Virus record (IMG/VR): IMGVR_UViG_3300045988_147821
Coordinates: 32,001-96,000 of that record
Length of the DNA stretch: 64,000 bases
Reading direction: 5' to 3' (one strand)
Origin: a virus
Every line of letters begins with the position of its first letter. Within the stretch, counting starts at the first letter, position 1. This document shows, piece by piece, positions 1 to 64,000 of the stretch. The position numbers were made by a program, and so were the translations under genes. The notes beneath the pieces were generated by a model, which worked only from the letters and a program-made list of their open reading frames with translations, did no database searches and was not told the origin of the DNA.

Positions 1-527
1 TCAATATCGGACGGTCCGATACCTTCCGTTTCAAGAGCGACAGTTTTCAATTCATCAACTTTCATTGCCTTCAATTCCTTTCTTAATTCATCTTCCACAC
101 TGATTTCACCTCCTGTTGGAGTAGAGTTTTCATCCGCCTTTCCGTTGTCTGATTTTTCATCCTTGATTTCAGGCATTTTTGCTCCTTTTTGAAGTTCAGC
201 ACACAAATTTCTCCAATCCAGGGCTTCTTTTTTTGCCTTGCCGATTTCAATGCTCTGTGCTTCGATAATGTTTTTCAAACGGCTTACTTCCGCTTCCATC
301 TCCTGTTTGTATCTCTTGATATCGTCAGTCAGTTCGATTTCAAGTTTGGTATTGGCAGCAGGCATCTTCCCTTCAAGGAACACGCCTGGGTATTTCGATG
401 CTTGCATTGCTTCCCACGTTTCCTTTGACACTTCCGCCTTGCGACCTGTAAACTTCACAAGTTCATTACCAAACATGAATTTCTGATTAGAGTAAACCTT
501 TGATTCAATTCTTACTTTTTCTTCCAT
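1..527 (-). CDS. hypothetical coiled-coil protein downstream of the capsid gene (3' end runs off the window)
   Basis: ATG at 527-525 opens a minus-strand frame (MEEKVRIESKVYSNQKF...) that runs without a stop to base 1. It is absent from the ORF track only because it has no stop in the window. Confidence 0.6.
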   Translation of the reverse strand, partial: MEEKVRIESKVYSNQKFMFGNELVKFTGRKAEVSKETWEAMQASKYPGVFLEGKMPAANTKLEIELTDDIKRYKQEMEAEVSRLKNIIEAQSIEIGKAKKEALDWRNLCAELQKGAKMPEIKDEKSDNGKADENSTPTGGEISVEDELRKELKAMKVDELKTVALETEGIGPSDI

Positions 528-540
528 AATCATTTATTTA

Positions 541-579
541 AATTAAAAAGGGAGGGAGGTTACAAACTCCTTCCCTTTT
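541..579 (-). terminator. intrinsic terminator after the capsid gene
   Basis: On the minus strand, GGGAAGGAG-loop-CTCCCTCCC is followed by TTTTTAATT, 30 nt past the stop of ORF 609..2129. Confidence 0.7.
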
Positions 580-608
580 ATTGAATTAAAAACCTATAAT
601 CGTTGAAC

Positions 609-2129
609 TTATGCCAAACCTTCTTTACCGATATTAACGATACGAACAACTTTGGCAGGTTGGTATAATACAGGAGTACCGTAGTTCAAGATAGCAAATC
701 TACGAGATGGAGATGTGATAGCGAAATCCATCTTCATAGTATCTGCGAACTGCAAGTATTCGTTGATTTCAGAGTTGTTGTAGCAAATCAATGCTGACTT
801 GGTTCCGGCAATGATACGGTTACGGTCACGAACCTTGGTTGCGGCAGCACCGTCATATCCGGCAGCCAATTGAGATACTGAAACCTCAAAAATCGGGAAG
901 TATTTGGTGTTGGCATCAATAACAGCGTTCTTTTCGGTACGATATACAACGAAACAAGTAGCTGCGTATGCACCGCCTACTCCGGCTGCGAACTGCAAAT
1001 CAACTGATTGCTGTGCTGTAACTGCGATAGCTGCATCAGACATAGCAACAGGAGCAGATTCACCGTAACGGTTCTTAGCTGTAACGATGTAACGGTAGTT
1101 ACCTGCATGGTTGGTGAAACGAGTTTTCGTATCACTGTTCTGTGCAGCAGCGTCAGCAGTCTTAGTAGGAGCAACAGGGGCTTTTGCAGAAGTAGCACGA
1201 TCGCCCAAACGTTTCGGCTTACGTTCATCGAAGAAACGGTCATTTTTAATATTCACACGACCGAACTGTGTAACAATGTCGTTTACGCTCTGACCCATTG
1301 TAGCACCCACAACAGAGTTAGGATAACCAACAAGAACACGTTTTGATTCGTGGAACTGTTTAACATAGTCGTTGAACACGATCGGATTAGAGATGATACG
1401 ATCAAATTCACCGTTATATACGTTAACGATTACATTGGCTGCATCCTCAACCAATTTGTCATTCAATACCGAACCGTCAGCATCAACAACAGCAGGGTCA
1501 TTGAAATAAGCATCCAAAACGTTTTCAGAAGTCATACCTTCAATTGTACCACCTTCTTTTGTTACAACACCGATCATGTGTTGGCGGAAGATGCCGTCAA
1601 ACTGTTCGGGAACACAAGAAGAATCGGCATCAACCAATCTGCGGTCAAGCATTGTTTGCAACAACAAAGTCTTGTTTTCAACTTCACGAGCGTACATCTT
1701 TACGCCACCAGCCAATTTAACAAGCATTGCAGGATGAGTAACCTGACCTGTAACACCCATGAACTTAGCAACGATTGAACGTCTGATGTATTGAGAATCG
1801 GTTTCTTCGGGGGTTTCACCTTCTGCATTGAAGATACCTACTTCCTCACCATATTTTGACAATTGGTTGTATTCGTGAACGGTGTTGTCGATTTTGTCTT
1901 TCGGCATTTCGTTCAGATAAACCAACTGATCCAAACGGTTAGTCAACACTTTCAGGACTGCATCCAAAGATTCAACTTTCAGACCACCACCTGTGTTAAC
2001 TTCGTTGTTGTACTGCATACCTGTTTTCAATCCGGCTTCCATAGCCTTCAAGATTTCGGCAGAGTTTTCGTTTCCTACTTGGAAACCGTCAAATGAACCA
2101 CTATAATTGTATAAATCTTCCATATTCAA
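609..2129 (-). CDS. major capsid protein (putative)
   Basis: 506-aa ORF directly after the protease and an acidic scaffold-like ORF, in classic portal-MuF-protease-scaffold-MCP order, followed by a strong terminator. Assigned by synteny and size, not by a diagnostic motif. Confidence 0.7.
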   Translation of the reverse strand: MNMEDLYNYSGSFDGFQVGNENSAEILKAMEAGLKTGMQYNNEVNTGGGLKVESLDAVLKVLTNRLDQLVYLNEMPKDKIDNTVHEYNQLSKYGEEVGIFNAEGETPEETDSQYIRRSIVAKFMGVTGQVTHPAMLVKLAGGVKMYAREVENKTLLLQTMLDRRLVDADSSCVPEQFDGIFRQHMIGVVTKEGGTIEGMTSENVLDAYFNDPAVVDADGSVLNDKLVEDAANVIVNVYNGEFDRIISNPIVFNDYVKQFHESKRVLVGYPNSVVGATMGQSVNDIVTQFGRVNIKNDRFFDERKPKRLGDRATSAKAPVAPTKTADAAAQNSDTKTRFTNHAGNYRYIVTAKNRYGESAPVAMSDAAIAVTAQQSVDLQFAAGVGGAYAATCFVVYRTEKNAVIDANTKYFPIFEVSVSQLAAGYDGAAATKVRDRNRIIAGTKSALICYNNSEINEYLQFADTMKMDFAITSPSRRFAILNYGTPVLYQPAKVVRIVNIGKEGLA

Positions 2130-2167
2130 TGTATTTGTATTTTGTATCTAACTGTTAGCTTGCGCCA

Positions 2168-2839
2168 TTATTTGCACAAAACAAAACCTTTTGATTTAGC
2201 GTAGTTGTACAAGTTCTTTCCTACTGTGTTTGCATAGGAATCAAGCATGTATGTTTTGTAATCATCTTCGATTGACTTCTGAATGTTTTCATCAGCCTTT
2301 TCGTAAAGATTTTGCAACAGACTCTTGCAGAACTCACGCTGTCCTGTAACACTTACTTCCAACTTACCGTTTTTTTCATTCATTTCAGTGTCAATGGATT
2401 TTTCGATAGCAGACAAACCCATATCACCCTTAAACCCCGGAGCGGTGTTTTTTGCCATTGCATCAAATCTTTCATTGATTGACTTGTTCAGTTCAGCAAA
2501 ACCTTCTTTCATGCCTGCAACGATAGAAGCAGAAAGGCTTTCTCTGAAAGATTTGAGAACATCAGCGTCAAGTCCTTTTTCAACCTTGCCTTCTGAATCC
2601 TTATCTTCCTTGTAGTCCTTTTCATCTTCCTTCACTTTCTTTTCAGCATCAACAGCAGCCTTTTCCTCCTTGTCGATCTTTTCTTCCTGCTTAGTTTCCG
2701 ATTCGTTATCCCCGGCTTTTGCAGATTTTTCGATACGGATATTTCCGGCTTCGATTTGTTCAGCGATATATTCATCACTGAAAACAGCTTGAAGTGACTT
2801 GAACACTTCGTTGTCTTTGTATTCTTCTAAGTTTATCAT
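2168..2839 (-). CDS. scaffolding protein (putative)
   Basis: 223 aa, highly acidic and lysine-rich, low complexity (KEEKAAVDAEKKVKEDEKDYKEDKD), located between protease and MCP. Confidence 0.6.
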   Translation of the reverse strand: MINLEEYKDNEVFKSLQAVFSDEYIAEQIEAGNIRIEKSAKAGDNESETKQEEKIDKEEKAAVDAEKKVKEDEKDYKEDKDSEGKVEKGLDADVLKSFRESLSASIVAGMKEGFAELNKSINERFDAMAKNTAPGFKGDMGLSAIEKSIDTEMNEKNGKLEVSVTGQREFCKSLLQNLYEKADENIQKSIEDDYKTYMLDSYANTVGKNLYNYAKSKGFVLCK

Positions 2840-2870
2840 ACTTCGATTATGTTTATATATACAAACTAAA

Positions 2871-3650
2871 TTATTCTGTTTTTCCGCTTACCATCTTCAT
2901 GTAATCCATAAGAACGGATTTATTTACATCCCCATTTTTGACCGCACAAACAAGTCTGTCAAAATCATCCTTGGAGAACTCCTTCTTATTGACAATGGAC
3001 AATTCAAGGCTCTTGTTTACAATAATAACATTTTTACCGCAATCCACTTTCAATAAAGGCAGATTATCCTCATAAACAAAGTCACCATTAGGAATATAAA
3101 AATCCTGTTTCTGCATACCCTTAACAATATCGGCATACGTATTACCGTTTACTGGATTCATTGTAAGGGCCACATTGGTAATCAGTGTTTTTGTTATGTG
3201 TTTAGGATTATCCTTATCTCTTTCCAACGCCTTTCCTTCAATGGAGAATCCTGGGGTACGCTTTGGTTCAGACTGTTCCATTTCAAGTGCTGTATCGTAG
3301 AATGCTCTTGCTTCGGAAGATTTGCTCCACAACTTACATTTCAAATAGAACTTATTTTTCTCAACCTTTGCTTCCAACGGAACTCCTATAAAGAAGCGAC
3401 TTTTGTTTATTGGGGAACGTGTAGGAAGATGATCTAAATTAATCAATCCACGCTTCTTGAACACGTCAAGAACAAAGCCGTTCGGCTCCATAGAATCACC
3501 TTCAAAGTCCTCTGAATTGTCAGAAGCAAGACCTTCAAATATCATATTCTGATATCTGCGATCATCACCTCTTTCATAATCCAACGGATTGAATTTTGAT
3601 TTATGAATGATGGCTTCCAGTGTGAAATTTAATCTGTTATCGTCAAACAC
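2871..3650 (-). CDS. prohead maturation protease
   Basis: EGLASDNSEDFEGDSMEPNGF..GLINLDH and GFSIEGKA match the phage prohead serine protease pattern (EG.AS..D..G ... H ... G.S.GG). Position in the head module agrees. Confidence 0.7.
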   Translation of the reverse strand: MFDDNRLNFTLEAIIHKSKFNPLDYERGDDRRYQNMIFEGLASDNSEDFEGDSMEPNGFVLDVFKKRGLINLDHLPTRSPINKSRFFIGVPLEAKVEKNKFYLKCKLWSKSSEARAFYDTALEMEQSEPKRTPGFSIEGKALERDKDNPKHITKTLITNVALTMNPVNGNTYADIVKGMQKQDFYIPNGDFVYEDNLPLLKVDCGKNVIIVNKSLELSIVNKKEFSKDDFDRLVCAVKNGDVNKSVLMDYMKMVSGKTE

Positions 3651-3721
3651 GTCTTATTATATTTAATCTTAACTTACTAACACAAAGATGAATATTTTTC
3701 TTTGGTTAAACAAAAACTTCA

Positions 3722-3761
3722 ATCAAAAAGTGTCATGGAGCACATTTACGCGCCATGGCAC
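3722..3761 (-). terminator. intrinsic terminator after the Nudix-protein gene
   Basis: On the minus strand, GTGCCATGG-loop-CCATGACAC is followed by TTTTTGAT. Confidence 0.55.
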
Positions 3762-3769
3762 CCGTTGTT

Positions 3770-5809
3770 TTAATGTAATTGTAATCGGTATATAGACTGT
3801 TTTGTCTTGACAAGAAAATCATCAATCAATGACAGTTCACCAAAGTAATCTTCATCCCCGTCCAACGATTTACGGAATTTGGTTGTTCTCTCAAACAACA
3901 GTTTGATGAACTTCAACGGATCAGATTCTTCGATTTCTTCCGATTCAACCGTATTGGCATCAAATCGCCCGAACAATGCCTGTCCTGATTCGGCAAGAGT
4001 ATCCTTAAAGTCATTCATCAAGTCACCCACTTCATCAAGATACACATGTTTAGAATTATCTTCTTCTGTCCAATGAAGATTGTCCTTACGGGTAATCATA
4101 CCCTGTAAGAAATTGATATAGGAGAGAAAATCGGCTTTCTTTGTCTTTTCAGATTTCTCTATATCATCATTTTCCTTTTTGACATCGTTTTCAACGGACT
4201 TATTTATTTCTTCGTTCCTTCTCAAACCATTTACATAAATACAGTTATGGTTAAACTTCCATTCCTGTTCACCGTTATCAGGAGTGATTACCTTGACTGA
4301 AAAATCAGCGCATCTCCCGGACACTTTCTGTATCATGCCCAACATGTCAAAGAACTTTTCCGCACTTTCGGAATTTACCCCCGAATAACTAAAAGAACCT
4401 TGTCCATATACATCTTCTATCGGCTTTTCATCAACCTCCACATATTTCTCCGAATACTGTCTTTTCTTGAATGAAATAGCCTTCTCCACCTTATCGTCAC
4501 CGTTTTCAACACCTGAACCCTGTGGACCAACAACTTCTTCTTTAAGACTTTCAGGAGCGATTTCCCCAGCATCGGCAGTAGTCATGGCTTTTTCTTCAAC
4601 ACCTGTTTCGTTTTCCGACTTCTCAACCTTTCCTTCTTTCTTCTCTCCCCATGATTCAGGTAACTTGTCTGTAAGACCAAGTTCCTTTGCACGTTTTCTT
4701 ATCCATGCCTTTACTTCTGATTTGGGCATGTCGGATGCTCCTACAAGACGTATGGCATCATGTAAATCCTGTTCGTTTCTGATAGGATATTTACCGTTCG
4801 GCATCGCTTCACCTTTCTTTGCAAGATCCTTTCTTTCTGAATGAGAAAAATAAGTTTTGTTCTGCGCTTTCAAAACTTCATCAGGATGCTCCTTACAATA
4901 GGTGTCAAATACTGATTTGCTGATATATCCTTCCGAATATGCTTTCAGTATCCTTGTTATACCGCATGAATCGTCAAGACCCATAATTCTTTTCAGATTC
5001 TCTTTCATATCGAAAATAAAGTTGTAATTATCAATTTTATCCAGTTTTATCCATGCAGAACCAACTTCCTCTTCGCTGTCAAGTAGGATGCTTGCACCTT
5101 CCTTTTCATCAAGAGTGACCATATAATAGTGAATGTCCGCATCGTTGTTTTTATAGGTGGCTACCTCACGTAAACGGTCTGCGGCCACCTCTATTCCCGT
5201 TTCCTCCCACAATTCTCTACGTGCAGCTACTTTAAATTCTTCTCCTTCATCTACATGACCTCCGGGAATACACCAATCATCCGTTGCCTCTCCCATATCG
5301 GTACAACGGTTAAGGATAAGTATTTTTATCCCATCGGGAGTGAACTTCTGAACAATAACATCCGCATATTTCACGGCACCCTTGCTTTTTAGAAAATCAA
5401 AGTACACAGATTTTGTTATCTGTTTCTTTTGATATAGGTATCTCATTTTTTCCGCCTTGTCAATCTCCTTGATTGCAATAGAAAGATCCTTGTCGGATGA
5501 AATGGATTTCATCACGCTCTCATTCTTTATAACAAGGCCACGTAAATCGGATACTTTTATCCCCTGTTCCTTGATAAAATCATCATATCGGTTCATTGCA
5601 TCCTTCATATCTTCATCCATTTCACCTTTCTCCATGAACATGGACTTCAATGCGGACATTTCAGAGAAAGACTTGGCAAGTTCATTTCCCTTGTCTTTGT
5701 ATTCATAAGACTTACGGACAGCACTTCTATATTTTCTAAGTTTATCCGAAGCAGTTTCTAACCCAAGTAAACTTCTTATATTCATAATCAAATTTTTAAA
5801 TAATCTCAT
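3770..5809 (-). CDS. 679-aa head-module protein with an internal Nudix hydrolase domain
   Basis: Perfect Nudix box GX5EX7REUXEEXGU: GHVDEGEEFKVAARRELWEETGI (residues 184-206, about 4985..5377 for the domain). The flanking regions are of unknown function. Confidence 0.85.
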   Translation of the reverse strand: MRLFKNLIMNIRSLLGLETASDKLRKYRSAVRKSYEYKDKGNELAKSFSEMSALKSMFMEKGEMDEDMKDAMNRYDDFIKEQGIKVSDLRGLVIKNESVMKSISSDKDLSIAIKEIDKAEKMRYLYQKKQITKSVYFDFLKSKGAVKYADVIVQKFTPDGIKILILNRCTDMGEATDDWCIPGGHVDEGEEFKVAARRELWEETGIEVAADRLREVATYKNNDADIHYYMVTLDEKEGASILLDSEEEVGSAWIKLDKIDNYNFIFDMKENLKRIMGLDDSCGITRILKAYSEGYISKSVFDTYCKEHPDEVLKAQNKTYFSHSERKDLAKKGEAMPNGKYPIRNEQDLHDAIRLVGASDMPKSEVKAWIRKRAKELGLTDKLPESWGEKKEGKVEKSENETGVEEKAMTTADAGEIAPESLKEEVVGPQGSGVENGDDKVEKAISFKKRQYSEKYVEVDEKPIEDVYGQGSFSYSGVNSESAEKFFDMLGMIQKVSGRCADFSVKVITPDNGEQEWKFNHNCIYVNGLRRNEEINKSVENDVKKENDDIEKSEKTKKADFLSYINFLQGMITRKDNLHWTEEDNSKHVYLDEVGDLMNDFKDTLAESGQALFGRFDANTVESEEIEESDPLKFIKLLFERTTKFRKSLDGDEDYFGELSLIDDFLVKTKQSIYRLQLH

Positions 5810-6209
5810 CGCATACTAAAATACCGTCAGCAAAATAACTATGCGCCCGATTTACTTCAAGAGAATAGCATATCTTATTGATAGTTTCCATCTTTTCAAT
5901 ATCCACTATCTTCTTTATCCCTTTCAAAGTTAATAAACTATCTCCCTTTTTCAAATCCTTGACATATCTCCATCCATCTTCCGACATAACAAGCTGCACT
6001 CCTTGAAAACGATAACCTACAATATCATCATCACATCTTATATTATAGGAAACATCATATTTGGTTGCCAATTCCTGAACAAGTTTCTTGGCTATATGAT
6101 AGCTTTCCTTATAGGACATGACAGACATACCAACAACAATATCTTTGATGTATTTGTCACCCTCTATTGTCCTTATCGCTGTAAAACCCGAATTGAATCC
6201 CATAATCAT
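5796..6209 (-). CDS. free-standing Hint (intein-like) domain protein, catalytic residues degenerate
   Basis: Block-A-like GFTAIRTIEGDKYIKDIVVGMSVMS, a post-block-B-like DGWRYVKDLKKGDSLL, and block F/G-like YSLEVNRAHSYFADGILVCDE. There is no Cys1 and no terminal HN. ATGA overlap with the upstream ORF. Confidence 0.6.
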   Translation of the reverse strand: MIMGFNSGFTAIRTIEGDKYIKDIVVGMSVMSYKESYHIAKKLVQELATKYDVSYNIRCDDDIVGYRFQGVQLVMSEDGWRYVKDLKKGDSLLTLKGIKKIVDIEKMETINKICYSLEVNRAHSYFADGILVCDEII

Positions 6210-6829
6210 TCCTCCCCTTTATATTCTGACTTGTTTCCTGTCAACACCCGTGCACTCTCCATATCCAATGCACGCAAGAAAGTATCTTCCATGACATAGG
6301 AGAATCCCGGCTCACATTCCACTTCATATATAGTAGATGTTACGGGAATACGGGTAACATTCATATTGTGCCGTCTGTAATAAATGATATTTGAACCGTA
6401 TGACATGGAATTTTCCGGCCCGATATCAGGCAAGCAATAATTCCCTTCAAGAACTTCACTCACTTTCTTTGTTATGAACGGCATCCATACCACATCATTA
6501 GGATTGTCGGGTATTTCCTTGCACATGATAAGAGTATCAGGGTGCATCAAGGGGAAACACGTTTTCTTTCCGACATAGTTCTTAAATTCCAATCGAAGCA
6601 AATCCCCCTCATATTCGATAGGGGTAACGCTTACGATGGTTCCATCGCAAAACTTCATGGAATTTCGGTCAAACAGCAAAGTAACAGGAGAGCCTTGCAC
6701 TGTTCTAAATGTCTTGTCACCTGTCATAATTCGTTTGTTTTCCTGTAACTCATTAAGAACTTTTGGGCTTTTAATCCCAAGAACATTCTCGTAGACACAC
6801 TTTATTCTTTGTCCTGAATCCAAAAACAT
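6206..6829 (-). CDS. free-standing Hint-like domain protein (divergent)
   Basis: Starts MFLDSGQRI (Met where an intein Cys1 would be). Contains PLMHPDTLIM (block-B-like His) and IYEVECEPGFSYVMEDTFL (block-F-like). Confidence 0.45.
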   Translation of the reverse strand: MFLDSGQRIKCVYENVLGIKSPKVLNELQENKRIMTGDKTFRTVQGSPVTLLFDRNSMKFCDGTIVSVTPIEYEGDLLRLEFKNYVGKKTCFPLMHPDTLIMCKEIPDNPNDVVWMPFITKKVSEVLEGNYCLPDIGPENSMSYGSNIIYYRRHNMNVTRIPVTSTIYEVECEPGFSYVMEDTFLRALDMESARVLTGNKSEYKGEE

Positions 6830-6847
6830 GATTATAGGTTTTAATTG

Positions 6848-8890
6848 TTAAACATCAAATTCCTTAGTTCCAACCTTGATATGAATTTTGGATTTTCGTC
6901 TTACCTTTCTTTTCTCTTCTTTCATAGGAGAAGTGACGAACATCCTTAATTTTTCATCCCATTCATCAAACATCGGGTTGTAGTATTGGAGCGAGCAACG
7001 GCAATTACCTGATACACATACCTTATTGTTTCTACGAATAATTAACGTATGATTTCTTTCCAATTCAACATCATATATATATCCCTCATATTCTATGACA
7101 TTTTCCTGTATTCTTCTTTTAAGATTGTACTTATTTTTTAATACATTTATCCATAAAATATCATTCTTAGATATATATACCTTTCCCCTTTTTACATCAT
7201 TATAATACCGTTTACCTGTATTTTTAAAAGAAGGTCTTTCTCCGGTTTTTAAAATCAATTCACCCAAATCATCAGCCAATCTTTTACTAGTTGTTATATA
7301 ATGAACTTGTGGCTTAAATTGATACCCTTTCCACACTTTTCCTTTATGAATAGTACCATCTCCAAGTCTAAATGCTTCTAAAAATAAAGAAATGTTTTCC
7401 GAAGTTGTTTGCTTTATAAAATCAGGAACATATCTTACATCTTGCTTTCCTAAATTATAGAAAAACAAAAGTAATTCAGGTTTACTGCAAGCAGAAATAG
7501 TGATTCTATCTTTATCATTTCTAGCCTTTTCCCCAAACAAAGAAGAAGAACATAACCACATCTTTTCCTTAACCTCTTGCTTTAATTGAATCAATTGGAT
7601 TAATTTTCTATCTTCAACCAATGTTCCATCTGAAAGCCAATAGCCCAAAAATTCACAAAACAACTTAAAATCATACTTTATTCCATCAAACTCAATATAC
7701 TCTAAATCAGTTCCTTTCCATTTAGGTATAGTAACTAAAAAGGTAAAATCTTTAGGAAGATCGCTTTCCTTTACTAACAATATATTTCTACCCCTTCCTT
7801 TATTATACTTATTTGTACCAACATGTACATGATTAGGGGTTGTACAAAGGTTATAATCTCTACTAACTCTTTCTATCATAATACCTTTATATTGTTGGTT
7901 TATATACTTAATTGCTTGCACATATTCACCTTCACCAGAACTAGGATTAACTGACAAAAATAATTCATCACCCTTTAAGTCTTTAAAAAACATAAACCCT
8001 TTGTCAGTAAGAACCTCTGTTTTATCATCATAACAGAAAGGGTGCGTAGCCTGGACAGTAGGAAGCCATTCTCTCTGCCTTCTCCCTACGTTGGTCCCAT
8101 TGGCAAGCAATTCTTTCAGTTTGAAAATTTTGGGCCTTGAACCAAGTCCATTTGTAGTAAAGAAACGTATGCAATATGAGCATGCACCATTGAACACTGT
8201 CTTATATACAAGGGCATCCTCACCATGCAAGTCAAGAATACTAAGTGCAGTTCCTTCCTCAAAGATATTCTGCATCTCTGTTTCCATGATACGAAGCCAG
8301 TCCTTTTCCCATATCTGCGTTCTATGACCTATGTCACTTACAATCTGTTTTATAGTCTGTTTTTTATTGAATACAGCACCATTCATAACAGCTTCCTGAA
8401 TCACCCTGCGTTCAGCTTCTGCCTGTGCATTGTCATATTGGGATGCAACCTCTCCAAGAATAGCTTCTGCCACATCCTTTTTCATCTTATCTCCAAGACC
8501 TTTGAGATAGGTATATGTTTTTGTAGCCGCCACACCAAGCCGCATTTGATCTGTAAGCGTCAATTGGGAAACCTGTTCGGATGATACGAATTTATAAAAG
8601 TCAGCATATCCTAATGATGCAGTCTGTCTTGGTTCAAGAACTCCGGCAAGTCTACCGAAAATCATGGCCTGCTGATATGGTGGGATTCGCTTCATCTCCT
8701 TTTCAAAATCAAAGTTGAACTCTTTAAGGAGTTTCTTGTCTGATTCCGAAATAAACTGTTTCCCCAACACTTTTACGATAAGACGAACAAGACGATAGTC
8801 TATTATTCTGAATATCCTCTTGATTACTCCGTCCTGTTCATAAAAAGGTGGATAAAACCTCAAATCCTTATCTATCCTGTTTTCTGCCAT
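6848..8890 (-). CDS. MuF / SPP1 gp7-like head morphogenesis protein interrupted by an intein
   Basis: The exteins rejoin to CSYC...LPTVQATHPF|CRCSLQYY, which is the C..C ... HPxCRC signature of Mu F-like minor head proteins. The gene lies next to the portal. Confidence 0.75.
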   Translation of the reverse strand: MAENRIDKDLRFYPPFYEQDGVIKRIFRIIDYRLVRLIVKVLGKQFISESDKKLLKEFNFDFEKEMKRIPPYQQAMIFGRLAGVLEPRQTASLGYADFYKFVSSEQVSQLTLTDQMRLGVAATKTYTYLKGLGDKMKKDVAEAILGEVASQYDNAQAEAERRVIQEAVMNGAVFNKKQTIKQIVSDIGHRTQIWEKDWLRIMETEMQNIFEEGTALSILDLHGEDALVYKTVFNGACSYCIRFFTTNGLGSRPKIFKLKELLANGTNVGRRQREWLPTVQATHPFCYDDKTEVLTDKGFMFFKDLKGDELFLSVNPSSGEGEYVQAIKYINQQYKGIMIERVSRDYNLCTTPNHVHVGTNKYNKGRGRNILLVKESDLPKDFTFLVTIPKWKGTDLEYIEFDGIKYDFKLFCEFLGYWLSDGTLVEDRKLIQLIQLKQEVKEKMWLCSSSLFGEKARNDKDRITISACSKPELLLFFYNLGKQDVRYVPDFIKQTTSENISLFLEAFRLGDGTIHKGKVWKGYQFKPQVHYITTSKRLADDLGELILKTGERPSFKNTGKRYYNDVKRGKVYISKNDILWINVLKNKYNLKRRIQENVIEYEGYIYDVELERNHTLIIRRNNKVCVSGNCRCSLQYYNPMFDEWDEKLRMFVTSPMKEEKRKVRRKSKIHIKVGTKEFDV
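7004..8035 (-). mobile_element. class-1 intein with LAGLIDADG homing endonuclease (344 aa, residues 286-629)
   Basis: N-terminal CYDDKTEVLTDKGF, block B TPNH, two LAGLIDADG motifs (LGYWLSDGT, LEAFRLGDGT), C-terminal VCVSGN followed by +1 Cys. Confidence 0.85.
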
Positions 8891-9080
8891 AATCTATCAG
8901 TTCTTCCGTTATCTGCTTTATCATGTTAGAAATTTCATCCTTATAGATGTCGTTGGCCTCACTCTCATATACATCCTGAACCTTTGGGAAAGGAGGTTGC
9001 TCCTTTGTCCGGGATTTATAGAATATCTTCCCATCAGGAGCAATCTTTTTAATGAATTGAAGTCCTTTTTGCATTATCAT
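8868..9080 (-). CDS. hypothetical small protein
   Basis: 70-aa ORF translationally coupled (overlaps) between the portal and MuF genes. Confidence 0.5.
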   Translation of the reverse strand: MIMQKGLQFIKKIAPDGKIFYKSRTKEQPPFPKVQDVYESEANDIYKDEISNMIKQITEELIDYGRKQDR

Positions 9081-10843
9081 TCACCTCCAAACATCTTGTT
9101 GATAACTTCCGTGGCCCTGTCCATGATGGGATTGTCACCATACATGGATTTGTATTTTGCAAATGGATCTTCTTCCTCTGCTGCCACATTGGATGATGGT
9201 TGCTCTTCCTCATTCTCCACACCTTCCACTTCACCTCCGTTCATCTGACCTCCCATGGCAGCAGCGTTATCCTTGTTGATTTTATAATTCATCCATACGG
9301 AATTGAGGATTGTGTCCTTTTCAGGATTGAACGGTCTGCCTGAATATGCTTCAAAAGCATCCTCCAATGAGATCATTCCTGCTTCAAGTTTCTTCTTGTC
9401 GATTTCCACTTTCAATGCTTCATCTTCAAGATCAACGCCTGTAAAAGCAAACTCGAATGATTCATCAAGTTCCGATACAAGATATCTTGTTATGATTTCT
9501 TGTAGGAAGGATAACATGGGTTTAAGACCTTTCTCACGTGAATGCTTTAATCTCTGTCGTTGGCCGTCCTGTCCGAACATCTGTGCGGATTCCTTGAACT
9601 GGAATCCTAGTTCTGAGGGGTCTATACGATAGACAGAACATATCAGCACAATAAGGAATTGGTTCCATAAATTGTACTCCATATCCTTGTTGTTTTTGGT
9701 CAAATCAATCCATTCAACCTGTGATTGTGCCAAAACAGGGATTCTTCCTGCGTTTTGAGGTCCTGCCATCATTTGATACCACATTTGCCTAAACTCGTTC
9801 AAAGTGGTTTGGGAAACATTTTCACCCTTGATATTCAACAGACCTTTGGGGAATACGCCATTCTTGAATGAATTACCATTGGATTGTAAGGACCATAAGA
9901 ACCATGTCACAATCTCATTGAGTGTTTCAAGTTCCGAAACCCCGTATCCGTTACGGTAGACATCGGTTGACTTGTTACGCACCCCGAAACCGAGTTCCCA
10001 CGGGTAATAGACGATTGATTCGCCTGTGACGGGATTTTTGAGAATCTGATTATCCCACACCATACAGTAGCGGGGCAAATATCCCTTAAACCGATATTTC
10101 TCGAACTCCTGCCTGTTCCGTGGGTCAACCGCACCAAGGAAACGTACAAGTGACGCGTCCACCGCCTTGAATCTGTCAAGTTCCCACATCCTGTTTCTTG
10201 TGGTTTCAAACGCAAGCTGGTCAAGTGTCAGCGAATCAAACGAAATCTTTCTTATGAAGTCGGGAAGGGTATCATAGTTATCCCATTTGTCGGTGTTGCC
10301 ACCTCGTTCCAGGAACTCCACGATTTTTTCTACCTTCTTCTTGTCTTTCGATGATAAAGACAAATCTCCCGGATCAAACAAACCTCTTTTCTTTCTGATG
10401 GTATAACCTTCCTTCTGCTCGTCATCGGAGAAGTGCAGGAAGTTCTGTATCTGCTCTATACGTGTGTTTACGATGGCCCTTACAAGATAAATTCCACCCA
10501 TTCTACGTAACGTACTGAATGGAAGAATACCTCTTTGAGCAAGATAATCACGTCCACTATCGTTCCATACCTGCGGATCAAAGAAAACGGATTGAAGTTT
10601 TCCATTATCCGAAGTCTTTGAACCAAGATACAGATTTGCTTTCATCACATCTTCCACATCCCTAGACATCATAGAAGATTGTAATTTTGATTGCAAAAGC
10701 ATGGGAACAGTCTTGCTTAATCTGTCCAGTTCATTGAAATCAAGGGAAGCCAAAGACTTCAACAAGTCAGGCTTCCCATTTTTATATGTATTTTTCCGTT
10801 TTCTACTCATTTCTGCAAAAATATTATGCCGAAGCTCCAGCAA
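9077..10843 (-). CDS. portal protein (putative)
   Basis: 588 aa, immediately upstream of the MuF-like gene, with an acidic C-terminus. An alternative start at 10810 (MSRKRKN) avoids overlap with the upstream ORF. Assigned by synteny and size. Confidence 0.6.
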   Translation of the reverse strand: MLELRHNIFAEMSRKRKNTYKNGKPDLLKSLASLDFNELDRLSKTVPMLLQSKLQSSMMSRDVEDVMKANLYLGSKTSDNGKLQSVFFDPQVWNDSGRDYLAQRGILPFSTLRRMGGIYLVRAIVNTRIEQIQNFLHFSDDEQKEGYTIRKKRGLFDPGDLSLSSKDKKKVEKIVEFLERGGNTDKWDNYDTLPDFIRKISFDSLTLDQLAFETTRNRMWELDRFKAVDASLVRFLGAVDPRNRQEFEKYRFKGYLPRYCMVWDNQILKNPVTGESIVYYPWELGFGVRNKSTDVYRNGYGVSELETLNEIVTWFLWSLQSNGNSFKNGVFPKGLLNIKGENVSQTTLNEFRQMWYQMMAGPQNAGRIPVLAQSQVEWIDLTKNNKDMEYNLWNQFLIVLICSVYRIDPSELGFQFKESAQMFGQDGQRQRLKHSREKGLKPMLSFLQEIITRYLVSELDESFEFAFTGVDLEDEALKVEIDKKKLEAGMISLEDAFEAYSGRPFNPEKDTILNSVWMNYKINKDNAAAMGGQMNGGEVEGVENEEEQPSSNVAAEEEDPFAKYKSMYGDNPIMDRATEVINKMFGGE

Positions 10844-12317
10844 GTTGATTAAGTGCCACAGTAGCTTCTTTTCCGCCCTCTGTTGCCGTTACCACCGCCG
10901 AACCTGTACGGACTGCGCCTGTATTTGCGGCTGCAACTACCGAATAATCCGTAGAGCCTTTAGTAAATCCCGTGCCGGAAACAACTGTCGTATAAGTTAC
11001 AACAATAGGTGCACCTGAATCCTTTCCGTTCACTTTCTTCTGCTTATTTGAAGTAACGCCAAACACCTTGGTTTCTCCAGCTGCGGCAAATTGAAGTGAA
11101 GTGGGGTCAACTGTAAGTTCATATTCATAAGTTACAGTGGCTGCGGACTGGGTTAAAGTTATTTCGGCAGTCTTTCCACCTTCACTTGCAGTAATGGTAA
11201 CTTTTCCTGTCCGCTGTGATTCGGTTGTATTTTCAGCCGCAACAACTGTTGTATCATTACTACCTTTCGTAAATCCTGCTCCTGAAACAGTAGTCGTGTA
11301 ACCTACATTAACAGGAGAACCTGAATTTTTACCATTTACCTTCTTCTGCTTTTCGGAAACCACATTAAATGACTTGGATTCACCCTTTGCAACGAAAGCA
11401 ATACTTGTGGGCGTAGGAAGCAAAGAATATTCGTATGTAATGACGGATGCTGCCTGTGTAAGATCCACTGTCACACTCTTACCACCTTCATCCATAGTAA
11501 TGGTTGCAGTTCCCTTTCTCTGCGTATTACCTGGATTTTCAGTCACCTTAATGTTGAATCCATCGGAAATGGCTTCATGGGAGAATCCTGCTCCGGCAAG
11601 TTCTATATCCGTACCTATCTTTGTAGGAGCCCCTGACGGTTTTCCATTTACCACAGTCTGTTTGGTTGAAGTAACGGTCACTTTCTTTGTTTCTCCCGTA
11701 TTCACAAATAAAAGTGTCTTTGGATCTACCACCAAATTGTAAGTATAGGTTACAGTGGATGCAGCTTGCGTAAGGTCAATAGTAATCTTCTTATTGCTCT
11801 CATGCTGTGTTACGGTCAAAACCCCGTTTCTTATGGAATTGGTAGGATTTTCAGGAATTGTCACCGTTCCACCTTCACTTACTGCATAAGGAAGTTGTGT
11901 TTCAAAGTCAACTTCCAACGGTGTTTGTACACCTGTCGGCTTTCCGTTTACATAAAGTTGCTTATAGGAAGTAACAACAGCCTCTATGCTGTCACCTTCC
12001 TTGGGAAACGCCATTGTCTTATCTTGCGGAATAAGAAAATAACGCATCTCTTCAACTATATCAACAAGAATCTGTTCCTTTCCTCCCAACTCTTCTGGAT
12101 AAGCTATAAGTTGCAGTGCATGGTTTGTGGCCCATTGTTTGAATACTCCGATATTATAGGTCAGTCCGGCACGTATCACAACACCCATACCCTCATAATA
12201 TTCCCTGTCACCTATGACATTTTCAGTCACAAAAACATTCATTTGGCTGTCTATGCCATCAGTAATGACCGTTAAACGGTGACTTTCATCTCTATTTATA
12301 AACAACAGCCGTAACAT
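10824..12317 (-). CDS. virion surface / decoration protein with four tandem BACON-like Ig repeats (putative)
   Basis: Repeats of about 95-100 aa with the pattern L.F.a.GE.K.f.V.S.KQ..VNGK.SG.P ... N....R.G..ti....GGK...i.LtQ. The N-terminal about 30 aa are shared with the next two ORFs. Confidence 0.6.
   Translation of the reverse strand: MLRLLFINRDESHRLTVITDGIDSQMNVFVTENVIGDREYYEGMGVVIRAGLTYNIGVFKQWATNHALQLIAYPEELGGKEQILVDIVEEMRYFLIPQDKTMAFPKEGDSIEAVVTSYKQLYVNGKPTGVQTPLEVDFETQLPYAVSEGGTVTIPENPTNSIRNGVLTVTQHESNKKITIDLTQAASTVTYTYNLVVDPKTLLFVNTGETKKVTVTSTKQTVVNGKPSGAPTKIGTDIELAGAGFSHEAISDGFNIKVTENPGNTQRKGTATITMDEGGKSVTVDLTQAASVITYEYSLLPTPTSIAFVAKGESKSFNVVSEKQKKVNGKNSGSPVNVGYTTTVSGAGFTKGSNDTTVVAAENTTESQRTGKVTITASEGGKTAEITLTQSAATVTYEYELTVDPTSLQFAAAGETKVFGVTSNKQKKVNGKDSGAPIVVTYTTVVSGTGFTKGSTDYSVVAAANTGAVRTGSAVVTATEGGKEATVALNQLAGASA
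10827..12020 (-). repeat. in-frame tandem repeats (4 x about 95-100 codons) inside ORF 10824..12317
   Basis: Repeated peptide blocks TVTYTYNLVVDP / VITYEYSLLPTP / TVTYEYELTVDP and ...LTQAAS / LTQSAA / LNQLAG. Confidence 0.8.
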
Positions 12318-12319
12318 AA

Positions 12320-12901
12320 TTAATCTGCTTTAGCGGTGAACTCAAACTTCTGAATGCCGCCCTCTGCCATAATAACCACATTCAAATCCTCTTTGTCTAC
12401 AAGACCCATATCTTCCATTGTCAGAACAACAGGAACACGACTAAGGATATTTGTCACAAGACCTTTGCGATCACCACGGATAACACCCCATCTTCCGGCA
12501 GATTCATTCAGTGTTACGGTATTAGGGAAATAAATTTCAACTTCTTTTTTGATAGGAAGCTGTGTTCTTACGGTGATAACACATTCATCATCCCCATTCC
12601 ATTCCACATTTGCAGATACGATTTCATTCTGTCCTTGCGGATTCAGTTCAAGGATAAGAGCGTTGTTTTCCGCAAATGCAACAAGTTCCTGGTGCATTAC
12701 AGGTTGACCGACAACCCAGTTGAATCCCAATGCCTGCATATTGTCGCTTCCTTCAATTTCATCCGCAGTGGCATCAACATTTCCACGGCTTACAATACCA
12801 CGTATCTCGGTAATGAAAATGCGTTCCTGATCACAACTACCATCGGTAACAACAGTAACGTCAATCTTCTTATCTGTGTCAATAAATCTATATAATCTCA
12901 T
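12320..12901 (-). CDS. hypothetical protein, paralog family N-terminal module
   Basis: MRLYRFIDTDKKIDVTVVTDGSCDQERIFITE shares the h.F.d....hTV.TDG...Q..F.TE module with ORFs 10824..12317 and 12960..13604. Confidence 0.6.
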   Translation of the reverse strand: MRLYRFIDTDKKIDVTVVTDGSCDQERIFITEIRGIVSRGNVDATADEIEGSDNMQALGFNWVVGQPVMHQELVAFAENNALILELNPQGQNEIVSANVEWNGDDECVITVRTQLPIKKEVEIYFPNTVTLNESAGRWGVIRGDRKGLVTNILSRVPVVLTMEDMGLVDKEDLNVVIMAEGGIQKFEFTAKAD

Positions 12902-12959
12902 AATATCAAAGTTTTAATAATCTATCTTTGTTTCAAAAATACGCTTTTCATGCGACAAA

Positions 12960-13604
12960 TCAAAACAGAGGTGACGGATTCACAGGAAGCATTACAACAG
13001 TCATTGTAGCAGACTTGTTATAGGGTTCCGGCAGAACTGCATTTATACCGAAGAATGCCTGTCTGCCTATCGGGTCATTGTCCATAAGACACATGACCGT
13101 CCTGTCGCTATCCTTCACCTTAAAAAACTGTTCATGCACATTCACAGAGTTCCCTGACCAACTGTATGAAGTGGCATACGGTATCTTTATAAGTTCCGAT
13201 TTTCCGCCATCGGGAGTAAACAGAAGGTTGCATGTAATAAATAAGGGATGAATTTCTCCCTTGACTTTCAAATACAGTTTTTTCGGCTCTATGCTTACAT
13301 CAAGGACAGAAGTTCCACGTGAAACTATTGTCTTTTCTTCCTTTCCATCAGCACAAACATTTCTTTCATCCTCTTCCGAATAGGATTCAAGAAGTTCCAT
13401 CTCCATCAGCTTGGCAAGAAGTTCCATCTCTTCCATGCTCACACAGCTACCCTTTTTGGGCCACAACCCTTTTTCATTCACAAGAATGTCCGCACCATCC
13501 CCACTGGGGCTTTCTGTAATGTTGAAAACGGATTGCGTGCCCCATCCGTCAGTAGGAATGGTGACACGTATTCCGTTGTTGTCTGTAAATATCAGCGATT
13601 TCAT
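12960..13604 (-). CDS. hypothetical protein, paralog family N-terminal module
   Basis: MKSLIFTDNNGIRVTIPTDGWGTQSVFNITE carries the same N-terminal module. Confidence 0.6.
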   Translation of the reverse strand: MKSLIFTDNNGIRVTIPTDGWGTQSVFNITESPSGDGADILVNEKGLWPKKGSCVSMEEMELLAKLMEMELLESYSEEDERNVCADGKEEKTIVSRGTSVLDVSIEPKKLYLKVKGEIHPLFITCNLLFTPDGGKSELIKIPYATSYSWSGNSVNVHEQFFKVKDSDRTVMCLMDNDPIGRQAFFGINAVLPEPYNKSATMTVVMLPVNPSPLF

Positions 13605-13627
13605 ATATAGGTTTTAATTTTTGGTTG

Positions 13628-14287
13628 TCAATTCATTATCCCACGTTTCCGGGCTTCCTTTTCAAGTTCAGAACGTCTTAATCCGGAAATATCCTTGTTT
13701 TTCAGGAACACCTTTATCTGTCCGTCACTCATGCGCTTTACGGCAGATATGATACGTTCCTTCAACGTTTTCTTCTGATCACGCCCAGCCGTGTTCAGTT
13801 TAGTCTTTTCAGGACGCTTCTTGTTCTCCGCAACAGGCTTCCACCCGCTTTCCGTTTTTTGATACACACGTCCGTCCGCATATCTCTTTTTGACACCTAC
13901 GGCTTCGGCAACCGATTTTTCCAATGACTGTTTGTCGTTCACGGCAATTCCCACTATGCCACGGAAACGGTTTAAAGGAGTGTCCTTGTACATCTTCACT
14001 GTCATGGATTTATTTACTCCATCCACGGTAGTTTCAACAAATGTACGTTCCTCAACCTGTGTAGGACGGGTGTAATAGAACGATTTCGTAAGATCATCAT
14101 TTACAACCGTCAATTGAGAAAGGGAATCGTACTCCACTTTCGCTGCCGATATTTCAGATAGGGTAAGGTTGCCTGCCGATTTCAATACTTCGGACAGCCA
14201 TCCAAGAACCTTATCGGCTTCAAAAACCTCTATTTCAGAGGATTTAAGGAGTTCATTAAACTCCTGTCTTGTAATGCTAGTTTCCAT
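13628..14287 (-). CDS. hypothetical protein with basic C-terminus
   Basis: 219-aa ORF in a tightly packed operon. No motif recognised. Confidence 0.55.
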   Translation of the reverse strand: METSITRQEFNELLKSSEIEVFEADKVLGWLSEVLKSAGNLTLSEISAAKVEYDSLSQLTVVNDDLTKSFYYTRPTQVEERTFVETTVDGVNKSMTVKMYKDTPLNRFRGIVGIAVNDKQSLEKSVAEAVGVKKRYADGRVYQKTESGWKPVAENKKRPEKTKLNTAGRDQKKTLKERIISAVKRMSDGQIKVFLKNKDISGLRRSELEKEARKRGIMN

Positions 14288-14290
14288 AAA

Positions 14291-14794
14291 TTATTGATTT
14301 TCAGATTGTTTTTTGTTTTCACATGGCCTTTTGGCAAATCCATTCTCATCGAAGTCACTCAAATACTTCCGAATCCATTTCGGAACAAGATTAGGATTTA
14401 TCTTTGCCGCATTTTCCGCTATTGACATCGCTTCCCGAATGATAAGGGATGTGCATACCAATGTATAGAACCATCCGAACCCTTCAACCACCGAACCACG
14501 AACAGTAAATGATGATGCGATGTTCGCCATGATAAGCAATGAAAAATAAACCAATAGTTTCAATCCTATCATGGAGAACCCTTTAGAGGACAGATCTCTT
14601 TTTATGAAATGATATACCCACGAAAGAATAGTGTCTATTACAATCAGAGATACAAGAAACTTTAGATAGGCCCAATCATTAAAGAGAAATTCCTCAAAAA
14701 AATCCGCTATAAAGCTAAGCGGCAATCCCATGATAACCGGGTAATAGAAGGAAAAGACATATTTCCTAAACCGTTTTTTTACAAAATCCTGCAT
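14291..14794 (-). CDS. membrane protein, holin-like (putative)
   Basis: Four predicted hydrophobic helices. IDTILSWVYHFIKRDLSSKGFSMIGLK resembles the D..tg..A......S..g..g..KK pattern of phage holin family 4. Confidence 0.45.
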   Translation of the reverse strand: MQDFVKKRFRKYVFSFYYPVIMGLPLSFIADFFEEFLFNDWAYLKFLVSLIVIDTILSWVYHFIKRDLSSKGFSMIGLKLLVYFSLLIMANIASSFTVRGSVVEGFGWFYTLVCTSLIIREAMSIAENAAKINPNLVPKWIRKYLSDFDENGFAKRPCENKKQSENQ

Positions 14795-14811
14795 GTATTT
14801 TATATTTAATC

Positions 14812-14834
14812 ATCTATCTTGTTCAAAGATAGAT
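14812..14834 (-). promoter_or_regulatory. palindrome containing a TATCTTTG -7 box upstream of the holin-like gene
   Basis: ATCTATCTT-GTTC-AAAGATAGAT. The minus-strand TATCTTTG at 14824..14831 lies 30 nt from the ATG at 14794. Confidence 0.5.
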
Positions 14835-14846
14835 AAAAATCACCTC

Positions 14847-15242
14847 TTATCCATGTGATTGCACATACGCTTGTCTAACTAATTCCCGTGCTTCCTTTGG
14901 TGACAGGACCTTGTACACGGACCTGTTGTATGCTATACCCGTTTTCAGCTTCTCTATCACCCCAAGACGTTCCAGTTTTTTCACCTCTATGGCAACCCTG
15001 CTTCTTACAAGAGAAAATTCCCGTTGTAGTTCCGTATAGGAAACAGTCTTGCAAATGCCGTCCTTGCTGTTTTTCCATAAATGGACGAAAATGGAATAAC
15101 CCCTGTTTCTGACATGAAACCATCGCCACCACTTTCTTTCCTCATCGGGAATAAGGTAGGAGTGAATATCATGGTGTCGGTCCATCAGTGTCGGATTCCC
15201 GAATATGTCATACGCGTCATTAACTGATTTTCGTGTCCTCAT
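14847..15242 (-). CDS. winged-helix DNA-binding protein (putative regulator)
   Basis: C-terminal VAIEVKKLERLGVIEKLKTGIAYNRSVYKV is MarR/wHTH-like. The start was moved to MRTRKS (15242), just after the upstream stop at 15247. Confidence 0.5.
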   Translation of the reverse strand: MRTRKSVNDAYDIFGNPTLMDRHHDIHSYLIPDEERKWWRWFHVRNRGYSIFVHLWKNSKDGICKTVSYTELQREFSLVRSRVAIEVKKLERLGVIEKLKTGIAYNRSVYKVLSPKEARELVRQAYVQSHG

Positions 15243-15246
15243 AATG

Positions 15247-15924
15247 TTATTTTGCAAGATAACAATCCCGAATCTTAAGCGAACATTTTTGTGATGGACG
15301 TTCAGCTTCAATGAACCAAAATGATGATTCAAGATAATCATCATTACACATGTAAACCATTTCCGTTATCGGATCAACGTTAAAATAAATGTCGCTATCA
15401 TCAAAAAACGTTTCTTCATACAATTCAACGGTATATGTTCCTTCCCGTTCGTCCATAGGATATTTATTGCATTCATTCTTCGAGAAAAATGTCAATGGTT
15501 TACTATCTAAAGACTTTATAGTAGAAGCAAAATCACAAAGTTGATTATAAGAGAAATTTGTTTTTCTTTTGCCGTAAGTCAAAAGATATTCAGCGGCAAC
15601 CAATCTAGTTGCCGCTCCAATTGATAAAATATCAACCATTTTAACGTACCTTGTATTTGCTTTAGGAATAAAATAATCCTTTCCATTTTTAGTCAAACAA
15701 GAATAAGTGGATAAGACAAGAAGATCTTGTCCCTGCCGGAGTAATATAGACCTAAATACTTCCTCATCGAATTTAAATGCAACGATTTTATCATTACAAA
15801 TCTTATTTTGCTTAATATCATAAGTATATATCTGGAAGTCACAAGAAAACTTTACTTCATCGTATCTTCCTTTATAAGGTTTTAAAGTGCTGTCCAAAGG
15901 ATAAGCTACAAATACATTAAACAT
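15247..15924 (-). CDS. hypothetical protein
   Basis: 225-aa ORF. No motif recognised. Confidence 0.5.
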   Translation of the reverse strand: MFNVFVAYPLDSTLKPYKGRYDEVKFSCDFQIYTYDIKQNKICNDKIVAFKFDEEVFRSILLRQGQDLLVLSTYSCLTKNGKDYFIPKANTRYVKMVDILSIGAATRLVAAEYLLTYGKRKTNFSYNQLCDFASTIKSLDSKPLTFFSKNECNKYPMDEREGTYTVELYEETFFDDSDIYFNVDPITEMVYMCNDDYLESSFWFIEAERPSQKCSLKIRDCYLAK

Positions 15925-15935
15925 GGCAATAGGAA

Positions 15936-16295
15936 TTATTCGTTTATTATTTCAGTTTTATTATTTTGATTGCGATACTTTTGAGGAAAACGAAAATACT
16001 GTTTACACACCCAAAACAATTCTTTCATGGGAACAATAGGAGAATCAGGACATCTAAATTCATTTTCCATCGGAGCAACAACAATATGATTAAAACACGC
16101 CCTTACAAAAAAGGAATTGTAGGAATAAACATCCTTGTTGCCTTTTGTGTCGACAAAAAGAACTTTTGGCGAATTAAGACACACATCAATGAACATGATT
16201 GCATCATCCTTGCAATTCATTTTACAGATAACGGTAGAGCATAACGGGAACTTCCCTATGTTTTTGCTCTTTTTGGGTAACTTCTTTTGTTTCAT
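15936..16295 (-). CDS. hypothetical protein
   Basis: 119-aa ORF, first gene after the 16.3-17.1 kb non-coding element. Confidence 0.5.
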   Translation of the reverse strand: MKQKKLPKKSKNIGKFPLCSTVICKMNCKDDAIMFIDVCLNSPKVLFVDTKGNKDVYSYNSFFVRACFNHIVVAPMENEFRCPDSPIVPMKELFWVCKQYFRFPQKYRNQNNKTEIINE

Positions 16296-16320
16296 TTATA
16301 CTCAATTAATGTTTGAAAAT

Positions 16321-16384
16321 TCATTATTTCGGTTATTTTCATTTACTACTTCGGTTATTTCATTCATTATTTCGGTTATTTTAT
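16321..16384 (-). promoter_or_regulatory. three direct repeats of AAATAACCGAA(A/G)TA(A/G)T at about 21-22 bp spacing, directly upstream of ORF 15936..16295
   Basis: The plus strand reads tcattatttcggttatttt / catttactacttcggttattt / cattcattatttcggttatttt. Confidence 0.7.
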
Positions 16385-16551
16385 CGTTTTTAGAGCTTAC
16401 AAGCACCTTAAACCCAATTTATGTAATGAAAAAAATGAAAATAATGTAAAAATTTTTCGTTTCGCCCGTATCAAAAACAACTTTATATCTATTCCCTTTT
16501 ATAACAATTGATTGTTGAAATCTATGATATTCCAATATCATTCAAAAACTA

Positions 16552-17060
16552 ATTGTTACATTCCAAGAACCCGGTTGTTGAAAGCACAGACTATATCCCC
16601 ATAGGGGAACTGTATTAATCTATTATAAGTCATTGAAATATAATAGGATACAGTGCCTGTGCTTTCAACTTTAACCGGATAATGGTAAGAACGATAGATA
16701 TAAAGTTGTTTTGTTGTCAACCGAATATTGTTACATTCCTGTCACCCGTATTTTATAGTTGGGATAAGACTGTTTTTGAAAAACCGTGCATCGCTCGCAC
16801 ATCTGAAACCTGCTTATCCTTTCGAGTCTTTGGTCCTGTTTCAAAAGAACCCACCTGGCATCTCGATTTCGCACTACCAACCCTACCGTCAGGTTATCCC
16901 GTGGAGTAAGGTATTTCTCAATCTTATGCGCCACCGTTAAGTCTTATCCGTCCACATAAGAAATAGACTTTCTTTTCCGTGTGCGATTCTATATGACCTC
17001 GATAGGGTAATACACCTCATTTCTGCAATAATATTACCTCGGAATACCACGCTATAAAAA
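16552..17060. ncRNA. candidate large structured RNA or structured DNA element (family unknown)
   Basis: About 500 bp without a credible ORF and visibly richer in G+C than its surroundings. A nested helix pairs 16571-16589 with 16657-16678 and encloses hairpins CCCC-ATA-GGGG (16597-16607) and CTATTATA/TATAATAG (16620-16646). Long-range pairing joins GGATAAGAC (16762-16770) with GTCTTATCC (16941-16949). GGTAATA pairs with TATTACC (17006-17038). Confidence 0.3.
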
Positions 17061-17100
17061 AGAAAGTCTGTAATGAATGCCCCATCATATCATTACAGAC
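17055..17100 (-). terminator. strong hairpin, intrinsic terminator on the minus strand
   Basis: GTCTGTAATGA-13 nt-TCATTACAGAC (17067-17100) is followed on the minus strand by TTTCTTTTTTAT. Confidence 0.6.
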
Positions 17101-17173
17101 AATATAGAAAAGTTCTATCGAACCATCTTTTACTATGTTGTTTGTATTGACTATGGGGCGTCAATTACTGATG

Positions 17174-17234
17174 CAAAGATACAGTGGATTATGTGATATA
17201 GCCAAAAATCAATTGAATTTTTTAGTTATATTTG
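17174..17234. promoter_or_regulatory. divergent promoter pair
   Basis: Minus-strand TATCTTTG at 17174..17181, with CAAA (= TTTG) about 19 nt upstream. Plus-strand TATATTTG at 17227..17234, about 35 nt before the ATG at 17270. Confidence 0.5.
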
Positions 17235-17269
17235 CAATACAGATAGATTTCATTAAAATACATCCTATT

Positions 17270-17755
17270 ATGAAAGTCATATTCAATTCAAAAATCGCAA
17301 AGGTCATTATTCCGTTCCACTCTGCGATACTTCTGTTCTTTTGGTTGCTGTGCAAAAAGAGTGCACAGCATTACAAGCAATCGTTCTTCGCACACGAGCA
17401 TTGTCATTCCCTGCAATGGCAGGAATGTATGTACACAGGCTTCCTGATTTCATTCATAATGTTTATTCTCGGACTGGGATTCGATACCATGATATACGGT
17501 TGCGTAATATCCGTAGTGTTATCCTATATTCTATACGGGTTGAACTATATAGGAAACCTTGTTTATTTGCTCTGTAAGAAAGGATCAAGGGAGATACTGC
17601 ATACTGCATACCGTATGCTGTCATTCGAGCGTGAAGCACGTTATTTTGAGTTTACGGACGGTTCATGGGAACCCGACAGGAACAACATCGCTCCACATTT
17701 GAAAAGAAAACCTTTCGGATGGATAAAATTTATAGGGAGAAGTTTCAGAGATTGA
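17270..17755 (+). CDS. membrane-embedded putative zinc metallopeptidase
   Basis: HEHCH (HExxH) motif between hydrophobic helices. The start was moved to MKVIFNS (17270), downstream of the promoter box. The ORF-track start at 17135 would lie upstream of the promoter. Confidence 0.5.
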   Translation: MKVIFNSKIAKVIIPFHSAILLFFWLLCKKSAQHYKQSFFAHEHCHSLQWQECMYTGFLISFIMFILGLGFDTMIYGCVISVVLSYILYGLNYIGNLVYLLCKKGSREILHTAYRMLSFEREARYFEFTDGSWEPDRNNIAPHLKRKPFGWIKFIGRSFRD

Positions 17756-17766
17756 AATTTAATCCC

Positions 17767-17983
17767 TATATTTGCTCCTGCACTTAAAAATTTGGGTTTT
17801 GTAACATAAGCATTTTAAACACTCTTCTTTTTGAAGAAGTTGAAGGTATTTGATACTCGGTGTGTTGTGAAACAGAACGTCAGCCATTTTTCAGTTAGTT
17901 AAACTTATTAGTTATTAGAGGATCTGGATTGATCGAGAATGGTAAGGGGCTTTCGGTAATTTCCCCCTTACCATTTCTTTTTC
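17767..17983 (+). ncRNA. candidate small RNA unit (promoter box to terminator, no ORF)
   Basis: TATATTTG at 17767..17774, about 160 nt with only one late ATG, then a strong terminator at 17941..17983. Confidence 0.3.
17941..17983 (+). terminator. intrinsic terminator
   Basis: GGTAAGGGG-14 nt-CCCCTTACC followed by ATTTCTTTTTC. Located between convergent genes. Confidence 0.75.
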
Positions 17984-17985
17984 TC

Positions 17986-18660
17986 CTACATCCTGTAATC
18001 CGGCCCCTTCCCCCTTGGAAAGTATTTCATGTAAGGTTCTCCCCATACGAATATCGCCCTTTCCGTCTTGTTGAACCTTACAGGCTTTATCAGGGGTAAT
18101 AGCCTGCTTCTTGCGACTTCTATCATGGCGCGTCTTTCATTGGTGTTCTCTATATTGGGGAATATGTCTATCAATACCGTATCGAAGAACCTCCCCTGTT
18201 GCGGCATGAGTTTCGTAAAGTCACCGAACAGGCTTCCCTTAATCATCCTTAAGGGTACGGCAGAATCCTCAAAATAGGGTTCCATGAGTTTGATAAGGTT
18301 ACGCTCTTCCTCCAGGACGGTCACGGAAGCCACTTCCGGCTCCTTTAGGACACTTTCAAGTGCCATCCCTAACCCTAGCCCCACAATAAGTATGTTTCCC
18401 CTTGCAGCCTTCAAAAACGGCTCATATCCGTGTTCACGGAACAGGGAATCGTCCATGATGTACCTGCTTCCTCCCATAAGCCTGCAATATGTTCCCGGCT
18501 TCTTCTTGAAATCCTTGTGTGGTATATCAAGGTTGAACATGTTTATATCGGTTGACGGGAACACCCGGAAACATTCTATCGTGAAATTCTTGAAGTTGGA
18601 ATAGGAGGTTTCCAGCTTCTGTCCGTACACAAGACGGAATTTGTCAGCCATCCTTCCCAT
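17986..18660 (-). CDS. spermidine synthase-like / class I SAM-dependent methyltransferase fold protein
   Basis: ILIVGLGLGMALESVL..VTVLEEE..........FDTVLIDIF matches the G-rich SAM/dcSAM-binding loop, acidic strand-2 end and D-containing strand 4 of the PABS/MTase fold. Confidence 0.6.
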   Translation of the reverse strand: MGRMADKFRLVYGQKLETSYSNFKNFTIECFRVFPSTDINMFNLDIPHKDFKKKPGTYCRLMGGSRYIMDDSLFREHGYEPFLKAARGNILIVGLGLGMALESVLKEPEVASVTVLEEERNLIKLMEPYFEDSAVPLRMIKGSLFGDFTKLMPQQGRFFDTVLIDIFPNIENTNERRAMIEVARSRLLPLIKPVRFNKTERAIFVWGEPYMKYFPRGKGPDYRM

Positions 18661-18664
18661 AATC

Positions 18665-18862
18665 CTACTTCATTATATCCACGTTCATACCATATCCCAC
18701 GTCAACGGACTTGTCAATGCCGTTGTTCTCTAATTCATGCCTGTTTTTCTTTTCCTTAATGGTAAGAGTGCCTTTTTCATCCGTTACGGTAATTTCGTCA
18801 AGTTCCCCATTCCGATTGAAATTTGCGGTCACTTTGTTTCTTTCCGTTATCTGCTTATTCAT
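18665..18862 (-). CDS. hypothetical small protein
   Basis: 65-aa ORF behind the minus-strand TACCTTTG box at 18902..18909. Confidence 0.45.
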   Translation of the reverse strand: MNKQITERNKVTANFNRNGELDEITVTDEKGTLTIKEKKNRHELENNGIDKSVDVGYGMNVDIMK

Positions 18863-18901
18863 GTGATTAAATTTTTGGTGAATACTGAATTTATATCATC
18901 G

Positions 18902-19019
18902 CAAAGGTAGACAATTTAAATTTTACTCCCACATTATTTAAATAAAATGTTATCTGTATGTTAATTTAATGTTAAAACATGAAATTATTTTTGGATAATT
19001 AAAGTAACCAATTAAATTT
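18902..19019. promoter_or_regulatory. divergent promoter region
   Basis: Minus-strand TACCTTTG (18902..18909) and plus-strand TAAATTTG (19012..19019), each about 35-40 nt from its start codon. Confidence 0.55.
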
Positions 19020-19053
19020 GCAACATGAAAGTTGAAATAAAATTTAAATAATA

Positions 19054-19518
19054 ATGGAAACAAGAATAACAATAGCGCAAATGGATGAAGCGTTGGAGAA
19101 ATTCAAGCAGAAGATATCATCCGATTTCATAGTAGGAGGAAGTCTTGCCCTCTATCATCACGGATTCGAGTGCACTCCCGGTGACATTGACATGGAGATT
19201 GAAATCGGAGAGGGTGACGGGAACATAATTGAAACGCTGTCCGTGCTCAATGAAACCTATTACGGCAACAATGATGCGAGCAGGTATCCTACAACGGAGC
19301 ACCATTACAGATTCAGTTTCCACGGTGTCATATTTGACGTGTGGGCAGTAAACAGGTTCAGTTATAAAGGATACATGCTATCCATTGACGGAACACGTTA
19401 TGCGGACGTGATGAGCGTCCTAAGGGCGAAACGCAAGATAGGAAGAACAAAGGACGTCAATTCCATTGCCGATTACGCATCACAGATATTATCCCTGTTA
19501 AAGGAGGACAAGCAATGA
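19054..19518 (+). CDS. minimal nucleotidyltransferase-fold protein (MNT-like)
   Basis: GGSLALYHHGFECTPGDIDMEI fits the G[GS]-x(9-13)-DxD motif. C-terminal KRKIGRTKDVNSI resembles the K..R.KD..D motif of small NTases. Confidence 0.5.
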   Translation: METRITIAQMDEALEKFKQKISSDFIVGGSLALYHHGFECTPGDIDMEIEIGEGDGNIIETLSVLNETYYGNNDASRYPTTEHHYRFSFHGVIFDVWAVNRFSYKGYMLSIDGTRYADVMSVLRAKRKIGRTKDVNSIADYASQILSLLKEDKQ

Positions 19519-19688
19519 AACGTTTTCTGGCCACATTGTTCATATTGGCGGTATCGTTCATACTGATGTCTATCCTGTTCATGCCGGAAGAAATTCCTGA
19601 TGTTGATAAAAACATAAAAGAGAATTTTGACTATTCAAATGATAATTGTAACTTTGCCACCAAAACTTTAAACAATATTTTAAAATGA
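19515..19688 (+). CDS. small membrane-anchored protein (57 aa, below the ORF-track cutoff)
   Basis: MKRFLATLFILAVSFILMSILF.... ATGA overlaps with both neighbouring genes. Confidence 0.45.
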   Translation: MKRFLATLFILAVSFILMSILFMPEEIPDVDKNIKENFDYSNDNCNFATKTLNNILK

Positions 19689-20023
19689 ACAAGATAAAAC
19701 AGCTATTGAGATGCCGGGGATTGAAGGCGAAGGATATGGCGGAAGCGTTGCAGCTTTCCGAAACAAGGATGAGCCAGATATCGAACGGTGCTTCCACAAC
19801 GGAAGAAACGAAAAGACGGATATGTGAATGGATAGGGGAACCGTTATGGATAGTGTTCCCGGAAGATTACCCCGACATGGCGGGGATGGTGGAGAAGGGA
19901 AATTGTGACAAGGTATCCATCACAAGTACGGGCAACAACCCCTATTTCTTTACGGCTACGGCCAAGATAGACGGGAAGCCCGTATATCTGGAAGGTGTCG
20001 CCCATAAAGTTGAGAAGGCATGA
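19685..20023 (+). CDS. XRE/Cro-type helix-turn-helix regulator
   Basis: LKAKDMAEALQLSETRMSQISNG is a typical HTH_XRE core. Confidence 0.65.
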   Translation: MNKIKQLLRCRGLKAKDMAEALQLSETRMSQISNGASTTEETKRRICEWIGEPLWIVFPEDYPDMAGMVEKGNCDKVSITSTGNNPYFFTATAKIDGKPVYLEGVAHKVEKA

Positions 20024-20277
20024 TTGACATACGTGAATTGAGAATCGGTCAGACGGTAAGGTTTGACCAGGGCTTCGGAACGATAGAGGGTCTTAGAAGC
20101 ACACGGTACATGGAGTGGGATACGGGTGACAAGACAGGTACGGTGACCGTCAGGGACGTATCGGGAGTGTATTACCTGTGTGATCTGGAGGAAATATCCA
20201 TCCCCTCACGGGAAGAGATAGACGGATTCCTCAAAGTGGTGGACGACATAAGGAACGGTTTTTACGAAAATGAATGA
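20020..20277 (+). CDS. hypothetical protein
   Basis: 85-aa ORF, ATGA-coupled. Confidence 0.5.
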   Translation: MIDIRELRIGQTVRFDQGFGTIEGLRSTRYMEWDTGDKTGTVTVRDVSGVYYLCDLEEISIPSREEIDGFLKVVDDIRNGFYENE

Positions 20278-20432
20278 CCGATATGGGAAACAGAAGAAGG
20301 ATAAGACCGGGATATGTGAAAGTATGGGAGCAGAAAGCGAAAAAACGCGGAACTGCAACCCTTACAAGCGATAACAGTAAGGACAAACTATTAAAACTAT
20401 TTGGTGCCTATGGAAAAGGAATAGAGAAATGA
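20274..20432 (+). CDS. hypothetical basic small protein (52 aa)
   Basis: MTDMGNRRRIRPGYVKVWEQKAKKRG.... ATGA overlap with the upstream ORF. Confidence 0.35.
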   Translation: MTDMGNRRRIRPGYVKVWEQKAKKRGTATLTSDNSKDKLLKLFGAYGKGIEK

Positions 20433-20588
20433 GAACGCGCGGTCCGATTCCGAATGAATCATTTTATAAACATAAAAACATAAAAAGTGATAATTATCAG
20501 GAACCGCAATATTTACGGAAACGGATTGTGTACGGGTGTGGACCGTATGGGTGGCACCCGTTTAAAACCTTAAAAACCGAATGATTAT

Positions 20589-20813
20589 ATGAGAACAATA
20601 AAGGAAACAACAAGGAAACTGCTTGAATTTTTCGAGATGGAAAAATTGACTGTAAAGGACATGCTAAGGGCATTGTACTTCTCCCTTTCACTCGTGAACA
20701 TCGTCATAATGGGAGGAATAGGATCGTCATGGACACTCATGATCGCCCTTGCCGTATTCATACACGCCACATGGCAGTTCGTAAAGATAGGGAGGAACCT
20801 GCAAGATGAATGA
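20589..20813 (+). CDS. small membrane protein
   Basis: 74 aa with a hydrophobic segment LSLVNIVIMGGIGSSWTLMIALAVFI. Confidence 0.45.
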   Translation: MRTIKETTRKLLEFFEMEKLTVKDMLRALYFSLSLVNIVIMGGIGSSWTLMIALAVFIHATWQFVKIGRNLQDE

Positions 20814-21186
20814 GTTCGGAAAGATATGTACGGAGGTGAACACCCGTATAGTACAGGACACGGTGTGGTTCTCCTATTACAGGATAACGGACGATGATCC
20901 GTTCGGGATAGACAATTACGTCAACGAGTTTGTCGCACGCATAGGAAGGGAAAATGGAAGGAAGTTCAAGTTCCGTGTCCTCATGAACCGCAACACCCAT
21001 GACAGGCTGAACGAAGCCTATTCAAGAAGGATACCCATGTTCGACCAGGGACAAGAGGAACCCGTAAGGAAGGTGGATATCAGGATAATCATATCCATGA
21101 CAGGTTCGGCAGTAACCGTAACGGAAAACATGGCACTCGAAGATGACATCATAAGAATAGAAGCAACCAAAATACAGAAGATATGA
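20806..21186 (+). CDS. hypothetical protein
   Basis: 126-aa ORF overlapping its neighbours. Confidence 0.5.
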   Translation: MNEFGKICTEVNTRIVQDTVWFSYYRITDDDPFGIDNYVNEFVARIGRENGRKFKFRVLMNRNTHDRLNEAYSRRIPMFDQGQEEPVRKVDIRIIISMTGSAVTVTENMALEDDIIRIEATKIQKI

Positions 21187-21593
21187 AAAAGCTGAAAACA
21201 GGAAAAGAAAGGATGTTCGCGATGGCAGACGCATTCACTGCATCCATCATGCTGGTATTGACCAAGGAATCACTCGTCTATATAGGGGATGAAAACCTGT
21301 ACGTGTCGGAGGACGGAGAAGTGTCAAGACATGAGATAACGGGTGCCATGGCACTTGCAATGACAGAAGTGATGGACCAGATAGGGCTTGGCAACGGCAA
21401 GCGGCCCACAAAACTCAACGAACTCCTACACATCCTTACCGATACCGTCATAGACATGATATCCGACAGGTGCGTGGAGATGGCAAGACAGGAAATGGGC
21501 GCGCTACCCAATGACAGGGAGAAGGAAGAATCCACGGAGAACAATATCGAAATGCCCATGATATTCAACAACGACAACCAGAAACCCAACTGA
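21183..21593 (+). CDS. hypothetical protein
   Basis: 136-aa ORF, ATGA-coupled. Confidence 0.5.
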   Translation: MKKLKTGKERMFAMADAFTASIMLVLTKESLVYIGDENLYVSEDGEVSRHEITGAMALAMTEVMDQIGLGNGKRPTKLNELLHILTDTVIDMISDRCVEMARQEMGALPNDREKEESTENNIEMPMIFNNDNQKPN

Positions 21594-21606
21594 AAATAAA
21601 CACACA

Positions 21607-21861
21607 ATGATAACGGTTATAATAAGAAACGACAGGTTCCGCATATTCATGACGGACAATATCAACGAACAGCCGATAGAGTTCGTATCGAACAGTGAAT
21701 CAAAATATGTCATGGGATTCACCAACCATAACAAACGGGTGCGGATATGGAAGATGGGAAGAAACACACCCTACGATCAGATGGTGAATCAAATGACGGA
21801 TGATAATGTCGTGTTCGATGCACCCTACAACAATACCTGTATAATAGACAGGAGGGAATAA
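21607..21861 (+). CDS. hypothetical protein
   Basis: 84-aa ORF, last gene of the plus-strand block. Confidence 0.45.
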   Translation: MITVIIRNDRFRIFMTDNINEQPIEFVSNSESKYVMGFTNHNKRVRIWKMGRNTPYDQMVNQMTDDNVVFDAPYNNTCIIDRRE

Positions 21862-22084
21862 ATTGCAAAAAACAGAAAGTGGTGAATGATTAGGAAAAGT
21901 GATATAGGAATAGGGAGGGGGCAACAGGATATGTTTTTTGTCCATTAATGTTTTTACCAAAAACCTATGCAAAAACAGGTAACGGTGTCCGTCACGGACG
22001 GTACGTTACCATTTCCCCAAACAGCAACAGGCAACTTGTAATAATTCTCCATAATAAATGATTCTTTTTATAGTTTAGATTTGG

Positions 22085-22127
22085 ATGCAGGATATGTCGT
22101 GATGATATGATCCTGCATTGTTTTTGT
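22085..22127 (+). terminator. intrinsic terminator of the plus-strand block
   Basis: ATGCAGGAT-16 nt-ATCCTGCAT followed by TGTTTTTG. Confidence 0.65.
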
Positions 22128-22131
22128 ATGT

Positions 22132-22165
22132 ATAACCGAAATAATGCCATTTCGGTTATTTTTAT
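22132..22165 (+). terminator. second hairpin built from the ACCGAAAT motif, followed by a T-run
   Basis: ATAACCGAAAT-aatgcc-ATTTCGGTTAT followed by TTTTAT. Confidence 0.55.
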
Positions 22166-22931
22166 GAAAAACACGTCCACGCTATCATGGGAACAATGAT
22201 TGTGGCAAAAAGAATAGGGTGAGCATTACACCCACCCTATGATACGGAAATCGAAAATAATAGTACCAAAATAACTACTGAAAGAAAATATGACTACCGC
22301 AAATATAGGACATCCATCCCATATATGCAACACCCGTGGGGTATATCGCCCGTTTCATTTCCCGGAAAAATTTTGGAATAGGAATGGTAAGCCAAAAGGT
22401 TTCGGCAGGAAGGAAGAGAGGACATCACCCATGGGGGTAAAATGCGGTTTTTGTTTTTCCGAAAAATTTTAAGGTCCAAAAAGGTATTTCGGGGAATATA
22501 GGGAGAGAGGGTGTTTGTTGCTAAGCACGACACCCCGACTTCCTCGTTTCATAGTGTTTTGCTTCTCCAGGCATTACACCCGCATATACCCTATTTTAAG
22601 CCCTTACACACAAGGATCACCCGTTTTCCATACTGTTACCCATCCATTGCCACATTGTTCCCGTAACATCATTAAAACGGCTCGTACCCTATGTGTGTCG
22701 CCCTATCGGGAATGCGGTTTTTGCGTGTCCTGTGGTAGGGTGTGCCTTTCCCGATTATCATATAGTAAATTATTATAACAGGGTCAAAAACAGGGGTGTT
22801 TTCATTAAGTTACTGATATTCAGACGATTAAGCCAAAAAATCGTTGCATCCGCCCTTATATGCAAATCGAAGCATTGATAGTAATAATATAGGACAAATC
22901 ATTGTTTTGTGATGCGTGTGTACACGCGTGT

Positions 22932-22960
22932 GTGCTGCATATACGAATGTATTGCAGCAC
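22932..22960. repeat. 12-bp stem hairpin or palindrome in the gene desert
   Basis: GTGCTGCATATAC-gaat-GTATTGCAGCAC, flanked by GTGTACAC/ACGCGT palindromes and GTACAAT x2.7 (22984-23002). Confidence 0.7.
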
Positions 22961-23185
22961 GAAAGAATGTATATGTATATTAGGTACAATGTACAATGTA
23001 CAAAAATCGAATATCAGTAACCAACTAGATTATATACACAATTAGGCGGTTTTACGCGTATATGCAGACCATACCAGGAACGGCAATAACATGGAATAAT
23101 TGCCTGGTGATCGTGGAAAGGTGGGAATAGGATAAAAGGGGTAATTAGATGTTTTGGTTACTCCCAATGGCTTCCACGCTAGGCA

Positions 23186-23266
23186 AAAACCTATCAAAAC
23201 CTATCAAAACCTATCAATTCCTATTTCAAAACCATTCAAAAAACAGCCCTCAAATCATTCAAAACC
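23186..23266. repeat. 10-bp phased direct repeats (AAAACCTATC x3 plus 5 degenerate units) next to an A+T-rich block
   Basis: aaaacctatc aaaacctatc aaaacctatc aattcctatt tcaaaaccat tcaaaaaaca ..., followed by tactactattactattattataatccctattaat. Confidence 0.8.
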
Positions 23267-23564
23267 GTATATCTACTACTATTACTATTATTATAATCCC
23301 TATTAATGTTGTTGGAACGTTATTCTATCATTTCCGGTTTACCTGGTGATTTATTCTACTGATTGAATGTAATACAGTATATTATATTGTGTTTTCGCTA
23401 TTATGCGGGTGAATTCCCTTGTGTTCCGTATTAGGGTGGTATATATGGGTGTATATAGATGTAGTTTCCCTGTGATAGTGATATACATGCGTCTTTTGTA
23501 TGGTATGGTGGTATTATTGTATGAATGTCTTTTTATTCCTATTTTTATTTTTGGTAAGATTTTT

Positions 23565-23594
23565 TGCTAAAAACCGAAATAGTGTTATTTCGGT
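23565..23594 (-). terminator. terminator of the long minus-strand gene block, built from the ACCGAAATA palindrome
   Basis: On the minus strand, ACCGAAATA-acac-TATTTCGGT is followed by TTTTTAGC. Confidence 0.6.
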
Positions 23595-23756
23595 AAATTC
23601 ATTCAAAATGTGTTTCACATGGTATTGTAGACGTGATTTTTGCACAAAAATAACAGGTACAAGGTGTTTATGTTTGTCTATTCCTTGTACCTGTTTTCAG
23701 ATAGTTTTTATAAATCATTGTATCATGATTATATTATTGCTATTTTGATTGATTGA

Positions 23757-24101
23757 TTAATAGGTGAGTTCCGCCAATACGTCCGTATTATATACGGGTA
23801 ACTGTTTTGCGTATCGTGTACGCCCGTCTAGGGGTGTTTCCGTGATAGTTAGTTCTAGTAATTTGTATATTGGTGTATTCCAGATAGGTTTTTCTAGGGC
23901 TTCTATTTCTTTGTACCTGGGCGAATCTATATATATACCTTTTGGACCGTGGTAAAACTGTTTAAAAAACGGGTGATCTTTATGTCTGCATACCAAATGA
24001 TAACTTATATGTTTATATGCTATATCCTTTACCGTTTTTGAGGCCGATTTACAAATATATTGGCTACCTGTTTTGCTGTTTTTTACTGTTACTAGTATCA
24101 T
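23757..24101 (-). CDS. hypothetical protein
   Basis: 114-aa ORF. Confidence 0.5.
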   Translation of the reverse strand: MILVTVKNSKTGSQYICKSASKTVKDIAYKHISYHLVCRHKDHPFFKQFYHGPKGIYIDSPRYKEIEALEKPIWNTPIYKLLELTITETPLDGRTRYAKQLPVYNTDVLAELTY

Positions 24102-24141
24102 AATGTTTTTTGTTTTAATATTAAACTATTTCGATATGTTT

Positions 24142-24369
24142 TTATTTTTGCGTCAATATATCTATTACCCTATCGATTTCCCGTTTTGCTTCTTTAATGG
24201 TCTTATGCGCATACTTTATATTTTTTGGAAATGTAGGGATATTAGGAAAATTAATTAGATACATTTTCGTTTTATAGCCGCAAAAGCAATAATGTATTAT
24301 ATATCCTTTATAAATCATATCTTTTTGTTTTTTATGGATAATATATCGGTATTGATTGATATCTTTCAA
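24142..24369 (-). CDS. hypothetical protein
   Basis: 75-aa ORF. Confidence 0.45.
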   Translation of the reverse strand: MKDINQYRYIIHKKQKDMIYKGYIIHYCFCGYKTKMYLINFPNIPTFPKNIKYAHKTIKEAKREIDRVIDILTQK

Positions 24370-24390
24370 TAGAGGGCTTTATTTTGCCTT

Positions 24391-24693
24391 CTATTGGTGT
24401 TTTTGGATAGAGAATTGCACACCGTCAAGTATATATTTTGCGTGCTCTTTAGCCGCTTGCTGTTTTTCTTGTCTGGTGGGTGTTATTCCGTCATACTTGT
24501 ACAATAGTTTGGCGGCTTCTCTGATTATACTTTTCATTGCGCTGCAATTTGCAAGGTATTCTATTGATGGCTGTATGCCCTTGTTTACCTTCTTAATTAT
24601 GCAATTTTGCAGCCATGTTGTAATATCGTATATTTCCCGCGTATTGCGTATATACATTGCAAGTAAATTAGGTATGTCGTTTCTTGTTTCCAT
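24391..24693 (-). CDS. hypothetical protein
   Basis: 100-aa ORF starting METRN. Confidence 0.5.
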   Translation of the reverse strand: METRNDIPNLLAMYIRNTREIYDITTWLQNCIIKKVNKGIQPSIEYLANCSAMKSIIREAAKLLYKYDGITPTRQEKQQAAKEHAKYILDGVQFSIQKHQ

Positions 24694-24706
24694 AATGTTA
24701 CGTTTT

Positions 24707-24799
24707 TTAATTGTTATTGTTTTGTTTCTGTTTTTCGATATAGTCGGTTATCTGTATGGATAGGTACAAGCAACCTAATAATATTAATGTTTCAATCAT
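24707..24799 (-). CDS. possible 30-aa hydrophobic peptide directly behind repeat copy A
   Basis: MIETLILLGCLYLSIQITDYIEKQKQNNNN occupies the same position relative to the repeat as the METK starts behind copies B and C. Confidence 0.3.
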   Translation of the reverse strand: MIETLILLGCLYLSIQITDYIEKQKQNNNN

Positions 24800-24805
24800 A
24801 GCATG

Positions 24806-24960
24806 TATTTTTTAATTGTTCGTTAATCGTTTTTTTCAATCACATTGCAAAGGTAAGGATAAAAACCGAAATAACAACTATTTCGGGAAATTATTTTTGT
24901 TAATAAATGTTTAATGATAGGTAAAACGTTGAAATTGAGTGAGTTATGAACTATCAAAAA
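24806..24960 (-). repeat. about 155-bp intergenic repeat, copy A (terminator hairpin plus promoter plus leader)
   Basis: Near-identical to 26835..26975 and 28015..28169. Contains CCGAAATA-gttgt-TATTTCGG and a minus-strand TACCTTTG box (24848..24855). Confidence 0.9.
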
Positions 24961-25255
24961 CATTATTCAAAACGTATATACGCTCGTTTTTATGTAAATA
25001 ATATAGGTAGTGATTATATTCCCATGTGCATTTAATTCGCCTTATGTTGATGCTCTTATGATACTTATATCTAATATATCGCTCGTGCTGCATTATACAC
25101 TGATTGACGGATGCAACGTATATTATTGGTATTCCGTGTTTTTTGCAATGGTTAAGTATAAGATTAATTTCTCGAGCGATTATTATGTACGGTGTAATGG
25201 TACGGGCATCTACTATATAGTAGGTATGCCCGTCTATATTGGTAGTCTGTATCAT
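24944..25255 (-). CDS. hypothetical protein
   Basis: 103-aa ORF. Its last 5 codons lie inside repeat copy A. Confidence 0.5.
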   Translation of the reverse strand: MIQTTNIDGHTYYIVDARTITPYIIIAREINLILNHCKKHGIPIIYVASVNQCIMQHERYIRYKYHKSINIRRIKCTWEYNHYLYYLHKNERIYVLNNVFDSS

Positions 25256-25761
25256 TGCTCTAGATACCCGTTTTTTTGCAAAAATTCATTTAGATCAATT
25301 TCCGAATAATCTACAAAATTAGATTCCATTCTACTATTATTGCAGATCCACCCGTATATAATGTTAAGCAAATCATTGTCTAGCCTATTATAGTTGACAT
25401 ATTGTTGTGCGGCTTCCATTATTATATCAAATTTCATTTCGGTATAATATTGTCCTAGATAACAATCAAAATCTAGTATATCACTATTTTTTATAAAGTC
25501 GCGCAAATCTTTTGCAGGCTCTCCAAAAATAAACGCGTTTTCACCGTTCCAGGATGTTTTTTCATGTACTATATTTTCCGGGTAATATTCTTTGAAATAA
25601 GATATTATAACCTTGTCTAAAAATGATCCACCGTAATCGGTGTACGCGAAATTAAGGTATATATCACTATGTTTGTCTTTTGCTTCCTGTAATAAACTTT
25701 CAGAAGCCACGTATGTTTGTTTGCTTGAAAAATCTACTAGGTTGTTATTGTTCGTTCTCAT
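25252..25761 (-). CDS. hypothetical protein
   Basis: 169-aa ORF, ATGA-coupled. Confidence 0.55.
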   Translation of the reverse strand: MRTNNNNLVDFSSKQTYVASESLLQEAKDKHSDIYLNFAYTDYGGSFLDKVIISYFKEYYPENIVHEKTSWNGENAFIFGEPAKDLRDFIKNSDILDFDCYLGQYYTEMKFDIIMEAAQQYVNYNRLDNDLLNIIYGWICNNSRMESNFVDYSEIDLNEFLQKNGYLEQ

Positions 25762-25926
25762 ATCTTTAATTATTTTAAATTATTACTTTTGATTTTTCCA
25801 CACTCTATAATCATTATCACTTTCAAAACACATATAACCGTCAAATACTTTGGCTACATGTGCGGGGGTAAACGGGCAAATTTTAATTGCCCGATACCTT
25901 GTTTCAACTTGCGCAAAAAAACGTTC

Positions 25927-26826
25927 TCATAATTTCTTTAATTTAAAGGTTATGTTTTCGGGAAGTTTAGTTTTGTCAACTGTTTTGATAAATTCGTCAA
26001 ATTGTTCTTGCGTTACTTTTTCTTCGTAATCATTCCAATTAAATACAAGTTCATTGCTATGATTGTAGTATATTACGTTTTTAATGGGAATCCCGGTGTC
26101 AAGAAGGGCTAACCTAACTAGCTTTCTATTTTCCGCTTTTTGTGTTTCTTTTTCGAAATCTGCAATTATTTCATTGCGTTTCTTCTCGTATTCTTCACGT
26201 TTTTTCTGGTCTTTTCGTGCCTGTATGGCTTCACTAGTATAATACCCTTCCTTAATTCTGTTTTCGATTAGTGTACGTTCTTCGTCCGTCAATTTTAATG
26301 CAAAACGTTCGCTTTCGGGTTTATACGGGTTTTCCCATGTGTTACCCGTCAATGCTTCTAATTGTTTGATAGCCTTTAAACTTTCTTGTTTCCAACGGTC
26401 TACGATCCCTAGGGTATATAGTAGGTGTTTAAAGTACAACTTATCCTCTGTATTATTACGTAATATATCGTATTCTGTTTCAGTGATACGTAGGTAGTTT
26501 ATTGCCTTTTCCTTGTCGCTGTTTACTAGGTGATATACTCCATTTTCAACGGGATACATTGGCTGCCCGTAATGGTTGCACAAATGTAGGTCAATAAATG
26601 TTTTAAACTCTGGGAAATACTTCAAAATTTCGTCGTGACAACAACCACTAGCACACCAAACGAAACGCCCGTTCCTACGTTTTTCATATATATCCGCTGT
26701 GATGCCCCAATCACATACACCATTTTTGCAACAATCATTTAAACTTATACGCACATTCATTTTGTAGGTTATTCCGTTCTCTACATAAAATTTTGTTACA
26801 TTGTAAGATAAATTCTTTGTTTCCAT
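25927..26826 (-). CDS. hypothetical Cys-rich N-terminus / coiled-coil protein
   Basis: The start was moved to METKNLS (26826). The longer ORF-track start at 26871 would read through the promoter repeat. Confidence 0.55.
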   Translation of the reverse strand: METKNLSYNVTKFYVENGITYKMNVRISLNDCCKNGVCDWGITADIYEKRRNGRFVWCASGCCHDEILKYFPEFKTFIDLHLCNHYGQPMYPVENGVYHLVNSDKEKAINYLRITETEYDILRNNTEDKLYFKHLLYTLGIVDRWKQESLKAIKQLEALTGNTWENPYKPESERFALKLTDEERTLIENRIKEGYYTSEAIQARKDQKKREEYEKKRNEIIADFEKETQKAENRKLVRLALLDTGIPIKNVIYYNHSNELVFNWNDYEEKVTQEQFDEFIKTVDKTKLPENITFKLKKL

Positions 26827-26834
26827 AATTATAA

Positions 26835-26975
26835 GTATTTTTAATTGTTCGTTAATCGTTTTTTCAATCACATTGCAAAGGTAAGGATAAAAACCGAAAT
26901 AACAACTATTTCGGGAAATTATTTTTGTTAATAAATGTTTAATGATAGGTAAAACGTTGAAATTGAGTGAGTTAT
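26835..26975 (-). repeat. intergenic repeat, copy B
   Basis: Same sequence as copies A and C. TACCTTTG box at 26876..26883. Confidence 0.9.
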
Positions 26976-27283
26976 TTACGTTTAATTTTTTGCGTCCAAA
27001 TACGTTTTCTTCCTCCTAATGTGGCAGTTTTCACCCAAATATTATATAATTTACATTTAGGGTATAATTTACTGTTATTAAGTAACATTAAGTCGTTATT
27101 GCTTAATTCTTTCCACCCCCTAGATATAGGGGTATAACCTGTTAACTTAATACTTTCGGGGGCATTCTCTGATATGGTAAGCGTTTCAACTTCTATTGGG
27201 AAATTGTAATCTTTCATTCTGTTTAATGTATTGGAGCGTTTGGTCGCTCGTCTTAATATTACATTGATATTTTTTGCTTTCAT
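26972..27283 (-). CDS. hypothetical basic protein
   Basis: 103-aa ORF. Confidence 0.5.
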   Translation of the reverse strand: MKAKNINVILRRATKRSNTLNRMKDYNFPIEVETLTISENAPESIKLTGYTPISRGWKELSNNDLMLLNNSKLYPKCKLYNIWVKTATLGGRKRIWTQKIKRK

Positions 27284-27297
27284 TATTGTATGATTTT

Positions 27298-27729
27298 TTA
27301 AATGTTATTTAAATATGATTTTGGAAGTAATGGAAAAACATTCAAAACTTCTTTAAAACTTATTTCTCCAAACTTTTCGATATATACGGAAAAATAACGT
27401 TCTTTCCGCCTACGATCAATAGTTATGCAGCTAGGTACGTCCTTTCGTTTTAACGTATTATAGTCGTTTGCGTGCTTTCTTACAAACTTAATCAATTCGG
27501 GCGTGTCTCTGTATAGTTTTATTATGTTTTGTGTCCTGGTGCCGTTATAATACACTCGTTTAACCTGTTTTTCGGGTAACTTGTGCCCGTCATAGCTTTT
27601 CCAAAACTTGATATTTTCCTTTATAATATTCAATGTGTCAATGCTTCTACTAGCTTTAAACGTTCCTATCTTAATACTTTCGTTTTCAAGGATAGGATAT
27701 AATTCTTTTTCTACATTCTGTTTTTTCAT
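27298..27729 (-). CDS. hypothetical protein
   Basis: Start taken at MKKQNVEK (27729), 5 nt after the upstream stop. The ORF track gives 27756. Confidence 0.5.
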   Translation of the reverse strand: MKKQNVEKELYPILENESIKIGTFKASRSIDTLNIIKENIKFWKSYDGHKLPEKQVKRVYYNGTRTQNIIKLYRDTPELIKFVRKHANDYNTLKRKDVPSCITIDRRRKERYFSVYIEKFGEISFKEVLNVFPLLPKSYLNNI

Positions 27730-27733
27730 AATG

Positions 27734-28006
27734 CTAAATATTTTCAGTGTAAACATAATTTCCTGTATTCACTTCTACAACTGACACGGTACCGCCCTTG
27801 TAATCGCCAAAATAGGTTGTATTGTCGTTCCTGTTTGCTTCAATCCATTGCATACAATATTCGTAAGTACCATTTATATACTTACAATTGCTTGCTGTGT
27901 CATCATTAAAAACCACGTCGTAAACTTGTTCGCAATTGGTTTCGGTTTTTTGTTTACAATCGTCTATCACTACCACGGCTTTTTGTGATATTCTCTTTGT
28001 TTCCAT
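27734..28006 (-). CDS. hypothetical protein
   Basis: 90-aa ORF starting METKR directly behind repeat copy C. Confidence 0.5.
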   Translation of the reverse strand: METKRISQKAVVVIDDCKQKTETNCEQVYDVVFNDDTASNCKYINGTYEYCMQWIEANRNDNTTYFGDYKGGTVSVVEVNTGNYVYTENI

Positions 28007-28014
28007 AATTGTAA

Positions 28015-28169
28015 GTGTTTTTTAATTGTTCGTTAATCGTTTTTTCAATCACATTGCAAAGGTAAGGATAAAAACCGAAATAACAACTATTTCGGGAAAT
28101 TATTTTTGTTAATAAATGTTTAATGATAGGTAAAACGTTGAAATTGAGTGAGTTATGAACTATCAAAAA
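28015..28169 (-). repeat. intergenic repeat, copy C
   Basis: Same sequence as copies A and B. TACCTTTG box at 28057..28064. Confidence 0.9.
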
Positions 28170-28244
28170 TTTCGGTTTTTGATACGGTATATATTGCGTA
28201 CATGTATATTACACCTTATTATATATAGGGCGTTTGTGATAGAG

Positions 28245-28280
28245 ATCCTAGTCCTGGTCCTAGTCCTGGTCCTGGTCCTA
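28245..28280. repeat. hexanucleotide microsatellite (GTCCTR)x6
   Basis: atccta gtcctg gtccta gtcctg gtcctg gtccta, in non-coding DNA. Confidence 0.85.
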
Positions 28281-28292
28281 GACGATTGATAG

Positions 28293-28322
28293 TAAAAAAG
28301 TCGGACACATGAGGTGCCCGAC
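28293..28322 (-). terminator. weak intrinsic terminator after the DUF4494-like gene
   Basis: On the minus strand, GTCGGG-loop-TCCGAC is followed by TTTTTTAC. Confidence 0.45.
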
Positions 28323-28387
28323 TGGTGCACCCCCCCAGGGGCAGGAGAGGGTGTTGCACAAATTTTCGATAGGAGAGGGGAGATCTG

Positions 28388-28894
28388 CTATTCCTGGCCT
28401 CCCGTTTGGTTCAACCCCGCCTCCGCCATAATGATTTCCTTGACTTCGGTTTTCTTGATTGCCTTACAGGTGCACTCCTTCCCTACCCCGATAATCTCCT
28501 TGGCAGATTCAATCGCCTTTTCAGAGGCAAGAGATGAATCGGAAGCGAAGCACAGGACCTTGTGTGTCCGCGATTTCATTTTGCCCTTCACCTCTTCCAT
28601 ATATTCACAGGTGCACAGATACCATGCCCCATCAGCTTCTCCCCCACCCTTCTCGGACTTGGGAAGATACGTGTTTATTTTCATCTCACGTATCGGGAAT
28701 ACCCAGAACTCGCCTGTATCGCTTGACACTTCTTCTTCTTTTTCTATCACGGAAGTATGTTTCATCGCAAGCGTTTCAGCTTCCGTATAGTTTGCAGGGT
28801 CCATTACAAGGACGGTCTTTGATGTCTTTACCGATTCACCATCCACATTGTTCACGTAATAGTTGATTTTACATTCTAAATTCATTTTCCTCAA
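28388..28894 (-). CDS. DUF4494-like protein
   Basis: ECKINYY...LVMDPANYTEAETLA and WYLCTCEY...KVLCFASDSSLASEKA resemble, from memory, the two-lobed Bacteroidota DUF4494 pattern (ECK..Y....LVdA.sFTEAE ... WF.CK). Not verified. Confidence 0.45.
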   Translation of the reverse strand: MRKMNLECKINYYVNNVDGESVKTSKTVLVMDPANYTEAETLAMKHTSVIEKEEEVSSDTGEFWVFPIREMKINTYLPKSEKGGGEADGAWYLCTCEYMEEVKGKMKSRTHKVLCFASDSSLASEKAIESAKEIIGVGKECTCKAIKKTEVKEIIMAEAGLNQTGGQE

Positions 28895-28919
28895 ATTTTT
28901 ATGGTTAATAATTTATTTC

Positions 28920-29095
28920 ACTTCCTCAAATACTTTATCAGTATATTTTGTTTCACTTCCTCATTCATCATTCACATCATCATCTTTTCCCCAACTTCCT
29001 CATCAACTTCCTCAAAAATATTTTTGTCACTTCCTCAAACACTTCCTCAACCGTTTCCTCATTACTTCCTCAATAGGAACGGAAACACTTCCTTA
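28920..29095. repeat. array of 9 copies of ACTTCCTCA (minus strand TGAGGAAGT)
   Basis: Seven perfect and two one-mismatch copies start at 28920, 28955, 28994, 29006, 29029, 29041, 29053, 29064 and 29087. Spacings are 35, 39, 12, 23, 12, 12, 11 and 23. Confidence 0.85.
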
Positions 29096-29098
29096 ATG

Positions 29099-29527
29099 TC
29101 ACGGGAGATAAACATCAAGGTCATTTATGCCCGTTTTCCTCATCACCCTAGTAAGACCCTGCCACGATATAAAAAGTGCCGTATCAAACAGGAAATTGGG
29201 CATTTTCATCCACAAAGATTTCGTGGTTATTTCCTCAATGTCCACCCTCATTCCATAAAACAGACCGATAGGACGTATCAGAACGCTTTCCTTGCTTGTA
29301 AAAACCTCACTTATCTTTCCTAGTGCCACGGAAGATATGTTCTTTCCCGGTATCAGGACAATAATGTCCTCACGTGGCATTTCAAGCATTTCCTCTATCT
29401 TTTCCGTTTCATCCTCAAAGAAGATATTGTTGTCACGACAAAGTTCAAGAGTGTACAGGACACTGTTGTTCTTCATGTGATCTATGAAAGCGTTACCCTT
29501 TTTATAGGAAAAATTCTTGTATATCAT
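29099..29527 (-). CDS. hypothetical protein
   Basis: 142-aa ORF. Confidence 0.5.
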   Translation of the reverse strand: MIYKNFSYKKGNAFIDHMKNNSVLYTLELCRDNNIFFEDETEKIEEMLEMPREDIIVLIPGKNISSVALGKISEVFTSKESVLIRPIGLFYGMRVDIEEITTKSLWMKMPNFLFDTALFISWQGLTRVMRKTGINDLDVYLP

Positions 29528-29532
29528 GGCCG

Positions 29533-29778
29533 TTATTCACTAAATATAATTTCTGCCGGGCGAATCCACAGTTTGTATGTGGGATATTTCTTTTCCACAT
29601 CATCTTCATTGTACACCTTTACGAACTTCACATCATCCTTAAGATGCTCGTATTTGTCCATCATGGTATCGAAATTCTTCTCAAATTCTTCCGGTGTGGA
29701 AGCCATATCCCCGAATGTTATCAATGCAGGCAAAACCTCATTAAACATTTCCAGTCCGTTTGCTCCTGTTGTTCTCAT
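29533..29778 (-). CDS. hypothetical protein
   Basis: 81-aa ORF. Confidence 0.5.
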   Translation of the reverse strand: MRTTGANGLEMFNEVLPALITFGDMASTPEEFEKNFDTMMDKYEHLKDDVKFVKVYNEDDVEKKYPTYKLWIRPAEIIFSE

Positions 29779-29945
29779 TATGTTATCAAAATTTTAAATT
29801 AAACGATAAATCCGTGAATATGACAGGACAAATGAATCCCCGTCCAAAAATATAATTAAAAGTATAACGGGTTAATATTGTAAATAATAACAGGGTATCC
29901 GATTCCCATATCATATATCACGGATTCAAAGATAAATGTTTTGGT

Positions 29946-30140
29946 TTATGTCCGAACGATTCTATAACCTTTTTCGGACAGGAATTTTTTGATTACTAGC
30001 GTGTTCACCACCTCCTTTCCATTATGATTGAAACTTCCGGGCAACGAATTTCTTATAGACCATAACCTGAAAATTTTTGTGTGTATGAACCCTCCCATAA
30101 AAATCATCAAGTTCATACACAGACTTGAAACACTTTTCAT
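29946..30140 (-). CDS. hypothetical small protein
   Basis: 64-aa ORF. Weak support. Confidence 0.3.
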   Translation of the reverse strand: MKSVSSLCMNLMIFMGGFIHTKIFRLWSIRNSLPGSFNHNGKEVVNTLVIKKFLSEKGYRIVRT

Positions 30141-30179
30141 TGCCCTGCGGATTAATCAGTTTATACATATATCTCTAGT

Positions 30180-30710
30180 TTATAGATTTTTGAAATAAAA
30201 ACCCATTCCATTTGCCGAATAAGCCTTCGTAACGCTGTCAAAAATACGCTTGTCTATATTCCCATCCATTGCATCATACCATTGGAAACAACAGTCATTA
30301 TCGGTAATAGGGTATATTTTCGGTCCTTTTGCAGTGTCTATGTCATTAGGATTGTCATATCTCATAAAATCAAATATGGTACTTTTTATTGCGAAACGGA
30401 ACATGGATTTATTCGGTGATTCAATAAACGAAATTCCTTCACGTTCACATACATATCTTATGACCGCTCTTATATTTTCAACCCATGATATAGGTTTGTC
30501 GGTGGCAATCCATATAGGATTATCCTGCTTTTTAAAGTTGTACAGGTCAAGTTCCGCAATGCCTATCAACTGGAAGGCAAACAGGGTGGAATATCCGGCT
30601 CTTCTTCCAAAATACACCGCATCATCATTTTCCCCGTCAAGACCGTTAAGGAAAATGCTGTGAAGTCTGTCTATGTCAAATTTCCCATTTGTAATATTAT
30701 AACTTCTCAT
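30180..30710 (-). CDS. hypothetical protein
   Basis: 176-aa ORF behind the minus-strand TATATTTG box at 30759..30766. Confidence 0.55.
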   Translation of the reverse strand: MRSYNITNGKFDIDRLHSIFLNGLDGENDDAVYFGRRAGYSTLFAFQLIGIAELDLYNFKKQDNPIWIATDKPISWVENIRAVIRYVCEREGISFIESPNKSMFRFAIKSTIFDFMRYDNPNDIDTAKGPKIYPITDNDCCFQWYDAMDGNIDKRIFDSVTKAYSANGMGFYFKNL

Positions 30711-30878
30711 AATAGGGTAATTCTACGATTGTTTAAATTTGATTTTAATTTTGTGGTGCAAATATAGATATTATTTAAATTTTCACCAAATAAAATAGCA
30801 AATAATTTAAATAAAATGGAGCACTCCATTACGAAGCACCCCATTTCAACTAAAAAACAAAAATAAGATATGGTAAAG

Positions 30879-31331
30879 TTATTTGATGGAGATATAGATA
30901 TCGTCTTTTGTAGCAAGCAATCTTTTCATAAGGTTATGGAATGTTGCCGTACTGTTCATTACCCTTCCTACAATAGAGTTTACTCCCACAAGCACGCAGC
31001 CGGAACTATCCTGTGCCGTATTTCCGACATGTATAAGAACACCCTCAAAGCCTGGTACGCCAATCAATCGTGGCAGTTTACCATCGTATGGTTTTGCCCA
31101 CGATCTTTCCTTAAAACGCAAGGAAACGGTGTCCATGTCCACCTTATATCTTCCAGTAGGGATTGCAGTTTGTCCGTACACCTTTATTTCCTTGATTTTA
31201 TGTTCGGGCATGTCTTGTGAAAGCCCTCTATCCTTATCCTCTATCGTATCGCAAAAGTCCTCCCCGTCAATGGAGAGTTTTCCTATTGTATAGGTTTCCT
31301 TTCTTGCTATTCGTCTAAGTTCAAGTTCCAT
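30879..31331 (-). CDS. putative cell-wall-active enzyme (His...Ser-x-Gly-Cys motif)
   Basis: GVLIHVGNTAQDSSGCVLVG is reminiscent of the H...S.GC catalytic motif of the YkuD/L,D-transpeptidase fold. The spacing is not canonical. Confidence 0.35.
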   Translation of the reverse strand: MELELRRIARKETYTIGKLSIDGEDFCDTIEDKDRGLSQDMPEHKIKEIKVYGQTAIPTGRYKVDMDTVSLRFKERSWAKPYDGKLPRLIGVPGFEGVLIHVGNTAQDSSGCVLVGVNSIVGRVMNSTATFHNLMKRLLATKDDIYISIK

Positions 31332-31525
31332 ACTTCACTGTTTAAAATTTCACTTAATTCATTACTGTCGTAAAGGTAAGAAGAAATCTCTTCATCTCCC
31401 AATACGGGTGCGACAAAATCCTCGTGTAACAGGATCATTGTTCCGTCAACACTTCTTCTTGCGTGGATGGGCGGAACAATCCCATGTTCCATACACCATT
31501 TTATTGTTACTATAACGTATCTCAT
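31307..31525 (-). CDS. hypothetical small protein
   Basis: 72-aa ORF overlapping both neighbours. Confidence 0.45.
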   Translation of the reverse strand: MRYVIVTIKWCMEHGIVPPIHARRSVDGTMILLHEDFVAPVLGDEEISSYLYDSNELSEILNSEVWNLNLDE

Positions 31526-32979
31526 TTTGTTATCAAATTTTCAAGTACATAATTAATTAAATCCTGCTCGGTGAATCCGTCAGTTTCCTTGGTGGGAACT
31601 GAATCGAATCCTATGGAGTTGTAGAAAGCTGAACTAATCCATCCGCTATTATGGTCAGTATTGCTAAAGAATATAGGAGTTTTAGTTTTATCACCTGTCA
31701 CATCATTGTTTACTATGGTGATTATTTGCTTTTTGTTTAACAAAGCGGAAACTATTGTAGATTCATTCAGTGTTCCATCAATATAGGTCTTGCCGTTTGA
31801 GTTCCTACTATTATAAGCAATACTACCTTTGTCATTGAATACGGCAAACAGCCAAGGTTCAGTAGTATTCAGTCTTTGGTCATAGATAAACTTTCCATCA
31901 ACAAACGGATTAATAGTAGTAAACAACACCTTAACGCCCTGTTGCAAGTTCTGTATTTGCCCATAATCATCTACCCCATCAGTTACTAGGGCGTTGGGAT
32001 ATCTAGGTATAAACTCTATTGTTACATCCATATCTCCTGCACTTCCTGTAACTCCTATGGCGTTATACAATGAAGTGGTTCCTTCGGGATAGGTTAATGT
32101 CACCTCATGTTCCCCGTTGTCAAAAGTATAAAATCCGCCATTTCTGTTTACCAAACTAACTTGTCTGCCATCAGAAAGACCTGTAACCTTAAACTTATGC
32201 GTTGGGTTAGAGTTTGCCGGAACTATGTTTACCATGTTATCCGTAGTGGATAGTTTTTTAGTAATATGAATAATTCTGTTATCTGTAACAGTAACATTTG
32301 CTCTATCGGGTAGAATATTGGTGCTAGAAATGTCATACCCTCCCACACCGCTCATTGCCGCGAACAGGAAATTGTTCAATTTAAGCGGTCTGTTGTTTCC
32401 GCTATGGTCTTGCAGGTATGGATTGGCTTTTAGTATCTCGTTTGTGGGAACGGATTGTCCTGACGGTAGCTGGGTGATGGTGATGTTACAAGCACCGACA
32501 ATATTGCCGTTTCTGAATGACAGATTACCCTTTACGGTTTTCAATGGCGGAATATCATAGGTTCCGTCTGATGTAATATTAACTAATTTTACATTAGCAC
32601 TATATCCCCAGTATAATTCCTGCCCCTCCAAAAGACCCTCAACAGTTACTTTCATTCCAGGAAAATTCTTTGTTTGGTCAGGAATGTAGCATTTTACTGT
32701 ATCGTTCAGTGTAACAAATCTAGTTATGACAAATGAGGTGCTTGTTATAATTACATCAGCATTTACAGAGGGATGCGATCTCCAGTCATTAAAATTTACC
32801 GCATAAACATCTACAGGCTTTGACATATCATACCAAAACACCATGTGTTCTTTCACCCATTTCGCATAATCAGGCGGAAGCGGTCCACCGCTTCCTGCCC
32901 TTCGTCTGAAAATAGTTCCGATTCCAATCATAGAATACGCTCCCGGAATGATATAAAACGATTTCTTTCTTGCTGCCAT
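31522..32979 (-). CDS. putative receptor-binding / fibre-like protein with C-terminal LamG (concanavalin-like) domain
   Basis: TDGVDDYGQIQNL..VLFTTI......WLFAVFNDKGS...GKTYIDGTLN resembles the LamG_3 jelly-roll pattern (DG.dDy..i ... W.h.a...d......lYvDG). Confidence 0.4.
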   Translation of the reverse strand: MAARKKSFYIIPGAYSMIGIGTIFRRRAGSGGPLPPDYAKWVKEHMVFWYDMSKPVDVYAVNFNDWRSHPSVNADVIITSTSFVITRFVTLNDTVKCYIPDQTKNFPGMKVTVEGLLEGQELYWGYSANVKLVNITSDGTYDIPPLKTVKGNLSFRNGNIVGACNITITQLPSGQSVPTNEILKANPYLQDHSGNNRPLKLNNFLFAAMSGVGGYDISSTNILPDRANVTVTDNRIIHITKKLSTTDNMVNIVPANSNPTHKFKVTGLSDGRQVSLVNRNGGFYTFDNGEHEVTLTYPEGTTSLYNAIGVTGSAGDMDVTIEFIPRYPNALVTDGVDDYGQIQNLQQGVKVLFTTINPFVDGKFIYDQRLNTTEPWLFAVFNDKGSIAYNSRNSNGKTYIDGTLNESTIVSALLNKKQIITIVNNDVTGDKTKTPIFFSNTDHNSGWISSAFYNSIGFDSVPTKETDGFTEQDLINYVLENLITK

Positions 32980-33001
32980 CTCATCTTATACCCCCCCCTA
33001 T

Positions 33002-33302
33002 TTAATAACCGATATTGAATTGGGCAGTCGTTCCGTCCTTGAAAACCTTGTCAACGAGATAGGGGATCGGATATCCCATGGAAGCGTTCACTTCTGCTTC
33101 CGATATGGTGTAGGTGTCCTCCAAAGCGGATTCACCGACAAAATGAACTTTGATTGTTCCTGCTGTAAGGGGTATGATCAGGAATGTACCCCCCCCCTAT
33201 TGAAAAGTCCTCCTGCAATGTTCCTATTGCCTTTGCACGGGCTATACTTACAATACTCGTATGCCCCTTATCGTTAGATAATGTAACTCTATTTGGATAC
33301 AT
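33002..33302 (-). pseudogene. small gene split at a G9 homopolymer (frameshifted, phase-variable or recoded)
   Basis: ATG at 33302 gives a 57-aa frame ending 19 codons after the G9 run (33189..33197). The +1 frame opens exactly at the run and continues to the TAA at 33002. One G fewer would give a continuous 100-aa ORF. Confidence 0.5.
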
Positions 33303-33332
33303 AATTTATTGATTTTTTAAATTCTATCTGCA

Positions 33333-33375
33333 TCAAAAATAGGAAAATCCTGTCAATTTCACAACTGGCAGGATT
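33333..33375 (-). terminator. intrinsic terminator after ORF 33411..34547
   Basis: On the minus strand, AATCCTGCC-loop-GACAGGATT is followed by TTCCTATTTTTG. Confidence 0.55.
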
Positions 33376-33410
33376 CAGAATGAATGGAAAATCAATTTAT
33401 GAACACACAA

Positions 33411-34547
33411 TCAGTCCTCAATAGAGGATTGCCGTTCTTTTAGTGCCTTTATTCTTTCGAGAAGTTTCTCCCTGTTTCTTTCAGCCGCAGACTGTTCCTC
33501 AAAATCGGTATATTCGTATTCGGGCTTACTTTTCATTTCAGACAGGAACGCCTTGTTTTTCTCCCTCAAATCATCCCAATTTGCAGACTTGATAAGTTCC
33601 CCAGGCAATACCACATCATTTGAATCAAGGATATTGCTTCCAAATCCGTTGAAGTCCTTGTAATAGGAGGAAGAAAGCTGTGACATCAGTATCACAGGGT
33701 TCATCCCCTGTTTTGCGGCCACCATACCCACGACAAGGGAATTAATAGGGATATCACGCATGATACGGGATATATTCTCCTTACCATGAAGCGTGGCATT
33801 GATGTCGATACGTCCGTCAACGGTAAGTTTGAGTTCATTTCCTTTCACTTCCTTGCGTGCTTGTTCAAGGATGGCCCGAATCTCCCTTGACATTGCCACG
33901 GCATCCTTATCCTTGTTCAACTCAATGAAGTTATCGTACTTTATCTTGAAATCGGTAAGCATATCATTGAGCATTTCAAGTCTGCCAGCTTCGGTAGCAA
34001 CCTTGTAATTCTTGGATTCAATAGTGTATTTGGTTCTACGTTGCTCTATAAGGTGCCTGTTCTTGTTATAGAATGTTTTCAGTTCACCTTCCGACATGAT
34101 ATATCCATGACGTTTACGGCATACCTTCTGTACGTCCGTAATGGAATTGTAAGAGCCGAACAGGTCCAGGAGCAATGGGGCAAGAGAGGAATCCTTTGTC
34201 CCCTTCTTGCTGTTGCTTAAGTCGAAAGCGGCACAATATGTCTTATATGCTTCGTTGCATCGTATCGTAAGGGGCGTAATAATTTCCTTCTTTATCTCCA
34301 GCGCATCATCTATATCCTCCTTGGAACAACCCTTGTTGGCAAGAAGTCCTTTCACGTTGGGGGATTTCAAGTCCACACGGACATTTGCTCCCTGATCATT
34401 CGTACAGATAAAATACCTGTCAGGACAGTTGTCAAGATTCTGTCTTGCCATTTCGTAATCTAGGTATTTCATTTGCAGATAGGGTTCTGCAAGCTGCACA
34501 AAATCGGGTGCATCCCTTAGCAAATCCTTACGCTCCTTATCAGTCAT
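33411..34547 (-). CDS. hypothetical protein
   Basis: 378-aa ORF. No motif recognised. Confidence 0.6.
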   Translation of the reverse strand: MTDKERKDLLRDAPDFVQLAEPYLQMKYLDYEMARQNLDNCPDRYFICTNDQGANVRVDLKSPNVKGLLANKGCSKEDIDDALEIKKEIITPLTIRCNEAYKTYCAAFDLSNSKKGTKDSSLAPLLLDLFGSYNSITDVQKVCRKRHGYIMSEGELKTFYNKNRHLIEQRRTKYTIESKNYKVATEAGRLEMLNDMLTDFKIKYDNFIELNKDKDAVAMSREIRAILEQARKEVKGNELKLTVDGRIDINATLHGKENISRIMRDIPINSLVVGMVAAKQGMNPVILMSQLSSSYYKDFNGFGSNILDSNDVVLPGELIKSANWDDLREKNKAFLSEMKSKPEYEYTDFEEQSAAERNREKLLERIKALKERQSSIED

Positions 34548-34549
34548 AA

Positions 34550-34981
34550 TTACATTCCTTTCTTGGCTTCTTCCACAAGTTCACGTACTTCCGTATTGAA
34601 CACGTCACCATATACCTTTGCAAGATGTGTGGCGGTTTTCATACATTTTTCAGCAATACTTGTCGTTGTATCCCCTGACTTGTCGTTCTTCTCCGCTTCC
34701 TCTATTTCGTCAAGATGCTTGGATACTAGCATTGAATAGAGAGGGAAAAGTTTTTGATCGTGCATCAACACCTGCTGGTTTACTGCCGCCAGCTTGATGC
34801 CGCTTCCCAGTCCGTCACGGAATCCGGCTTCCGCATCGAATGATACAGTGCCACCTTTGGACTGTTTCCATTTCTGAATGATTTCGTTGAAGAACTTTTC
34901 TTCGGGATTCTGTTGCTGTTGCTGACCGCCATTCTGTTGCATGGCTGCCTGTGGATTAAATTCCTGTTGCATGTTGTTCAA
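34550..34981 (-). CDS. hypothetical protein with Gln-rich N-terminus
   Basis: 143-aa ORF behind the TACCTTTG box at 35020..35027. Confidence 0.55.
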   Translation of the reverse strand: MNNMQQEFNPQAAMQQNGGQQQQQNPEEKFFNEIIQKWKQSKGGTVSFDAEAGFRDGLGSGIKLAAVNQQVLMHDQKLFPLYSMLVSKHLDEIEEAEKNDKSGDTTTSIAEKCMKTATHLAKVYGDVFNTEVRELVEEAKKGM

Positions 34982-35384
34982 ATTTTTATTGGTTAATAAT
35001 TCGTTGCGTTATATTGTCACAAAGGTAGCTTTTCCATTTCATATATACAACAATGGGAGATTGAAAACCAATCCCCCATCATCGTCTATAAAACAGAGGA
35101 CTTTCACCTCACGTCACCCTTCAATGACGGCATTGTGATTAAACTAGAATTTATGTTGATGTTAAGATAAAGATTATCAAAGTAAAAGAAGTACATGTTT
35201 CACAACATCCCTTCTATTGAACGTAACACATTACTAAAACATTCGATTTGCAAATGTTTGCATTCGTTTCTATATGTCACATACCGTAAACGAACGTACT
35301 AAACGAACAATTATTATTAAACTCATTTATGAAATAACAATAAACAAATTTTGAAATGTATATTATTCCTCTCTTGGAACGCTG

Positions 35385-35452
35385 CAAAGATAGGAAGTTA
35401 TTTTAAATTCACAAAGAAAAACTACGAAAATTTTTATAAAAAGTTTTTTAGT
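35385..35452 (-). promoter_or_regulatory. Bacteroidota-type promoter with a conserved 39-bp upstream element
   Basis: The 39-bp sequence aagaaaaactacgaaaatttttataaaaagttttttagt (35414..35452) is identical to 54443..54481. Minus-strand TTTG lies 19 nt from TATCTTTG (35385..35392). Confidence 0.6.
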
Positions 35453-35612
35453 ATTATACAAATAAATGGACCACAAGCATTTACCTGTGGTCCATCATCC
35501 GACTTTTATTATAATCAGCTACTGTTCCTACATTAAGGACAACCGTTAACTAACTCTTTGCCCAAATACTTCTACCTATTCGGACAGTGCAAATATATGG
35601 ATTGTGTTTGGA

Positions 35613-36074
35613 TTATACAAATATTGAGATACAAATTCCATCCTCATTTCCTACAAGAATAGAATGATCATCAAGTTCCTTGGCTGCAAAGTCATACATT
35701 TGCATATCTGAATGATGGGTTATTGATTTCACTCTCAAATGATTGCTTTCCCCATCGCCTGGAATACCCCATGTTTCAATACATTCCCCCTCACAAACAA
35801 AGGCAGGGCAGTAGGTGTCCATGTGTTCCAGCCGTAACGGCTGATCTTCCGTACAGATAAAATGGAATCCATTGTCAAATTCCATATCAATGATTTCAGA
35901 ACCCGCATAAGTAGGGAAAGCCGAACCCTCTATTGTGACAAGTTCACCGTTTCTGTCAAGTGCATATACCTGTACATAATCCTTTGTGTCAAGTTCCTCT
36001 ACGGGAACCATTTTCATATTACCGTCTATTAATGTAGCGATAAGTGTACCTTTGGCAAAACATTGTTTATTCAT
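35613..36074 (-). CDS. free-standing Hint (mini-intein-like) domain protein
   Basis: MNKQ then CFAKGTLIATLIDGNMKMVPVEEL (block A with Cys1), TEDQ in place of TxxH, MYDFAAKELDDHSILVGNEDG (block F-like). No terminal HN and essentially no exteins. Confidence 0.6.
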   Translation of the reverse strand: MNKQCFAKGTLIATLIDGNMKMVPVEELDTKDYVQVYALDRNGELVTIEGSAFPTYAGSEIIDMEFDNGFHFICTEDQPLRLEHMDTYCPAFVCEGECIETWGIPGDGESNHLRVKSITHHSDMQMYDFAAKELDDHSILVGNEDGICISIFV

Positions 36075-36083
36075 AACCTCTTT

Positions 36084-36416
36084 TTATTTACTTGGAAAAA
36101 TCAGACAAATAGGAAGGGAATCCATGCTACCCTGCACTTTCAATGCAAGATGCGTAAGGGGATTATGTGGTGCCTTTCTCCTTACTTCTTTCATGATGGA
36201 TGCAAACTTATCCTTGTCCATCATCAGTTTCATGGGCTGTGGAACGTATTCACTGTTTTCTTCCATTTTCATTCTTTCCGCTTGAAGATGGAGCGACAGT
36301 ATTTCCCCGTCCGGCATTATCTCTTCAAGTTCCTTGATATCATTGGCACATACCACGCTTGTACCGATTTTCCCCTCTTTCGTGAATATGGGGATGTAAA
36401 GTTTCGTCTTTTTCAT
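36084..36416 (-). CDS. hypothetical protein
   Basis: 110-aa ORF. Confidence 0.5.
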   Translation of the reverse strand: MKKTKLYIPIFTKEGKIGTSVVCANDIKELEEIMPDGEILSLHLQAERMKMEENSEYVPQPMKLMMDKDKFASIMKEVRRKAPHNPLTHLALKVQGSMDSLPICLIFPSK

Positions 36417-36682
36417 GCTGGTTTTCTTATGAATTTACTACTGAATACTTTTGCTTTCTCAATATTCCATTCTTTCCTATGGCAATAATCCATAATCTTA
36501 TTCTCTATCACTTTCTCTTGTCCTGGCTGTTCCATAAATGCACTTACCTTTATGGAAGTCCTTCCGAATCTGACAGCTATTATGTTATCCGACAGAAGTT
36601 CTTCCATTATCCTTTTCATGGACGGTTTGGCAGGAAATCCGAAATACAGGATGAACTGGTATTCAAACAGATTATGCGCCAT
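36413..36682 (-). CDS. hypothetical protein
   Basis: 89-aa ORF, ATGA-coupled. Confidence 0.5.
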   Translation of the reverse strand: MAHNLFEYQFILYFGFPAKPSMKRIMEELLSDNIIAVRFGRTSIKVSAFMEQPGQEKVIENKIMDYCHRKEWNIEKAKVFSSKFIRKPA

Positions 36683-36956
36683 AAGGGTTGACTATTTTAT
36701 CAAACAATTCTATTGCTTCGTTCTTAATGAACTCTACATCATTGTCTGCATCACATTCGATAGATTCATTGCCTTGCAGGAAAACATTCCATTCCTTAAT
36801 GGTAATAAACCACTTGAACCAAAGGAACTTTCTCTGAACCTGTACCTTTGTAATGCACGCATATTCATGTCCTGCAATGTAGTCAAAATAAATATGTTCC
36901 TCAAATGTGGCACGGAACCGTTTGCCGCCACATTCGCCTTCTTTTAATACAATCAT
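36672..36956 (-). CDS. hypothetical protein
   Basis: 94-aa ORF. Confidence 0.5.
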   Translation of the reverse strand: MIVLKEGECGGKRFRATFEEHIYFDYIAGHEYACITKVQVQRKFLWFKWFITIKEWNVFLQGNESIECDADNDVEFIKNEAIELFDKIVNPYGA

Positions 36957-37453
36957 AAATCCCTAATTCTTTCGTTATCATTAAATTTCTTATAATTGGC
37001 AAGTCCGTCCGCTATATTGTTCCCCACTGCATCATCACTTACCTCATCCTTTTGGTGTGAACCTCCCTTAAGCCACATTATCCCTACTTTTGCAAGCGGA
37101 TGGTTTCGTAACTGCAACAGGATTTCATTCCACAAATCGGAATTGCTGTAATCCGTTGTAATATTCTTTCCATCATTAAGACATCGTGATATATGATGAT
37201 TCATGAACTTTACTACAAATTCAGAATCGCATACTATCCTGGCCTTGATAGGATTACCCTTTGGAAGCAACTCCAAAGCGTTTACAATTGCCCTCATTTC
37301 CATTCTTGGAGTTGTGGTGTTACAATACCCTTCCCGAAAAAAAATCTCTTCTCCTGTGGTCTTATTTACCATGTAGACACCACATCCGCCAAGACGGCTC
37401 TTTGAATTGCATGAACCGTCCGTGTAAATATCCCATACATACCTTTCAATCAT
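36953..37453 (-). CDS. rnhA: ribonuclease HI
   Basis: IYTDGSC..GGCGVY, MEMRAIVNALE, CDSEFVV and NNIADGLA correspond to the D-E-D-D catalytic core of RNase HI. Confidence 0.8.
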   Translation of the reverse strand: MIERYVWDIYTDGSCNSKSRLGGCGVYMVNKTTGEEIFFREGYCNTTTPRMEMRAIVNALELLPKGNPIKARIVCDSEFVVKFMNHHISRCLNDGKNITTDYSNSDLWNEILLQLRNHPLAKVGIMWLKGGSHQKDEVSDDAVGNNIADGLANYKKFNDNERIRDL

Positions 37454-39137
37454 CCGATCTCCTCCTTATCCTGTCAATTATACACTGATTGAAGTCCTTG
37501 AACTCCGTACCCTCAAAACTTCCTTTGTTGATAGAATCGGCCACCATAGCTTTCTTCTGCAACATATCCCATTGCATCTTGTCAATGGTTTCGGAACACA
37601 TTAGATGCAATACGGTGATATTGTTTTTCTGCCCGGATCGTTCAAGACGTGATTTTGCCTGTTCCATCATATCGGGGGTATCGGGATATTCAATGAAAGC
37701 CATTGTATCACATACTTTCTGCAATCCGTCAACACCTGTTCCGATTGTCTGTATATTGGCAAACAGGAACTGTTTGTCACCGAACTCTTCTATTTTCTTC
37801 TGTTTGGTTTGCAGATTATCATCACCTGTTATGATTACAGAGGATTTCATAAATTCCACCCACAACCTTTTCAAAGGTTCTTTTCGTATTCCAAACACAA
37901 GCATCTTGGAATCTGCATTCGCTTCCGCCCATTCCTGCAAGAACTTTACAATAAAATCCATTTTCCCGTTTAGGGAGATTTCTTTCAGCACGGACAGAAG
38001 AACAAGACTTTGTGCTCCCATGGCACTTTCGGCCCTTTCACTGTCTATTCCCGACAGATAGGATATAAGGTCATTTTCAGCCTTCCTATATTCCCTCATG
38101 TTCTTGAAGTCACATTCAACGTATGTGTCCGTAATAGGAGGAAGGTCTTTCAATATATCCCGTTTTTCCTTGGATATGTAACAGTAATGGGAAAGGACCT
38201 TGTTAAGTTCCTCCGTATTACTGTGACCGTCTATGTTCTGTCCGAAAAAGGTCATTTTACGGTTACAGTACCTGTCATAATAGAACTGCAAATCGGGAAA
38301 CAAATCGGTGAACCGTCCTAATATCTTAAGGATTGATATAAGTTCCTTTGGACGTGATTGCACCATTGTTCCCGACAACCCCTGTGCGACGGGAATCTTT
38401 GAAACAATCTTTTTCACGGCCTTGGAGCGCATCGCATCACCCGACTTACAGAAGTGTATCTCGTCAATGATTGCCAGTTGGAATTTCTTTTTCTTGAACT
38501 CCTTGTCAAACCGTAACTGAATACCTTTCTTCTTGGCTTTCTCGCCCCTTGCATAGAGATATTCATAGTTTATCACTATCACATCGGCAGAAAAATCATG
38601 TTCCTTATCTGTGGCATCAATGATTGATACGGTACGATTGGGATTTATCTCGTTCCATTCACGTTTCCATCCCGCCTTGACGGTGGACGGACATATCACA
38701 AGTACAGGAAACTCCCCGCATATCTCGGCATAATAGATTTCGGTAAGTGTCTTGCCGCATCCGCATCCAAGGCCGCAGATACTGTTTCCGTGGTTTATCT
38801 GATAGGTGATGGCTTCCACCTGATACGGACGCGGATTCTTGTTCAATCCCATTGTCCGTGACATCATTCCTACTTCTTCCTCCGTATATTCATCCCTGTG
38901 CGGACGAAGTTCTATGTCGGATGGAGGTGTGAATCTGCCCTCTACAAGACCTTCTTTCTGAATGAACTGTTTTATTCTCTGTATGTTGGTTATCGTAGCT
39001 TCCACATACCATTCCTTGTTGGCGTTGTTCAGCTTACATTTAAGCACGTCACTAAGATAGAAGGTCATTTGTGTGGTATAGGGAAGTCCGAAATGATACC
39101 AATTGCCCTCCCTATAAAAATACTTGTCAGGTTTCAT
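37446..39137 (-). CDS. SNF2-family DNA helicase/translocase
   Basis: GLGCGCGKT (motif I), IIDEIHFCKS (DExH), TGVDGLQ and QAKSRLERSGQ (motifs V/VI). Confidence 0.8.
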   Translation of the reverse strand: MKPDKYFYREGNWYHFGLPYTTQMTFYLSDVLKCKLNNANKEWYVEATITNIQRIKQFIQKEGLVEGRFTPPSDIELRPHRDEYTEEEVGMMSRTMGLNKNPRPYQVEAITYQINHGNSICGLGCGCGKTLTEIYYAEICGEFPVLVICPSTVKAGWKREWNEINPNRTVSIIDATDKEHDFSADVIVINYEYLYARGEKAKKKGIQLRFDKEFKKKKFQLAIIDEIHFCKSGDAMRSKAVKKIVSKIPVAQGLSGTMVQSRPKELISILKILGRFTDLFPDLQFYYDRYCNRKMTFFGQNIDGHSNTEELNKVLSHYCYISKEKRDILKDLPPITDTYVECDFKNMREYRKAENDLISYLSGIDSERAESAMGAQSLVLLSVLKEISLNGKMDFIVKFLQEWAEANADSKMLVFGIRKEPLKRLWVEFMKSSVIITGDDNLQTKQKKIEEFGDKQFLFANIQTIGTGVDGLQKVCDTMAFIEYPDTPDMMEQAKSRLERSGQKNNITVLHLMCSETIDKMQWDMLQKKAMVADSINKGSFEGTEFKDFNQCIIDRIRRRSDD

Positions 39138-39145
39138 TTTTCAAT

Positions 39146-39544
39146 TCAAACTTTATCGAACCAAGCCGTATCTTTCTCCCAGTAGAGAAGCCAGTCTTTC
39201 CATCTGTGACCGTCTTTCCCTACCTTTCCGTTACAGAAGTTTCCGCACGAACGCTTTACCATACCAAGACATTTCTCACAATCGACACAGGCATCGAATC
39301 TTAGGAATTTCTTGGTATGGATATTAATGGCTATTACTGATTTTATCCTGTTTCTCATACCAATATATTTTCCTTCTCTGATACATTTCCTTCTTGTCTT
39401 TGCAAGACTTTTCCTGTTTATGGCCCTCTGGGCATCCGTCACCCTTCTGCCTTTTGCGGCCTGGTTCCCTTTAATAAACTTCTTTGTTATAGCATCTCTG
39501 TCAAAGCGTGGGATATCTACCCACAATTCATCCCTTATCGGCAT
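39146..39544 (-). CDS. homing-endonuclease-like DNA-binding protein lacking a nuclease domain (NUMOD-like)
   Basis: GNQAAKGRRVTDAQRAINRKSLA (NUMOD3-like) and IAINIHTKKFLRFDACVDCEKCLGM...NGK (IENR1/NUMOD1-like). No GIY-YIG or HNH catalytic motif was seen. Confidence 0.4.
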   Translation of the reverse strand: MPIRDELWVDIPRFDRDAITKKFIKGNQAAKGRRVTDAQRAINRKSLAKTRRKCIREGKYIGMRNRIKSVIAINIHTKKFLRFDACVDCEKCLGMVKRSCGNFCNGKVGKDGHRWKDWLLYWEKDTAWFDKV

Positions 39545-41477
39545 AAATCATTTCCATAAATTCTTCTTTCGACATAATACGTGTTCCGTATTTTCTCGCC
39601 CGTTGCGCTTTGGACGAATTTGAATCCCTTTCTAACGTGACAAGCAAGTCTGTTGTTTTTGTGAGCGAAGAAACTTCTTCCCATCCTCTTTTGTACGCTT
39701 CTTCCGAAAGTTCCTTGTCACGGAAGCCGGACATCACAAAAGTAGGCATATTTGACTTTTCCTTCATGTATATCCCCACGTTCCACAACAGAAAATCATC
39801 ACGGTGATAGAACTCCACAACCCCTTTTCTGAATGCCACCGCAATTTCATTGCCGACACCCTTTATCTGTACCAATGAACTTTCCACCATATCAGGTTCT
39901 CTTAGGCACTTTTCATAGAGATTATCCATATCATCCGTAGTCTTTATTCCCATCGCATCAATGATATTCTGGCACGTTTTCTCTCCTATCTGTCCATGAT
40001 AACAGTTGAGGGCCGTTGTAAGTTGCGACCATGATTGCGAATTATCCAGGATGTTGTTGAACTGTTTTCTAAGGGATGATATTGTTTCGTTTCCTATTCC
40101 GTTAATCTTCATCATCCTGTCCGCAGACGCTTCCACGATATCGGAAACGGATTTCAATCCATAATCAAAGAACTTCTTTATGGTAGGTCTGCCAAAATCC
40201 TCTACTTTCATTATAGAGAAGAAATAGACGATTTCAGAGAGTGCCTTTCCGTCACATTCGGGATTGGAACAACGAAGTGTTATGCCTTTTGAATCCCATA
40301 CGGTCTTTTCGCTGCATATAGGGCATACACTGGGGATAGGGTCTGTTCCCGAATTGAAATGTAATGTTTGCAAGTGTTTGGGAATAACATCTCCCGAACG
40401 GCATATCACAACTTCCGCACCTTGACAGCAATGGTTTTCCTTCACATACCTTGCATTGTAGAGGGTACATCTTTCAACGGTTGCACCGCATAAGTCAACA
40501 GGCTCTATCAGTCCGACAGGACACAAAACACCGTCTTTTGACACTTCCCATTCTATATCATGGAGAATCGTTTCTTCGCGTTCTGACCATTGAGGATCTT
40601 TGTATGCAATCGCATATCGTGGATTCCCATTAGGAAGCCTGCCAAGATTCTGTCTTGTTGTGGAACGGTTGACTTCTATGACAATACCGTCACATTTGAA
40701 TTGCGGTGCAAGTGTCCTGTATAGATGATCGAAGTATTTGGAAAGTTCCTCTGCATCGGATTTAAGGATATCCACTGCATTTACTGTGACATAGGAAGTC
40801 TTTATTCCACCGAATATACTTTCATTTATATAGTCAAGCTGACTTTCCTTGCTCCACTCTTCCCTGTCTGTTCCATAACGGATATACTTCACATCTCCTA
40901 GGAACACCGAAAGTTCTTCCGCATTCAAGATACCTCCTACTGCATTCCGGGCAGCTTTGTAGTTTGTTCCAGGCTTTATTTCACGTAAGAAGTTTTCCTG
41001 CTCGAATATGGCTTCACCGAATGTATAGGTAACTTCATCACATTCATCATCACCCTCATATATATCCCACGCACTGTTTCCCATCATCTCAAAATGACCT
41101 GTACAGTTCTGCCCATAGGTTCCGTCACCACGTGTCCATGCGTTGCCTTCCTTTTCATTTACACAAAGAGATATACCGTCATATTTCGCTGTAATGACAA
41201 GTACATCATCATCTTTAAGGCCGCATGACATTATCCATTTTACAACTTCCTGTGGCGTTTTCACTTTTTCCAATGAAAACATGGGGATAGGAAGTTTCTC
41301 CTTTCTTGTTGCCGGAACTTTATCCTGTATTCCCTTTGAAAACCATGGATTGCCAGGATTCATCTGCCTTAATTGCCCCACAAGATTGTCAAATGTATCA
41401 TCGCTTACCTGTGGATCTCCCTCCCTATAACTATCGTTAAGGGAGCGGATTTTCATTTCAAGTTCCTTTTCTGTCAT
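39528..41477 (-). CDS. ligA: NAD-dependent DNA ligase
   Basis: Adenylation motif ITAKYDG (KxDG), Cys4 zinc finger CPICSEK...CSNPEC, HhH region and C-terminal BRCT-like FVMSGFRDKEL. Start taken at MTEKELE (41477), ATGA-coupled to the upstream stop. Confidence 0.9.
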   Translation of the reverse strand: MTEKELEMKIRSLNDSYREGDPQVSDDTFDNLVGQLRQMNPGNPWFSKGIQDKVPATRKEKLPIPMFSLEKVKTPQEVVKWIMSCGLKDDDVLVITAKYDGISLCVNEKEGNAWTRGDGTYGQNCTGHFEMMGNSAWDIYEGDDECDEVTYTFGEAIFEQENFLREIKPGTNYKAARNAVGGILNAEELSVFLGDVKYIRYGTDREEWSKESQLDYINESIFGGIKTSYVTVNAVDILKSDAEELSKYFDHLYRTLAPQFKCDGIVIEVNRSTTRQNLGRLPNGNPRYAIAYKDPQWSEREETILHDIEWEVSKDGVLCPVGLIEPVDLCGATVERCTLYNARYVKENHCCQGAEVVICRSGDVIPKHLQTLHFNSGTDPIPSVCPICSEKTVWDSKGITLRCSNPECDGKALSEIVYFFSIMKVEDFGRPTIKKFFDYGLKSVSDIVEASADRMMKINGIGNETISSLRKQFNNILDNSQSWSQLTTALNCYHGQIGEKTCQNIIDAMGIKTTDDMDNLYEKCLREPDMVESSLVQIKGVGNEIAVAFRKGVVEFYHRDDFLLWNVGIYMKEKSNMPTFVMSGFRDKELSEEAYKRGWEEVSSLTKTTDLLVTLERDSNSSKAQRARKYGTRIMSKEEFMEMIYADKG

Positions 41478-41800
41478 GGCTGTGACGGATATCTGTAATC
41501 GTAACTTGTCTTTTCCACCTTTATCCACTTGATAAGATTGTTGAACTGAATCGTTTCCACATCCAACGTCAGTTCAATGCGCAGGAACTCCATGGAATTT
41601 ATCCATGTTCCGCTCTGAATAAGTGAAGTCACGTTCTTCACGTCCTGCAATTCATTGATAGGGAAATCCCGTCTTTCATAATTGAACACTCCTTTCTCGA
41701 TACTGAACACACAAGGTTGATCGGGAAAGAAAACAAGAAGCAGTGGTTTGCCTATATGCTTCACCGCTTCTTTCACATTGTGATAGTTGATTTCGTACAT
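41474..41800 (-). CDS. hypothetical protein
   Basis: Start taken at MYEINYH (41800), because the ORF-track ATG at 41833 lies inside the TATCTTTG -7 box (41831..41838). Confidence 0.5.
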   Translation of the reverse strand: MYEINYHNVKEAVKHIGKPLLLVFFPDQPCVFSIEKGVFNYERRDFPINELQDVKNVTSLIQSGTWINSMEFLRIELTLDVETIQFNNLIKWIKVEKTSYDYRYPSQP

Positions 41801-41904
41801 TTTTAATTCAAAATTATAGGTTATCGGATGCAAAGATAACCGTTTTCTGTTTATTCATGCCCTAATCACCTCACTTTTTATAAAAATGTTTTTATGTTTT
41901 ATAA

Positions 41905-41936
41905 CATAAAAATAGGGAGTTAGTTGCCCAACTCCC
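41905..41936 (-). terminator. intrinsic terminator
   Basis: On the minus strand, GGGAGTT-8 nt-AACTCCC is followed by TATTTTTAT. Confidence 0.6.
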
Positions 41937-41949
41937 TTAAAACCAGTCA

Positions 41950-42324
41950 TTAACGGTATCTGTAATTCATCGTATCTTTTATGATTGCTTTTTTTACCGC
42001 TTCTTTCCTTGCTGCACCCTCTTCTCTCTTGTAGGCTTCCTTGTACCTTTTATGAAGAACCTGCTTTTTCCCTGCATCATCAAGTGAAGAGAATGGAGAT
42101 CCACTGAATCCCTCACCCGGAGCAAGCGATATGTCGGGTACTTCTTCCAATCTATCTTCATAGGAAACAGGTTTACGACAATGAGAGCAATCCGGCTGGT
42201 CCAACCATTTCTTTTCACCTGTGGAACTGTATCCCCATCGTGTTGAACCTGCATAATGTTCTTTCTTGTATTCAGGACAATCAGGATTGTCACACCAATA
42301 CACCGTTTTCTCAACCTTAGCCAT
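41950..42324 (-). CDS. zinc-ribbon protein, function unknown
   Basis: CDNPDCPEY ... CSHCRKP Cys pairs. Confidence 0.5.
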   Translation of the reverse strand: MAKVEKTVYWCDNPDCPEYKKEHYAGSTRWGYSSTGEKKWLDQPDCSHCRKPVSYEDRLEEVPDISLAPGEGFSGSPFSSLDDAGKKQVLHKRYKEAYKREEGAARKEAVKKAIIKDTMNYRYR

Positions 42325-42637
42325 GACTACCTCCTATATCTTCCAAAAAGTCAACCTTATGCACTCTCTCAACTGTATAATAGTCTACAATCGTTTCCTT
42401 TTTGTCTTTCCATTTGATACCCACAACTTTCATCACGTTCACCACAACAGCGTTTCTTCCAAGGACAGCGATATAATCATCTATTTCATAGTCACTTCCG
42501 TCTTGAACTATCAGATCATATCCGGCTTCTTTCATTACCTCCTTGAATGATTCGGGTGTCAGCCCTCTCTCGTAATTGTAAACCATGCTTCCACGAAGAT
42601 TGTCGAAGTTGGTATAGATTTTTTGCAGTTTCTTCAT
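42317..42637 (-). CDS. hypothetical protein
   Basis: 106-aa ORF. Confidence 0.5.
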   Translation of the reverse strand: MKKLQKIYTNFDNLRGSMVYNYERGLTPESFKEVMKEAGYDLIVQDGSDYEIDDYIAVLGRNAVVVNVMKVVGIKWKDKKETIVDYYTVERVHKVDFLEDIGGSHG

Positions 42638-42650
42638 ATTATGTAAAAGT

Positions 42651-43187
42651 TTATCCTATCTTACGCTTGGCGTACAGGGCCATACACAATGAATCAGCCT
42701 TGTTATCATCATCATTCTTACATTTTCCCGTGCGTCTTAGGTCAATTCCGGGAAACACACGTTTGCACGCCATGATAGAGCATCTTTTGGTGTCAAGGAG
42801 TTTTGTTTTTCCTGTACTGGAGGTTTTATAGACGTGTATTCCTTGGAATATGTCTTTCTGCCATTTCTTGGCCTGTACCTTTGTATAGGGTAGTCCAAGA
42901 GCGGCAACAACGGCTTCCGTAGCCATTGCAAGTCCTCCCAATTTGAATGTAGAAGATGCGGACGCTCCAAAGAGTGCATGCAAATCCTCCATTACCACAT
43001 GACAATTCCCTTCATATTTGGCAAGACGCATAAGTTTGTTTACCAATTCGGTACATTCGCAATTACTCGGATTGTCGAACAACCAAAATTGTTCAAGTAT
43101 ATCCTCATCCTCATCTATTACCGACACAAACCCTTTTGAACCGATGTCTATGCCTATGAATTTCTTTACTTCCTTTGCCATTATCAT
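42651..43187 (-). CDS. RuvC-like Holliday junction resolvase
   Basis: FIGIDIGSKG (first Asp), VVMEDL, and C-terminal DDDNKADSLCMALYA, as in the RuvC/RNase H-fold resolvase D-E-D-D arrangement. Confidence 0.65.
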   Translation of the reverse strand: MIMAKEVKKFIGIDIGSKGFVSVIDEDEDILEQFWLFDNPSNCECTELVNKLMRLAKYEGNCHVVMEDLHALFGASASSTFKLGGLAMATEAVVAALGLPYTKVQAKKWQKDIFQGIHVYKTSSTGKTKLLDTKRCSIMACKRVFPGIDLRRTGKCKNDDDNKADSLCMALYAKRKIG

Positions 43188-45226
43188 TCAAATTTTACAT
43201 TAGCAATTCCATTATCCTTCGTAACCACGATACTCCGTATATTGTCACGAACACGACTTATCTGTGTGGTAATCAGACAGGGCTGTTTCAGGAACTCCAA
43301 CGAACGGATAATATTCTCTATTCCCATCGGATCGGAAGCATCCAGCACTTCATCCACATATAGAAAGTGAAGTCCTCCCCACGGATTGGTAGTATTAATC
43401 ATGGATTGTACCGCAAGAATCATGGCTATTTCCGCTCTTGCACGCTCTCCACCCGAATAATACCAATATGTTTCCATCTCATCACGGAAAATATAGGGTG
43501 TCAGTTCCTCTTTCATCTTCCCTTTGGAATCAAGTTTGAACGCTTCTATTATGATTCTCAAATCAGAATCCATGGCATCCAATGTATCGTTCGCTTCCGC
43601 CTGAATATTCTTTATCTGCTCCACAGCAAGATACATCTTGAACTCCTTGAAACGCGCATACCATCTTTCGGTATTTTCACGTTCAACATTCAATGCAAAT
43701 ATATCATTTTTAATTTTTTCAATCAGTCTTTCCTCTTGGTTTATATTCTCAATTATGGGTTTTTGAAGGTCAGCCAGATTATCAAGCGGCTTCTCTCTCA
43801 AATCATCCAATTCCTGTACGTGACGTTTGATTGAATCATTGTACACATCAATATCCTTGTTGTGGTTTTCAATCTGCATGATCATTCTTTCTATCACACT
43901 GTCGGCTGAATCATGTTCACGTTTCCAATAGGAAAGATTCTGTTCTTTCTGTGAGATTTTATCCTCTATTGTCTTGAATCTTGTCTTTGCATTGTTCAAA
44001 TCAGTTCTTATCTCTGAAATTGCAGTAGAATATTCGGAAAGAATGGAATCGTATTCGGAAATTGACGAAATGATCTTGTCCATCTTTTCCGAATATTCGT
44101 TTATGGATTTCAATACCTCTTTCTTTCTCTTTTCCGTTTCCTTCAATGTGGTTCCTTCTTCCAATAGGAACCTATGGCCGCATTCAGGACAGATTATTGC
44201 ACCTTCAAGAGTTGTATTAAGACGTGTAAGCATTGACTTGTATTTGGCAATTTGGGATTCTATCTTGTACTTATCATCAGTCTTTCCCGACTTCTCCGAT
44301 TTAACTCCGTCAACTTCCTTTTGAATCTCATCGGCTATCTCCTTCTGTGTTTCAACAAATGCGGACGCTTCTTCAAGTTTATTTCTTTCATTAATAAGTT
44401 CTGATTCAGCGTTTTTTATGTTTTCGTTTAAGGATAGCTTCAACGTTTTCTTATCTTCTATCGCCTGCTTTAGTTCCTCTATTTTTATTTGGGATAATTC
44501 TATCTTCTTTTTATCCGACAGAATCCTGTTTTCTATTAGGAATAATTCCTGTTCACGCTGTTCTTTTAGATGATCTACGGACATATTGTCAAGTTGTTCG
44601 CTGTAAACTTCCATCTTACTTTCGGATGCAACAATCTTGTTTTCGAGAGAACGGATTTCCATTTCCAATTTCCTTACCTTGCCGTCAATAATCTCTTTTG
44701 TCTTGTCTATGTCATTGAAATTGATAAAACGGCTTATCAACGCCAATTTATCCGTATTGGATGAAGTAAAGAATGACTTATAATTTTCCTTGGATATGAT
44801 GTAATAGGTCTTTGCATCTTCGGCCGTTATACCCAACCATGCGGATATTATCTTGTTCCCCTCATTGATTGTACCATAAGGTTTCTCCACTCCATTGAAT
44901 GTAATGGATAGAGTTGCCGAACCCTTGATAGGAATGGTTCTTCTTACAATCATTTCCACATTTCTTGCAGGACATACTATTGACACCTCAACTTCCGCCT
45001 TGTCCGTTCCACGTCTTACCAGCTTCCTGTCCAGATTCTTTCTTAGGTTGTCACCGTAAATCGCATAGAACAGGGCATGAAGTATGGCTGATTTTCCGGC
45101 ACCATTGGATTGCTGCCCTTCATCCGTATTGTTTATCCCTATGATTGCCATAGGGATATTTTTAAAGTCAATGGTAGCTTCTTCTATTGAACAGAAGTTC
45201 TTTATATACAAACTAGTTATTCTCAT
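43184..45226 (-). CDS. sbcC: SbcC/Rad50-like ATPase
   Basis: Walker A NGAGKSAIL, long coiled coil with CPECGH zinc hook, signature YYSGGERA, Walker B FLYVDEVLD. Confidence 0.85.
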   Translation of the reverse strand: MRITSLYIKNFCSIEEATIDFKNIPMAIIGINNTDEGQQSNGAGKSAILHALFYAIYGDNLRKNLDRKLVRRGTDKAEVEVSIVCPARNVEMIVRRTIPIKGSATLSITFNGVEKPYGTINEGNKIISAWLGITAEDAKTYYIISKENYKSFFTSSNTDKLALISRFINFNDIDKTKEIIDGKVRKLEMEIRSLENKIVASESKMEVYSEQLDNMSVDHLKEQREQELFLIENRILSDKKKIELSQIKIEELKQAIEDKKTLKLSLNENIKNAESELINERNKLEEASAFVETQKEIADEIQKEVDGVKSEKSGKTDDKYKIESQIAKYKSMLTRLNTTLEGAIICPECGHRFLLEEGTTLKETEKRKKEVLKSINEYSEKMDKIISSISEYDSILSEYSTAISEIRTDLNNAKTRFKTIEDKISQKEQNLSYWKREHDSADSVIERMIMQIENHNKDIDVYNDSIKRHVQELDDLREKPLDNLADLQKPIIENINQEERLIEKIKNDIFALNVERENTERWYARFKEFKMYLAVEQIKNIQAEANDTLDAMDSDLRIIIEAFKLDSKGKMKEELTPYIFRDEMETYWYYSGGERARAEIAMILAVQSMINTTNPWGGLHFLYVDEVLDASDPMGIENIIRSLEFLKQPCLITTQISRVRDNIRSIVVTKDNGIANVKFE

Positions 45227-46709
45227 TTTCTTCGGTATTTTTATCGGGTTCCTTATTCAGTTCTTCTTTCGCTTTTTTGATTACTGCTTCCCCTATTTCG
45301 ATTCTCAATGATTCATCTTCCTCCAGGAATTTACGGGTATTCTTCTCTCCCTGTCCTATACGCTGATCACCGTAATAGAAGAAAGCACCTTTCTTTTTCA
45401 GAATGCCATAATCAAGACCCAGGTCTATTATCTCCTGCACCTTGTCAATGCCTTTTCCGAATCGGATAACAAACTCACATTTCTTGAACGGTGGTGCAAT
45501 CTTGTTTTTCTTCACCTTTACCCTTGTAAGGTTTCCCGTTATCTCATCTCCATCCTTTTCCGAACCGATACGACTGAACTCCAACCGTTGTGACGCATAG
45601 AATTTCAATGCCTGTCCTCCGGGTGTCTTGGTGGAGTTTCCTCCGAATCCGAATCCTCCTATGGTGTCACGTGTCTGATTGATACACAATAGGATGTTGT
45701 TGTTACGCTTGATTATGTTTTTCAGAATATTCAACTGTGAGGACATAAGCCTTGCGACAAGGGCCACTTTCTGATCTCCCGCTTCACCCTGTGCCTGTGC
45801 AGTAGGTGTAAGTCCTGCAACCGAATCAAGAACGACAAGACCTATTTCCTGTTCCTCACACATGGTACGGATGATTTCAAGTGCTTCTTCCGCACTGTCA
45901 GGCTGTGACAGGATGAATTTTTCGGCAGACATATCCACACCCAATTTCTCTGCATAGAACGGGTCAAGTGCCTGTTCCACATCCACATATCCCACTGCCT
46001 TTCCTGTTTTCTGAACTTCTGCAACCAAATGAAGTGCAGCCGTTGTTTTTCCACAATTGTGTACGACAAAATCATCAGCTATGAAATTATGCCATTTCCC
46101 ACCGCATTTCACGTCATACACTTTCCCATCTCCTACGGGTTCTATGGATTCAACACGGTCTACCTCTATATATTTCAGACGAAGTTTTGTGTCATGCTTG
46201 TAAACGAATAGAGGGTTTCCCTTGGTAAATTCCTTCAATTCCTTATACTGTCCGTCACCCACATAGAATTTATGATCATCCGTGGCCGTTATCACATGGC
46301 CTTTCTTTGTCACAAGTTCATAGACAGGGCGTTTACCCACATATATCACATCTTCCACAGGGTGCCACTTTATTTCACCGAAAACTTCCTCTATCCCCAT
46401 GATGTAAATGTCAAAATTACGTCTTTGGTCACAGAAGCATCCGTGGAGCACCTTCAATGACTTGTTATAATATCCCATTACAGCATTGTCACCATGATGC
46501 ACGTATTTCACTTTTACACGTGTACGGCCGTCAAGACATGATTCCCCACCGAACACCTCCACGATTCTTCCTTTGGGATAACCGCCACCAAGAACTGCAT
46601 CAAGGGAATATGAACCACTGTGTATGCAATCTACCGCTACATGGTTGCCGGAAATAGCTTCCTTTCCAAATCTCTTTTCTATTGTTGCAATCAAATCCTT
46701 TATAGCCAT
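45213..46709 (-). CDS. recA: RecA recombinase interrupted by a mini-intein in the P-loop
   Basis: The exteins read RIVEVFGGES|CGKTTAALHLVAEVQKTGKAVGYVDVEQALDPFYAEKLGVD...SQPDSAEEALEI...VVLDSVAGL. Start taken at MAIKDLI (46709), just after the sbcD stop. Confidence 0.9.
   Translation of the reverse strand: MAIKDLIATIEKRFGKEAISGNHVAVDCIHSGSYSLDAVLGGGYPKGRIVEVFGGESCLDGRTRVKVKYVHHGDNAVMGYYNKSLKVLHGCFCDQRRNFDIYIMGIEEVFGEIKWHPVEDVIYVGKRPVYELVTKKGHVITATDDHKFYVGDGQYKELKEFTKGNPLFVYKHDTKLRLKYIEVDRVESIEPVGDGKVYDVKCGGKWHNFIADDFVVHNCGKTTAALHLVAEVQKTGKAVGYVDVEQALDPFYAEKLGVDMSAEKFILSQPDSAEEALEIIRTMCEEQEIGLVVLDSVAGLTPTAQAQGEAGDQKVALVARLMSSQLNILKNIIKRNNNILLCINQTRDTIGGFGFGGNSTKTPGGQALKFYASQRLEFSRIGSEKDGDEITGNLTRVKVKKNKIAPPFKKCEFVIRFGKGIDKVQEIIDLGLDYGILKKKGAFFYYGDQRIGQGEKNTRKFLEEDESLRIEIGEAVIKKAKEELNKEPDKNTEENENN
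46056..46538 (-). mobile_element. mini-intein (161 aa, no endonuclease domain) in the RecA Walker A motif
   Basis: CLDGRTRVKV (block A), TDDH (block B), YDVKCGGKWHNFIADDFVVHN followed by +1 Cys. Confidence 0.85.
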
Positions 46710-46713
46710 AATA

Positions 46714-47757
46714 TCAATCTCCCAATGCTTTTTGTAATATATCACTTGCTTCGTCTGCATTATATTTCTTTTCCTTGCAGAATGAAGCAAATCTGTCCAT
46801 AATATCCGTTTTTGTCAAAACCTTTATTTCGTTAACCTTATCTTCCGCATCTATAACTTCCTCAACTTCCTTTATCTTGGGCTTTACATCAATCCCCATT
46901 GCGGAATACTTTGTCCTATCAAATGCGGAAACTTTGTCCTGTGTTCCTGTGACCTCTATTCTGATACGATCATTGTCGTTTCTTTTGGAAGCATGAAATA
47001 GGGTTATCTGTTCCTCCACTTCATCTGGTGACATGGTATCCAAGTCCACGGTTATTTTCTTGAATGATGAACGCTCGGATTTTATAAGTTCTGTTGTACC
47101 ATCACTATACAGGATATAAAACCCTTTTTTATCATCTTCACCAAAGTTGTTCTGACACAATGATCCAAGATGGATTATTGATTGTGTGACATATTGCATA
47201 TTGTGATAGTGGCCACTTAGGACAAATTTATACTTTTTCAATACAGTAGGGGTCAACTTGCTGTCCACCTTGCTTCCATCATTGTTGCAGCTTCCGTCAA
47301 AAGCCATGTGGGTAAACAAGATATCAGCTTTCTTATCCTTTATATTCTCAAATTCATCCAGCCATTCCTTATCAGAAAGAAACGGCATGAAAGCCATTTT
47401 CAGTCCTCCTATTTCCTTGATTACCCCATCACGTAACAGAACAAATGACGGATGGTATTTGTACGGGTCAAGAAACGAATTTTTTGACGTGTAATCGGTT
47501 TTATCATGGTTTCCAGGAATGACAAACATCTTCTGCTTGTTGTTATGATAGGAATCGAGTATGTTTCCAAACGTATTCAACACACATTCCTTTTGACTTA
47601 TACGGGAATCAAATATATCCCCCAACCATATATGCGTATCTACTTCCATATCCTTTGCAAGTTCAAGTTCGTCTTGCAGAAGGTTGTTTATAAGTTCACA
47701 GTTATCTGGCTTCAAGTGCCAATCGGTACTTATGATTGCTATCGGTTTTACTTCCAT
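46714..47757 (-). CDS. sbcD: SbcD/Mre11-like nuclease
   Basis: Calcineurin-like phosphoesterase motifs STDWH, GDIFD, GNHD, THMAF and SGHYH. Confidence 0.85.
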   Translation of the reverse strand: MEVKPIAIISTDWHLKPDNCELINNLLQDELELAKDMEVDTHIWLGDIFDSRISQKECVLNTFGNILDSYHNNKQKMFVIPGNHDKTDYTSKNSFLDPYKYHPSFVLLRDGVIKEIGGLKMAFMPFLSDKEWLDEFENIKDKKADILFTHMAFDGSCNNDGSKVDSKLTPTVLKKYKFVLSGHYHNMQYVTQSIIHLGSLCQNNFGEDDKKGFYILYSDGTTELIKSERSSFKKITVDLDTMSPDEVEEQITLFHASKRNDNDRIRIEVTGTQDKVSAFDRTKYSAMGIDVKPKIKEVEEVIDAEDKVNEIKVLTKTDIMDRFASFCKEKKYNADEASDILQKALGD

Positions 47758-48371
47758 ATCTTATAGGTTATTGTTGCTCCGACAAAAATATCGGGTTTGT
47801 TGTTTATTAATCCATATCCTGCTCCCACACCTATTCCGAATGAGATGGGTAACTCCTTTTTCCTTTTGCTCCATGCAGTAACATCCGTAATGTTTCCGTT
47901 CATGCCGGAAGTGATGTCAAGTTGATTGTTTCCCTTTCCATCTTCTCTTTTTACAATGGTAAACTGATTGTTCAGTTTAAAATCCAGATTGTAATTCGCC
48001 ACAGAAGGAGCGGTTATATCAAGTTTATAGGATATTGTATCGGATTCTTTCTTGAAGCGAAATAAGGAATCATCCGGCATTATCTCTCTTACCTTTCCCG
48101 AATCCACATACTGAATCCGTGTTTTCCATCGTACCACTTCCGTAATATTGCCCTTGGCGTCTTTTAATTCGTCATAGAGTAGCTTATTCTCCCTTTTAAG
48201 CAATTCAAAATCGGAAGATGGGTAATTAATCCGATAAGTATTCAAAGAATCAATATAAAGGCTTAAATGCTCTGAATAATTCGCTTCCCTTTCTCTCAAA
48301 TGCTTTACTTCCCACACTGAAAGAAATAGGAGCACACAAAGTGCTCCTATTATCATTGTTGTTGTTTTCAT
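47748..48371 (-). CDS. membrane-anchored hypothetical protein
   Basis: Start taken at MKTTTMIIGALCVLLFLSVW (48371), which is an N-terminal TM helix. Confidence 0.5.
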   Translation of the reverse strand: MKTTTMIIGALCVLLFLSVWEVKHLREREANYSEHLSLYIDSLNTYRINYPSSDFELLKRENKLLYDELKDAKGNITEVVRWKTRIQYVDSGKVREIMPDDSLFRFKKESDTISYKLDITAPSVANYNLDFKLNNQFTIVKREDGKGNNQLDITSGMNGNITDVTAWSKRKKELPISFGIGVGAGYGLINNKPDIFVGATITYKIWK

Positions 48372-48390
48372 AAAATAAAAGAGCGGTTTA

Positions 48391-49569
48391 TTATTCGTCA
48401 AACGGAAGCATTTCTTCTGCCTTGGCAAGATCGTACCAATGTTTCAGTTCATCCAACTTCAAATTGTCAGGCAATTCATAACCATCTCCGTATTCATTTT
48501 CGATATATTCATTCAGGAACTTGCGCATCTTCATGGGAGTAGGATATGAGCTTCCTGCATCAGAAGCATCCTTATCTCTTCCTGCACTGCGTGACGGTAC
48601 TTTCTCTTCCTTTTCTTCATCATCAGAACTTTCCTGCTTTCCCTTGTATTCCGGGCATATTGCTTCCAGTTCCTCCACTTCTGCCAAGAAATCGTCATTC
48701 TCAAAGATATTGTATTCGTTCTGACGGTCAAACTCTTTCAGTGCATCGAGCGTCCAATCAAATTCACGTTTGGTATATACGTTTTCATACAAATCTTCAA
48801 GAGTAGGAAGTTTCAACAGTTTTTCAAGAACAGTGTCAGGAACACGATTCTTTTCAAAAAAATCTTCAAGGCTCTTGTCCTGTCGTGTCATTTGCTGTGC
48901 GCTGACCTTCATGACAGTCTTGTTGTTCTCGTCTTTCTGTTTGTTGATACACAACGGATAACCTTCTTCTGGATCAGAGAATACATCGGTTGACAATCCG
49001 TCACCTTCCGTAAGGTCAATGGAAATATCGGTCATTTCCTTAATCTGTTTGGATGTAAGCTGCAATTTGTAGATGTCGCTACCTTGCAATACATAACAGA
49101 TATAGTTCAAGACAGGTTTGATACCCCATACCCACGGGCCACCTTTTCCTTTTCTATATCCCGTAATAGGATTGAGGAAACGTGATTTCTCATCCTTATC
49201 CTCTATTTCATTGGCAAGTTCATACACATAATTTATGTAAGTGGACAAAAGGTCCTTGTCACCAAATGCCGCATTTCCATGAATGTCGGACGTGAAAACA
49301 TTCTTGTCCTTCCATTCATATTTACCTGTTCCCGCTCCGTCCTTACCTTTGATTTCCTGATATACTTTCAGTTTGGTAGTCTTACAGGGTATGTATGCAC
49401 GGCCTGTCTTGGACGGAAGCACACGGAACACGTTCTTTCCATCTTCCACTTTAGCAAAATTCACATACTCATTGTCGCTGTTACGATACATTGTCTTTTC
49501 CGCTTTGCGCGCTTCATCTTTCACTTTTGAAACTTCTGTTCTCTTAAACTGATTTCTGTTAATTGCCAT
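48391..49569 (-). CDS. hypothetical protein with acidic C-terminal tail (possible ssDNA-binding protein)
   Basis: 392 aa, located between the recombination genes and the polymerase. The SSDDEEKEEK acidic tail is typical of phage SSBs. No diagnostic motif. Confidence 0.3.
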   Translation of the reverse strand: MAINRNQFKRTEVSKVKDEARKAEKTMYRNSDNEYVNFAKVEDGKNVFRVLPSKTGRAYIPCKTTKLKVYQEIKGKDGAGTGKYEWKDKNVFTSDIHGNAAFGDKDLLSTYINYVYELANEIEDKDEKSRFLNPITGYRKGKGGPWVWGIKPVLNYICYVLQGSDIYKLQLTSKQIKEMTDISIDLTEGDGLSTDVFSDPEEGYPLCINKQKDENNKTVMKVSAQQMTRQDKSLEDFFEKNRVPDTVLEKLLKLPTLEDLYENVYTKREFDWTLDALKEFDRQNEYNIFENDDFLAEVEELEAICPEYKGKQESSDDEEKEEKVPSRSAGRDKDASDAGSSYPTPMKMRKFLNEYIENEYGDGYELPDNLKLDELKHWYDLAKAEEMLPFDE

Positions 49570-49614
49570 AATACTAAAATTTTAAACATTAAAAACTAAA
49601 TTAAAACTTCAAAT

Positions 49615-50148
49615 CTACTTATCTAATCTTTTGATTTCAAATGTATTAATCTTTCCTTCTATGATTTCATCCAGGAACTCCTTGGGAGTAACCTTGCTTA
49701 AAAAGTTACTTAATTTCTTATCCTTAGACTGAATAGAGAAATAGAGGGAGTTGAGATATTCAAACTCCTTTTTTGCCTGTATGTATTCCTTTAGGAAGAA
49801 CTGTGTATCGGATGATAAGGTAAGAATGTCCTCCAACCCCTTTTCAGTCAGCTTTATTTTCTCACCGTCAATCAATACGAATCCCTTTCCCTTGGAAGCC
49901 ATCTTACGGTATCTGCGTCTTTCCTCTGCCATCACTATATCGTATTTCATTTTCATAGTGGACGCATTGGCTTCCGCATCAGCACGCAATTGCCCTATCT
50001 TGTTAAGCAATGCAGAGCATGTTACTGCATCTCCAAACAGATTCTGATAATTGATAGTTGTCAGATCATCCATGTCCAACCATTCCTCAAAATCGCTGGA
50101 CTGCAATACCAAAACACTATCATCATCTAGGTGTATAACTTTCTTCAT
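49615..50148 (-). CDS. hypothetical protein
   Basis: 177-aa ORF immediately downstream of dnaE. Confidence 0.5.
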   Translation of the reverse strand: MKKVIHLDDDSVLVLQSSDFEEWLDMDDLTTINYQNLFGDAVTCSALLNKIGQLRADAEANASTMKMKYDIVMAEERRRYRKMASKGKGFVLIDGEKIKLTEKGLEDILTLSSDTQFFLKEYIQAKKEFEYLNSLYFSIQSKDKKLSNFLSKVTPKEFLDEIIEGKINTFEIKRLDK

Positions 50149-50152
50149 ATCT

Positions 50153-53100
50153 CTAATCCAATTTTAATCGAACAAACTGGGAACGTCTTGTTATCTGAAT
50201 AATGTTACAATCATCAAATTTACTGTAAGTAGGATACCCTGTTAAATACAACAGGCAATCTTTAGAATTTTTGAAGTATTCAGACATTTCCTCATACAAC
50301 TCACATCCTACCACTACATGGACAAAATCATAATTGCAATCAAGTTTGATAAAACCCATAAAACCGTTCTTGGTTTTCTTTTCCTCTACCTCCATCACAT
50401 AGCCGCCTACTTTTACATCACTATATCCGTAGCCGTTATATTCCTGCAATTTTGAAGGTGAGAAATAGGGTGTACATTTATCAAGGTGCAATGAAAGCGT
50501 TTCATGATCAAACTCTCCGAATCCACAAAGATTGCGTTGCATGAGCATCCACCACCAATCTTCTTCATGTTTCCCCTTATCGTATCCCAAAGATAGTTTA
50601 TCCTTGCTCTTGTCAACCTTTACCTTACATTTGGTACGGTATATGTCAAGTAGGAAGTATCTTTCACTAGGATGCTCAACGTGTTCAAGTTCATCAAATG
50701 CACCACAATAGATGAGGTTCTCTATGGCTGACTTGGTAACTTTGCTGTTCTTGAAATTATGACGGTCAAGAAATTCCTCCAGAGAAAAATATTCCCCGTT
50801 CTTATCCCTTTCCTCATTCAACTGATTCAATGCCTGTTCTCCTATCTGTTTAACAGAATTGAGTGACCAGTACATTGAATTTGTTTCCTTGTCGGATACG
50901 ATATGACTTCTTGAATGATTGATATTTACCGTCTTGATACCGATATTACCCGTCTTTTCAATCTCATTGATATATAAAGGGTATTCGTCCATCTTGGCCC
51001 ATGTAAAGGTTACTGACCAAAATTCCATAGGATAATGAACTTTCAGCCATTGGCAAATGTAAGAAATTATTGAATAGGAAACTGCGTGGGCTTTATTAAA
51101 CGAATACTTTGCAAACTCTTCCATCATAGAAAAATAGTCCTCTGCATATTCTTTTGTTACACCCCATTTGCTTATATACCCATCAACAAATTTTGCCTTC
51201 AATTCTGCCATTACATCTGCCTTCTTCTTACCCATAGCTTTACGAAGATCATCCGCTTCCATAGATGTAAATCCTGCAAGTGTTATAGATGCTTGCATCA
51301 CGTTTTCCTGATACAGCAACAGTCCGTAGGTGTCTTTCAGGAAGGATTCGGTTCCCGTAAGGTATTCCACTTCTTCATTACCGTTTTTACGTTTTACATA
51401 GGAATAATGAATACCGTTTTCAAGCGGTCCAGGGCGATACAGTGCCGTACATGCAGATAATTCCTCTACTGAATTGGGCTTCATTATCTGTGCATAACCG
51501 TTCATTCCTTTGGCTGTGAATTGGAATACATCACCATTCCATCCGTTTCCAAAGTATTTCATCACTTCTGGCTCATTCAATGGAATATCCTTGTACGGGT
51601 CAATAGCTGTTCCTGTGTTCTGTTTGATAAGTTCAAGAATATCATGTATCTTGTCCAACTGATTAAGACCAAGAATATCCTCTTTCAGGAATCCTGCATG
51701 ATCAAGTTCTCCGCCTTCCCATTCACATACCATTTGATTTGTGTCCGATTCAAGTCGTAATGGGGACCATTCAAACATTGTTCTGTCTTGTGGGAATATC
51801 ATTTCCGCACAGGCATGAATAGAGCGTGCCTTTGGTGCTCCAAGTATTACAAACAGGTCATTGAACATTTCCGTATTCTTTCGCATGAAAGCACGGAACT
51901 CGGCTTTTTTCAATGCTGTTCTGAACAAGTCCTCTACGGTCTTTTCCTTTTCCTCTCCCAACATCTTGGAAATACGTTTTCTTTCAGGAATAGCGACACC
52001 GTATTTATCTCCCATATCATTTATTGCAGCTTTCAACTGCAATGTTGTATATGTTCCTACGGCACATACCTGTTTTGTTCCAAAACGTTCTTCCATATAC
52101 CGTTTAACTTCCTGCCGTCTGTTAGTAGGAAAGTCGGTATCAATATCAGGTAAGGATTTCTGAATACGTCCTTTGTTTAGGAAACGTGAAAAGAACAATT
52201 CGTATTTCAATGGATTTACCTTTGTCAATCCAAGTAGGTACACCACAGCACTTCCTGCACACGAACCACGACCTGGCCCTACAAGAATGTTTTGTGACCG
52301 TGCCCAATTCACAATGTCACGAAGTATAAGGAAGTAATCCACTACACCACCGAAACGGATAACATCTATTTCTTCATCTATACGTGCAAAAACAGCTTCC
52401 TCTCCGTATTCCTCTATCAGTTCGGGATGATTCTCCAATCCCTCATAGATAAGGTCTACAAACATCTCGTCATTGGTCCTCCACCGTTTCTTTTCTTCTT
52501 CGGTCATTATATACCATGGAAGATGCCTTGATTTTGAATCAATGACAAAGTTACAGTTCTCTGATACATAGCGAAGATTTCCTATCGCATCATCCCATAA
52601 ATCAAACATAGAATCATCGTTCCCAAACAATGCCTGCATTTCAAGGAAATATTCCTGGAAGTTCTTGAAATATTGATTGGATGATTTATAGTTCGTTATT
52701 TTGAGAATTGAATTTATCTTTTCACGTATATAGGCATATTCGGGTTCAAGATAATAGGCGTCACAAATGGCTATAAACCTGCATTTCTTGGAATAGAACA
52801 TTTTCAGATTTTCAAGATACCATTTATCCCTATCATCCTGTTCATATTCCACTGTATCAAACTGAACGTACATTTCATCTTTGCCCAATACATAATCCAA
52901 CAGATATTGACATTCAACAGTTTTAGGATCTGCCACTGTAAATGTATGCTCCTTATAGGATTCAGATTTCGCCAATGAAACAAACTCATTCAATGTACAA
53001 TATTCCTTATGGATTACATTACATAAGCGATTCAGTTCAAGGAGCATTCTCCATCCATCTTCATCCCTTGCATATACCTTGATTGTAAAGCGAATATCTC

Positions 53101-53602
53101 TTTCTTCATCGAGAACAGGAACTTCCATTCCGAATACAGGCTTTATTCCATACTTCTGACATGCTTCTTGAAACTTGAATGCACCCGAAAGATGTCCTTT
53201 CTCACAAATACCTAAAACGGTTATGCTAAGCCATTTTGCCTTAATGCACCATTCATCATAGGAGTGCATACCATCAAGAAGCTGCATGTTTCCATGAACA
53301 CCAAGAAAAGCTGATTCTCTAAAATCTTCTTCTATTTCGGGTTCCGAAAGATACAGTACCTTGTTAAGTTTCACATCATTCTCACTCCCCTTTTTTAACC
53401 AATACCATACACCGCCAAAGGAATAGATATAATTATCACATTCGGTGTATGCAGTATCCCAGTGAAAGTCACGGTCAAAAAACGAGTTGCTTTCATTAGG
53501 AAGGGATAATTCATACGTTTCACATCCTATTTCCACAACCCTATCACTGATATGTGAGAAAGGAATAAAATGATCTTTCAGATATTGAATTAATTCGTTC
53601 AC
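50153..53602 (-). CDS. dnaE: DNA polymerase III alpha subunit (DnaE-type)
   Basis: GPGRGSCAGSAVVYLLGLTKVNPL, LPDIDTDF, and FNKAHAVSYS, all characteristic of the DnaE palm and fingers. Confidence 0.9.
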   Translation of the reverse strand: MNELIQYLKDHFIPFSHISDRVVEIGCETYELSLPNESNSFFDRDFHWDTAYTECDNYIYSFGGVWYWLKKGSENDVKLNKVLYLSEPEIEEDFRESAFLGVHGNMQLLDGMHSYDEWCIKAKWLSITVLGICEKGHLSGAFKFQEACQKYGIKPVFGMEVPVLDEERDIRFTIKVYARDEDGWRMLLELNRLCNVIHKEYCTLNEFVSLAKSESYKEHTFTVADPKTVECQYLLDYVLGKDEMYVQFDTVEYEQDDRDKWYLENLKMFYSKKCRFIAICDAYYLEPEYAYIREKINSILKITNYKSSNQYFKNFQEYFLEMQALFGNDDSMFDLWDDAIGNLRYVSENCNFVIDSKSRHLPWYIMTEEEKKRWRTNDEMFVDLIYEGLENHPELIEEYGEEAVFARIDEEIDVIRFGGVVDYFLILRDIVNWARSQNILVGPGRGSCAGSAVVYLLGLTKVNPLKYELFFSRFLNKGRIQKSLPDIDTDFPTNRRQEVKRYMEERFGTKQVCAVGTYTTLQLKAAINDMGDKYGVAIPERKRISKMLGEEKEKTVEDLFRTALKKAEFRAFMRKNTEMFNDLFVILGAPKARSIHACAEMIFPQDRTMFEWSPLRLESDTNQMVCEWEGGELDHAGFLKEDILGLNQLDKIHDILELIKQNTGTAIDPYKDIPLNEPEVMKYFGNGWNGDVFQFTAKGMNGYAQIMKPNSVEELSACTALYRPGPLENGIHYSYVKRKNGNEEVEYLTGTESFLKDTYGLLLYQENVMQASITLAGFTSMEADDLRKAMGKKKADVMAELKAKFVDGYISKWGVTKEYAEDYFSMMEEFAKYSFNKAHAVSYSIISYICQWLKVHYPMEFWSVTFTWAKMDEYPLYINEIEKTGNIGIKTVNINHSRSHIVSDKETNSMYWSLNSVKQIGEQALNQLNEERDKNGEYFSLEEFLDRHNFKNSKVTKSAIENLIYCGAFDELEHVEHPSERYFLLDIYRTKCKVKVDKSKDKLSLGYDKGKHEEDWWWMLMQRNLCGFGEFDHETLSLHLDKCTPYFSPSKLQEYNGYGYSDVKVGGYVMEVEEKKTKNGFMGFIKLDCNYDFVHVVVGCELYEEMSEYFKNSKDCLLYLTGYPTYSKFDDCNIIQITRRSQFVRLKLD

Positions 53603-53724
53603 GAAAATAGGTTTTATTGAAAAAGAAATACAGGCACGGGTTTTGGTTTTTGGTAAACTTTTGTGCTGACTATTATGGTTAATTATCTCTCCCGTACCTG
53701 TATTACCTTATATGTTTTACATTT

Positions 53725-54327
53725 TTATTTTGAAAGGTTTCCGATGGAAAGGTCATGGTTGAGTTCCATCAACGATTTTGAAAGGCTGTCAAGGAACTTG
53801 GCTACACCCATGATTGCCATTGCACCAGGTTTCAGCGAACCGTTTTCGGATACTGTCAGTGATTCATGCTGGTCACAGCAACGTTTCGGTTCATCGGGAT
53901 TTTCCTCCAGTTTATGTTCGGGTTCGGGTGTCGGTTTTTCCTCTTCCTTTCTAATGATGTTCACAGTCTGTTTTTCTTCATTTACCTTTCTTGTACGTGA
54001 CGATACCTTTGTTCTTGCAGGTTTCGGGGCAGTTTCCTCTTCTTCCTTTGCTGGTAATTCGTCCTCTTCTGCGGGTTCTTCCGGGGTAGGAATCTCATCC
54101 TGTGGTCCATCATCTTCCACGGGTTCGGGTTCGTTGCCGCCCTGTGCACCGTTTTCGATGTAGTTTTCGACAGCTTTTTTCAACTGATCGGAATCCATAA
54201 CCGATACATCTTCTCCCAATACATCGCTTACGGCAGCAATCAGTTTGTCTTTCGGACTTAATGTTTCGTAATTTTCAATCTCTAGTTTTGCAGCCGCTCT
54301 TCGTGCGTCTAAAAATGATACAGCCAT
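53725..54327 (-). CDS. hypothetical acidic protein
   Basis: 200-aa ORF behind the promoter at 54413..54481. Confidence 0.5.
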   Translation of the reverse strand: MAVSFLDARRAAAKLEIENYETLSPKDKLIAAVSDVLGEDVSVMDSDQLKKAVENYIENGAQGGNEPEPVEDDGPQDEIPTPEEPAEEDELPAKEEEETAPKPARTKVSSRTRKVNEEKQTVNIIRKEEEKPTPEPEHKLEENPDEPKRCCDQHESLTVSENGSLKPGAMAIMGVAKFLDSLSKSLMELNHDLSIGNLSK

Positions 54328-54412
54328 TTTGTTTTTAATTTTAATGATTAATAATTAATTTGTAATATAATCCAATGAGTTACGTTATATCATAAATCTC
54401 ATTTCGACAATG

Positions 54413-54481
54413 CAAATATAGGGATAAAAATTCTAAGTATGCAAGAAAAACTACGAAAATTTTTATAAAAAGTTTTTTAGT
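54413..54481 (-). promoter_or_regulatory. promoter with the same conserved 39-bp upstream element
   Basis: Minus-strand TATATTTG (54413..54420), preceded by the 39-bp element 54443..54481 that is identical to 35414..35452. Confidence 0.6.
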
Positions 54482-54509
54482 TTTTGTTTTATCCCTATGT
54501 ATCAACACA

Positions 54510-55097
54510 TTAAATGAACAACAATCCCTTTACAAGTTGTACACGTTCTTCAACCGATCCTCTTACAGTACGATATGGAATAAAGTTGTTTGTCAATATC
54601 CACTTTATCTTTGTATCAATGTGTTTTCTGTGTTCCTCATCAATGCAGCGTACCCCATCATTTACAACCTCTATCCCATCATCAATAGGAAGATAGATGT
54701 TAAGACATGGATTAAGGTATTTCACCTGTTTGAGCAATTCCCTGCGTTCATACTGTTCTTCCATGGAGAATTTCATCTTTCTTGTACCTTCTTCTTCCAT
54801 GTCGCACATTTCGGATGTATATGCGATCACGTCAACAACACATCTGTCGGAAATGAAATTGTTCCCCTGTTCAAGAAGTTCGGAGTAATAGGAAAACATA
54901 ATTCTTTGTGAATCGGGATCACCGTCAACAGAGATGTTTATTTTCCCTTCGGAAGCCATTCTACGTAACATACCTGTCATGATATTAAGTCCACTGGCTT
55001 TTATATCCTTATCCTCTGCCAATGCGTTTATGAGAGTTGTTTTTCCTGTATTCTGTGCTCCGATAATGTTTACCTTGGTGTATCTCAATCTTTTCAT
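54510..55097 (-). CDS. P-loop NTPase/kinase (NadR-kinase/AAA_28-like)
   Basis: Walker A IIGAQNTGKTTLINALA near the N-terminus of a 195-aa protein. The substrate is unknown. Confidence 0.45.
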   Translation of the reverse strand: MKRLRYTKVNIIGAQNTGKTTLINALAEDKDIKASGLNIMTGMLRRMASEGKINISVDGDPDSQRIMFSYYSELLEQGNNFISDRCVVDVIAYTSEMCDMEEEGTRKMKFSMEEQYERRELLKQVKYLNPCLNIYLPIDDGIEVVNDGVRCIDEEHRKHIDTKIKWILTNNFIPYRTVRGSVEERVQLVKGLLFI

Positions 55098-55642
55098 CTA
55101 TTGTCACCCTCCCCGTGAATCTTGTTGCGTTCCATACGGTCATACAGCTTGTTTATATTCATTGCTGCAACCTCCTTGATAGATGTTCCTGTCGTTTTTG
55201 CCACAATATAGGTAACGGCTTTCAACACTTTCTTCCATTCCTCAAAAACAACTTCCTTACGACTGTCCGATAATACAATAGGCAGATTTCCATCCCAATT
55301 GTCACGGATATGCTTTTTTACCTGTTCGGCTATCTTACCCATAGATACGATAGGGTCAAACAACGCATCTGTTGTAAGGTCTGTGATTTCCAGCCATTCG
55401 TTTACTTCCGGCAATTCCATTTTCTTATGAATCATTGCAAGATACCACAAAATATCTCCTGCTTCCTTCTTCAATTCTTCATCATTTTCCTGTTCTACCT
55501 GAATCTTTTCAAACATTTCTCCTGTTTCGCCACACAAACCCAATGTTACACATACCACTATCAGTGAATCGGGATAGGTGCATGTTACTTCTGCAAGTTT
55601 TTCATACTTCGAAAAAGTTTCAATCTTTTCAAATCTTTCCAT
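55094..55642 (-). CDS. mazG: MazG-like nucleoside triphosphate pyrophosphohydrolase
   Basis: GLCGETGEMFEKIQ and EEAGDILWYLAMI match the E..E / E..D metal-binding helices. Start taken at MERFEKI (55642). Confidence 0.75.
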   Translation of the reverse strand: MERFEKIETFSKYEKLAEVTCTYPDSLIVVCVTLGLCGETGEMFEKIQVEQENDEELKKEAGDILWYLAMIHKKMELPEVNEWLEITDLTTDALFDPIVSMGKIAEQVKKHIRDNWDGNLPIVLSDSRKEVVFEEWKKVLKAVTYIVAKTTGTSIKEVAAMNINKLYDRMERNKIHGEGDNR

Positions 55643-55664
55643 TTTGTTCAAAATTATAAAGTTT

Positions 55665-56348
55665 TTATTTATCAAGGTTCCAGCCCATTTCAAGACAGGC
55701 TGTTTCCAACATTTCATTTATCTTCTCCATCGCTTCCATATCAATATCCTTACGGGATGATAGCCACACCTTTTCATTAGGTATTTCATAGGTCTTGATA
55801 TGCTTCTTGACAGCTTCCACATCCATTTCACATCCTACTTCATAATGGAACTCATACGATTTTGAATAGTGCATAAAGTAATCAAAATAGTTCCATGAAT
55901 TATTTTCTTTTTCATGAATCTTGGTGTCCTCATACATGGAAGGCCTATTGTATGACATCTTAGGACGGATTACAACTTTGGATAATCCATGTGCTGCCTT
56001 ATAGAAGCCTTGTGGCCACATTGAACCATTTGTTTCCATTATAACCTCATAACCTTTTTCAGTTATGGTTTCAATGAAATGTTTCATGTTTCTTCGCATA
56101 CATGGCTCACCCCCTGTTATGAATACTCTCTTGATATTAGGATGCTTTTGCATCATTTCAAGAACATATTCTTCATCAAGAGTATTCTCACCTGTTCTGC
56201 TGACAGAATAGCGCGAACAATACTTACATCTCAAATTACATCCTGCAACAGTTACTATTATGGCTGAAAAACCACGGGAACTGCCACTAGGAATGAACCC
56301 TAGCACAATTGAATGTGCTAGAAATCTTTCATCTTTCTTTTCTTCCAC
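55665..56348 (-). CDS. radical SAM enzyme, QueE-like (7-carboxy-7-deazaguanine synthase family) or NrdG-like activase
   Basis: CNLRCKYC (CX3CX2C) cluster motif and ITGGEPCM....ETNGS. Confidence 0.65.
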   Translation of the reverse strand: MEEKKDERFLAHSIVLGFIPSGSSRGFSAIIVTVAGCNLRCKYCSRYSVSRTGENTLDEEYVLEMMQKHPNIKRVFITGGEPCMRRNMKHFIETITEKGYEVIMETNGSMWPQGFYKAAHGLSKVVIRPKMSYNRPSMYEDTKIHEKENNSWNYFDYFMHYSKSYEFHYEVGCEMDVEAVKKHIKTYEIPNEKVWLSSRKDIDMEAMEKINEMLETACLEMGWNLDK

Positions 56349-56354
56349 CGTATG

Positions 56355-56885
56355 TTATTTTAAAAGTTCGTCACAATCAAATTCCTCCAATGTAAGCAAG
56401 GTTACGAAATTATATGGAACATAAATCTTTCGTTTGTCATGTATAATGCAAACCTCTTCCATTTCCGCATCATTATCGACAACCTTATATGGTTTTCCTC
56501 TGAACGTTACCCAATGACCACGTTTTACGAATGATTTCTTGTCATACCATCTTACTAAATCACCCTTGTTCCCATAGGTCAGATTAGGAAGCCCATAAGG
56601 ATTGAGGAATTTCTTGTAGTACATTTCTTCAAGAAGCGTTTCACGGTCAAAGATTGTAAGACAGCCCATTTTCTTGGACATATCCACTATCTTTTCTCTC
56701 TTTTTCTTCGCTATCTCTGCATTGATAGACTTGACTTTCGGATCATCATAGAAAATGCTTCTCATTTTTCTTGATATAAATTCCATTTGTAGAAGTTCAA
56801 TGAACTCACCCACTGAAAGACGGTTCATTTTTTCAATATCTTCGCTCATTTTTATTGCAATAATTAAAGTTAGACATCTCCCCAA
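56355..56885 (-). CDS. hypothetical protein
   Basis: 176-aa ORF. Confidence 0.5.
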   Translation of the reverse strand: MGRCLTLIIAIKMSEDIEKMNRLSVGEFIELLQMEFISRKMRSIFYDDPKVKSINAEIAKKKREKIVDMSKKMGCLTIFDRETLLEEMYYKKFLNPYGLPNLTYGNKGDLVRWYDKKSFVKRGHWVTFRGKPYKVVDNDAEMEEVCIIHDKRKIYVPYNFVTLLTLEEFDCDELLK

Positions 56886-56887
56886 AG

Positions 56888-57898
56888 TTAAATCAATCTA
56901 CTGAAAAAATCAAACGGAGTAGCAAGATTATCAAGTGCATCCCAAAGTTCATTTTCAGTTGCATCTCCTGGATCTATTTTCTTATTTTTCAATAACGCTA
57001 TCCATGTTTCAAAACTACGTGATACAGTGATTGCAGCCGAAGCAATATTTTCCGTCACATCAGGGTCATACATGATAACTATCTCCTTCACTCCCGCCTT
57101 CTTTTTCAATAAGGCAACCTGTTCCCTTGATATGGAATTTCCGAACGTAAAACAACATCTTACGGCTTCCGAATCCTGTAAATGCAGCTTATTATCTACA
57201 TTGATATAGTCAAACAGTCCTTCCACCACAATAACACATTGTGTATTGTCGGTTATATTGTCGTATGCACCTATTATCTTTCGGAAATTAGTCTTGCTGT
57301 TCTCGTATCTTAACTGCAACCTTGCTTTTCCCTGCTTTGCATCCTTTAGATTCTGTATATGAAATTCCTTTGATTTTCTTGAACGTGCCAACCATGCAAC
57401 TACCCTGTTATTCATCTTTATCTTGAATATGATATAATCCCTTAATTTTCTTTCAAGAATAAAATTGGTTACAGACGGTTCAAACAACCTGTAATGGTGT
57501 TCCGTGAATCCACGTCTTTTCAGATAAGGGTCACTATCAACAGGAAGCAGTTCAAGTCTTTTAGGAAGTTCCATTTCGGGAAGTTCACCATCTTCATCCT
57601 CATCATCATTTTCATCATTAAACATAGGAAGGCTGTCTTTTTTCAAGGTATTCTGAAAATCCTTGTGCCAAAGATCTGTCCGGTTTATCTTTTTCAGATA
57701 GCTGAATAGAGAGGTTTTTGTGTTGCAGTACCAACAGTGATACACCATCACATTATCCTCCTTGTTTATCAGCAACCCCCATTTGCCACCCCTGCCACAA
57801 AATGCGCATGGCTCATTCTTGTTCTGCATCCACCCCTGTGCTCCAAAAGGGGTAAGATTCAGTTCGGCTTTAAGTTCATCGACATCAATCTTAGCCAT
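56888..57898 (-). CDS. DNA primase (zinc finger plus TOPRIM)
   Basis: CAFCGRGGKW...HCWYCN zinc ribbon. TOPRIM VVEGLFDY and IMYDPD. Confidence 0.7.
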   Translation of the reverse strand: MAKIDVDELKAELNLTPFGAQGWMQNKNEPCAFCGRGGKWGLLINKEDNVMVYHCWYCNTKTSLFSYLKKINRTDLWHKDFQNTLKKDSLPMFNDENDDEDEDGELPEMELPKRLELLPVDSDPYLKRRGFTEHHYRLFEPSVTNFILERKLRDYIIFKIKMNNRVVAWLARSRKSKEFHIQNLKDAKQGKARLQLRYENSKTNFRKIIGAYDNITDNTQCVIVVEGLFDYINVDNKLHLQDSEAVRCCFTFGNSISREQVALLKKKAGVKEIVIMYDPDVTENIASAAITVSRSFETWIALLKNKKIDPGDATENELWDALDNLATPFDFFSRLI

Positions 57899-57901
57899 AT
57901 C

Positions 57902-59338
57902 CTATACATCATTCTTTACACGGTTTTCCTTTTTCAATTTCTCTTTCTTCTGTACCTTCTGAATCTCAATGGGATTCAGATAGCCGGACATGGCAATGGT
58001 TTCCTTGGCATTATAGAACGCCCCCTTGTCATAATTGGTGGCTATCAGATATGTTTTCCCTACCTGTTTAAAGTCACGTAACTTATCCGTATAGATACGC
58101 AATCTGTTATTGTCACGTTCCGCCTGCGTCCTGTTTCCTGTAAACACATAGGAGAATGTTTTTACAAGCGTCTTGTCACCTTCCGTATATGAACGATCAA
58201 TTACCCTGTCTGGACTGTTCCATATTTCAACAGGAACATTGGAAGCCTGTGTGGCTGTTATTCCGGCTATATGGAACTCATTGCATATATCCTTGAATCG
58301 CTGTGCGTTTTTTTGTAACCTGTATTTCAGAAAATTAGGATTGGTATCTACCTGTGCATTCTCTCCTGTTATGGCAAGATCAAGTGAATCGAGTATGAGT
58401 TCATCGGGGAAATACCCATGTGCCTTGTAATATTCAAGTACAATATTGCGTACTTCCATCATGGACGCTTCCCCATATTTCTCGAACCCGTACACCTCTA
58501 TATCCGAACCTAGAAGAGTTTCCACATCCCTTGCGGTCTTTCTGAACAAATCCATCTCCTTTTCGGAAAGTTCACCTTTTCTTACTTTCATGTACGGATG
58601 CCCTGTAACGATTTGATCATATTTGGAAAGACATGCACTTACACCTCCTTCAAGCTGTATGTGCAAGACTTTCTTCCCATCCATACAGGCCCTGTATCCA
58701 TGCCATTTCAGAACGGTTGACTTTCCTTCTCCCGAACGCAGAATCCACAGTACGGTATCACCCTTGTCTATTCCTCCATAGGAAATTTCATCAAGTACAT
58801 CTATCCCGAACGTCACTTTGTTTCCCGTAGAATCCTTTTCCCTGAACTCCCTGTTCTGTTTCATGCGTTCCTCAAATCCACGGAATACCTTCTTGAAATT
58901 TCCTACGGCATTTCTAAGGGATATTTCGTGTATCTCCTTTGATTCTTCCGTTGCCGTGAATATTGCTTCTTCGACCTTGTTTTCTTCGTACAGGTCATGG
59001 ATTTTGTTTACCATTTCCTTGAAGCGTATCTTTTTTACATACGCTTCAAGCTGGCTTATTATCAATTCCTTATCAGGCTTATCTGTTTCCTTTATCTCGT
59101 CCACAGCTTCCTGGACAGCATCATTGTCACTGAACTTCTGCGATATGAACCCTAATGAGGGAATAATGTTCTTATCGTCATATATTGCAACCGCTTCCCT
59201 TAGAAGAACCTTATATCCCGGCATCTCTTTAGGGATGAACTGATATTTCAGGTATCTTTTGCACAGGAACAACACATCCTTGTCCATAAATACCATCTTA
59301 AACAGTTCGGGTATGAAATTGGCACTTAGTTTTTCCAT
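57902..59338 (-). CDS. dnaB: replicative DNA helicase, DnaB-like
   Basis: Walker A RSGEGKST, Walker B ELILDSLD, RecA-like C-terminal domain, adjacent to the primase. Confidence 0.75.
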   Translation of the reverse strand: MEKLSANFIPELFKMVFMDKDVLFLCKRYLKYQFIPKEMPGYKVLLREAVAIYDDKNIIPSLGFISQKFSDNDAVQEAVDEIKETDKPDKELIISQLEAYVKKIRFKEMVNKIHDLYEENKVEEAIFTATEESKEIHEISLRNAVGNFKKVFRGFEERMKQNREFREKDSTGNKVTFGIDVLDEISYGGIDKGDTVLWILRSGEGKSTVLKWHGYRACMDGKKVLHIQLEGGVSACLSKYDQIVTGHPYMKVRKGELSEKEMDLFRKTARDVETLLGSDIEVYGFEKYGEASMMEVRNIVLEYYKAHGYFPDELILDSLDLAITGENAQVDTNPNFLKYRLQKNAQRFKDICNEFHIAGITATQASNVPVEIWNSPDRVIDRSYTEGDKTLVKTFSYVFTGNRTQAERDNNRLRIYTDKLRDFKQVGKTYLIATNYDKGAFYNAKETIAMSGYLNPIEIQKVQKKEKLKKENRVKNDV

Positions 59339-59349
59339 AAAAATTAAAA

Positions 59350-62175
59350 TTAAAGCATTGTTACCACAGGTTCACTTCCCTTACCTTCTTTCAATGACTG
59401 ATAGGCAATGAATATAGAGGACACGCAATCATCATGACCGGACCCTGCTTCAAGTTTCCCTTTGTCAGAGCGGAATGTAATGGAAGAAAACTCGGAAAAC
59501 AGATAATCCGTTTTCTCTTTTGTTGTCCCTGCCTTGTATGGTATCTTGAACTGACCTCTTTCAAAGAGTGCTGCAAGACTGGCCCATCCGTTATGTAAAT
59601 CCTTCTTGTTTCCTTCTGTCGTAGTAAATGTATCTATATTCATTAATCCACGTTCCCTTGCCAATCCTGCAAGAATGGATTGGAATCCGTTGGATTCACA
59701 TACCACCTTGTTAGGTCTGAACATCTGATCCAATACCACTATCTTATCCACCTGTTCATTGTGACTTGCACCTTTAAGGCGTTCGTAATAGATTAGGTAG
59801 TAGTTTTTCATTGCATCCATGCCAACAACAGAGTAAACGGTAAAGTCTGCTCCGATATTACCTGATATGGCAAAATCCACACCTATAACAACCCGTGTCA
59901 TTTTAATAGGGAAATTATCGACAGTCGTTGCATAATCCACATTTTCCATCCCTATCGTAGTACGTTTAAGGATATCGTATGGAAATATAGACGAACTATC
60001 GTCAATAGGAATAACAAGGTACTCACGTGCAAATACGGTTGTTCCAAGTTCTTCCTTCTTTCTTATAAGGTCCTCAAATGTATATCTGTCGGGGGCAAGC
60101 GGTCTGCCATCGGGGAAAATTATAGGATATTCAAAACACTTGAAACGCTTGTCGGCTTTTATCACCTTATACAAGTCCGATTCAGCATTGGAAAACGGTG
60201 TTCCCGATATAATGAAATATCCGAACGGTTCCACTGTCGGTTCAATCGTACCTTTGATAAGTTCCTTTATCTTCTGCCGTGCTTCTTCACTGTAAAGACT
60301 TGATTCATCCGGCATATCGTCCACTACACATGCCCCGGTATGCAAACCACGGATTGCAGAACTGGCACCTCTGATATGGATTATCGCACCTGTTTCAGTC
60401 TGAACGCCCATTTCACCAATCTTGGCCCGATTATTAGGATTCAACTTCTCCTTTATGATTTCGTTGTTATCTATCTCATTGATAATCTTTGTCATGTGTG
60501 CCTTACATAACTGGATAGAAGATGATATGAGAGAGGTTTCCTTGTAATTATTGTTGAACACCATATACCTTGGATCATCCCATGAATGTGGCACATCATA
60601 GCCGTATAACCGCCATAAAGGAAAGGCATAACAATACTGATAACTGTTATGTGCAACAGTTCCATCAGCAAGTAAAAACTTGTGATCACCGTCACAGGCA
60701 AATCCATAATATTCACCTTCCCCCACAGGATGTACAGTCAAGGAAGATACTTGTGGATCTTGAACCTGTTCCACATACTGAACCTGTTTCCTTTTGATTC
60801 TGGTGGGAAGATTATGTAATTTACCCGATATATTCATACGATAAAAAACATAATCTTTCAGTATGTATTCACCTCTTTTCTTCGACTTTACTTTTATATT
60901 CTTACACTCTCTTTTTACAGTCTTACATCTGAATCCAAGTGACCATGCAAGTTGTTGTACTTGATAAGCAAGTTTTTCATCTTTGGATGAATACTCAAAA
61001 GACCTGCCTGTTTTTGGTAAACCCAATCTCTTTGCCCTGTCTGCATCACAACAACCATCTGTATCTAGTAATCCTGCCAGCAATTCCAGTCGTTGTTGTC
61101 GGGATGCCCTCATGTATATATCAGGAATATGCTTGTTATTTAAAAGCCCCATATCCTTCAATATCTTTGTTAAAGGCAACACGGTATCTGATTTTTTACT
61201 CCTTCCCCTATACCTAGGAATTTTTGGATCATATATCTGTGACCTTAACGACCCTCTTTTGTAACAACCATTTCTATAACTGGCAACACTCAATCCAAGT
61301 CTTTCAGCATATTCACATAGATATTCATATATTTCAATATCGGGTTTTGATATACAAGAATTATGTGAATACCCATCCCCCAACCATATCCCTAAAAAAT
61401 ATGGTTCCAACGGAAGTTCCTTTTCAGGCAAATCCCATCCTTCAACTCTGTACCCGGAAATTTTCTTTTGGCTATATCCAGGGTGTTTCGGGATATCTTG
61501 CACAGGAATTTCCTTATATATTATTTCAGAATAGGATTTATGCGGTTTTTTACTTACCTCAACCCTTCTAAGATATCTTGCACAAATAAGATGCCCTTCA
61601 TTCACTGCATAATCCATTGCATAGGATTGTTTCACCTTATACATAGGAGCGATGCCATGATGTAATTCAAGTACCGTTCTTGGTGTTGAATCAATTCCCA
61701 TCACCTTATCACCTACCTTAATGTCCTGTATCATTTTTGTACTTCCATCAGCCATAACAACGTAAGTACCTGGTTCCAAGCACTTTCCACTTCCGCGTGA
61801 TGCAAGATAACTACTCCAAGGATATAGCTGCATCAGAGATCCCTGTTCCAGATTACGCCAGTTCATGCGGAAGTTGGAGAGCACGGTTGTACAGAAATAG
61901 TTGAACGACATCTTTTTCAACTGTAAATCCATGGACGCTTTTAGATTATCCAAGTAATCCAAACTTTCCGAATCAATGGTTTTTCCTATGAACATGGCTT
62001 TCTCTGCCGACATCATCATCGAATGAATCAGAGCATCAATGTCACCCATATACCCTGTCGTGAGTTCATCTATTGCCTTTGTGGGAAGTTTGGATATGAT
62101 GGTTTCCACCGTATCAAACAACCTTCTTTCCTGCAAGGATGTAAGGGTTACGTTTTTATCAATAGAATCAATCAT
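59350..62175 (-). CDS. terL: terminase large subunit interrupted by an intein
   Basis: The exteins read YLASRGSGK|SYQY (Walker A). Nuclease domain IGVDFAISGNIGADFTVYSVVG. Confidence 0.8.
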   Translation of the reverse strand: MIDSIDKNVTLTSLQERRLFDTVETIISKLPTKAIDELTTGYMGDIDALIHSMMMSAEKAMFIGKTIDSESLDYLDNLKASMDLQLKKMSFNYFCTTVLSNFRMNWRNLEQGSLMQLYPWSSYLASRGSGKCLEPGTYVVMADGSTKMIQDIKVGDKVMGIDSTPRTVLELHHGIAPMYKVKQSYAMDYAVNEGHLICARYLRRVEVSKKPHKSYSEIIYKEIPVQDIPKHPGYSQKKISGYRVEGWDLPEKELPLEPYFLGIWLGDGYSHNSCISKPDIEIYEYLCEYAERLGLSVASYRNGCYKRGSLRSQIYDPKIPRYRGRSKKSDTVLPLTKILKDMGLLNNKHIPDIYMRASRQQRLELLAGLLDTDGCCDADRAKRLGLPKTGRSFEYSSKDEKLAYQVQQLAWSLGFRCKTVKRECKNIKVKSKKRGEYILKDYVFYRMNISGKLHNLPTRIKRKQVQYVEQVQDPQVSSLTVHPVGEGEYYGFACDGDHKFLLADGTVAHNSYQYCYAFPLWRLYGYDVPHSWDDPRYMVFNNNYKETSLISSSIQLCKAHMTKIINEIDNNEIIKEKLNPNNRAKIGEMGVQTETGAIIHIRGASSAIRGLHTGACVVDDMPDESSLYSEEARQKIKELIKGTIEPTVEPFGYFIISGTPFSNAESDLYKVIKADKRFKCFEYPIIFPDGRPLAPDRYTFEDLIRKKEELGTTVFAREYLVIPIDDSSSIFPYDILKRTTIGMENVDYATTVDNFPIKMTRVVIGVDFAISGNIGADFTVYSVVGMDAMKNYYLIYYERLKGASHNEQVDKIVVLDQMFRPNKVVCESNGFQSILAGLARERGLMNIDTFTTTEGNKKDLHNGWASLAALFERGQFKIPYKAGTTKEKTDYLFSEFSSITFRSDKGKLEAGSGHDDCVSSIFIAYQSLKEGKGSEPVVTML
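60646..61782 (-). mobile_element. class-1 intein with LAGLIDADG endonuclease (379 aa, residues 132-510) in the TerL P-loop
   Basis: CLEPGTYVVMADGS (block A), NEGH (block B), LGIWLGDGYS and LLAGLLDTDGC (LAGLIDADG x2), LLADGTVAHN followed by +1 Ser. Confidence 0.85.
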
Positions 62176-62999
62176 ATTTTCAATCCTTTAAATATGTGGC
62201 ATATCACATCCACGGTCCATCCATCTCCAAGCAATCCCATTCCTATATGTGGTTCCACTGATTTGGTATAACCTTCTGGAACGGTCTGCAATCTTTCCGC
62301 TTCCGTAATATTAGGTGTTCTAAAGCCATTTTTCGGATTACAGTCAGGTGAATTGAATATCAATGGTGTAAGAGATTTCCTATACCTTCTCAACAGTGAT
62401 TCGGGGTTCTTGGCAAACCTGTTCCATGATTCAAGCATACACCACGACTTGTCTTTCTCCACATACCCGTCCGTGATGATGTCCTTGAACAATATCCCCT
62501 TGTCCTTCCATGCAGGTATTTTCCAGTTGCACCAGTAGTATCTTCCTCTCATTTGTGCAGAAAAATCCGAACTGTTGATATACACATAATCAACATCCAA
62601 ATATTGTGATATGATGTTAGCCCATTCGGATTTCATCTTCACGTTTTCCAATAGGAATTTTACATTAGGATTGAATTGTCTGATATGATTAAGTATATCA
62701 ACATATTTGAAAAACAATCCTGAACGCTCTCCGTCAAAATTGAGTTTTTCTTTCCCTAACTGTGAAAAATCCTGGCATGGTGTTCCTCCAATCAATAAAT
62801 CAATATCTTTCCACTGTATATCCCATTCTTTCCAATTTTTTAGATCACCCAATTCAACAATATCAGGATAATTGTTTAATGCCACTTTAATGGAAGGAGC
62901 ATTTATTTCGCTTGCATAATATCTTTCCACTGTATATCCCATTCTTTCCAGTGCAATACGTCCGCAAGCTATCCCGTCACATAAACTCAATACATTCAT
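62172..62999 (-). CDS. DNA (cytosine-5) methyltransferase
   Basis: Motif I LSLCDGIACG, motif IV GGTPCQDFS, motif VI LLENV, QMRGRYY, RLQTVPEGY, GDGWTV. Confidence 0.85.
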   Translation of the reverse strand: MNVLSLCDGIACGRIALERMGYTVERYYASEINAPSIKVALNNYPDIVELGDLKNWKEWDIQWKDIDLLIGGTPCQDFSQLGKEKLNFDGERSGLFFKYVDILNHIRQFNPNVKFLLENVKMKSEWANIISQYLDVDYVYINSSDFSAQMRGRYYWCNWKIPAWKDKGILFKDIITDGYVEKDKSWCMLESWNRFAKNPESLLRRYRKSLTPLIFNSPDCNPKNGFRTPNITEAERLQTVPEGYTKSVEPHIGMGLLGDGWTVDVICHIFKGLKI

Positions 63000-64000
63000 C
63001 GTCTTAAATATTTAAATATATGTTTAATTGTTTCTATGTTCCATCCGTTTCCAAGCATCTTGTAACGCTGTGTGTCAGATATTCCATCCCATATATATCG
63101 TTCAGGAACGGTTTGAAGCCGTGCACACTCGGTTGGGGTAAGACGTCTAATTTTTGCACCAATTTGAACACATGGTTGTGCGTTTCCGTCATTTCTAGCC
63201 CTTGCCATCAGTGTACATGATTTACCCGATTTAATTTCACGGAAGTGTTTTCCTCCGAATGTACGTATCGTTCCCGAAACAATTATCAGGTTATCCTTTT
63301 GTACTGTTGTAAGGCAATTGGTTTTTCCATCTTCCCTAGGTTCAAGCCGTTGGATGTTCTTTATCTGTTCCTTTACAATCCCGGCTTCATATTCCTTTCT
63401 TATCTTTTTTTCATATTCGGTTCTTTTTGGAGTAAGGCAGGCTGTCATCGCAACACATGTCGGATCATTTCCCGTCTTTACCCTGCCCTTCAAGCATTCA
63501 ATCATCTTGTCAGACAAGAAATATTTTTCATCAACCTCTTCTTCAAGGATATCCTTTAAAAGTATTCCCCTATCTTCCGGCTGTGGAATATTGTCATGGA
63601 TATCCGTCCAGTATATGCGCCTTCTGTTTTGTGCCGATACAAGTGCAGAATTGATATGAATACCCTTTCTTCCCAATATATCATTGAACACGCTCTCCCA
63701 CTTCTTTCCCATCTCTACATTTTCAAGAAAGAATTTAGGATTGTCGCCACGTTCAAGAAGATCGTTATAAATACGAATGTATTCCCAAAACAAATAGGAT
63801 TGTCCTTCAAATTCAAAACCGTTTTCCTTCAGTTCAAGGTACATTTCCAAATCAAAAATATCTACCCCCTCCTTTGTTGAAAGACCTTTTCTTTTCCCGG
63901 CCATAGACAATGACTGACACGGGCTTCCTCCGATTAGCAAATCTATCTTATCGAGTTTGTTTATATCAAGTTCCCTTATGTCACCTACCTGTATCGTATT
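62996..64000 (-). CDS. second DNA (cytosine-5) methyltransferase (5' end beyond the window)
   Basis: GGSPCQSLS, FLENV, QNRRRIY, RLQTVPERY, GNGWNI. The frame stays open from 63940 to base 64000 (NTIQVGDIRELDINKLDKIDLLIGG), so the true start and motif I lie outside the window. Confidence 0.85.
   Translation of the reverse strand, partial: NTIQVGDIRELDINKLDKIDLLIGGSPCQSLSMAGKRKGLSTKEGVDIFDLEMYLELKENGFEFEGQSYLFWEYIRIYNDLLERGDNPKFFLENVEMGKKWESVFNDILGRKGIHINSALVSAQNRRRIYWTDIHDNIPQPEDRGILLKDILEEEVDEKYFLSDKMIECLKGRVKTGNDPTCVAMTACLTPKRTEYEKKIRKEYEAGIVKEQIKNIQRLEPREDGKTNCLTTVQKDNLIIVSGTIRTFGGKHFREIKSGKSCTLMARARNDGNAQPCVQIGAKIRRLTPTECARLQTVPERYIWDGISDTQRYKMLGNGWNIETIKHIFKYLRR

Follow-up and report, generated by a model that had tools for sequence, protein, structure and literature searches.

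Does the block of genes between portal and prohead protease in this phage genome represent the separated parts of a virion-delivered effector, or a head-gene neighbourhood of another kind? In the window (the whole stretch of viral DNA analysed, 64,000 nucleotides), the original prediction had described a MuF/gp7-like protein, two Hint-only ORFs and a 679-aa protein with a perfect Nudix box, and had read them as a possible disassembled cassette for a capsid-packaged, injected Nudix effector, with Hint domains involved in its targeting or release. All four ORFs are present, in the stretch of the head-morphogenesis module that runs from portal to protease, laid out as follows.

9077..10843, minus strand: portal protein, upstream border of the block (Pfam Phage_portal, 4.6e-18; phrog_12, 4.3e-36)
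6848..8890, minus strand: 680-aa precursor of a MuF-like minor head protein, made up of a 336-aa extein and a 344-aa intein (position next to the portal gene; PHROG profiles)
6206..6829, minus strand: ORF207, lineage-specific, fold unassigned, in a variable slot between the MuF-like and Hint genes (relatives at 87% identity or more)
5796..6209, minus strand: Hint-fold protein of 137 aa (probably 135 aa, starting at an ATG at 6203), free-standing and catalytically degenerate (Pfam PT-HINT, 6.9e-8)
3770..5809, minus strand: Nudix protein with several domains, 679 aa (671 aa from an ATG at 5785), probable capsid-internal cargo (Pfam NUDIX, 1.1e-17; DUF5856)
2871..3650, minus strand: prohead maturation protease, downstream border of the block (phrog_1028, 6.4e-32)

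The MuF-like gene and ORF207 are spaced by 18 nt. ORF207 and the Hint gene share an ATGA overlap, or are separated by 2 nt if the alternative ATG at 6203, which lies behind GGAGG, is used, and the Hint and Nudix genes overlap by 14 nt or leave a 10-nt gap with the ATG at 5785, the start picked by gene callers in relatives. The presence of a BACON-repeat gene and the infection of Bacteroides and Chryseobacterium by relatives, whose complete contigs measure ~105–110 kb, point to an intein-rich gut phage with a host among the Bacteroidota. We read the block as an intein-bearing MuF-like gene, the ORF207 slot, a non-catalytic Hint protein and a packaged Nudix protein within the head module, and consider this reading as a whole slightly better than even.

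The gene order was compared across 87 related loci, 86 of which extend through the Nudix gene. The succession portal, MuF, slot, Hint, Nudix, protease, scaffold and MCP is kept over all 87, and the order MuF, Hint (~140 aa) and Nudix protein holds in every one of the 86 that are long enough. The original proposal to look among relatives for fused versions of these ORFs thus has a clear answer, since no fused form of the MuF, Hint and Nudix genes occurs in any of the 87 loci.

The assignment of the first gene to the MuF group proved to be distant. The gene directly follows the portal gene in all loci, and the alignment of its family reveals a conserved CxxC...HPFCRC pattern. Seven of eight family members match phrog_115, annotated as minor head protein (best E-value 3.2e-5), and members also match the remote profiles phrog_2841 and phrog_4728; Pfam Phage_Mu_F (PF04233) matches neither the spliced extein nor any of the eight family members at E-values up to 1. 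With PHROG E-values of 1e-5 at best, membership of the 336-aa extein in the MuF family appears remote, and the CxxC...HPxCRC pattern, which resembles the MuF motif, is a lead and no more. The predicted MuF/gp7-like protein is therefore better described as a remotely MuF-like minor head protein, and half of its 680-aa ORF is occupied by an intein:

7004..8035, minus strand: LAGLIDADG homing-endonuclease intein, aa 286–629, inserted between HPF and CRC (motifs; empty alleles)

The insert has the Cys, Ser or Thr start (C286), the TxxH block B (TPNH) and the terminal Asn followed by Cys, Ser or Thr (...VSGN629 before C630) of an intein, with Gly at the penultimate position, where His is common. 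Its endonuclease carries two LAGLIDADG motifs and matches Pfam LAGLIDADG_3 above the cut-off (2.3e-5), and its GC content (29%) differs from that of the extein (40%). Intein-less alleles of 336 aa, found in near-identical genomes (loci L002–L004, L006–L008, L010 and L011), share 99% identity with the predicted spliced product without a gap over the 336 aa, and in 12 loci the same site is occupied by a full-length or mini intein. The MuF-like gene is thus interrupted by a mobile LAGLIDADG intein. Splicing of the precursor is predicted from this architecture and the empty alleles; it would have to take place post-translationally and would restore the conserved HPF-CRC motif. The TerL and RecA genes of the window each contain a further intein, and inteins are frequent in this genome and its relatives in TerL, RecA, MuF and portal genes; the portal gene here is intein-free, and relatives have portals of 792–1023 aa with inteins. 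The inteins of SPP1 gp7-type genes in actinobacteriophages likewise invade a gp7/MuF-type gene sporadically among close relatives, but only non-canonical homing endonucleases are reported for them (Gosselin et al., bioRxiv 10.1101/2025.01.02.630785), whereas the intein described here contains a canonical in-frame LAGLIDADG endonuclease, is inserted at HPxCRC and resides in a gut phage of Bacteroidota.

Of the two ORFs predicted to be Hint-only, just that at 5796–6209 can be shown to be a Hint domain. For ORF207, at 6206–6829, no Hint similarity was detectable with Pfam or PHROGs, in a sequence search of the PDB, with hhalign (P of 0.05–0.25 against Hint profiles) or with a purpose-built Hint HMM, against which it scores 1.4 bits, a value reached by 54 of 870 shuffles. 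Its AlphaFold (AF2) model has a pLDDT of 34 and yields Foldseek matches that include no intein. The only homologues found are in relatives at 87% identity or more, and dN/dS is 0.03 against locus L091 (range for the head-module genes measured, 0.028–0.127; MCP, 0.041). The slot is empty in nine loci and in 68 it holds ORFs of 185–203 aa, with no detectable similarity to ORF207, for which a model at pLDDT 51 has inteins as its top PDB matches, at a TM of ~0.35. ORF207 is a real, constrained, lineage-specific gene whose slot relatives leave empty or fill with other ORFs, and such variable presence is what the original prediction had itself set down as counting against it.

The Hint fold of ORF 5796..6209, by comparison, is well supported: the Pfam PT-HINT match scores 33.3 bits against a cut-off of 27.7, and a profile of the family finds in the PDB the gp41-1 intein (8e-9 over positions 11–138), the PT-HINT domain of an ADP-ribosyltransferase toxin (8e-7) and a BIL domain (2.5e-3). 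Judged by these matches, the protein is a descendant of an intein/BIL-type ancestor that has been kept as a free-standing gene. The ORF aligns end to end with mini-inteins, BIL domains and pretoxin HINT domains (gp41-1 intein, 6qaz; PT-HINT, 6y75; BIL, 2lwy), which have a similar size of ~130–140 aa. Those domains, however, are embedded in host proteins and keep Cys or Ser at position 1, TxxH, and a C-terminal Asn or the class 3 block F Cys, whereas the phage protein stands free and has kept none of these residues. Position 1 aligns to G4 or F5, that is, to no nucleophile; TxxH of block B is replaced by QGVQ (in relatives by ISGD, VSGE and the like); and Cys-Asp stands in place of the terminal HN, the window protein ending in ...ILVCDEII and most relatives in ...NVCIFG. 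No conserved block F Cys of the class 3 type is present in the family. The ORF begins 2–5 residues ahead of the domain and ends at its border, leaving no exteins. With the nucleophile, the Thr and His, an Asn, Gln or Asp at the scissile junction and any flanking polypeptide all absent, features that mark the autoprocessing Hint domains of inteins, BIL, PT-HINT and Hedgehog proteins, the sequence indicates that the protein cannot self-cleave and has nothing to cleave. A non-catalytic role is argued from these missing residues, and unconventional chemistry may be possible. A few family members (P0026, P0072) carry a Cys beside position 1.

The loss of catalytic residues in a genome so rich in inteins might be taken to mean that the Hint ORF is what is left, decaying and functionless, of a selfish Hint element such as an intein. 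We consider this very improbable, as the gene has a dN/dS of 0.05, a value inside the span measured for other genes of the head module, and as its length, its borders and several positions (F5, S7, T14, G17, K22, D23, G27, R67, G89 and Y115) are conserved across lineages that are only 30–39% identical, whereas an unconstrained relic would be expected to gather stops and indels. A more serious alternative, although still an unlikely one, is that the Hint ORF and ORF207 encode late-expressed accessories that are not part of the virion, such as an assembly chaperone or a host-takeover or anti-defence factor, whose genes merely occupy a site in the head operon that tolerates insertions. The portal-to-protease interval is indeed a hotspot: besides ORF207, the 185–203-aa ORFs or nothing, it contains TnpB insertions, inteins and variable ORFs in relatives; locus L020, for instance, has two ORFs there, one of 309 aa that is P-loop-like and one of 270 aa. 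Both genes also evolve faster than those for MCP and portal in distant comparisons (30–39% identity). However, the Hint gene differs from ORF207 in never being missing or displaced, as it is found in 87/87 loci and directly upstream of the Nudix gene in 86/86 of those long enough, and it is under purifying selection comparable to that on its head-gene neighbours, which fits a core function in the module better than that of a movable accessory. The Hint protein would then be co-produced with the MuF-like and Nudix proteins and serve, without catalysis, in binding or assembly.

The same observations bear on the predicted cassette, in which the Hint protein or proteins might still contribute, for example in trans, to how a Nudix effector delivered by the capsid is targeted, processed or released. 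In its favour are the invariable order of the MuF, Hint and Nudix genes, the pretoxin HINT family as top Pfam hit for the Hint ORF, the known function of HINT as a releasing peptidase of polymorphic toxins (PMC3482391), and the probable nature of the Nudix protein as capsid cargo. A releasing or targeting role nevertheless finds no footing in a free-standing protein that is confined to the domain borders, has no exteins, and has lost the residue-1 nucleophile, the block B Thr and His and the terminal Asn, residues that are not conserved in its family either. The second Hint ORF of the prediction is not demonstrable, and the notion of disassembly lacks a fused ancestor or relative, both among the 87 loci and in a search of 1.84 billion proteins, where the short matches covering the Hint domain are free-standing proteins of 134–149 aa and 0 of 75 longer ones among the best-scoring contain a MuF or NUDIX domain. 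MuF toxin systems are, moreover, listed with papain-like rather than HINT peptidases (PMC3482391). Finally, the cultured, distant relatives DAC19 and MA9V-3 retain the succession MuF, Nudix, protease and MCP in their head modules, in which no Hint gene was found; head modules that include a Nudix gene therefore do not, as a rule, require the Hint gene. Taken together, the cassette appears quite improbable.

The Nudix protein has the perfect Nudix box that had been predicted. Three modules can be delineated:

5024..5326, minus strand: Nudix hydrolase domain, aa 162–262 (Nudix box, nt 5192–5260)
4658..4972, minus strand: conserved middle module, aa ~280–384, with the motif GKYPIRNEQDLHDAIRLVG (no family assignment)
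3782..4075, minus strand: C-terminal Dps-like/DUF5856 four-helix module, aa 579–676 (DUF5856, 9.3e-6; phrog_858, 2.7e-7)

The box GHVDEGEEFKVAARRELWEETGI (aa 184–206) conforms to the pattern GX5EX7REUXEEXGU, which is perfect in 86/86 relatives, and solved Nudix enzymes are matched in the PDB (for example, 2b06 at 2.2e-8). The Nudix motif and the linkage of the gene to the head module, beside the MuF-like gene, are real and conserved. The middle module is the best-conserved part of the protein (57–71% identity, against 53–57% for the Nudix domain) and has no match in Pfam or PHROG; tblastn places it C-terminally in two proteins of other phages, the GX15bay portal and Orf19 of Gordonia GMA6, a Peptidase_S78 prohead protease. 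A PHROG annotated as portal aligns to the Nudix domain, and the C-terminal module, whose DUF5856 match (9.3e-6, on the isolated segment) lies under Pfam's cut-off, resembles the 'putative DpsA' that crAss-like phages encode as a gene of its own. The 679-aa protein, with its Nudix, YPIRN and Dps-like modules, is most likely an internal head protein. Fusion of its modules to portal and prohead protease in other phages, together with gene position, makes a capsid-packaged Nudix effector plausible; virion association of the Hint and ORF207 proteins, likewise argued from gene position, is putative. The Nudix protein would be taken up by the procapsid and leave it along with the ejected DNA, after which its intact site could hydrolyse a nucleotide, presumably of the NDP-X type, early in infection.

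The idea of such an effector is not new, as head-packaged Nudix proteins have been proposed on the basis of fusions to MuF, portal and capsid protease (Iyer et al. 2022, PMC9503650). In those systems (T4 NudE-like), the gene for the Nudix enzyme similarly lies with late or head genes and has links to MuF, portal and prohead protease, and the product is predicted to be an injected enzyme acting on NAD/ADPr-type nucleotides; the protein described here, in contrast, is not fused to any of the three but is a separate polypeptide with YPIRN and Dps-like modules. MuF polymorphic toxins and polyvalent proteins also place an enzymatic domain next to a MuF-like one in the packaging or head module, but they are defined by fusion of MuF and effector in one polypeptide, the toxins often with an immunity gene (PMC3482391, PMC5512222), whereas MuF and Nudix are separate ORFs in the window and all 87 loci. 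A further parallel to the proposed cargo is provided by the internal proteins of T4 and by Alt, which are encoded with head genes, travel inside the capsid and are ejected with the DNA. In T4, a sequence at the N-terminus directs such proteins to the capsid and is removed by the prohead protease; no such signal was identified here.

This leaves the conserved, free-standing, inactive Hint protein as the sole unusual part of the block, and a modest novelty. Rather unlikely, in our estimate, is the further possibility that the dead domain was exapted as a structural adaptor of the head, docking the Nudix/Dps cargo onto MuF or portal during procapsid assembly or governing its exit. Most relatives may then possess two tandem Hint domains, if the ~200-aa ORFs of the slot are counted. 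Were this so, the Hint fold would have a role unrelated to self-cleavage, within an undescribed way of loading capsid cargo.

A fifth small ORF, not among the four of the original prediction, is located between the portal and MuF-like genes:

8868..9080, minus strand: 70-aa ORF conserved in relatives, function unassigned

It overlaps the start of the MuF-like gene by 23 nt and is present in close relatives, while distant ones have homologues of 65–66 aa.

Functions assigned by Pfam and PHROGs in the minus-strand gene run of the window are those of a phage head module and its surroundings, as listed here.

Genes of the head block (window positions, strand, assignment)
10824-12317 (-), BACON-repeat protein, 497 aa
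9077-10843 (-), portal, 588 aa; Phage_portal 4.6e-18
8868-9080 (-), small ORF, 70 aa
6848-8890 (-), MuF-like precursor with intein, 680 aa
6206-6829 (-), ORF207, 207 aa
5796-6209 (-), Hint-fold protein, 137 aa
3770-5809 (-), Nudix multi-domain protein, 679 aa
2871-3650 (-), prohead protease, 259 aa; phrog_1028 6.4e-32
2168-2839 (-), scaffold-like protein, 223 aa
609-2129 (-), major capsid protein (MCP), 506 aa; phrog_752 3.5e-57

The order portal, (small ORF), MuF, a variable slot, a Hint gene of ~140 aa, Nudix, an optional insert of ~1.2 kb, protease, scaffold and MCP is found in 87 of 87 loci (80 from IMG/VR, 6 assemblies and MT835500; one 5.9-kb contig stops short of the Nudix gene). With 119 confirmed matches in IMG/VR and many contigs of 100-110 kb, the phage group is a common one in metagenomes of the human gut. 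To an otherwise ordinary head module the block adds three items, namely a mobile intein inside the MuF-like gene, an orphan ORF in the variable slot, and a retained, inactive Hint protein. The tight gene junctions of the original prediction were borne out on reading the junction sequences; two starts are ambiguous, as GGAGG stands before an ATG at 6203 in the Hint ORF and the ATG at 5785 is chosen by gene callers for the Nudix gene of relatives. A frameshift fusion at the Hint/Nudix overlap, considered from the same reading, seems unlikely, the starts being ambiguous and the spacings in relatives different.

The Hint ORF passes the Pfam PT-HINT threshold (33.3 bits, cut-off 27.7; 6.9e-8). Of the two Hint ORFs originally predicted only this one is demonstrable, ORF207 having no significant Hint similarity in profile searches. 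When 1.84 billion representative proteins were scanned in full with HMMER (E up to 1e-3), the Hint ORF had 174 matches. Those domain-covering matches that come from short proteins are free-standing homologues of 134-149 aa, and the remainder are ordinary Hint domains of longer proteins; according to Pfam, 75 of the best-scoring longer matches comprise inteins in terminase, PolA and RecA together with RHS and other toxins, none of them with a MuF or NUDIX domain. Compared with the PDB, the profile of the free-standing family aligns end to end with the gp41-1 intein (8e-9) and also matches the PT-HINT domain of an ADP-ribosyltransferase toxin (8e-7) and a BIL domain.

The catalytic positions were read from three agreeing alignments, with the RecA mini-intein, with a custom 175-domain Hint HMM, and within the family. 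Position 1 is Gly/Phe, the TxxH position of block B is QGVQ in the window ORF, with ISGD, VSGE and the like among relatives, and Cys-Asp stands at the terminal His-Asn position, with three more residues between it and the stop codon (most relatives end in NVCIFG). Class 3 intein chemistry, which a Cys near block F might have permitted, is unlikely because that residue lies two positions off and is not conserved in the family. Within the ORF the domain is preceded by 2-5 residues, and ORF and domain end together; as the ORF has the borders of the domain, there is nothing for it to release. Judged by its sequence, the Hint ORF is a genuine Hint domain that is predicted to be catalytically dead.

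The possibility that the Hint ORF is a decaying relic was rejected on the grounds of its dN/dS of 0.05 against an 89%-identical relative, a value lying among those obtained for other genes of the head module (0.028-0.127; MCP 0.041), and of the conservation of its length and about ten positions between lineages that share only 30-39% identity. An origin from one of the inteins of the window itself was likewise dismissed, there being no specific similarity. We could not find in the literature a description of a free-standing, catalysis-less Hint gene that is under purifying selection and holds a fixed head-module place in widespread gut phages. The protein would be produced with its neighbours and serve as a non-catalytic binding or assembly factor; a specific adaptor role we regard as unlikely. 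Should it turn out to belong to the virion or its assembly machinery, it would offer a clear-cut example of how the fold of a selfish element can be exapted.

ORF207 has a dN/dS of 0.03, and the only relatives found are close ones (≥87% identity). Hint-like stretches can be recognized in it by eye (CVYENV..., LMHPD, LEGNYCL, IYEVECEPGFSYV). It has no match in Pfam, PHROGs or the PDB (phmmer), and its hhalign comparisons with the free-standing Hint family and with a canonical alignment of 175 Hint domains are not significant; against the custom Hint HMM it scores 1.4 bits, a value equalled by 54 of 870 shuffles, and on these searches and the shuffle control its identification as a Hint domain was abandoned. 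Its AlphaFold model has a pLDDT of 34, and a fold search with it gave no relevant match. The slot between the MuF and Hint genes is empty in 9 of the 87 loci, MT835500 among them, holds ORF207 in 10, and is occupied in the other 68 by ORFs of 185-203 aa with no similarity to ORF207 detectable by HMM or hhalign. Homology between the two was suggested by one colinear MAFFT alignment; a second MAFFT run placed the C-termini differently, HMM and hhalign comparisons were not significant, and the proposal was dropped. The 185-203-aa ORFs look Hint-like by eye, with MIGYKGDTLV at the start and ...LKTIIHE at the end, and the best PDB matches of a low-confidence model of such an ORF (pLDDT 51) are inteins, the RadA intein (E 0.03) followed by TFIIB mini-inteins and gp41-1, with TM values of about 0.33-0.40. 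This intein-like model may be taken as a lead for the slot ORFs of the relatives; it is no evidence on ORF207.

The 70-aa ORF downstream of the portal gene (8868-9080) scored 17.4 bits against the custom Hint HMM in its N-terminal half, as high as none of the 979 shuffles scored. Its interpretation as a Hint fragment was rejected, the matching stretch not being kept in homologues, in which YPKVQxGYE and a helix make up the conserved core; the match is possibly due to chance.

The gene originally described as encoding a MuF head protein consists of an extein and a LAGLIDADG intein. Residues 286-629 of the precursor begin with Cys, contain TPNH in block B and two LAGLIDADG motifs (Pfam LAGLIDADG_3), and end with VSGN, followed by Cys; their excision joins ...THPF to CRCS... 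and yields a protein of 336 aa. A 336-aa gene is indeed present in near-identical phage contigs (99% identity, gap-free), the 680-aa form being present in others, and the GC content is 29% in the insert versus 40% in the extein. An intein, full-length or mini, occurs at this site, HP[FY]|C...SGN|CRC, in 12 related loci of diverged lineages. The precursor would splice to give a functional minor head protein. As to the extein, no member of an 8-sequence family alignment matches Pfam Phage_Mu_F and the family profile has no match in the PDB; 7 of the 8 match phrog_115, 'minor head protein' (best 3.2e-5), and some match phrog_2841 or phrog_4728. By sequence comparison the extein thus appears only remotely MuF-like, and the original assignment survives as a remote minor-head-protein similarity, with which the position after the portal and the conserved CxxC...HPFCRC pattern are consistent. 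Inteins were recently reported in gp7-type minor capsid proteins of actinobacteriophages (bioRxiv 10.1101/2025.01.02.630785), and the intein of the MuF-like gene is therefore already known in kind.

TnpB/IS605 OrfB-type genes occur at 6041-7237 (-) in the locus L091, between MuF and ORF206, and at 8619-9830 in MT835500, between the small ORF and MuF. Since such insertions lie beside MuF in two relatives, its flanks appear to be a hotspot for mobile elements. Many relatives have further head-module genes that are absent from the window; in L020, for example, an ORF of 309 aa whose GGGGSGKG motif is P-loop-like separates portal from MuF (3023-3952), and one of 270 aa lies between Nudix gene and protease (8525-9337). 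Upstream of the portal, the BACON/Ig-like repeat protein varies from about 290 to 515 aa among close relatives, which suggests that repeats are gained and lost.

Because the MuF-like gene, TerL and RecA each carry one, the window contains at least three inteins.

Inteins outside the head block (window positions, strand, description)
Gene 59350-62175, intein about 60646-61782 (-), 379 aa in the 941-aa terminase large subunit (TerL); Hom_end_hint, Hom_end, LAGLIDADG
Gene 45213-46790, intein about 46056-46538 (-), mini-intein of 161 aa in the 525-aa RecA

The TerL intein interrupts the Walker A motif (SRGSGK|CLEPG...VAHN|S), and the RecA mini-intein the P-loop (GGES|CLDG...VVHN|CGKTT). The portal gene, intein-free in the window, is polymorphic among near-identical relatives (L004, L005, L007, L009, L010 and many IMG/VR loci), in which the intein-less form encodes 577 aa, the form with a mini-intein 792 aa, and the forms that hold an intein together with LAGLIDADG about 896 and 1000-1023 aa. 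The head module displays in one place the behaviour of Hint-type elements in phages: active inteins are gained and lost in TerL, RecA, portal and MuF, and one Hint domain is retained as a normal gene.

The perfect Nudix box claimed for the 679-aa protein was confirmed at aa 184-206 (Pfam NUDIX, 1.1e-17, with matches to solved Nudix enzymes) and is present in 86 of 86 orthologues of the related loci. The C-terminal ~100 aa resemble DUF5856/phrog_858 and stand-alone 'putative DpsA' genes of crAss-like phages. The best-conserved part (57-71% identity) is a middle module around GKYPIRNEQDLHDAIRLVG (GKYPIRN...AIRL; 4658-4972, minus strand), which has no Pfam or PHROG family. In unrelated phages (L088, 5001-5330; L089, 5001-5300) tblastn places this module at the C-termini of two proteins, the portal of GX15bay and Orf19 of Gordonia phage GMA6; Orf19 has a Peptidase_S78 prohead protease domain, and its gene immediately precedes the capsid gene. 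The module may represent a capsid-interior component that is so far uncharacterised. The Nudix domain is also aligned by a PHROG with a portal annotation. In two cultured relatives, Bacteroides phage DAC19 and Chryseobacterium phage MA9V-3, a smaller Nudix protein is encoded between the MuF homologue and the protease/capsid genes. The portal and protease fusions, together with these two phages, argue that a Nudix enzyme is an old resident of such head modules and that its modules are repeatedly fused to procapsid-internal proteins. By its sequence, the window protein is conserved and multi-domain, with an intact active-site motif. Packaging and injection have been inferred for Nudix proteins of phages that are fused to MuF, to the portal or to the capsid protease, and the head-module Nudix described here matches that inference and is known in kind (PMC9503650). 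It would be loaded into the procapsid, perhaps via its N-terminal or YPIRN module, and ejected with the DNA, and would degrade an NDP-X nucleotide early in infection. For an injected effector that degrades nucleotides in phages of Bacteroidota, the Nudix/Dps-like protein thus offers a concrete candidate open to testing.

The proposal that MuF, Hint and Nudix genes represent a disassembled effector cassette is not borne out: the three are fused in none of the 87 loci, and a tblastn search for fused relatives in 50,697 phage records matched MT835500 only. As no Hint gene was found in DAC19 and MA9V-3, it is an addition in the ~105-kb gut phage group rather than a general need of a head-module Nudix. 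The peptidases listed for MuF systems in the polymorphic-toxin survey are papain-like, not HINT (PMC3482391), and Hint domains are unmentioned in the polyvalent-protein paper. Both MuF toxins and polyvalent proteins are defined by fusion in one polypeptide, whereas the window genes are separate, and neither label applies. On balance we lean towards an ordinary head module with a splicing intein, a packaged Nudix protein and a non-catalytic Hint protein.

Replication genes in the window encode a DnaE-type Pol III alpha, an SbcC-like protein, RecA, a SNF2 helicase and an NAD-dependent ligase, a set that resembles, by gene content alone, that described for the proposed 'Gratiaviridae' of Bacteroidetes (PMC8008677). 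No tRNA or Rfam match was obtained anywhere in the window, and a short 10-bp tandem repeat is present at 23186-23241. Small plus-strand ORFs cluster at about 19000-22000 in an otherwise minus-strand genome, and the sign change of GC and AT skew there is attributable to this strand switch.

Follow-up and report, generated by a model that had tools for sequence, protein, structure and literature searches.

The question raised by this locus is what two small adjacent phage genes, read as free-standing Hint domains outside any host protein, are doing in a head operon. Hint domains are single-turnover self-processing modules, known from inteins, Hedgehog, BIL domains and pre-toxin Hint domains. The two genes lie within a 64 000-nt stretch of viral DNA (hereafter the window; positions 32 001–96 000 of the IMG/VR record IMGVR_UViG_3300045988_147821), and the original prediction described them as two tandem Hint ORFs with inactivated splicing residues, which would be either domesticated or left over from decayed inteins. 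We found both genes to be real and encoded on the minus strand, like all features described below. ORF1 (6206–6829, 207 aa) reads MFLDSGQRI...IYEVECEPGFSYVMEDTFL and ORF2 (5796–6209, 137 aa from the ATG at 6209) reads ...GFTAIRTIEGDKYIKDIVVG...YSLEVNRAHSYFADGILVCDEII; the coordinates and the four peptides originally quoted for them were correct when checked on the sequence. In every relative the start of ORF2 is called at the equivalent of a second ATG at 6203, and in the window, too, this start (5796–6203, 135 aa) appears more likely than the one at 6209. The ORF1 stop and the ORF2 start share an ATGA overlap (6206–6209, read from the sequence and preceded by GGGGAGGAA), an arrangement that is consistent with translational coupling.

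PHROG matches from portal to capsid confirm that both genes sit in a head operon. Its order is portal protein (9077–10843; PHROG 12 portal, 4.3e-36), a 70-aa ORF (called in the relatives), minor head protein (6848–8890, 680 aa), ORF1, ORF2, a large Nudix protein (3770–5809; Pfam NUDIX 1.1e-17, weak DUF5856 match), prohead protease (2871–3650; PHROG 1028, 6.4e-32), a 223-aa ORF without family match in the usual scaffold position (2168–2839) and the major capsid protein (MCP, 609–2129; PHROG 752, 3.5e-57). The pair is flanked upstream by the minor-head-protein gene, which carries an intein, and downstream by the Nudix protein gene. The head module that holds the pair begins with the portal gene, and the portal proteins of the relatives match Pfam Phage_portal. 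The related phages form a group of about 100–110 kb from the human gut; because a neighbouring gene encodes a BACON domain and a distant similarity to Bacteroides/Chryseobacterium phages can be seen, the sequences point to Bacteroidota as hosts of this clade.

Judged by sequence comparison, ORF2 is a genuine Hint domain. It matches Pfam PT-HINT (PF07591) with 33.3 bits at a cut-off of 27.7 and NCBIfam intein_Cterm with 14.5 bits, slightly below the cut-off of 15.6; further family matches below threshold are Hint_2, Intein_splicing, Vint and TIGR01443. Within the family only the ORF2 lineage of the window passes the PF07591 cut-off, the other members giving only sub-threshold matches to Vint, Hint_2 or Intein_splicing. 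A profile of the ORF2 family searched against the PDB matched the gp41-1 intein (E = 2.4e-5), the chains of 6y75/6tmm (5e-5), which we take to be of Hint/BIL type, and the DnaX and RecA mini-inteins. The AlphaFold (AF2) model of ORF2 is poor (pLDDT 44), with a strand pattern that shows a two-fold repeat. Using this model as a Foldseek query, the best 22 matches in the PDB were all inteins or BIL domains (TM ~0.27), and the best matches in BFVD were Hint-bearing proteins. Sequence blocks A, F and G of the Hint domain are present.

The catalytic positions were read from alignments of the ORF2 family and from an alignment with five inteins of the same phage population. Cys1 of gp41-1 aligns with an invariant Phe, or with the preceding Gly/Ile, and in the family alignments ORF2 has no Cys/Ser/Thr nucleophile at position 1. 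The block-B Thr-x-x-His is absent from the family, which has acidic residues instead (IRCDDD / ITEDET) and no conserved His. At the C-terminus, which reads ..ILVCD-EII in the window, the penultimate His is replaced by Cys (by Pro in most relatives) and the terminal Asn by an Asp that is invariant throughout the family; a terminal His-Asn followed by a +1 Cys/Ser/Thr is not present in ORF2. Only 2–7 residues precede the Hint domain and 0–11 follow it, and the tail beyond the invariant Asp is variable across the family and missing entirely in the P0029 lineage. Neither a fusion of ORF2 to one of its neighbours nor exteins were found in 82 annotated loci, and the original statements that neither ORF is embedded in a host protein and that neither ends in His-Asn hold for the sequence; ORF1, too, is fused to no neighbour in these loci. 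Insertion into a host protein, a position-1 nucleophile, TxxH, His-Asn with its +1 residue and sporadic presence, by which an intein would be recognized, are all missing from ORF2. We infer that ORF2 is incapable of splicing or self-cleavage by the canonical chemistry of inteins.

An ORF2 ortholog was observed in the same slot in 82 of 82 annotated related loci. The order is MuF-like>Hint>Nudix in 52 of them, ORF1 is inserted in 16, and TnpB insertions occur in most of the others. Even the most divergent orthologs, at about 25% identity, are intact, as are those of all other related loci; family members measure 135–160 aa, and relatives without ORF1 carry an intact gene of 147–160 aa. The family is encoded in 39 more loci from human-gut metagenomes and in none of 185 579 prokaryotic species genomes. 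In 58 loci of relatives without ORF1, 1 or 4 nt are shared between the end of the minor-head-protein gene and the beginning of the Hint gene. The dN/dS values, computed at a saturating dS of about 0.8 or more, are 0.049 for ORF2, 0.031 for ORF1, 0.041 for the MCP and 0.049 for the portal. The GC content is genome-like in ORF1 (0.41), somewhat lower in ORF2 (0.345) and 0.28–0.30 in the minor-head-protein intein, which supports the view that ORF1 and ORF2 are not recently mobile. Presence/absence polymorphism is seen for the portal and minor-head-protein inteins and not for ORF2, which has a single fixed position. Because this position is kept clade-wide and purifying selection is strong, domestication, one of the two explanations offered at the outset, is supported for ORF2.

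The other explanation, that the ORFs have no function and remain from inteins that were excised or decayed, or are pieces of one broken structural gene, can draw on a phage population rich in mobile inteins (portal, minor head protein, TerL and RecA) and on the catalytic residues missing from both ORFs. However, both show dN/dS values of 0.03–0.05 (at saturating dS) like the capsid gene, every related locus retains an undamaged ORF2 ortholog, the two ORFs are closely spaced and coupled, and their GC content (native in ORF1, slightly below in ORF2) is unlike that of the AT-rich resident intein. A broken gene is contradicted by relatives that carry ORF2 alone and complete, with no longer gene spanning both. 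We therefore consider this explanation effectively refuted. Three bona fide inteins do exist in the phage, in TerL, RecA and the minor head protein, as had been stated, but phmmer finds no specific similarity to them and the suggested common ancestry with them is not supported. It is also quite unlikely that ORF2 has kept a self- or trans-processing activity, be it Asp-mediated C-terminal cleavage or, as in PT-HINT, the release of a neighbour (the Nudix or the minor head protein). The invariant Asp at the terminal-Asn site and the conserved N-terminal FNSG both lie at the Hint active centre, and since they sit where the active site forms, some non-canonical chemistry might be possible; Amitai, Dassa and Pietrokovski are said to have described splicing inteins with a C-terminal Asp in 2004. 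Moreover, ORF2 has its best Pfam match in PT-HINT, for which autoproteolysis has been proposed (PMC3482391). Against such an activity, ORF2 has neither a position-1 nucleophile nor a block-B His, and most members have Pro in place of the penultimate His. The Asp is followed by only 0–11 variable residues, or by none in the P0029 lineage, so that nothing conserved would be there to release. At no locus is ORF2 fused to its neighbours, and its frame offset to the Nudix gene is 0, 1 or 2, which argues against a conserved recoding to a fusion. Finally, Hint domains act in cis and for a single turnover.

ORF1 is a real, separate gene under purifying selection, and it is a lineage-specific orphan. 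Its homologs are only 87–96% identical copies within the same sublineage; elsewhere none were found among 1.84 billion cluster representatives. Searches against Pfam, NCBIfam, PDB sequences and phage genomes gave no match, and PHROGs gave one negligible match (E = 0.039). We read ORF1 as a gene that was acquired only in the sublineage of the window and is translationally coupled to ORF2; the gene junction that holds it is the one where sister lineages carry IS605/TnpB insertions. The protein starts at Met and ends 22 aa beyond a putative block G, with ..TFLRA.. in place of His-Asn. It may be an extremely diverged Hint domain, and if so both ORFs would be Hint, with ORF1 having arisen by duplication or capture, having gained an insertion of ~50 aa and perhaps working as a pair with ORF2. 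Residues 120–182 can be placed in register with the C-terminal Hint half (a GD-like turn, and ..IYEVECEPGFSYVMED versus YDVEl..H.F.AD) with an hhalign score of 17.3 (P = 0.055; 10 of 300 shuffles reach it), two independent hhalign runs put residues 13–53 on the N-terminal Hint strands, although not significantly, and an HP motif (MHPDT) occurs at the expected block B site. A home-made Hint HMM gives 5.5 bits, a score that 9 of 2000 shuffles equal. However, among the 77 window ORFs left out of this HMM, ORF1 ranks only second, as it does in a set of 32 real proteins of the window, so that the shuffle P-values are optimistic; the hhalign comparisons with Hint gave P = 0.36, 0.11 and 0.055. None of six Pfam Hint-type models matches at E<=10, even with the protein split in halves, and the failed searches of NCBIfam and PDB sequences and the negligible PHROGs match weigh in the same direction. 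The N-terminal 30 residues, the would-be block A, are the least conserved stretch between the window and L001. ORF1 is not similar to ORF2, a third Hint-like ORF or the resident inteins, and its AF2 model (pLDDT 34) has no fold, with Foldseek matches that are noise and include no intein. We regard the likeness of ORF1 to Hint as marginal and unproven (P about 0.005–0.1) and the reading of both ORFs as Hint as doubtful. Of the proposed tandem, the ORF2 half is borne out by the PT-HINT and gp41-1 profile matches, while the ORF1 half rested on motifs seen by eye that none of the statistical and structural tests confirmed. The data support one exapted Hint gene and an orphan ORF1 in the window, which is not demonstrably a tandem of two Hint ORFs.

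We next consider the two neighbours of the pair. The minor head protein measures 680 aa here and 336 aa in its intein-free form in L002–L004, L006 and L007. It takes the MuF/SPP1-gp7-type position after the portal and has a C-terminal HPFCRC motif (split as HPF/CRC), which we take to resemble MuF. It weakly matches PHROG 115 and 758 (‘minor head / head morphogenesis’), and a homolog in Bacillus phage Nachito is annotated as minor capsid protein; Pfam Phage_Mu_F (PF04233) matched neither the intein-free 336-aa form nor four homologs at E<=1. Its LAGLIDADG intein (7004–8035, aa 286–629; LAGLIDADG_3 match), which runs from C to GN and is followed by C (C...GN/C), was delimited by comparison with intein-free relatives and has a GC content of 0.28–0.30 versus about 0.40 in the flanks. 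This intein serves as an internal reference for a real mobile intein in the same genome. The portal intein occurs in the phage population in absent, mini and full forms. The Nudix protein probably starts at 5785 (MNIRSLLGLE...), and in the annotated loci the Nudix/DUF5856 gene is always found directly downstream of the Hint gene. Its Nudix domain matches a PHROG family in which Nudix is fused to portal, and the equivalent slot in Nachito holds an 866-aa PARP/ART protein. The Nudix protein is a candidate for a packaged cargo or effector.

Taken together, we favour, with a probability of about 0.55, the reading that ORF2 is a domesticated, catalytically dead Hint domain and a fixed core gene of the head operon with a role in assembly, and that ORF1 is separate from it. 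As canonical chemistry is missing and ORF2 is presumably made in step with its two neighbours, a non-enzymatic part in prohead assembly is suggested, and we speculate that ORF2 acts as a non-catalytic adaptor for head assembly or cargo loading. As a small adaptor or chaperone during prohead assembly, it might bridge or position the minor head protein, located at the portal, and the large Nudix protein, and this bridging could lead to incorporation of the Nudix protein into the capsid. Such a placement would echo that of PT-HINT between trafficking and effector modules, with the modules as separate genes and without cleavage. A more specific version, in which ORF2 docks the Nudix/DUF5856 cargo, descends from a pre-toxin-type Hint that lost its chemistry when the modules separated and has ORF1, possibly a hyper-diverged Hint, as its partner, is tentative but possible. 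To our knowledge, exaptation of a Hint domain as a non-catalytic factor in virion assembly has not been described. ORF2 has lost every canonical catalytic residue, yet it is under strong purifying selection in a head operon. If the favoured reading is true, the Hint fold can serve purely in structure or assembly, and ORF2 would offer a tractable case of the loading of packaged effectors into capsids. Since Hint matches in phages are not always inteins, pipelines that annotate inteins should test each match for exteins and for the catalytic residues.

Compared with known systems, ORF2 shares blocks A, F and G and its size with mini-inteins (gp41-1, Mtu RecA and Spl DnaX) and the resident inteins. 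In contrast to these it is uninserted and has no Cys/Ser1, TxxH, His-Asn or +1 nucleophile, and while the resident inteins are polymorphic and bear no specific similarity to it, ORF2 is fixed at one locus. Like BIL domains it is a non-mobile Hint without endonuclease, and the BIL structure 2lwy is among the Foldseek matches; the BIL domains known so far, however, form part of larger proteins and have retained residues for cleavage or splicing. PT-HINT is the best-scoring family, likewise has no homing endonuclease, and lies between trafficking/packaging and effector modules, in the same order as minor head protein, Hint and Nudix. It differs in being a domain within one large polypeptide, whereas the ORF2 family consists of separate proteins of 135–160 aa that have no catalytic residues and nothing attached to release; for PT-HINT, toxin release by autoproteolysis has been proposed (PMC3482391). 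A polymorphic-toxin layout was not found for ORF2, its neighbours being separate genes in all loci. Packaged effectors linked to MuF or portal proteins are described in the literature, as is the processing function of HINT in polymorphic toxins (PMC5512222, PMC3482391). According to the relevant passages of Iyer et al. 2017 and Jamet et al. 2017, enzymatic effectors are encoded beside the minor head or portal protein or as a fusion with it, and they are predicted to be packaged and injected; the effector here would be Nudix, with PARP/ART in the equivalent position of Nachito. For the MuF/polyvalent class those passages name papain-like peptidases and metallopeptidases as processing modules, and not Hint; the upstream minor head protein here, which has no Pfam Phage_Mu_F match, is only a candidate MuF member.

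Uncharacterised free-standing ‘Hint module’ ORFs are already known from databases, and those in phages (g075 of Lactobacillus phage P1, A0A8S5P792 of Herelleviridae sp. and PHROG 34551, none with a described function) resemble ORF2 in being Hint-only, about 143–150 aa long and without exteins. P1 g075 is only weakly related to ORF2 (27% identity, E = 0.03) and differs in lying among small early-type genes and not in a head operon. Its sequence (MDIG-FAAGTKV...FTANGAVVHD*) carries a Gly at the first position and closes with an Asp directly ahead of the stop codon, substitutions like those of ORF2.

Inspection of the ORF listing and of the raw sequence showed that the interval 5796..6829 is completely filled by two minus-strand ORFs, and all four peptides quoted in the original prediction were recovered in the window sequence. 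ORF1 (6206..6829, 207 aa, N-terminus MFLDSGQRIKCV) is an orphan gene, and ORF2 (5796..6209) is a stand-alone Hint-domain gene encoding 137 aa from its first ATG or 135 aa (N-terminus MGFNSGFTAIRTIEGDKYIKDIVVG) from a second ATG at 6203, which is the start called in all relatives. The ORF1 stop and the ORF2 start overlap in an ATGA. Both genes are members of a head-morphogenesis operon, encoded throughout on the minus strand, that runs from the portal gene (9077..10843, intein-free in the window) through a 70-aa ORF called in relatives to the minor head protein gene (6848..8890; 680 aa in the window, 336 aa in most relatives), ORF1 and ORF2, and continues directly with a large Nudix/DUF5856 gene (3770..5809, 671–679 aa), a prohead protease (2871..3650), a 223-aa ORF at the usual scaffold position that has no family match (2168..2839) and the major capsid protein (MCP, 609..2129). 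Pfam gave no match that would place the minor head protein in MuF, and the counts of promoters and terminators between the genes equalled the shuffled expectation. The window further encodes DNA polymerase III alpha, an NAD-dependent ligase and an SNF2 helicase.

ORF2 is a Hint-superfamily protein whose nearest curated model is PT-HINT of Pfam (33.3 bits, gathering score 27.7); the Pfam matches to Hint_2 and Intein_splicing were sub-threshold and the NCBIfam intein_Cterm score was slightly below its cut-off. When the profile of the ORF2 family was compared with PDB sequences, we observed matches to the gp41-1 intein in the N-terminal blocks (E=2.4e-5), to the 6y75/6tmm chains in the C-terminal blocks (5e-5) and to the DnaX and RecA mini-inteins; higher-ranked ‘Tako8’ entries were spurious, reflecting summed repeats of a designed propeller. 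An AlphaFold model computed from a 23-sequence alignment was too poor for fold assignment (pLDDT 44); searched with this poor model, Foldseek returned inteins or BIL domains as the best 22 PDB matches, and the BFVD matches are viral proteins bearing Hint. We then read the catalytic positions from family alignments against five inteins of the same phage population and the gp41-1 register. The Cys1 position is occupied by an invariant Phe, or by the preceding Gly/Ile with a one-residue shift, Thr-x-x-His is absent from block B, the penultimate His is replaced by Cys in the window and by Pro in most relatives, and the terminal Asn has become an invariant Asp. The tail beyond this Asp varies in length (0 to 11 aa) and sequence, and in the lineage of the metagenomic family member P0029 the protein stops right at the Asp. 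Because the catalytic residues are replaced and the tail is variable or missing, ORF2, judged by its sequence, cannot splice and would have no conserved part to cleave off. The proposal of a free-standing Hint ORF without splicing residues was thus correct for ORF2, given the PT-HINT score above cut-off, the PDB profile matches and the replaced catalytic positions. Of the features that define an intein it retains only the fold signature, and the single-polypeptide architecture of polymorphic toxins is absent.

Members of the ORF2 family found by profile search are stand-alone proteins of 147–160 aa with 25–32% identity to the window protein. We compared the gene order across 82 annotated loci of related phages and found portal, minor head protein, Hint and Nudix in succession in 52 of them; a further 16, which constitute the sublineage of the window, carry ORF1 inserted before the Hint gene, and in most of the remaining loci IS605-type TnpB genes have inserted next to the Hint gene. 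The Hint gene was missing from none of the 82 loci and fused to a neighbour in none, and in 58 loci its reading frame shares 1 or 4 nt with the end of the upstream gene. Scanning metagenomes, we found the Hint gene in 39 further loci, all of them human-gut assemblies of about 100–111 kb; the family was found in 0 of 185,579 prokaryotic species genomes, hence no prophage or bacterial copies were found. Comparing the window with L001, the most diverged locus within its sublineage, we obtained dN/dS values of 0.031 for ORF1, 0.041 for MCP, 0.049 for both ORF2 and portal and 0.054 for Nudix. Between two sublineages the Hint protein evolves fastest in the head module (33% identity, compared with 38% for the 223-aa putative scaffold protein and 68% for MCP), in keeping with a small protein of accessory or assembly function. 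The conserved gene order and low dN/dS speak for domestication of ORF2, one of the options originally offered. The other, a relic of a decayed or excised intein, is contradicted by the conserved locus, by dN/dS of 0.031–0.049 for the pair and by a GC content (ORF1 0.41, ORF2 0.345) above that of the resident mobile intein in the minor head protein (0.28–0.30). Likewise, the two ORFs are not fragments of one structural gene, as relatives carry the 147–160 aa Hint gene on its own. Taken together, conservation, fixed position, dN/dS and GC lead us to reject the relic and fragment options and support domestication, and we are highly confident that ORF2 is both a Hint protein and domesticated. Fusion of Hint to Nudix by frameshift or readthrough was also considered and rejected, as the frame offset is 0, 1 or 2 depending on lineage and the overlaps are short. 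One metagenomic gene call, P0028 (169 aa, on a 105,725-bp ENA contig), joins a frameshifted Hint C-terminal part to the Nudix N-terminus, MGLNLKALLGLQ...; this sole fused product is probably an assembly or frameshift error rather than a natural fusion.

ORF1 is a genuine gene, and purifying selection acts on it. The original prediction had described both ORFs as tandem Hint proteins, which held for ORF2 (PT-HINT, 33.3 bits); for ORF1 the signal is marginal and there is no library match. A word-indexed search recovered only two clusters of homologs (96% and 87% identical), all in the sublineage of the window, and HMMER over 1.84 billion cluster representatives returned only its own cluster. By tblastn against 50,697 phage records we obtained a single chance match; there was no match in Pfam, even at E≤10 and with split halves, none in NCBIfam or PDB sequences, and one negligible match in PHROGs (E=0.039). 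That ORF1 is a hyper-diverged Hint domain draws on marginal profile scores: P=0.36 against the ORF2 family in profile–profile comparison, P=0.11 against a mixed alignment of five inteins and seven ORF2-family members, and P=0.055 with the single sequence as query. In the top local alignment, residues 120–182 lie in register with the C-terminal Hint half (…EGNY… / …IYEVECEPGFSYVMED), a score equalled by 10 of 300 shuffles, and a home-made Hint HMM built from the same five inteins and seven family members gave 5.5 bits, reached by 9 of 2000 shuffles. However, real window proteins used as control show that such shuffle-based P-values are optimistic: in sets of 77 and 32 of them ORF1 comes no higher than second, so that the signal is marginal. 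In addition, its first 30 residues, the would-be block A, are the least conserved stretch of the protein, and we consider a Hint origin of ORF1 unlikely. An AlphaFold model from three sequences was too poor for fold assignment (pLDDT 34), and Foldseek with this poor model yielded noise, with no intein among the matches. Searches for ORF1 as a paralog of ORF2, of the resident inteins or of a third Hint-like ORF of the window were negative by hhalign, phmmer and BLASTP.

ORF1 separates the minor-head-protein gene from the Hint gene. Sister lineages carry IS605-type TnpB/OrfB (Cas12f-like) genes at this junction, just ahead of the minor-head-protein gene or at the Hint–Nudix junction (L001 6664-7860; L012 4784-5995; L016 5769-6956 and 7475-8659, one on either side of the Hint gene; also L017), and the junction before Hint holds TnpB in L001 and L016 and ORF1 in the window. 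Given ORF1 and the repeated TnpB insertions at adjoining junctions, this stretch of the operon evidently tolerates insertions. The three bona fide inteins that had been predicted were located, all on the minus strand: a 344-aa LAGLIDADG intein in the minor head protein (7004..8035, aa 286–629), a 161-aa mini-intein (C...HN|C) in RecA (45213..46790) and a 379-aa Hom_end/LAGLIDADG-type intein (C...HN|S) in TerL (59350..62175). The GC content of the first (0.28–0.30 over 6900..7900, versus about 0.40 in flanking genes) is consistent with recent gain from an AT-richer source, and among the loci compared it occurs only in the window and L005. L002, L003 and L006 have no portal intein; it is present as a 215-aa mini form without endonuclease in L004 and L005, and full-length with LAGLIDADG at the identical site in L007. 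These polymorphisms resemble a homing cycle caught in progress.

Regarding the role of ORF2, the gene is start/stop-coupled to the upstream minor head protein, and the large Nudix/DUF5856 gene invariably comes next. The Nudix/DUF5856 protein has a conserved N-terminus (M-x-LNLKALLGLQ), its Nudix domain matches a PHROG with Nudix fused to a portal protein, and its C-terminus is DUF5856 (Dps-like PHROG 858). Bacillus phage Nachito has a homologous ‘minor capsid protein’ followed by a 97-aa ORF and an 866-aa PARP/ART-domain protein (L015 7163-9763), which by analogy suggests that the position after the minor head protein may hold a ‘packaged enzyme’ whose identity varies. No Hint signal was obtained for the small ORFs that more distant phages have at the corresponding place (MA9V-3, 120 and 108 aa; Nachito, 97 aa). 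Two published studies describe enzymatic effectors that adjoin or are fused to MuF/portal proteins and are predicted to be packaged and injected, and HINT in polymorphic toxins as a processing module ahead of the effector (PMC5512222, PMC3482391). ORF2, possibly descended from a pre-toxin-type Hint, could act as a non-catalytic adaptor or chaperone that would, as the prohead assembles, help the Nudix protein to be incorporated or positioned alongside the minor head protein and portal. For this mechanism we claim only a tentative standing; the overall explanation, a domesticated Hint with an adaptor role in head assembly, we put at a probability of roughly 0.55. Residual chemistry in ORF2 might be argued from two features of the former active centre, its invariant Asp and its FNSG motif, but with the canonical catalytic residues gone and the post-Asp tail variable or absent across the family it appears quite improbable.

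A stand-alone Hint protein is in itself not new, since Hint-only ORFs are known in other phages. Lactobacillus phage P1, an unrelated phage, encodes the 143-aa g075 (L085 4995-5426; MDIG-FAAGTKV…VVHD, then stop), which like ORF2 shows Gly in place of Cys1 and Asp in place of the terminal Asn but, unlike ORF2, lies among small early-type genes; the pair suggests that ‘disarmed’ Hint-only proteins may recur as a class among phages. A further uncharacterised example is the 144-aa ‘Hint module’ protein of a Herelleviridae sp. in BFVD, and PHROG 34551 also contains ORFs of this stand-alone type. As our literature search turned up nothing specific on Hint proteins standing alone in the head modules of phages, a catalytically dead Hint fixed in the head operon across a clade appears undescribed. 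Outside the head operon, among small genes, the window carries a third free-standing Hint-like ORF (35613..36074, minus strand, 153 aa) that begins MNKQ-CFAKGTLIATLIDGNMKMVPVEELDTKDYV..., a textbook block A with Cys1 kept after a 4-aa leader, and ends ..HSILVGNEDGICISIFV before the stop, without His-Asn. It gave no Pfam or phage match and no convincing PDB match; relatives were found at 97–100% identity only, and against the home-made Hint profile it scored slightly higher than ORF1.

What the first reader, a model, noticed from the sequence alone, without database searches (positions are those of the whole stretch)
16552..17060. About 500-bp ORF-free, G+C-enriched, helix-rich element: candidate large structured RNA
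The element lies between the head operon and the opposite-strand island. It has:
- a 19-bp interrupted helix (16571-16589 with 16657-16678) enclosing two hairpins (16597-16607; 16620-16646), giving a three-way-junction-like unit;
- a 13-nt direct repeat ATTGTTACATTCC (16552-16564 and 16727-16739);
- a 9-bp long-range complement GGATAAGAC / GTCTTATCC (16762-16770 and 16941-16949);
- a further helix at 17006-17038.

The only ORFs are short, overlapping and on both strands. Large ornate RNAs of unknown function are known from phages and prophages. I cannot assign this one to any family by eye.
Basis: partly seen in the sequence, partly recalled or inferred. Interest (0 to 1): 0.65.

Follow-up and report, generated by a model that had tools for sequence, protein, structure and literature searches.

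The report
Hairpin-rich untranslated region of a swappable phage cassette
The flagged 500 bases are not one large folded RNA but the middle of a ~930-base untranslated control region, inside a gene cassette that strains of one uncultured gut phage swap, containing two exceptionally stable hairpin modules separated by an unstructured, non-coding spacer.

Summary
The listed helices and the 13-nt repeat are real, but the picture of one ~500-nt structured RNA does not hold.

- **Where the structure is.** It is confined to three modules:
- S1 (16474-16712), a 239-nt nested palindrome closed by a perfect 19-bp stem, z about -10 on either strand and as DNA.
  - S2 (16965-17069).
- **The G+C-richer core (16713-16964).** It folds no better than shuffles, has no coding signal, and carries a 1-nt deletion in some strains.
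- **Database searches.** Rfam gives nothing. No relatives exist outside one phage species (44 contigs, 33 haplotypes).
- **Covariation.** Only S3 shows it: three double compensatory changes plus a GC>GU>AU series.
- **S3 context.** A consensus Bacteroidota promoter precedes S3 and a U-tract follows it, both on the minus strand.
- **Cassette.** The region lies in a 2-kb cassette (15244-17226). Sibling phages with 91-99% identical flanks carry an unrelated cassette instead.

Best reading (confidence about 0.4): a composite minus-strand leader and control region for the cassette genes. A DNA-level role (origin or cruciform) and a non-functional relic remain open. Interest is modest.

The parts
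15244..17226 (.). Strain-variable cassette: 225-aa and 119-aa ORFan genes (minus strand) plus the ~930-nt untranslated region.
   Evidence: L002-L005 match the window at 91-99% identity up to 15243 and from 17227 onward. Between those points they carry an unrelated 1.72-kb segment (379-aa ORF plus 580 nt non-coding). The junctions fall at the ATG of the 131-aa gene and at the -7 box of the 161-aa gene promoter.
17174..17206 (-). Consensus Bacteroidota-type promoter: TTTG, 21-nt spacer, TATCTTTG.
   Evidence: It is the only exact -7 box on the minus strand between 15983 and 17181, and it has a -33 TTTG at the right spacing. The boxes do not vary in 33 haplotypes. Activity is inferred.
17070..17168 (-). 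S3: 99-nt imperfect hairpin. An alternative 11-bp hairpin (17066-17076 / 17090-17100) abuts the U-tract.
   Evidence: z = -4.9 for the 121-nt minus-strand RNA and -7.8 on the plus strand in a 120-nt window. In helix 17079-17085 / 17153-17159, three pairs change on both sides and one shows GC > GU > AU. Shuffles give 0.2 +/- 0.5 such pairs, and 1 of 500 reach the observed value.
17054..17065 (-). U-tract (UUUCUUUUUUAU) following S3 or the short hairpin on the minus strand only.
   Evidence: Read from the sequence. It resembles the hairpin plus UUUCUUUUUCU after the 161-aa gene. It does not vary in 33 haplotypes.
16965..17069 (.). S2: 105-nt module closed by the perfect 12-bp stem AGACTTTCTTTT / AAAAGAAAGTCT.
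   Evidence: The window 16960-17079 has z = -4.4 (+) and -2.5 (-). The stems are almost invariant, so they carry no covariation information.
17016..17036 (-). 21-nt copy of the junction between the 497-aa gene stop and the portal gene start: TAATATT(A/T)TTGCAGAAATGAG.
   Evidence: Its only other occurrence is at 10806-10826. Shuffles give 0.02 matches on average.
16713..16964 (.). G+C-normal (42-45%), purine-rich-on-minus spacer ('core'). No structure signal and no coding signal.
   Evidence: Five haplotypes carry a 1-nt deletion at 16778. The SNP-poor run is not significant against the cassette background.
16474..16712 (.). S1: nested palindrome. The outer stem is a perfect 19-bp pair (16474-16492 / 16694-16712). 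It encloses hairpin A (16502-16558) and the three-way junction B (16567-16682).
   Evidence: z = -10.5 (-), -9.5 (+) and -10.5 as DNA. It is the only perfect long inverted repeat in the window. It has the same orientation in all 44 contigs. Five pairs vary on one side, none on both sides, and there is no strand bias.
16552..16573 (+). Direct repeat, copy 1 (ATTGTTACATTCC...).
   Evidence: L076 carries the same C>T at offset 11 in both copies (16563 and 16738). Offset 3 varies in both copies.
16727..16748 (+). Direct repeat, copy 2.
16383..16473 (.). A+T-rich spacer (about 25% G+C).
16319..16382 (-). Three tandem 21-22-nt repeats (AAATAACCGAAATAATGAAT), 24 nt upstream of the 119-aa gene start. 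They are direct copies of the phage's operator half-site.
   Evidence: Copy number is 1-3 among strains. The same half-site forms palindromes ACCGAAAT-N6-8-ATTTCGG at 22135, 23573, 24865, 26893 and 28074, the last three between divergent TAnnTTTG boxes. The motif is found 17 times against 5.5 expected.

Best explanation
The flagged span is the central part of a composite, untranslated control region (16296-17226). That region belongs to a horizontally exchanged accessory cassette of an uncultured, 'Gratiaviridae'-like gut Bacteroidota phage.

Proposed working, read on the minus strand:
1. **Start.** Host RNA polymerase starts at the consensus promoter at 17206-17174.
2. **S3.** The first ~100 nt fold into the S3 hairpin. 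With the following U-tract, S3 either ends a short ~110-nt RNA or acts as a promoter-proximal attenuator. The long hairpin competes with an 11-bp terminator hairpin that abuts the U-tract.
3. **Read-through.** Read-through transcripts carry S2 and an unstructured spacer that is possibly a decayed gene. They then carry the 239-nt S1 structure, which would serve as a second barrier, a processing site or a stabilising element.
4. **Operator repeats.** The tandem operator half-sites next to the 119-aa gene tie the cassette genes to the phage's own regulator.

**Shown:** the architecture, the stability of S1 and S3, selection or correction for pairing in S3, the non-coding nature of the region, and cassette exchange.

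**Inferred:** transcription, its strand, termination or read-through, and any role for S1.
For: - **Cassette exchange with exact junctions:**
- **Promoter:** the only consensus minus-strand promoter in the whole region sits at its far end, directly before S3.
- **Terminator-like geometry:** the hairpin-plus-U-tract exists on the minus strand only. It resembles the terminator after the neighbouring 161-aa gene.
- **Covariation:** population-level covariation is found in S3.
- **Stability:** S1 hairpin B and S3 are the two most stable 120-nt windows of the 64-kb window on the plus strand. Hairpin B is also the top window on the minus strand, where S3 is not among the top 14.
- **Composition:** base skews in the core match the sense strand of minus-strand genes.
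- **Regulator link:** the repeats next to the first gene are half-sites of a motif that recurs as palindromes in five other intergenic sites, three of them between divergent TAnnTTTG promoter boxes. A weak Cro/C1-type HTH protein is encoded nearby.
- **Not coding:**
Against: - There are no transcription data.
- S1 and S3 fold about as well on the plus strand and as DNA.
- One-sided substitutions do not favour the minus strand.
- An ~870-nt leader is unusually long.
- The outer stem of S1 is a perfect 19-bp inverted repeat. That looks more like a DNA-level repeat than an evolved RNA helix.
- Compensatory changes in a quasi-palindrome can arise by replication template switching, without selection on RNA.
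- The alternative cassette in sibling phages has no comparable architecture.
Confidence: 0.4

Rival explanations
1. DNA-level element: a replication origin or another cruciform or single-strand-DNA site. Direct iterons bind an initiator, the A+T-rich stretch unwinds, and the large palindromes extrude.
For: - The order iterons (16319-16382), 25% G+C spacer, large palindrome matches iteron-type origins such as lambda ori (own knowledge).
- S1 folds as DNA with z = -10.5.
- There is no strand bias in G.U-type pairs.
- The outer inverted repeat is perfect and invariant.
- The region sits at a switch of gene orientation.
- The adjacent 131-aa gene has a weak match to replication-initiator winged-helix families (phrog_270, E = 0.0015).
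Against: - The iteron motif is not origin-specific. It forms palindromic operators at five other intergenic sites, three of them between promoter boxes.
- Iteron number varies from 1 to 3 among strains.
- Sibling phages with the same replication genes lack the whole cassette.
- No initiator has been identified.
Confidence: 0.2
2. Largely non-functional relic: a decayed gene (the core) plus quasi-palindromic duplications. These hitch-hike with a recently spread cassette, and pairing in the hairpins is restored by template-switch correction rather than by selection.
For: - The core has coding-like G+C and skew but no coding signal.
- The core has no structure signal.
- The core tolerates an indel.
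- The whole cassette has low diversity. The SNP-free run in the core is not significant by my max-gap estimate, p about 0.1.
- The 225-aa cassette gene is truncated in several strains.
- A 21-nt stray copy of the portal start junction lies in S2.
Against: - The two most stable local structures of a 64-kb window lie within 500 nt of each other.
- The promoter, hairpin and U-tract are arranged consistently.
- All long stems are invariant in 33 haplotypes.
Confidence: 0.2
3. One reading: one large (>= 500 nt) structured non-coding RNA of a new family.
For: - The region is ORF-free and contains very stable modules.
- S3 shows covariation.
- The minus-strand MFE pairs 16941-16949 with 16762-16770 and so closes the core.
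Against: - About 250 nt in the centre fold no better than shuffles.
- The long-range complement is at chance level.
- There is no Rfam match.
- A terminator-like site lies between S3 and the rest.
- There are no homologues, and no covariation outside S3.
Confidence: 0.07
4. Invertible promoter (inverton): the 19-bp inverted repeats are recombinase sites that flip the 201-bp segment upstream of the cassette genes.
For: A perfect 19-bp inverted repeat flanks 201 bp upstream of an operon in a Bacteroidota phage. This geometry is typical of Bacteroides invertons (own knowledge; inverted repeats plus invertase described in PMC13501310).
Against: - All 44 contigs from independent samples have the same orientation.
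- There is no consensus promoter inside the segment.
- No recombinase was found among the window proteins scanned.
- The interior is itself a nested palindrome.
Confidence: 0.04
5. One or more small proteins are encoded in the core (67 aa on the minus strand, or 70-75 aa on the plus strand).
For: - Three frames are open over about 200 nt.
- A gene caller called an 85-aa ORF here in some strains.
Against: - The ORFs score negative with no frame discrimination.
- No family or homologue was found.
- The 85-aa call arises from a 1-nt deletion that frameshifts all three ORFs.
Confidence: 0.03

Closest known systems
Lambda late-operon leader (pR' promoter, short 6S RNA, tR' terminator, Q antitermination)
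   Same: A constitutive-looking promoter is followed within about 110 nt by a hairpin plus U-tract. This sits upstream of an operon that runs into lysis (holin) and head genes.
   Different: No Q-like or other antiterminator has been identified. About 750 nt and a 239-nt palindrome lie between the terminator and the first gene. The host is Bacteroidota. Nothing has been shown experimentally.
Iteron-type replication origins (lambda ori, plasmid oriV)
   Same: Tandem 21-22-bp direct repeats, an adjacent A+T-rich stretch, then a palindrome.
   Different: The repeat motif doubles as a palindromic operator at five other intergenic sites, three of them between promoter boxes. Copy number varies from 1 to 3. 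Sibling phages lack the locus.
Bacteroides invertible promoters (invertons)
   Same: A perfect inverted repeat of about 19 bp flanks about 200 bp upstream of an operon.
   Different: A single orientation is seen in 44 contigs. There is no internal consensus promoter and no invertase was found.
Large ornate phage-associated RNAs (GOLLD, ROOL, HEARO; Rfam)
   Same: A long ORF-free stretch in a phage with multi-stem junctions.
   Different: No covariance-model match at E <= 10. Half of the span is unstructured. It is restricted to one species.
Phage RNase III processing hairpins (T7 early and late mRNAs)
   Same: Long, nearly perfect stems of about 19-40 bp in untranslated parts of phage operons.
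   Different: This is an analogy only. No cleavage data exist, and RNase III use in Bacteroidota phages is unknown to me.

Membership tests
Any Rfam family (incl. GOLLD, ROOL, HEARO, riboswitches, ribozymes, RAGATH) | Covariance-model score at or above the family's gathering threshold | tested here: not met
   No hits at gathering score over the whole window. For 16200-17400 at E <= 10 there are only chance-level hits: mir-1284 35.7 bits against 80, Betaproteobacteria-1 24.5 against 49.4, RAGATH-23 19.7 against 92.6.
Structured non-coding RNA (generic) | Folding energy beyond dinucleotide shuffles over the claimed span | tested here: inconclusive
   Met for S1 (z about -10) and for S3 (z -4.9 to -7.8). 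Not met for 16713-17060 (z -1.1 / -0.3).
Structured non-coding RNA (generic) | Compensatory base-pair changes among relatives | tested here: inconclusive
   S3 helix 4 has 3 pairs changed on both sides plus a GC/GU/AU series; 1 of 500 shuffles reach this. S1 and S2 have none. Only within-species variation is available, and template switching is an alternative cause.
Structured non-coding RNA (generic) | Transcription of a defined strand | not testable with these tools
   No expression data. G.U versus A.C asymmetry is balanced between the strands.
Inverton (invertible promoter) | Inverted repeats flanking a short segment | tested here: met
   A perfect 19-bp inverted repeat with 201 nt between the arms.
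Inverton (invertible promoter) | Both orientations present in populations | tested here: not met
   A single collinear alignment in all 43 other contigs (44 with the window). Assemblies only; raw reads were not examined.
Inverton (invertible promoter) | Promoter inside the invertible segment and a recombinase | tested here: not met
   No exact TAnnTTTG box inside the segment. No recombinase domain in the proteins scanned. The window covers only about 60% of the genome.
Intrinsic terminator / attenuator (S3) | Stable hairpin immediately followed by a U-tract on the transcribed strand, downstream of a promoter | tested here: met
   The 11-bp hairpin (-16.2 kcal/mol) abuts UUUCUUUUUUAU. The long hairpin is -33.6 kcal/mol. 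The promoter box is at 17181-17174. Actual termination was not tested.
Iteron-type replication origin | Direct iterons plus an A+T-rich region, bound by a dedicated initiator | tested here: inconclusive
   Repeats and an A+T-rich stretch are present. The motif is shared with operators elsewhere. No initiator has been identified.
Protein-coding gene | Open frame with the genome's coding statistics, homologues, and intolerance of frameshifts | tested here: not met
   A 1-nt deletion at 16778 is present in 5 haplotypes.
MITE / small mobile element (S1) | Terminal inverted repeats with further copies elsewhere | tested here: not met
   The arm sequence occurs as a pair only in this phage. Other hits in 185,579 genomes and in IMG/VR are single and scattered.
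Type III toxin-antitoxin (ToxIN-like) | Tandem ~36-nt RNA repeats plus a terminator upstream of a ToxN-family toxin | tested here: not met
   The repeats are 21-22 nt and are operator half-sites. The 119-aa and 225-aa proteins match no PADLOC model.
DGR template repeat | A near-copy (variable repeat) in a target gene and a reverse transcriptase | tested here: not met
   No second copy of the core in the window. No RT domain among the proteins scanned.

The most novel reading that the evidence does not exclude
S3, S2, the core and S1 are parts of one or two phage-specific regulatory RNAs on the minus strand that control a swappable accessory cassette. The hypervariable but always re-paired GCCCCAT/ATGGGGC stem of S3 acts as a specificity determinant, in the way antisense-RNA immunity determinants differ between heteroimmune phages. 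The concerted changes in the two ATTGTTACATTCC repeats mark a second recognition element.
Probability: 0.1. Interest if true: 0.6.

Novelty: new member of a known kind. Interest (0 to 1): 0.3.

Why it matters
- If the leader model is right, this would be an example of promoter-proximal attenuation and long structured leaders in phages of gut Bacteroidota. Their transcription control is, as far as I know, little studied.
- It would also be a case of an accessory cassette wired into the phage's own operator network.
- The S3 stem is a small natural experiment. Its 14 nt hold 11 variable sites, yet pairing is nearly always restored. That pattern could separate selection on RNA from template-switch correction.
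- As it stands, the element is confined to one phage species and has no demonstrated function, so its general significance is limited.

Tried and rejected
- **Rfam:** gathering and E <= 10 modes gave nothing. No tRNA or tmRNA.
- **GenBank phages:** blastn of the region found no match.
- **Exact-word and degenerate scans:** IMG/VR, metagenome contigs and 185,579 genomes returned only the same phage species, plus a chance PP2C-phosphatase hit, L029.
- **Flanking proteins:** the 119-aa and 225-aa proteins have no homologues outside the species. They have no Pfam, PHROG, PADLOC or NCBIfam family.
- **Structure prediction:** the AlphaFold single-sequence model of the 225-aa protein was unusable (pLDDT 33.6).
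- **Stop-codon reassignment:** rejected, because all three stop types occur in every frame.
- **Pseudogene of the alternative cassette, or of another window gene:** no tblastx or blastn similarity apart from a 21-nt portal-junction copy.
- **'Ultra-conserved core':** the first sample showed 1 SNP in 354 nt. The whole cassette is SNP-poor, and more haplotypes added substitutions and an indel, so the signal is not robust.
- **Strand assignment from G.U pairs:** balanced, so uninformative.
- **Retron, DGR, type III TA, MITE, CRISPR-like repeats:** considered and not supported (see the membership tests).

Full report
**Context**

- The window is from an uncultured Bacteroidota phage.
  - Its gene set includes a DnaE-type Pol III alpha, a Toprim primase, SNF2 helicase, an SbcCD-like pair and an NAD-dependent ligase. 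It also has an intein-containing RecA and an intein-containing large terminase, a portal, an SU10-type capsid protein, a BACON-domain protein and a holin.
  - The Bacteroidota -7 promoter motif TAnnTTTG is enriched: 104 matches against 68 expected.
  - The replication gene set fits the candidate family 'Gratiaviridae' described by Benler et al. 2021 (PMC8008677).
  - The closest cultured relatives are only about 33-38% identical in DnaE: Tenacibaculum, Cellulophaga phiST-like and Bacteroides DAC phages.
- The flagged span lies in a 974-nt gap without long ORFs (16296-17269).
  - On the left is a minus-strand operon (119-aa, 225-aa and 131-aa genes, holin, then head genes).
  - On the right is a plus-strand 161-aa gene.
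  - Gene callers placed no gene in the gap in most contigs. The exceptions are an 85-aa ORF call in some strains and upstream-extended versions of the 161-aa gene.

**Check of the observation**

- Real and non-random:
  - A perfect 13-bp inverted repeat occurs in 0.3% of shuffles, and a perfect 13-nt direct repeat in 0.7%.
- At chance level: the 9-10-bp long-range complement. 38% of shuffles contain one.
- Sliding 120-nt windows show that structure is confined to three places:
  - 16570-16689: z = -10.4 / -8.0.
  - 16960-17079: z = -4.4 / -2.5.
  - 17050-17169: z = -7.8 / -4.6.
- From 16690 to 16960, |z| stays below 1.5, apart from one window at -2.1 (16870-16989, minus strand) that runs past 16960 into S2. 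The stretch 16713-17060 as a whole gives z = -1.1 / -0.3.
- The G+C enrichment is real relative to the 25-32% spacers, but it only equals the coding average.

- **S1 (16474-16712).**
  - The three-way junction is the inner part of a 239-nt nested palindrome.
  - A perfect 19-bp stem (16474-16492 / 16694-16712) closes it. A second hairpin (16502-16558) sits inside.
  - z = -10.5 (-), -9.5 (+), and -10.5 with DNA parameters.
  - It is the only perfect long inverted repeat in the window.
- **S2 (16965-17069).** It is closed by a perfect 12-bp stem.
- **S3 (17070-17168).** It is a 99-nt hairpin.
- S1 hairpin B and S3 are the two most stable 120-nt windows of the whole 64 kb on the plus strand. Hairpin B is also the top window on the minus strand.

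**Coding**

- No frame is rescued by reassigning a stop codon.
- A 3-periodic Markov model was trained on the window's long genes.
  - It scores all small ORFs negative, without frame discrimination.
  - It separates the reading frame in twelve control genes, including genes of 57-85 aa.
- No family or homologue was found.
- Five of 33 haplotypes carry a 1-nt deletion at 16778 that frameshifts all three ~70-aa ORFs. That deletion is what created the 85-aa gene call in those strains.

**Relatives**

- The element is absent from GenBank phages and from 185,579 representative genomes.
- It is absent from IMG/VR and from metagenome contigs, except in the same phage species.
- I collected 44 contigs (33 haplotypes, 95-99.8% identical) through the flanking 119-aa protein and its variants.

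**Cassette**

- Four IMG/VR contigs (L002-L005) are 91-99% identical to the window up to 15243 and from 17227 onward.
- Between those points they carry an unrelated 1.72-kb segment: a 379-aa ORF plus 580 nt of non-coding sequence. This segment is 98-99% identical among the four, even where the flanks are only 91-93% identical to the window.
- The junctions lie at the ATG of the 131-aa gene and at the -7 box of the 161-aa gene promoter.
- The whole untranslated region therefore belongs to an exchangeable accessory cassette with ORFan genes.
- The cassette is SNP-poor overall.
- The 225-aa gene is truncated in several strains.

**Population variation**

- *Invariant stems.* The long stems of S1 and S2 do not vary, so they say nothing about covariation. 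This covers the outer 19 bp and the 13-bp stem of S1, and the 12-bp stem of S2.
- *S1.* Five pairs vary on one side. Three keep pairing on either strand, so there is no strand preference.
- *S3.* The segment GCCCCAT/ATGGGGC (17079-17085 / 17153-17159) is a hot spot: 11 of its 14 positions vary. Pairing is nevertheless restored:
  - 17082/17156: CG > UA.
  - 17083/17155: CG > UA.
  - 17085/17153: UA > CG.
  - 17079/17159: GC (14 haplotypes) > GU (13) > AU (6).
  - Three pairs change on both sides, against 0.2 +/- 0.5 in shuffles. One of 500 shuffles reaches this, and slid controls give 0-1.
- This shows that the S3 hairpin forms and matters, in RNA or in DNA. Template-switch correction in a quasi-palindrome is a possible non-selective cause.
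- *Orientation.* The segment flanked by the inverted repeat has the same orientation in all 44 contigs.

**Signals on the minus strand**

- The only consensus promoter in the region is TTTG-N21-TATCTTTG at 17206-17174, directly before S3.
- S3 is followed, on this strand only, by UUUCUUUUUUAU (17065-17054).
- An alternative 11-bp hairpin (-16.2 kcal/mol) abuts that tract. It resembles the hairpin plus U-tract after the 161-aa gene (-17.2 kcal/mol).
- The long hairpin (-33.6 kcal/mol) and the short one are mutually exclusive. The covarying helix belongs to the long form.
- The three 21-22-nt repeats lie 24 nt upstream of the 119-aa start, and their number varies from 1 to 3 among strains. They are direct copies of a half-site.
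  - Elsewhere that half-site forms palindromes ACCGAAAT-N6-8-ATTTCGG in five intergenic sites. Three of these lie between divergent promoter boxes.
  - The motif occurs 17 times against 5.5 expected.
- A weak Cro/C1-type HTH protein is encoded at 19685-20023.

**Interpretation**

- The evidence favours a composite control region over a single large RNA.
- My preferred model (confidence about 0.4) is a minus-strand leader with these elements in order:
  1. The promoter.
  2. S3, acting as a short RNA or as an attenuator.
  3. S2.
  4. An unstructured spacer that is perhaps a decayed gene. It has coding-like G+C and a purine skew on the minus strand, and a stray 21-nt copy of the portal start junction lies in the adjacent S2.
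  5. S1, acting as a barrier, a processing site or a stabiliser.
  6. The operator half-sites, and then the cassette genes.
- Transcription, strand and mechanism are all inferred.
- Rival readings:
  - A DNA-level role, such as an origin or cruciform (about 0.2). The iteron, A+T-rich, palindrome order fits, but the repeat motif is shared with operators elsewhere, and sibling phages lack the locus.
  - A largely non-functional relic (about 0.2).
  - An inverton (about 0.04).
  - Small proteins (about 0.03).

**Novelty and score**

- Nothing here matches a described RNA family.
- The individual components are ordinary kinds of phage regulatory sequence: a promoter, a terminator-like hairpin, operator repeats and a palindrome.
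- The element is confined to one species, and its function is unproven.
- The S3 hot spot with restored pairing, and the concerted change of the two direct-repeat copies, are the most unusual details.
- Interest: 0.3.

Noticed in passing
window 15244-17226 vs L002-L005 4239-5959: Two alternative accessory cassettes occupy the same slot between the 131-aa gene and the 161-aa gene promoter in otherwise 91-99% identical phages. The alternative cassette (379-aa ORF, no family hit) is 98-99% identical across backbones that differ by up to 8%. That implies horizontal exchange.
   Followed up: partly
window 22121-22170, 23568-23599, 24860-24885, 26888-26913, 28069-28094: A palindromic motif ACCGAAAT-N6-8-ATTTCGG(T/G) recurs in five intergenic regions; the last three sites lie between divergent TAnnTTTG promoter boxes. 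It is a likely operator of a phage regulator. The last three sites sit in near-identical ~95-nt repeats. These repeats may explain why many assemblies break near 23.3-24.7 kb.
   Followed up: partly
window 16319-16382: The 21-22-nt tandem repeat upstream of the 119-aa gene varies between 1, 2 and 3 copies among strains.
   Followed up: yes
window 17079-17085 and 17153-17159; also 16597-16607: The CCCCAT/ATGGGG stems are substitution and indel hot spots (11 of 14 positions in S3; 16600, 16601del, 16603ins and 16606 in the small S1 hairpin). The surrounding sequence is nearly invariant. The cause is unknown: a mutational hot spot, a restriction or methylation target (a CCATC site lies at 17082-17086), or diversifying selection.
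   Followed up: partly
window 16552-16573 and 16727-16748: The two direct-repeat copies change in concert. L076 has C>T at the same offset in both copies (16563, 16738). Offset 3 is G/A polymorphic in both copies (16555, 16730), and one haplotype appears to have the states swapped. This suggests gene conversion or a shared binding partner.
   Followed up: partly
window 17016-17036 and 10806-10826 (minus strand): A 21-nt sequence spanning the stop codon of the 497-aa gene and the likely ATG of the portal gene is duplicated (20 of 21 identical) inside S2, in the loop of the 17006-17038 hairpin. Shuffles give 0.02 matches on average.
   Followed up: partly
window 15247-15924 (225-aa gene) in L023, L055, L062, L075-L077, L079: The 225-aa cassette gene is truncated or split (174, 134, 69, or 37+193 aa) in several strains, so it appears dispensable.
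   Followed up: no
window 45213-46790, 59350-62175, 6848-8890: Intein or homing-endonuclease domains lie inside RecA and the large terminase. A LAGLIDADG domain lies in a 680-aa protein next to the portal gene.
   Followed up: no
window 22861-23010 (+), 34981-35160 (-), 43981-44130 (+): These are the next most stable 120-nt windows in the window-wide folding scan (residual z -3.3 to -4.4). They were not examined further.
   Followed up: no
window 17941-17985: A G+C-rich hairpin (GGTAAGGGG...CCCCCTTACC) followed by UUUCUUUUUCU is a likely plus-strand terminator of the 161-aa gene. It lies between that gene and the convergent 224-aa methyltransferase-like gene, running up to that gene's 3' end at 17986.
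   Followed up: partly
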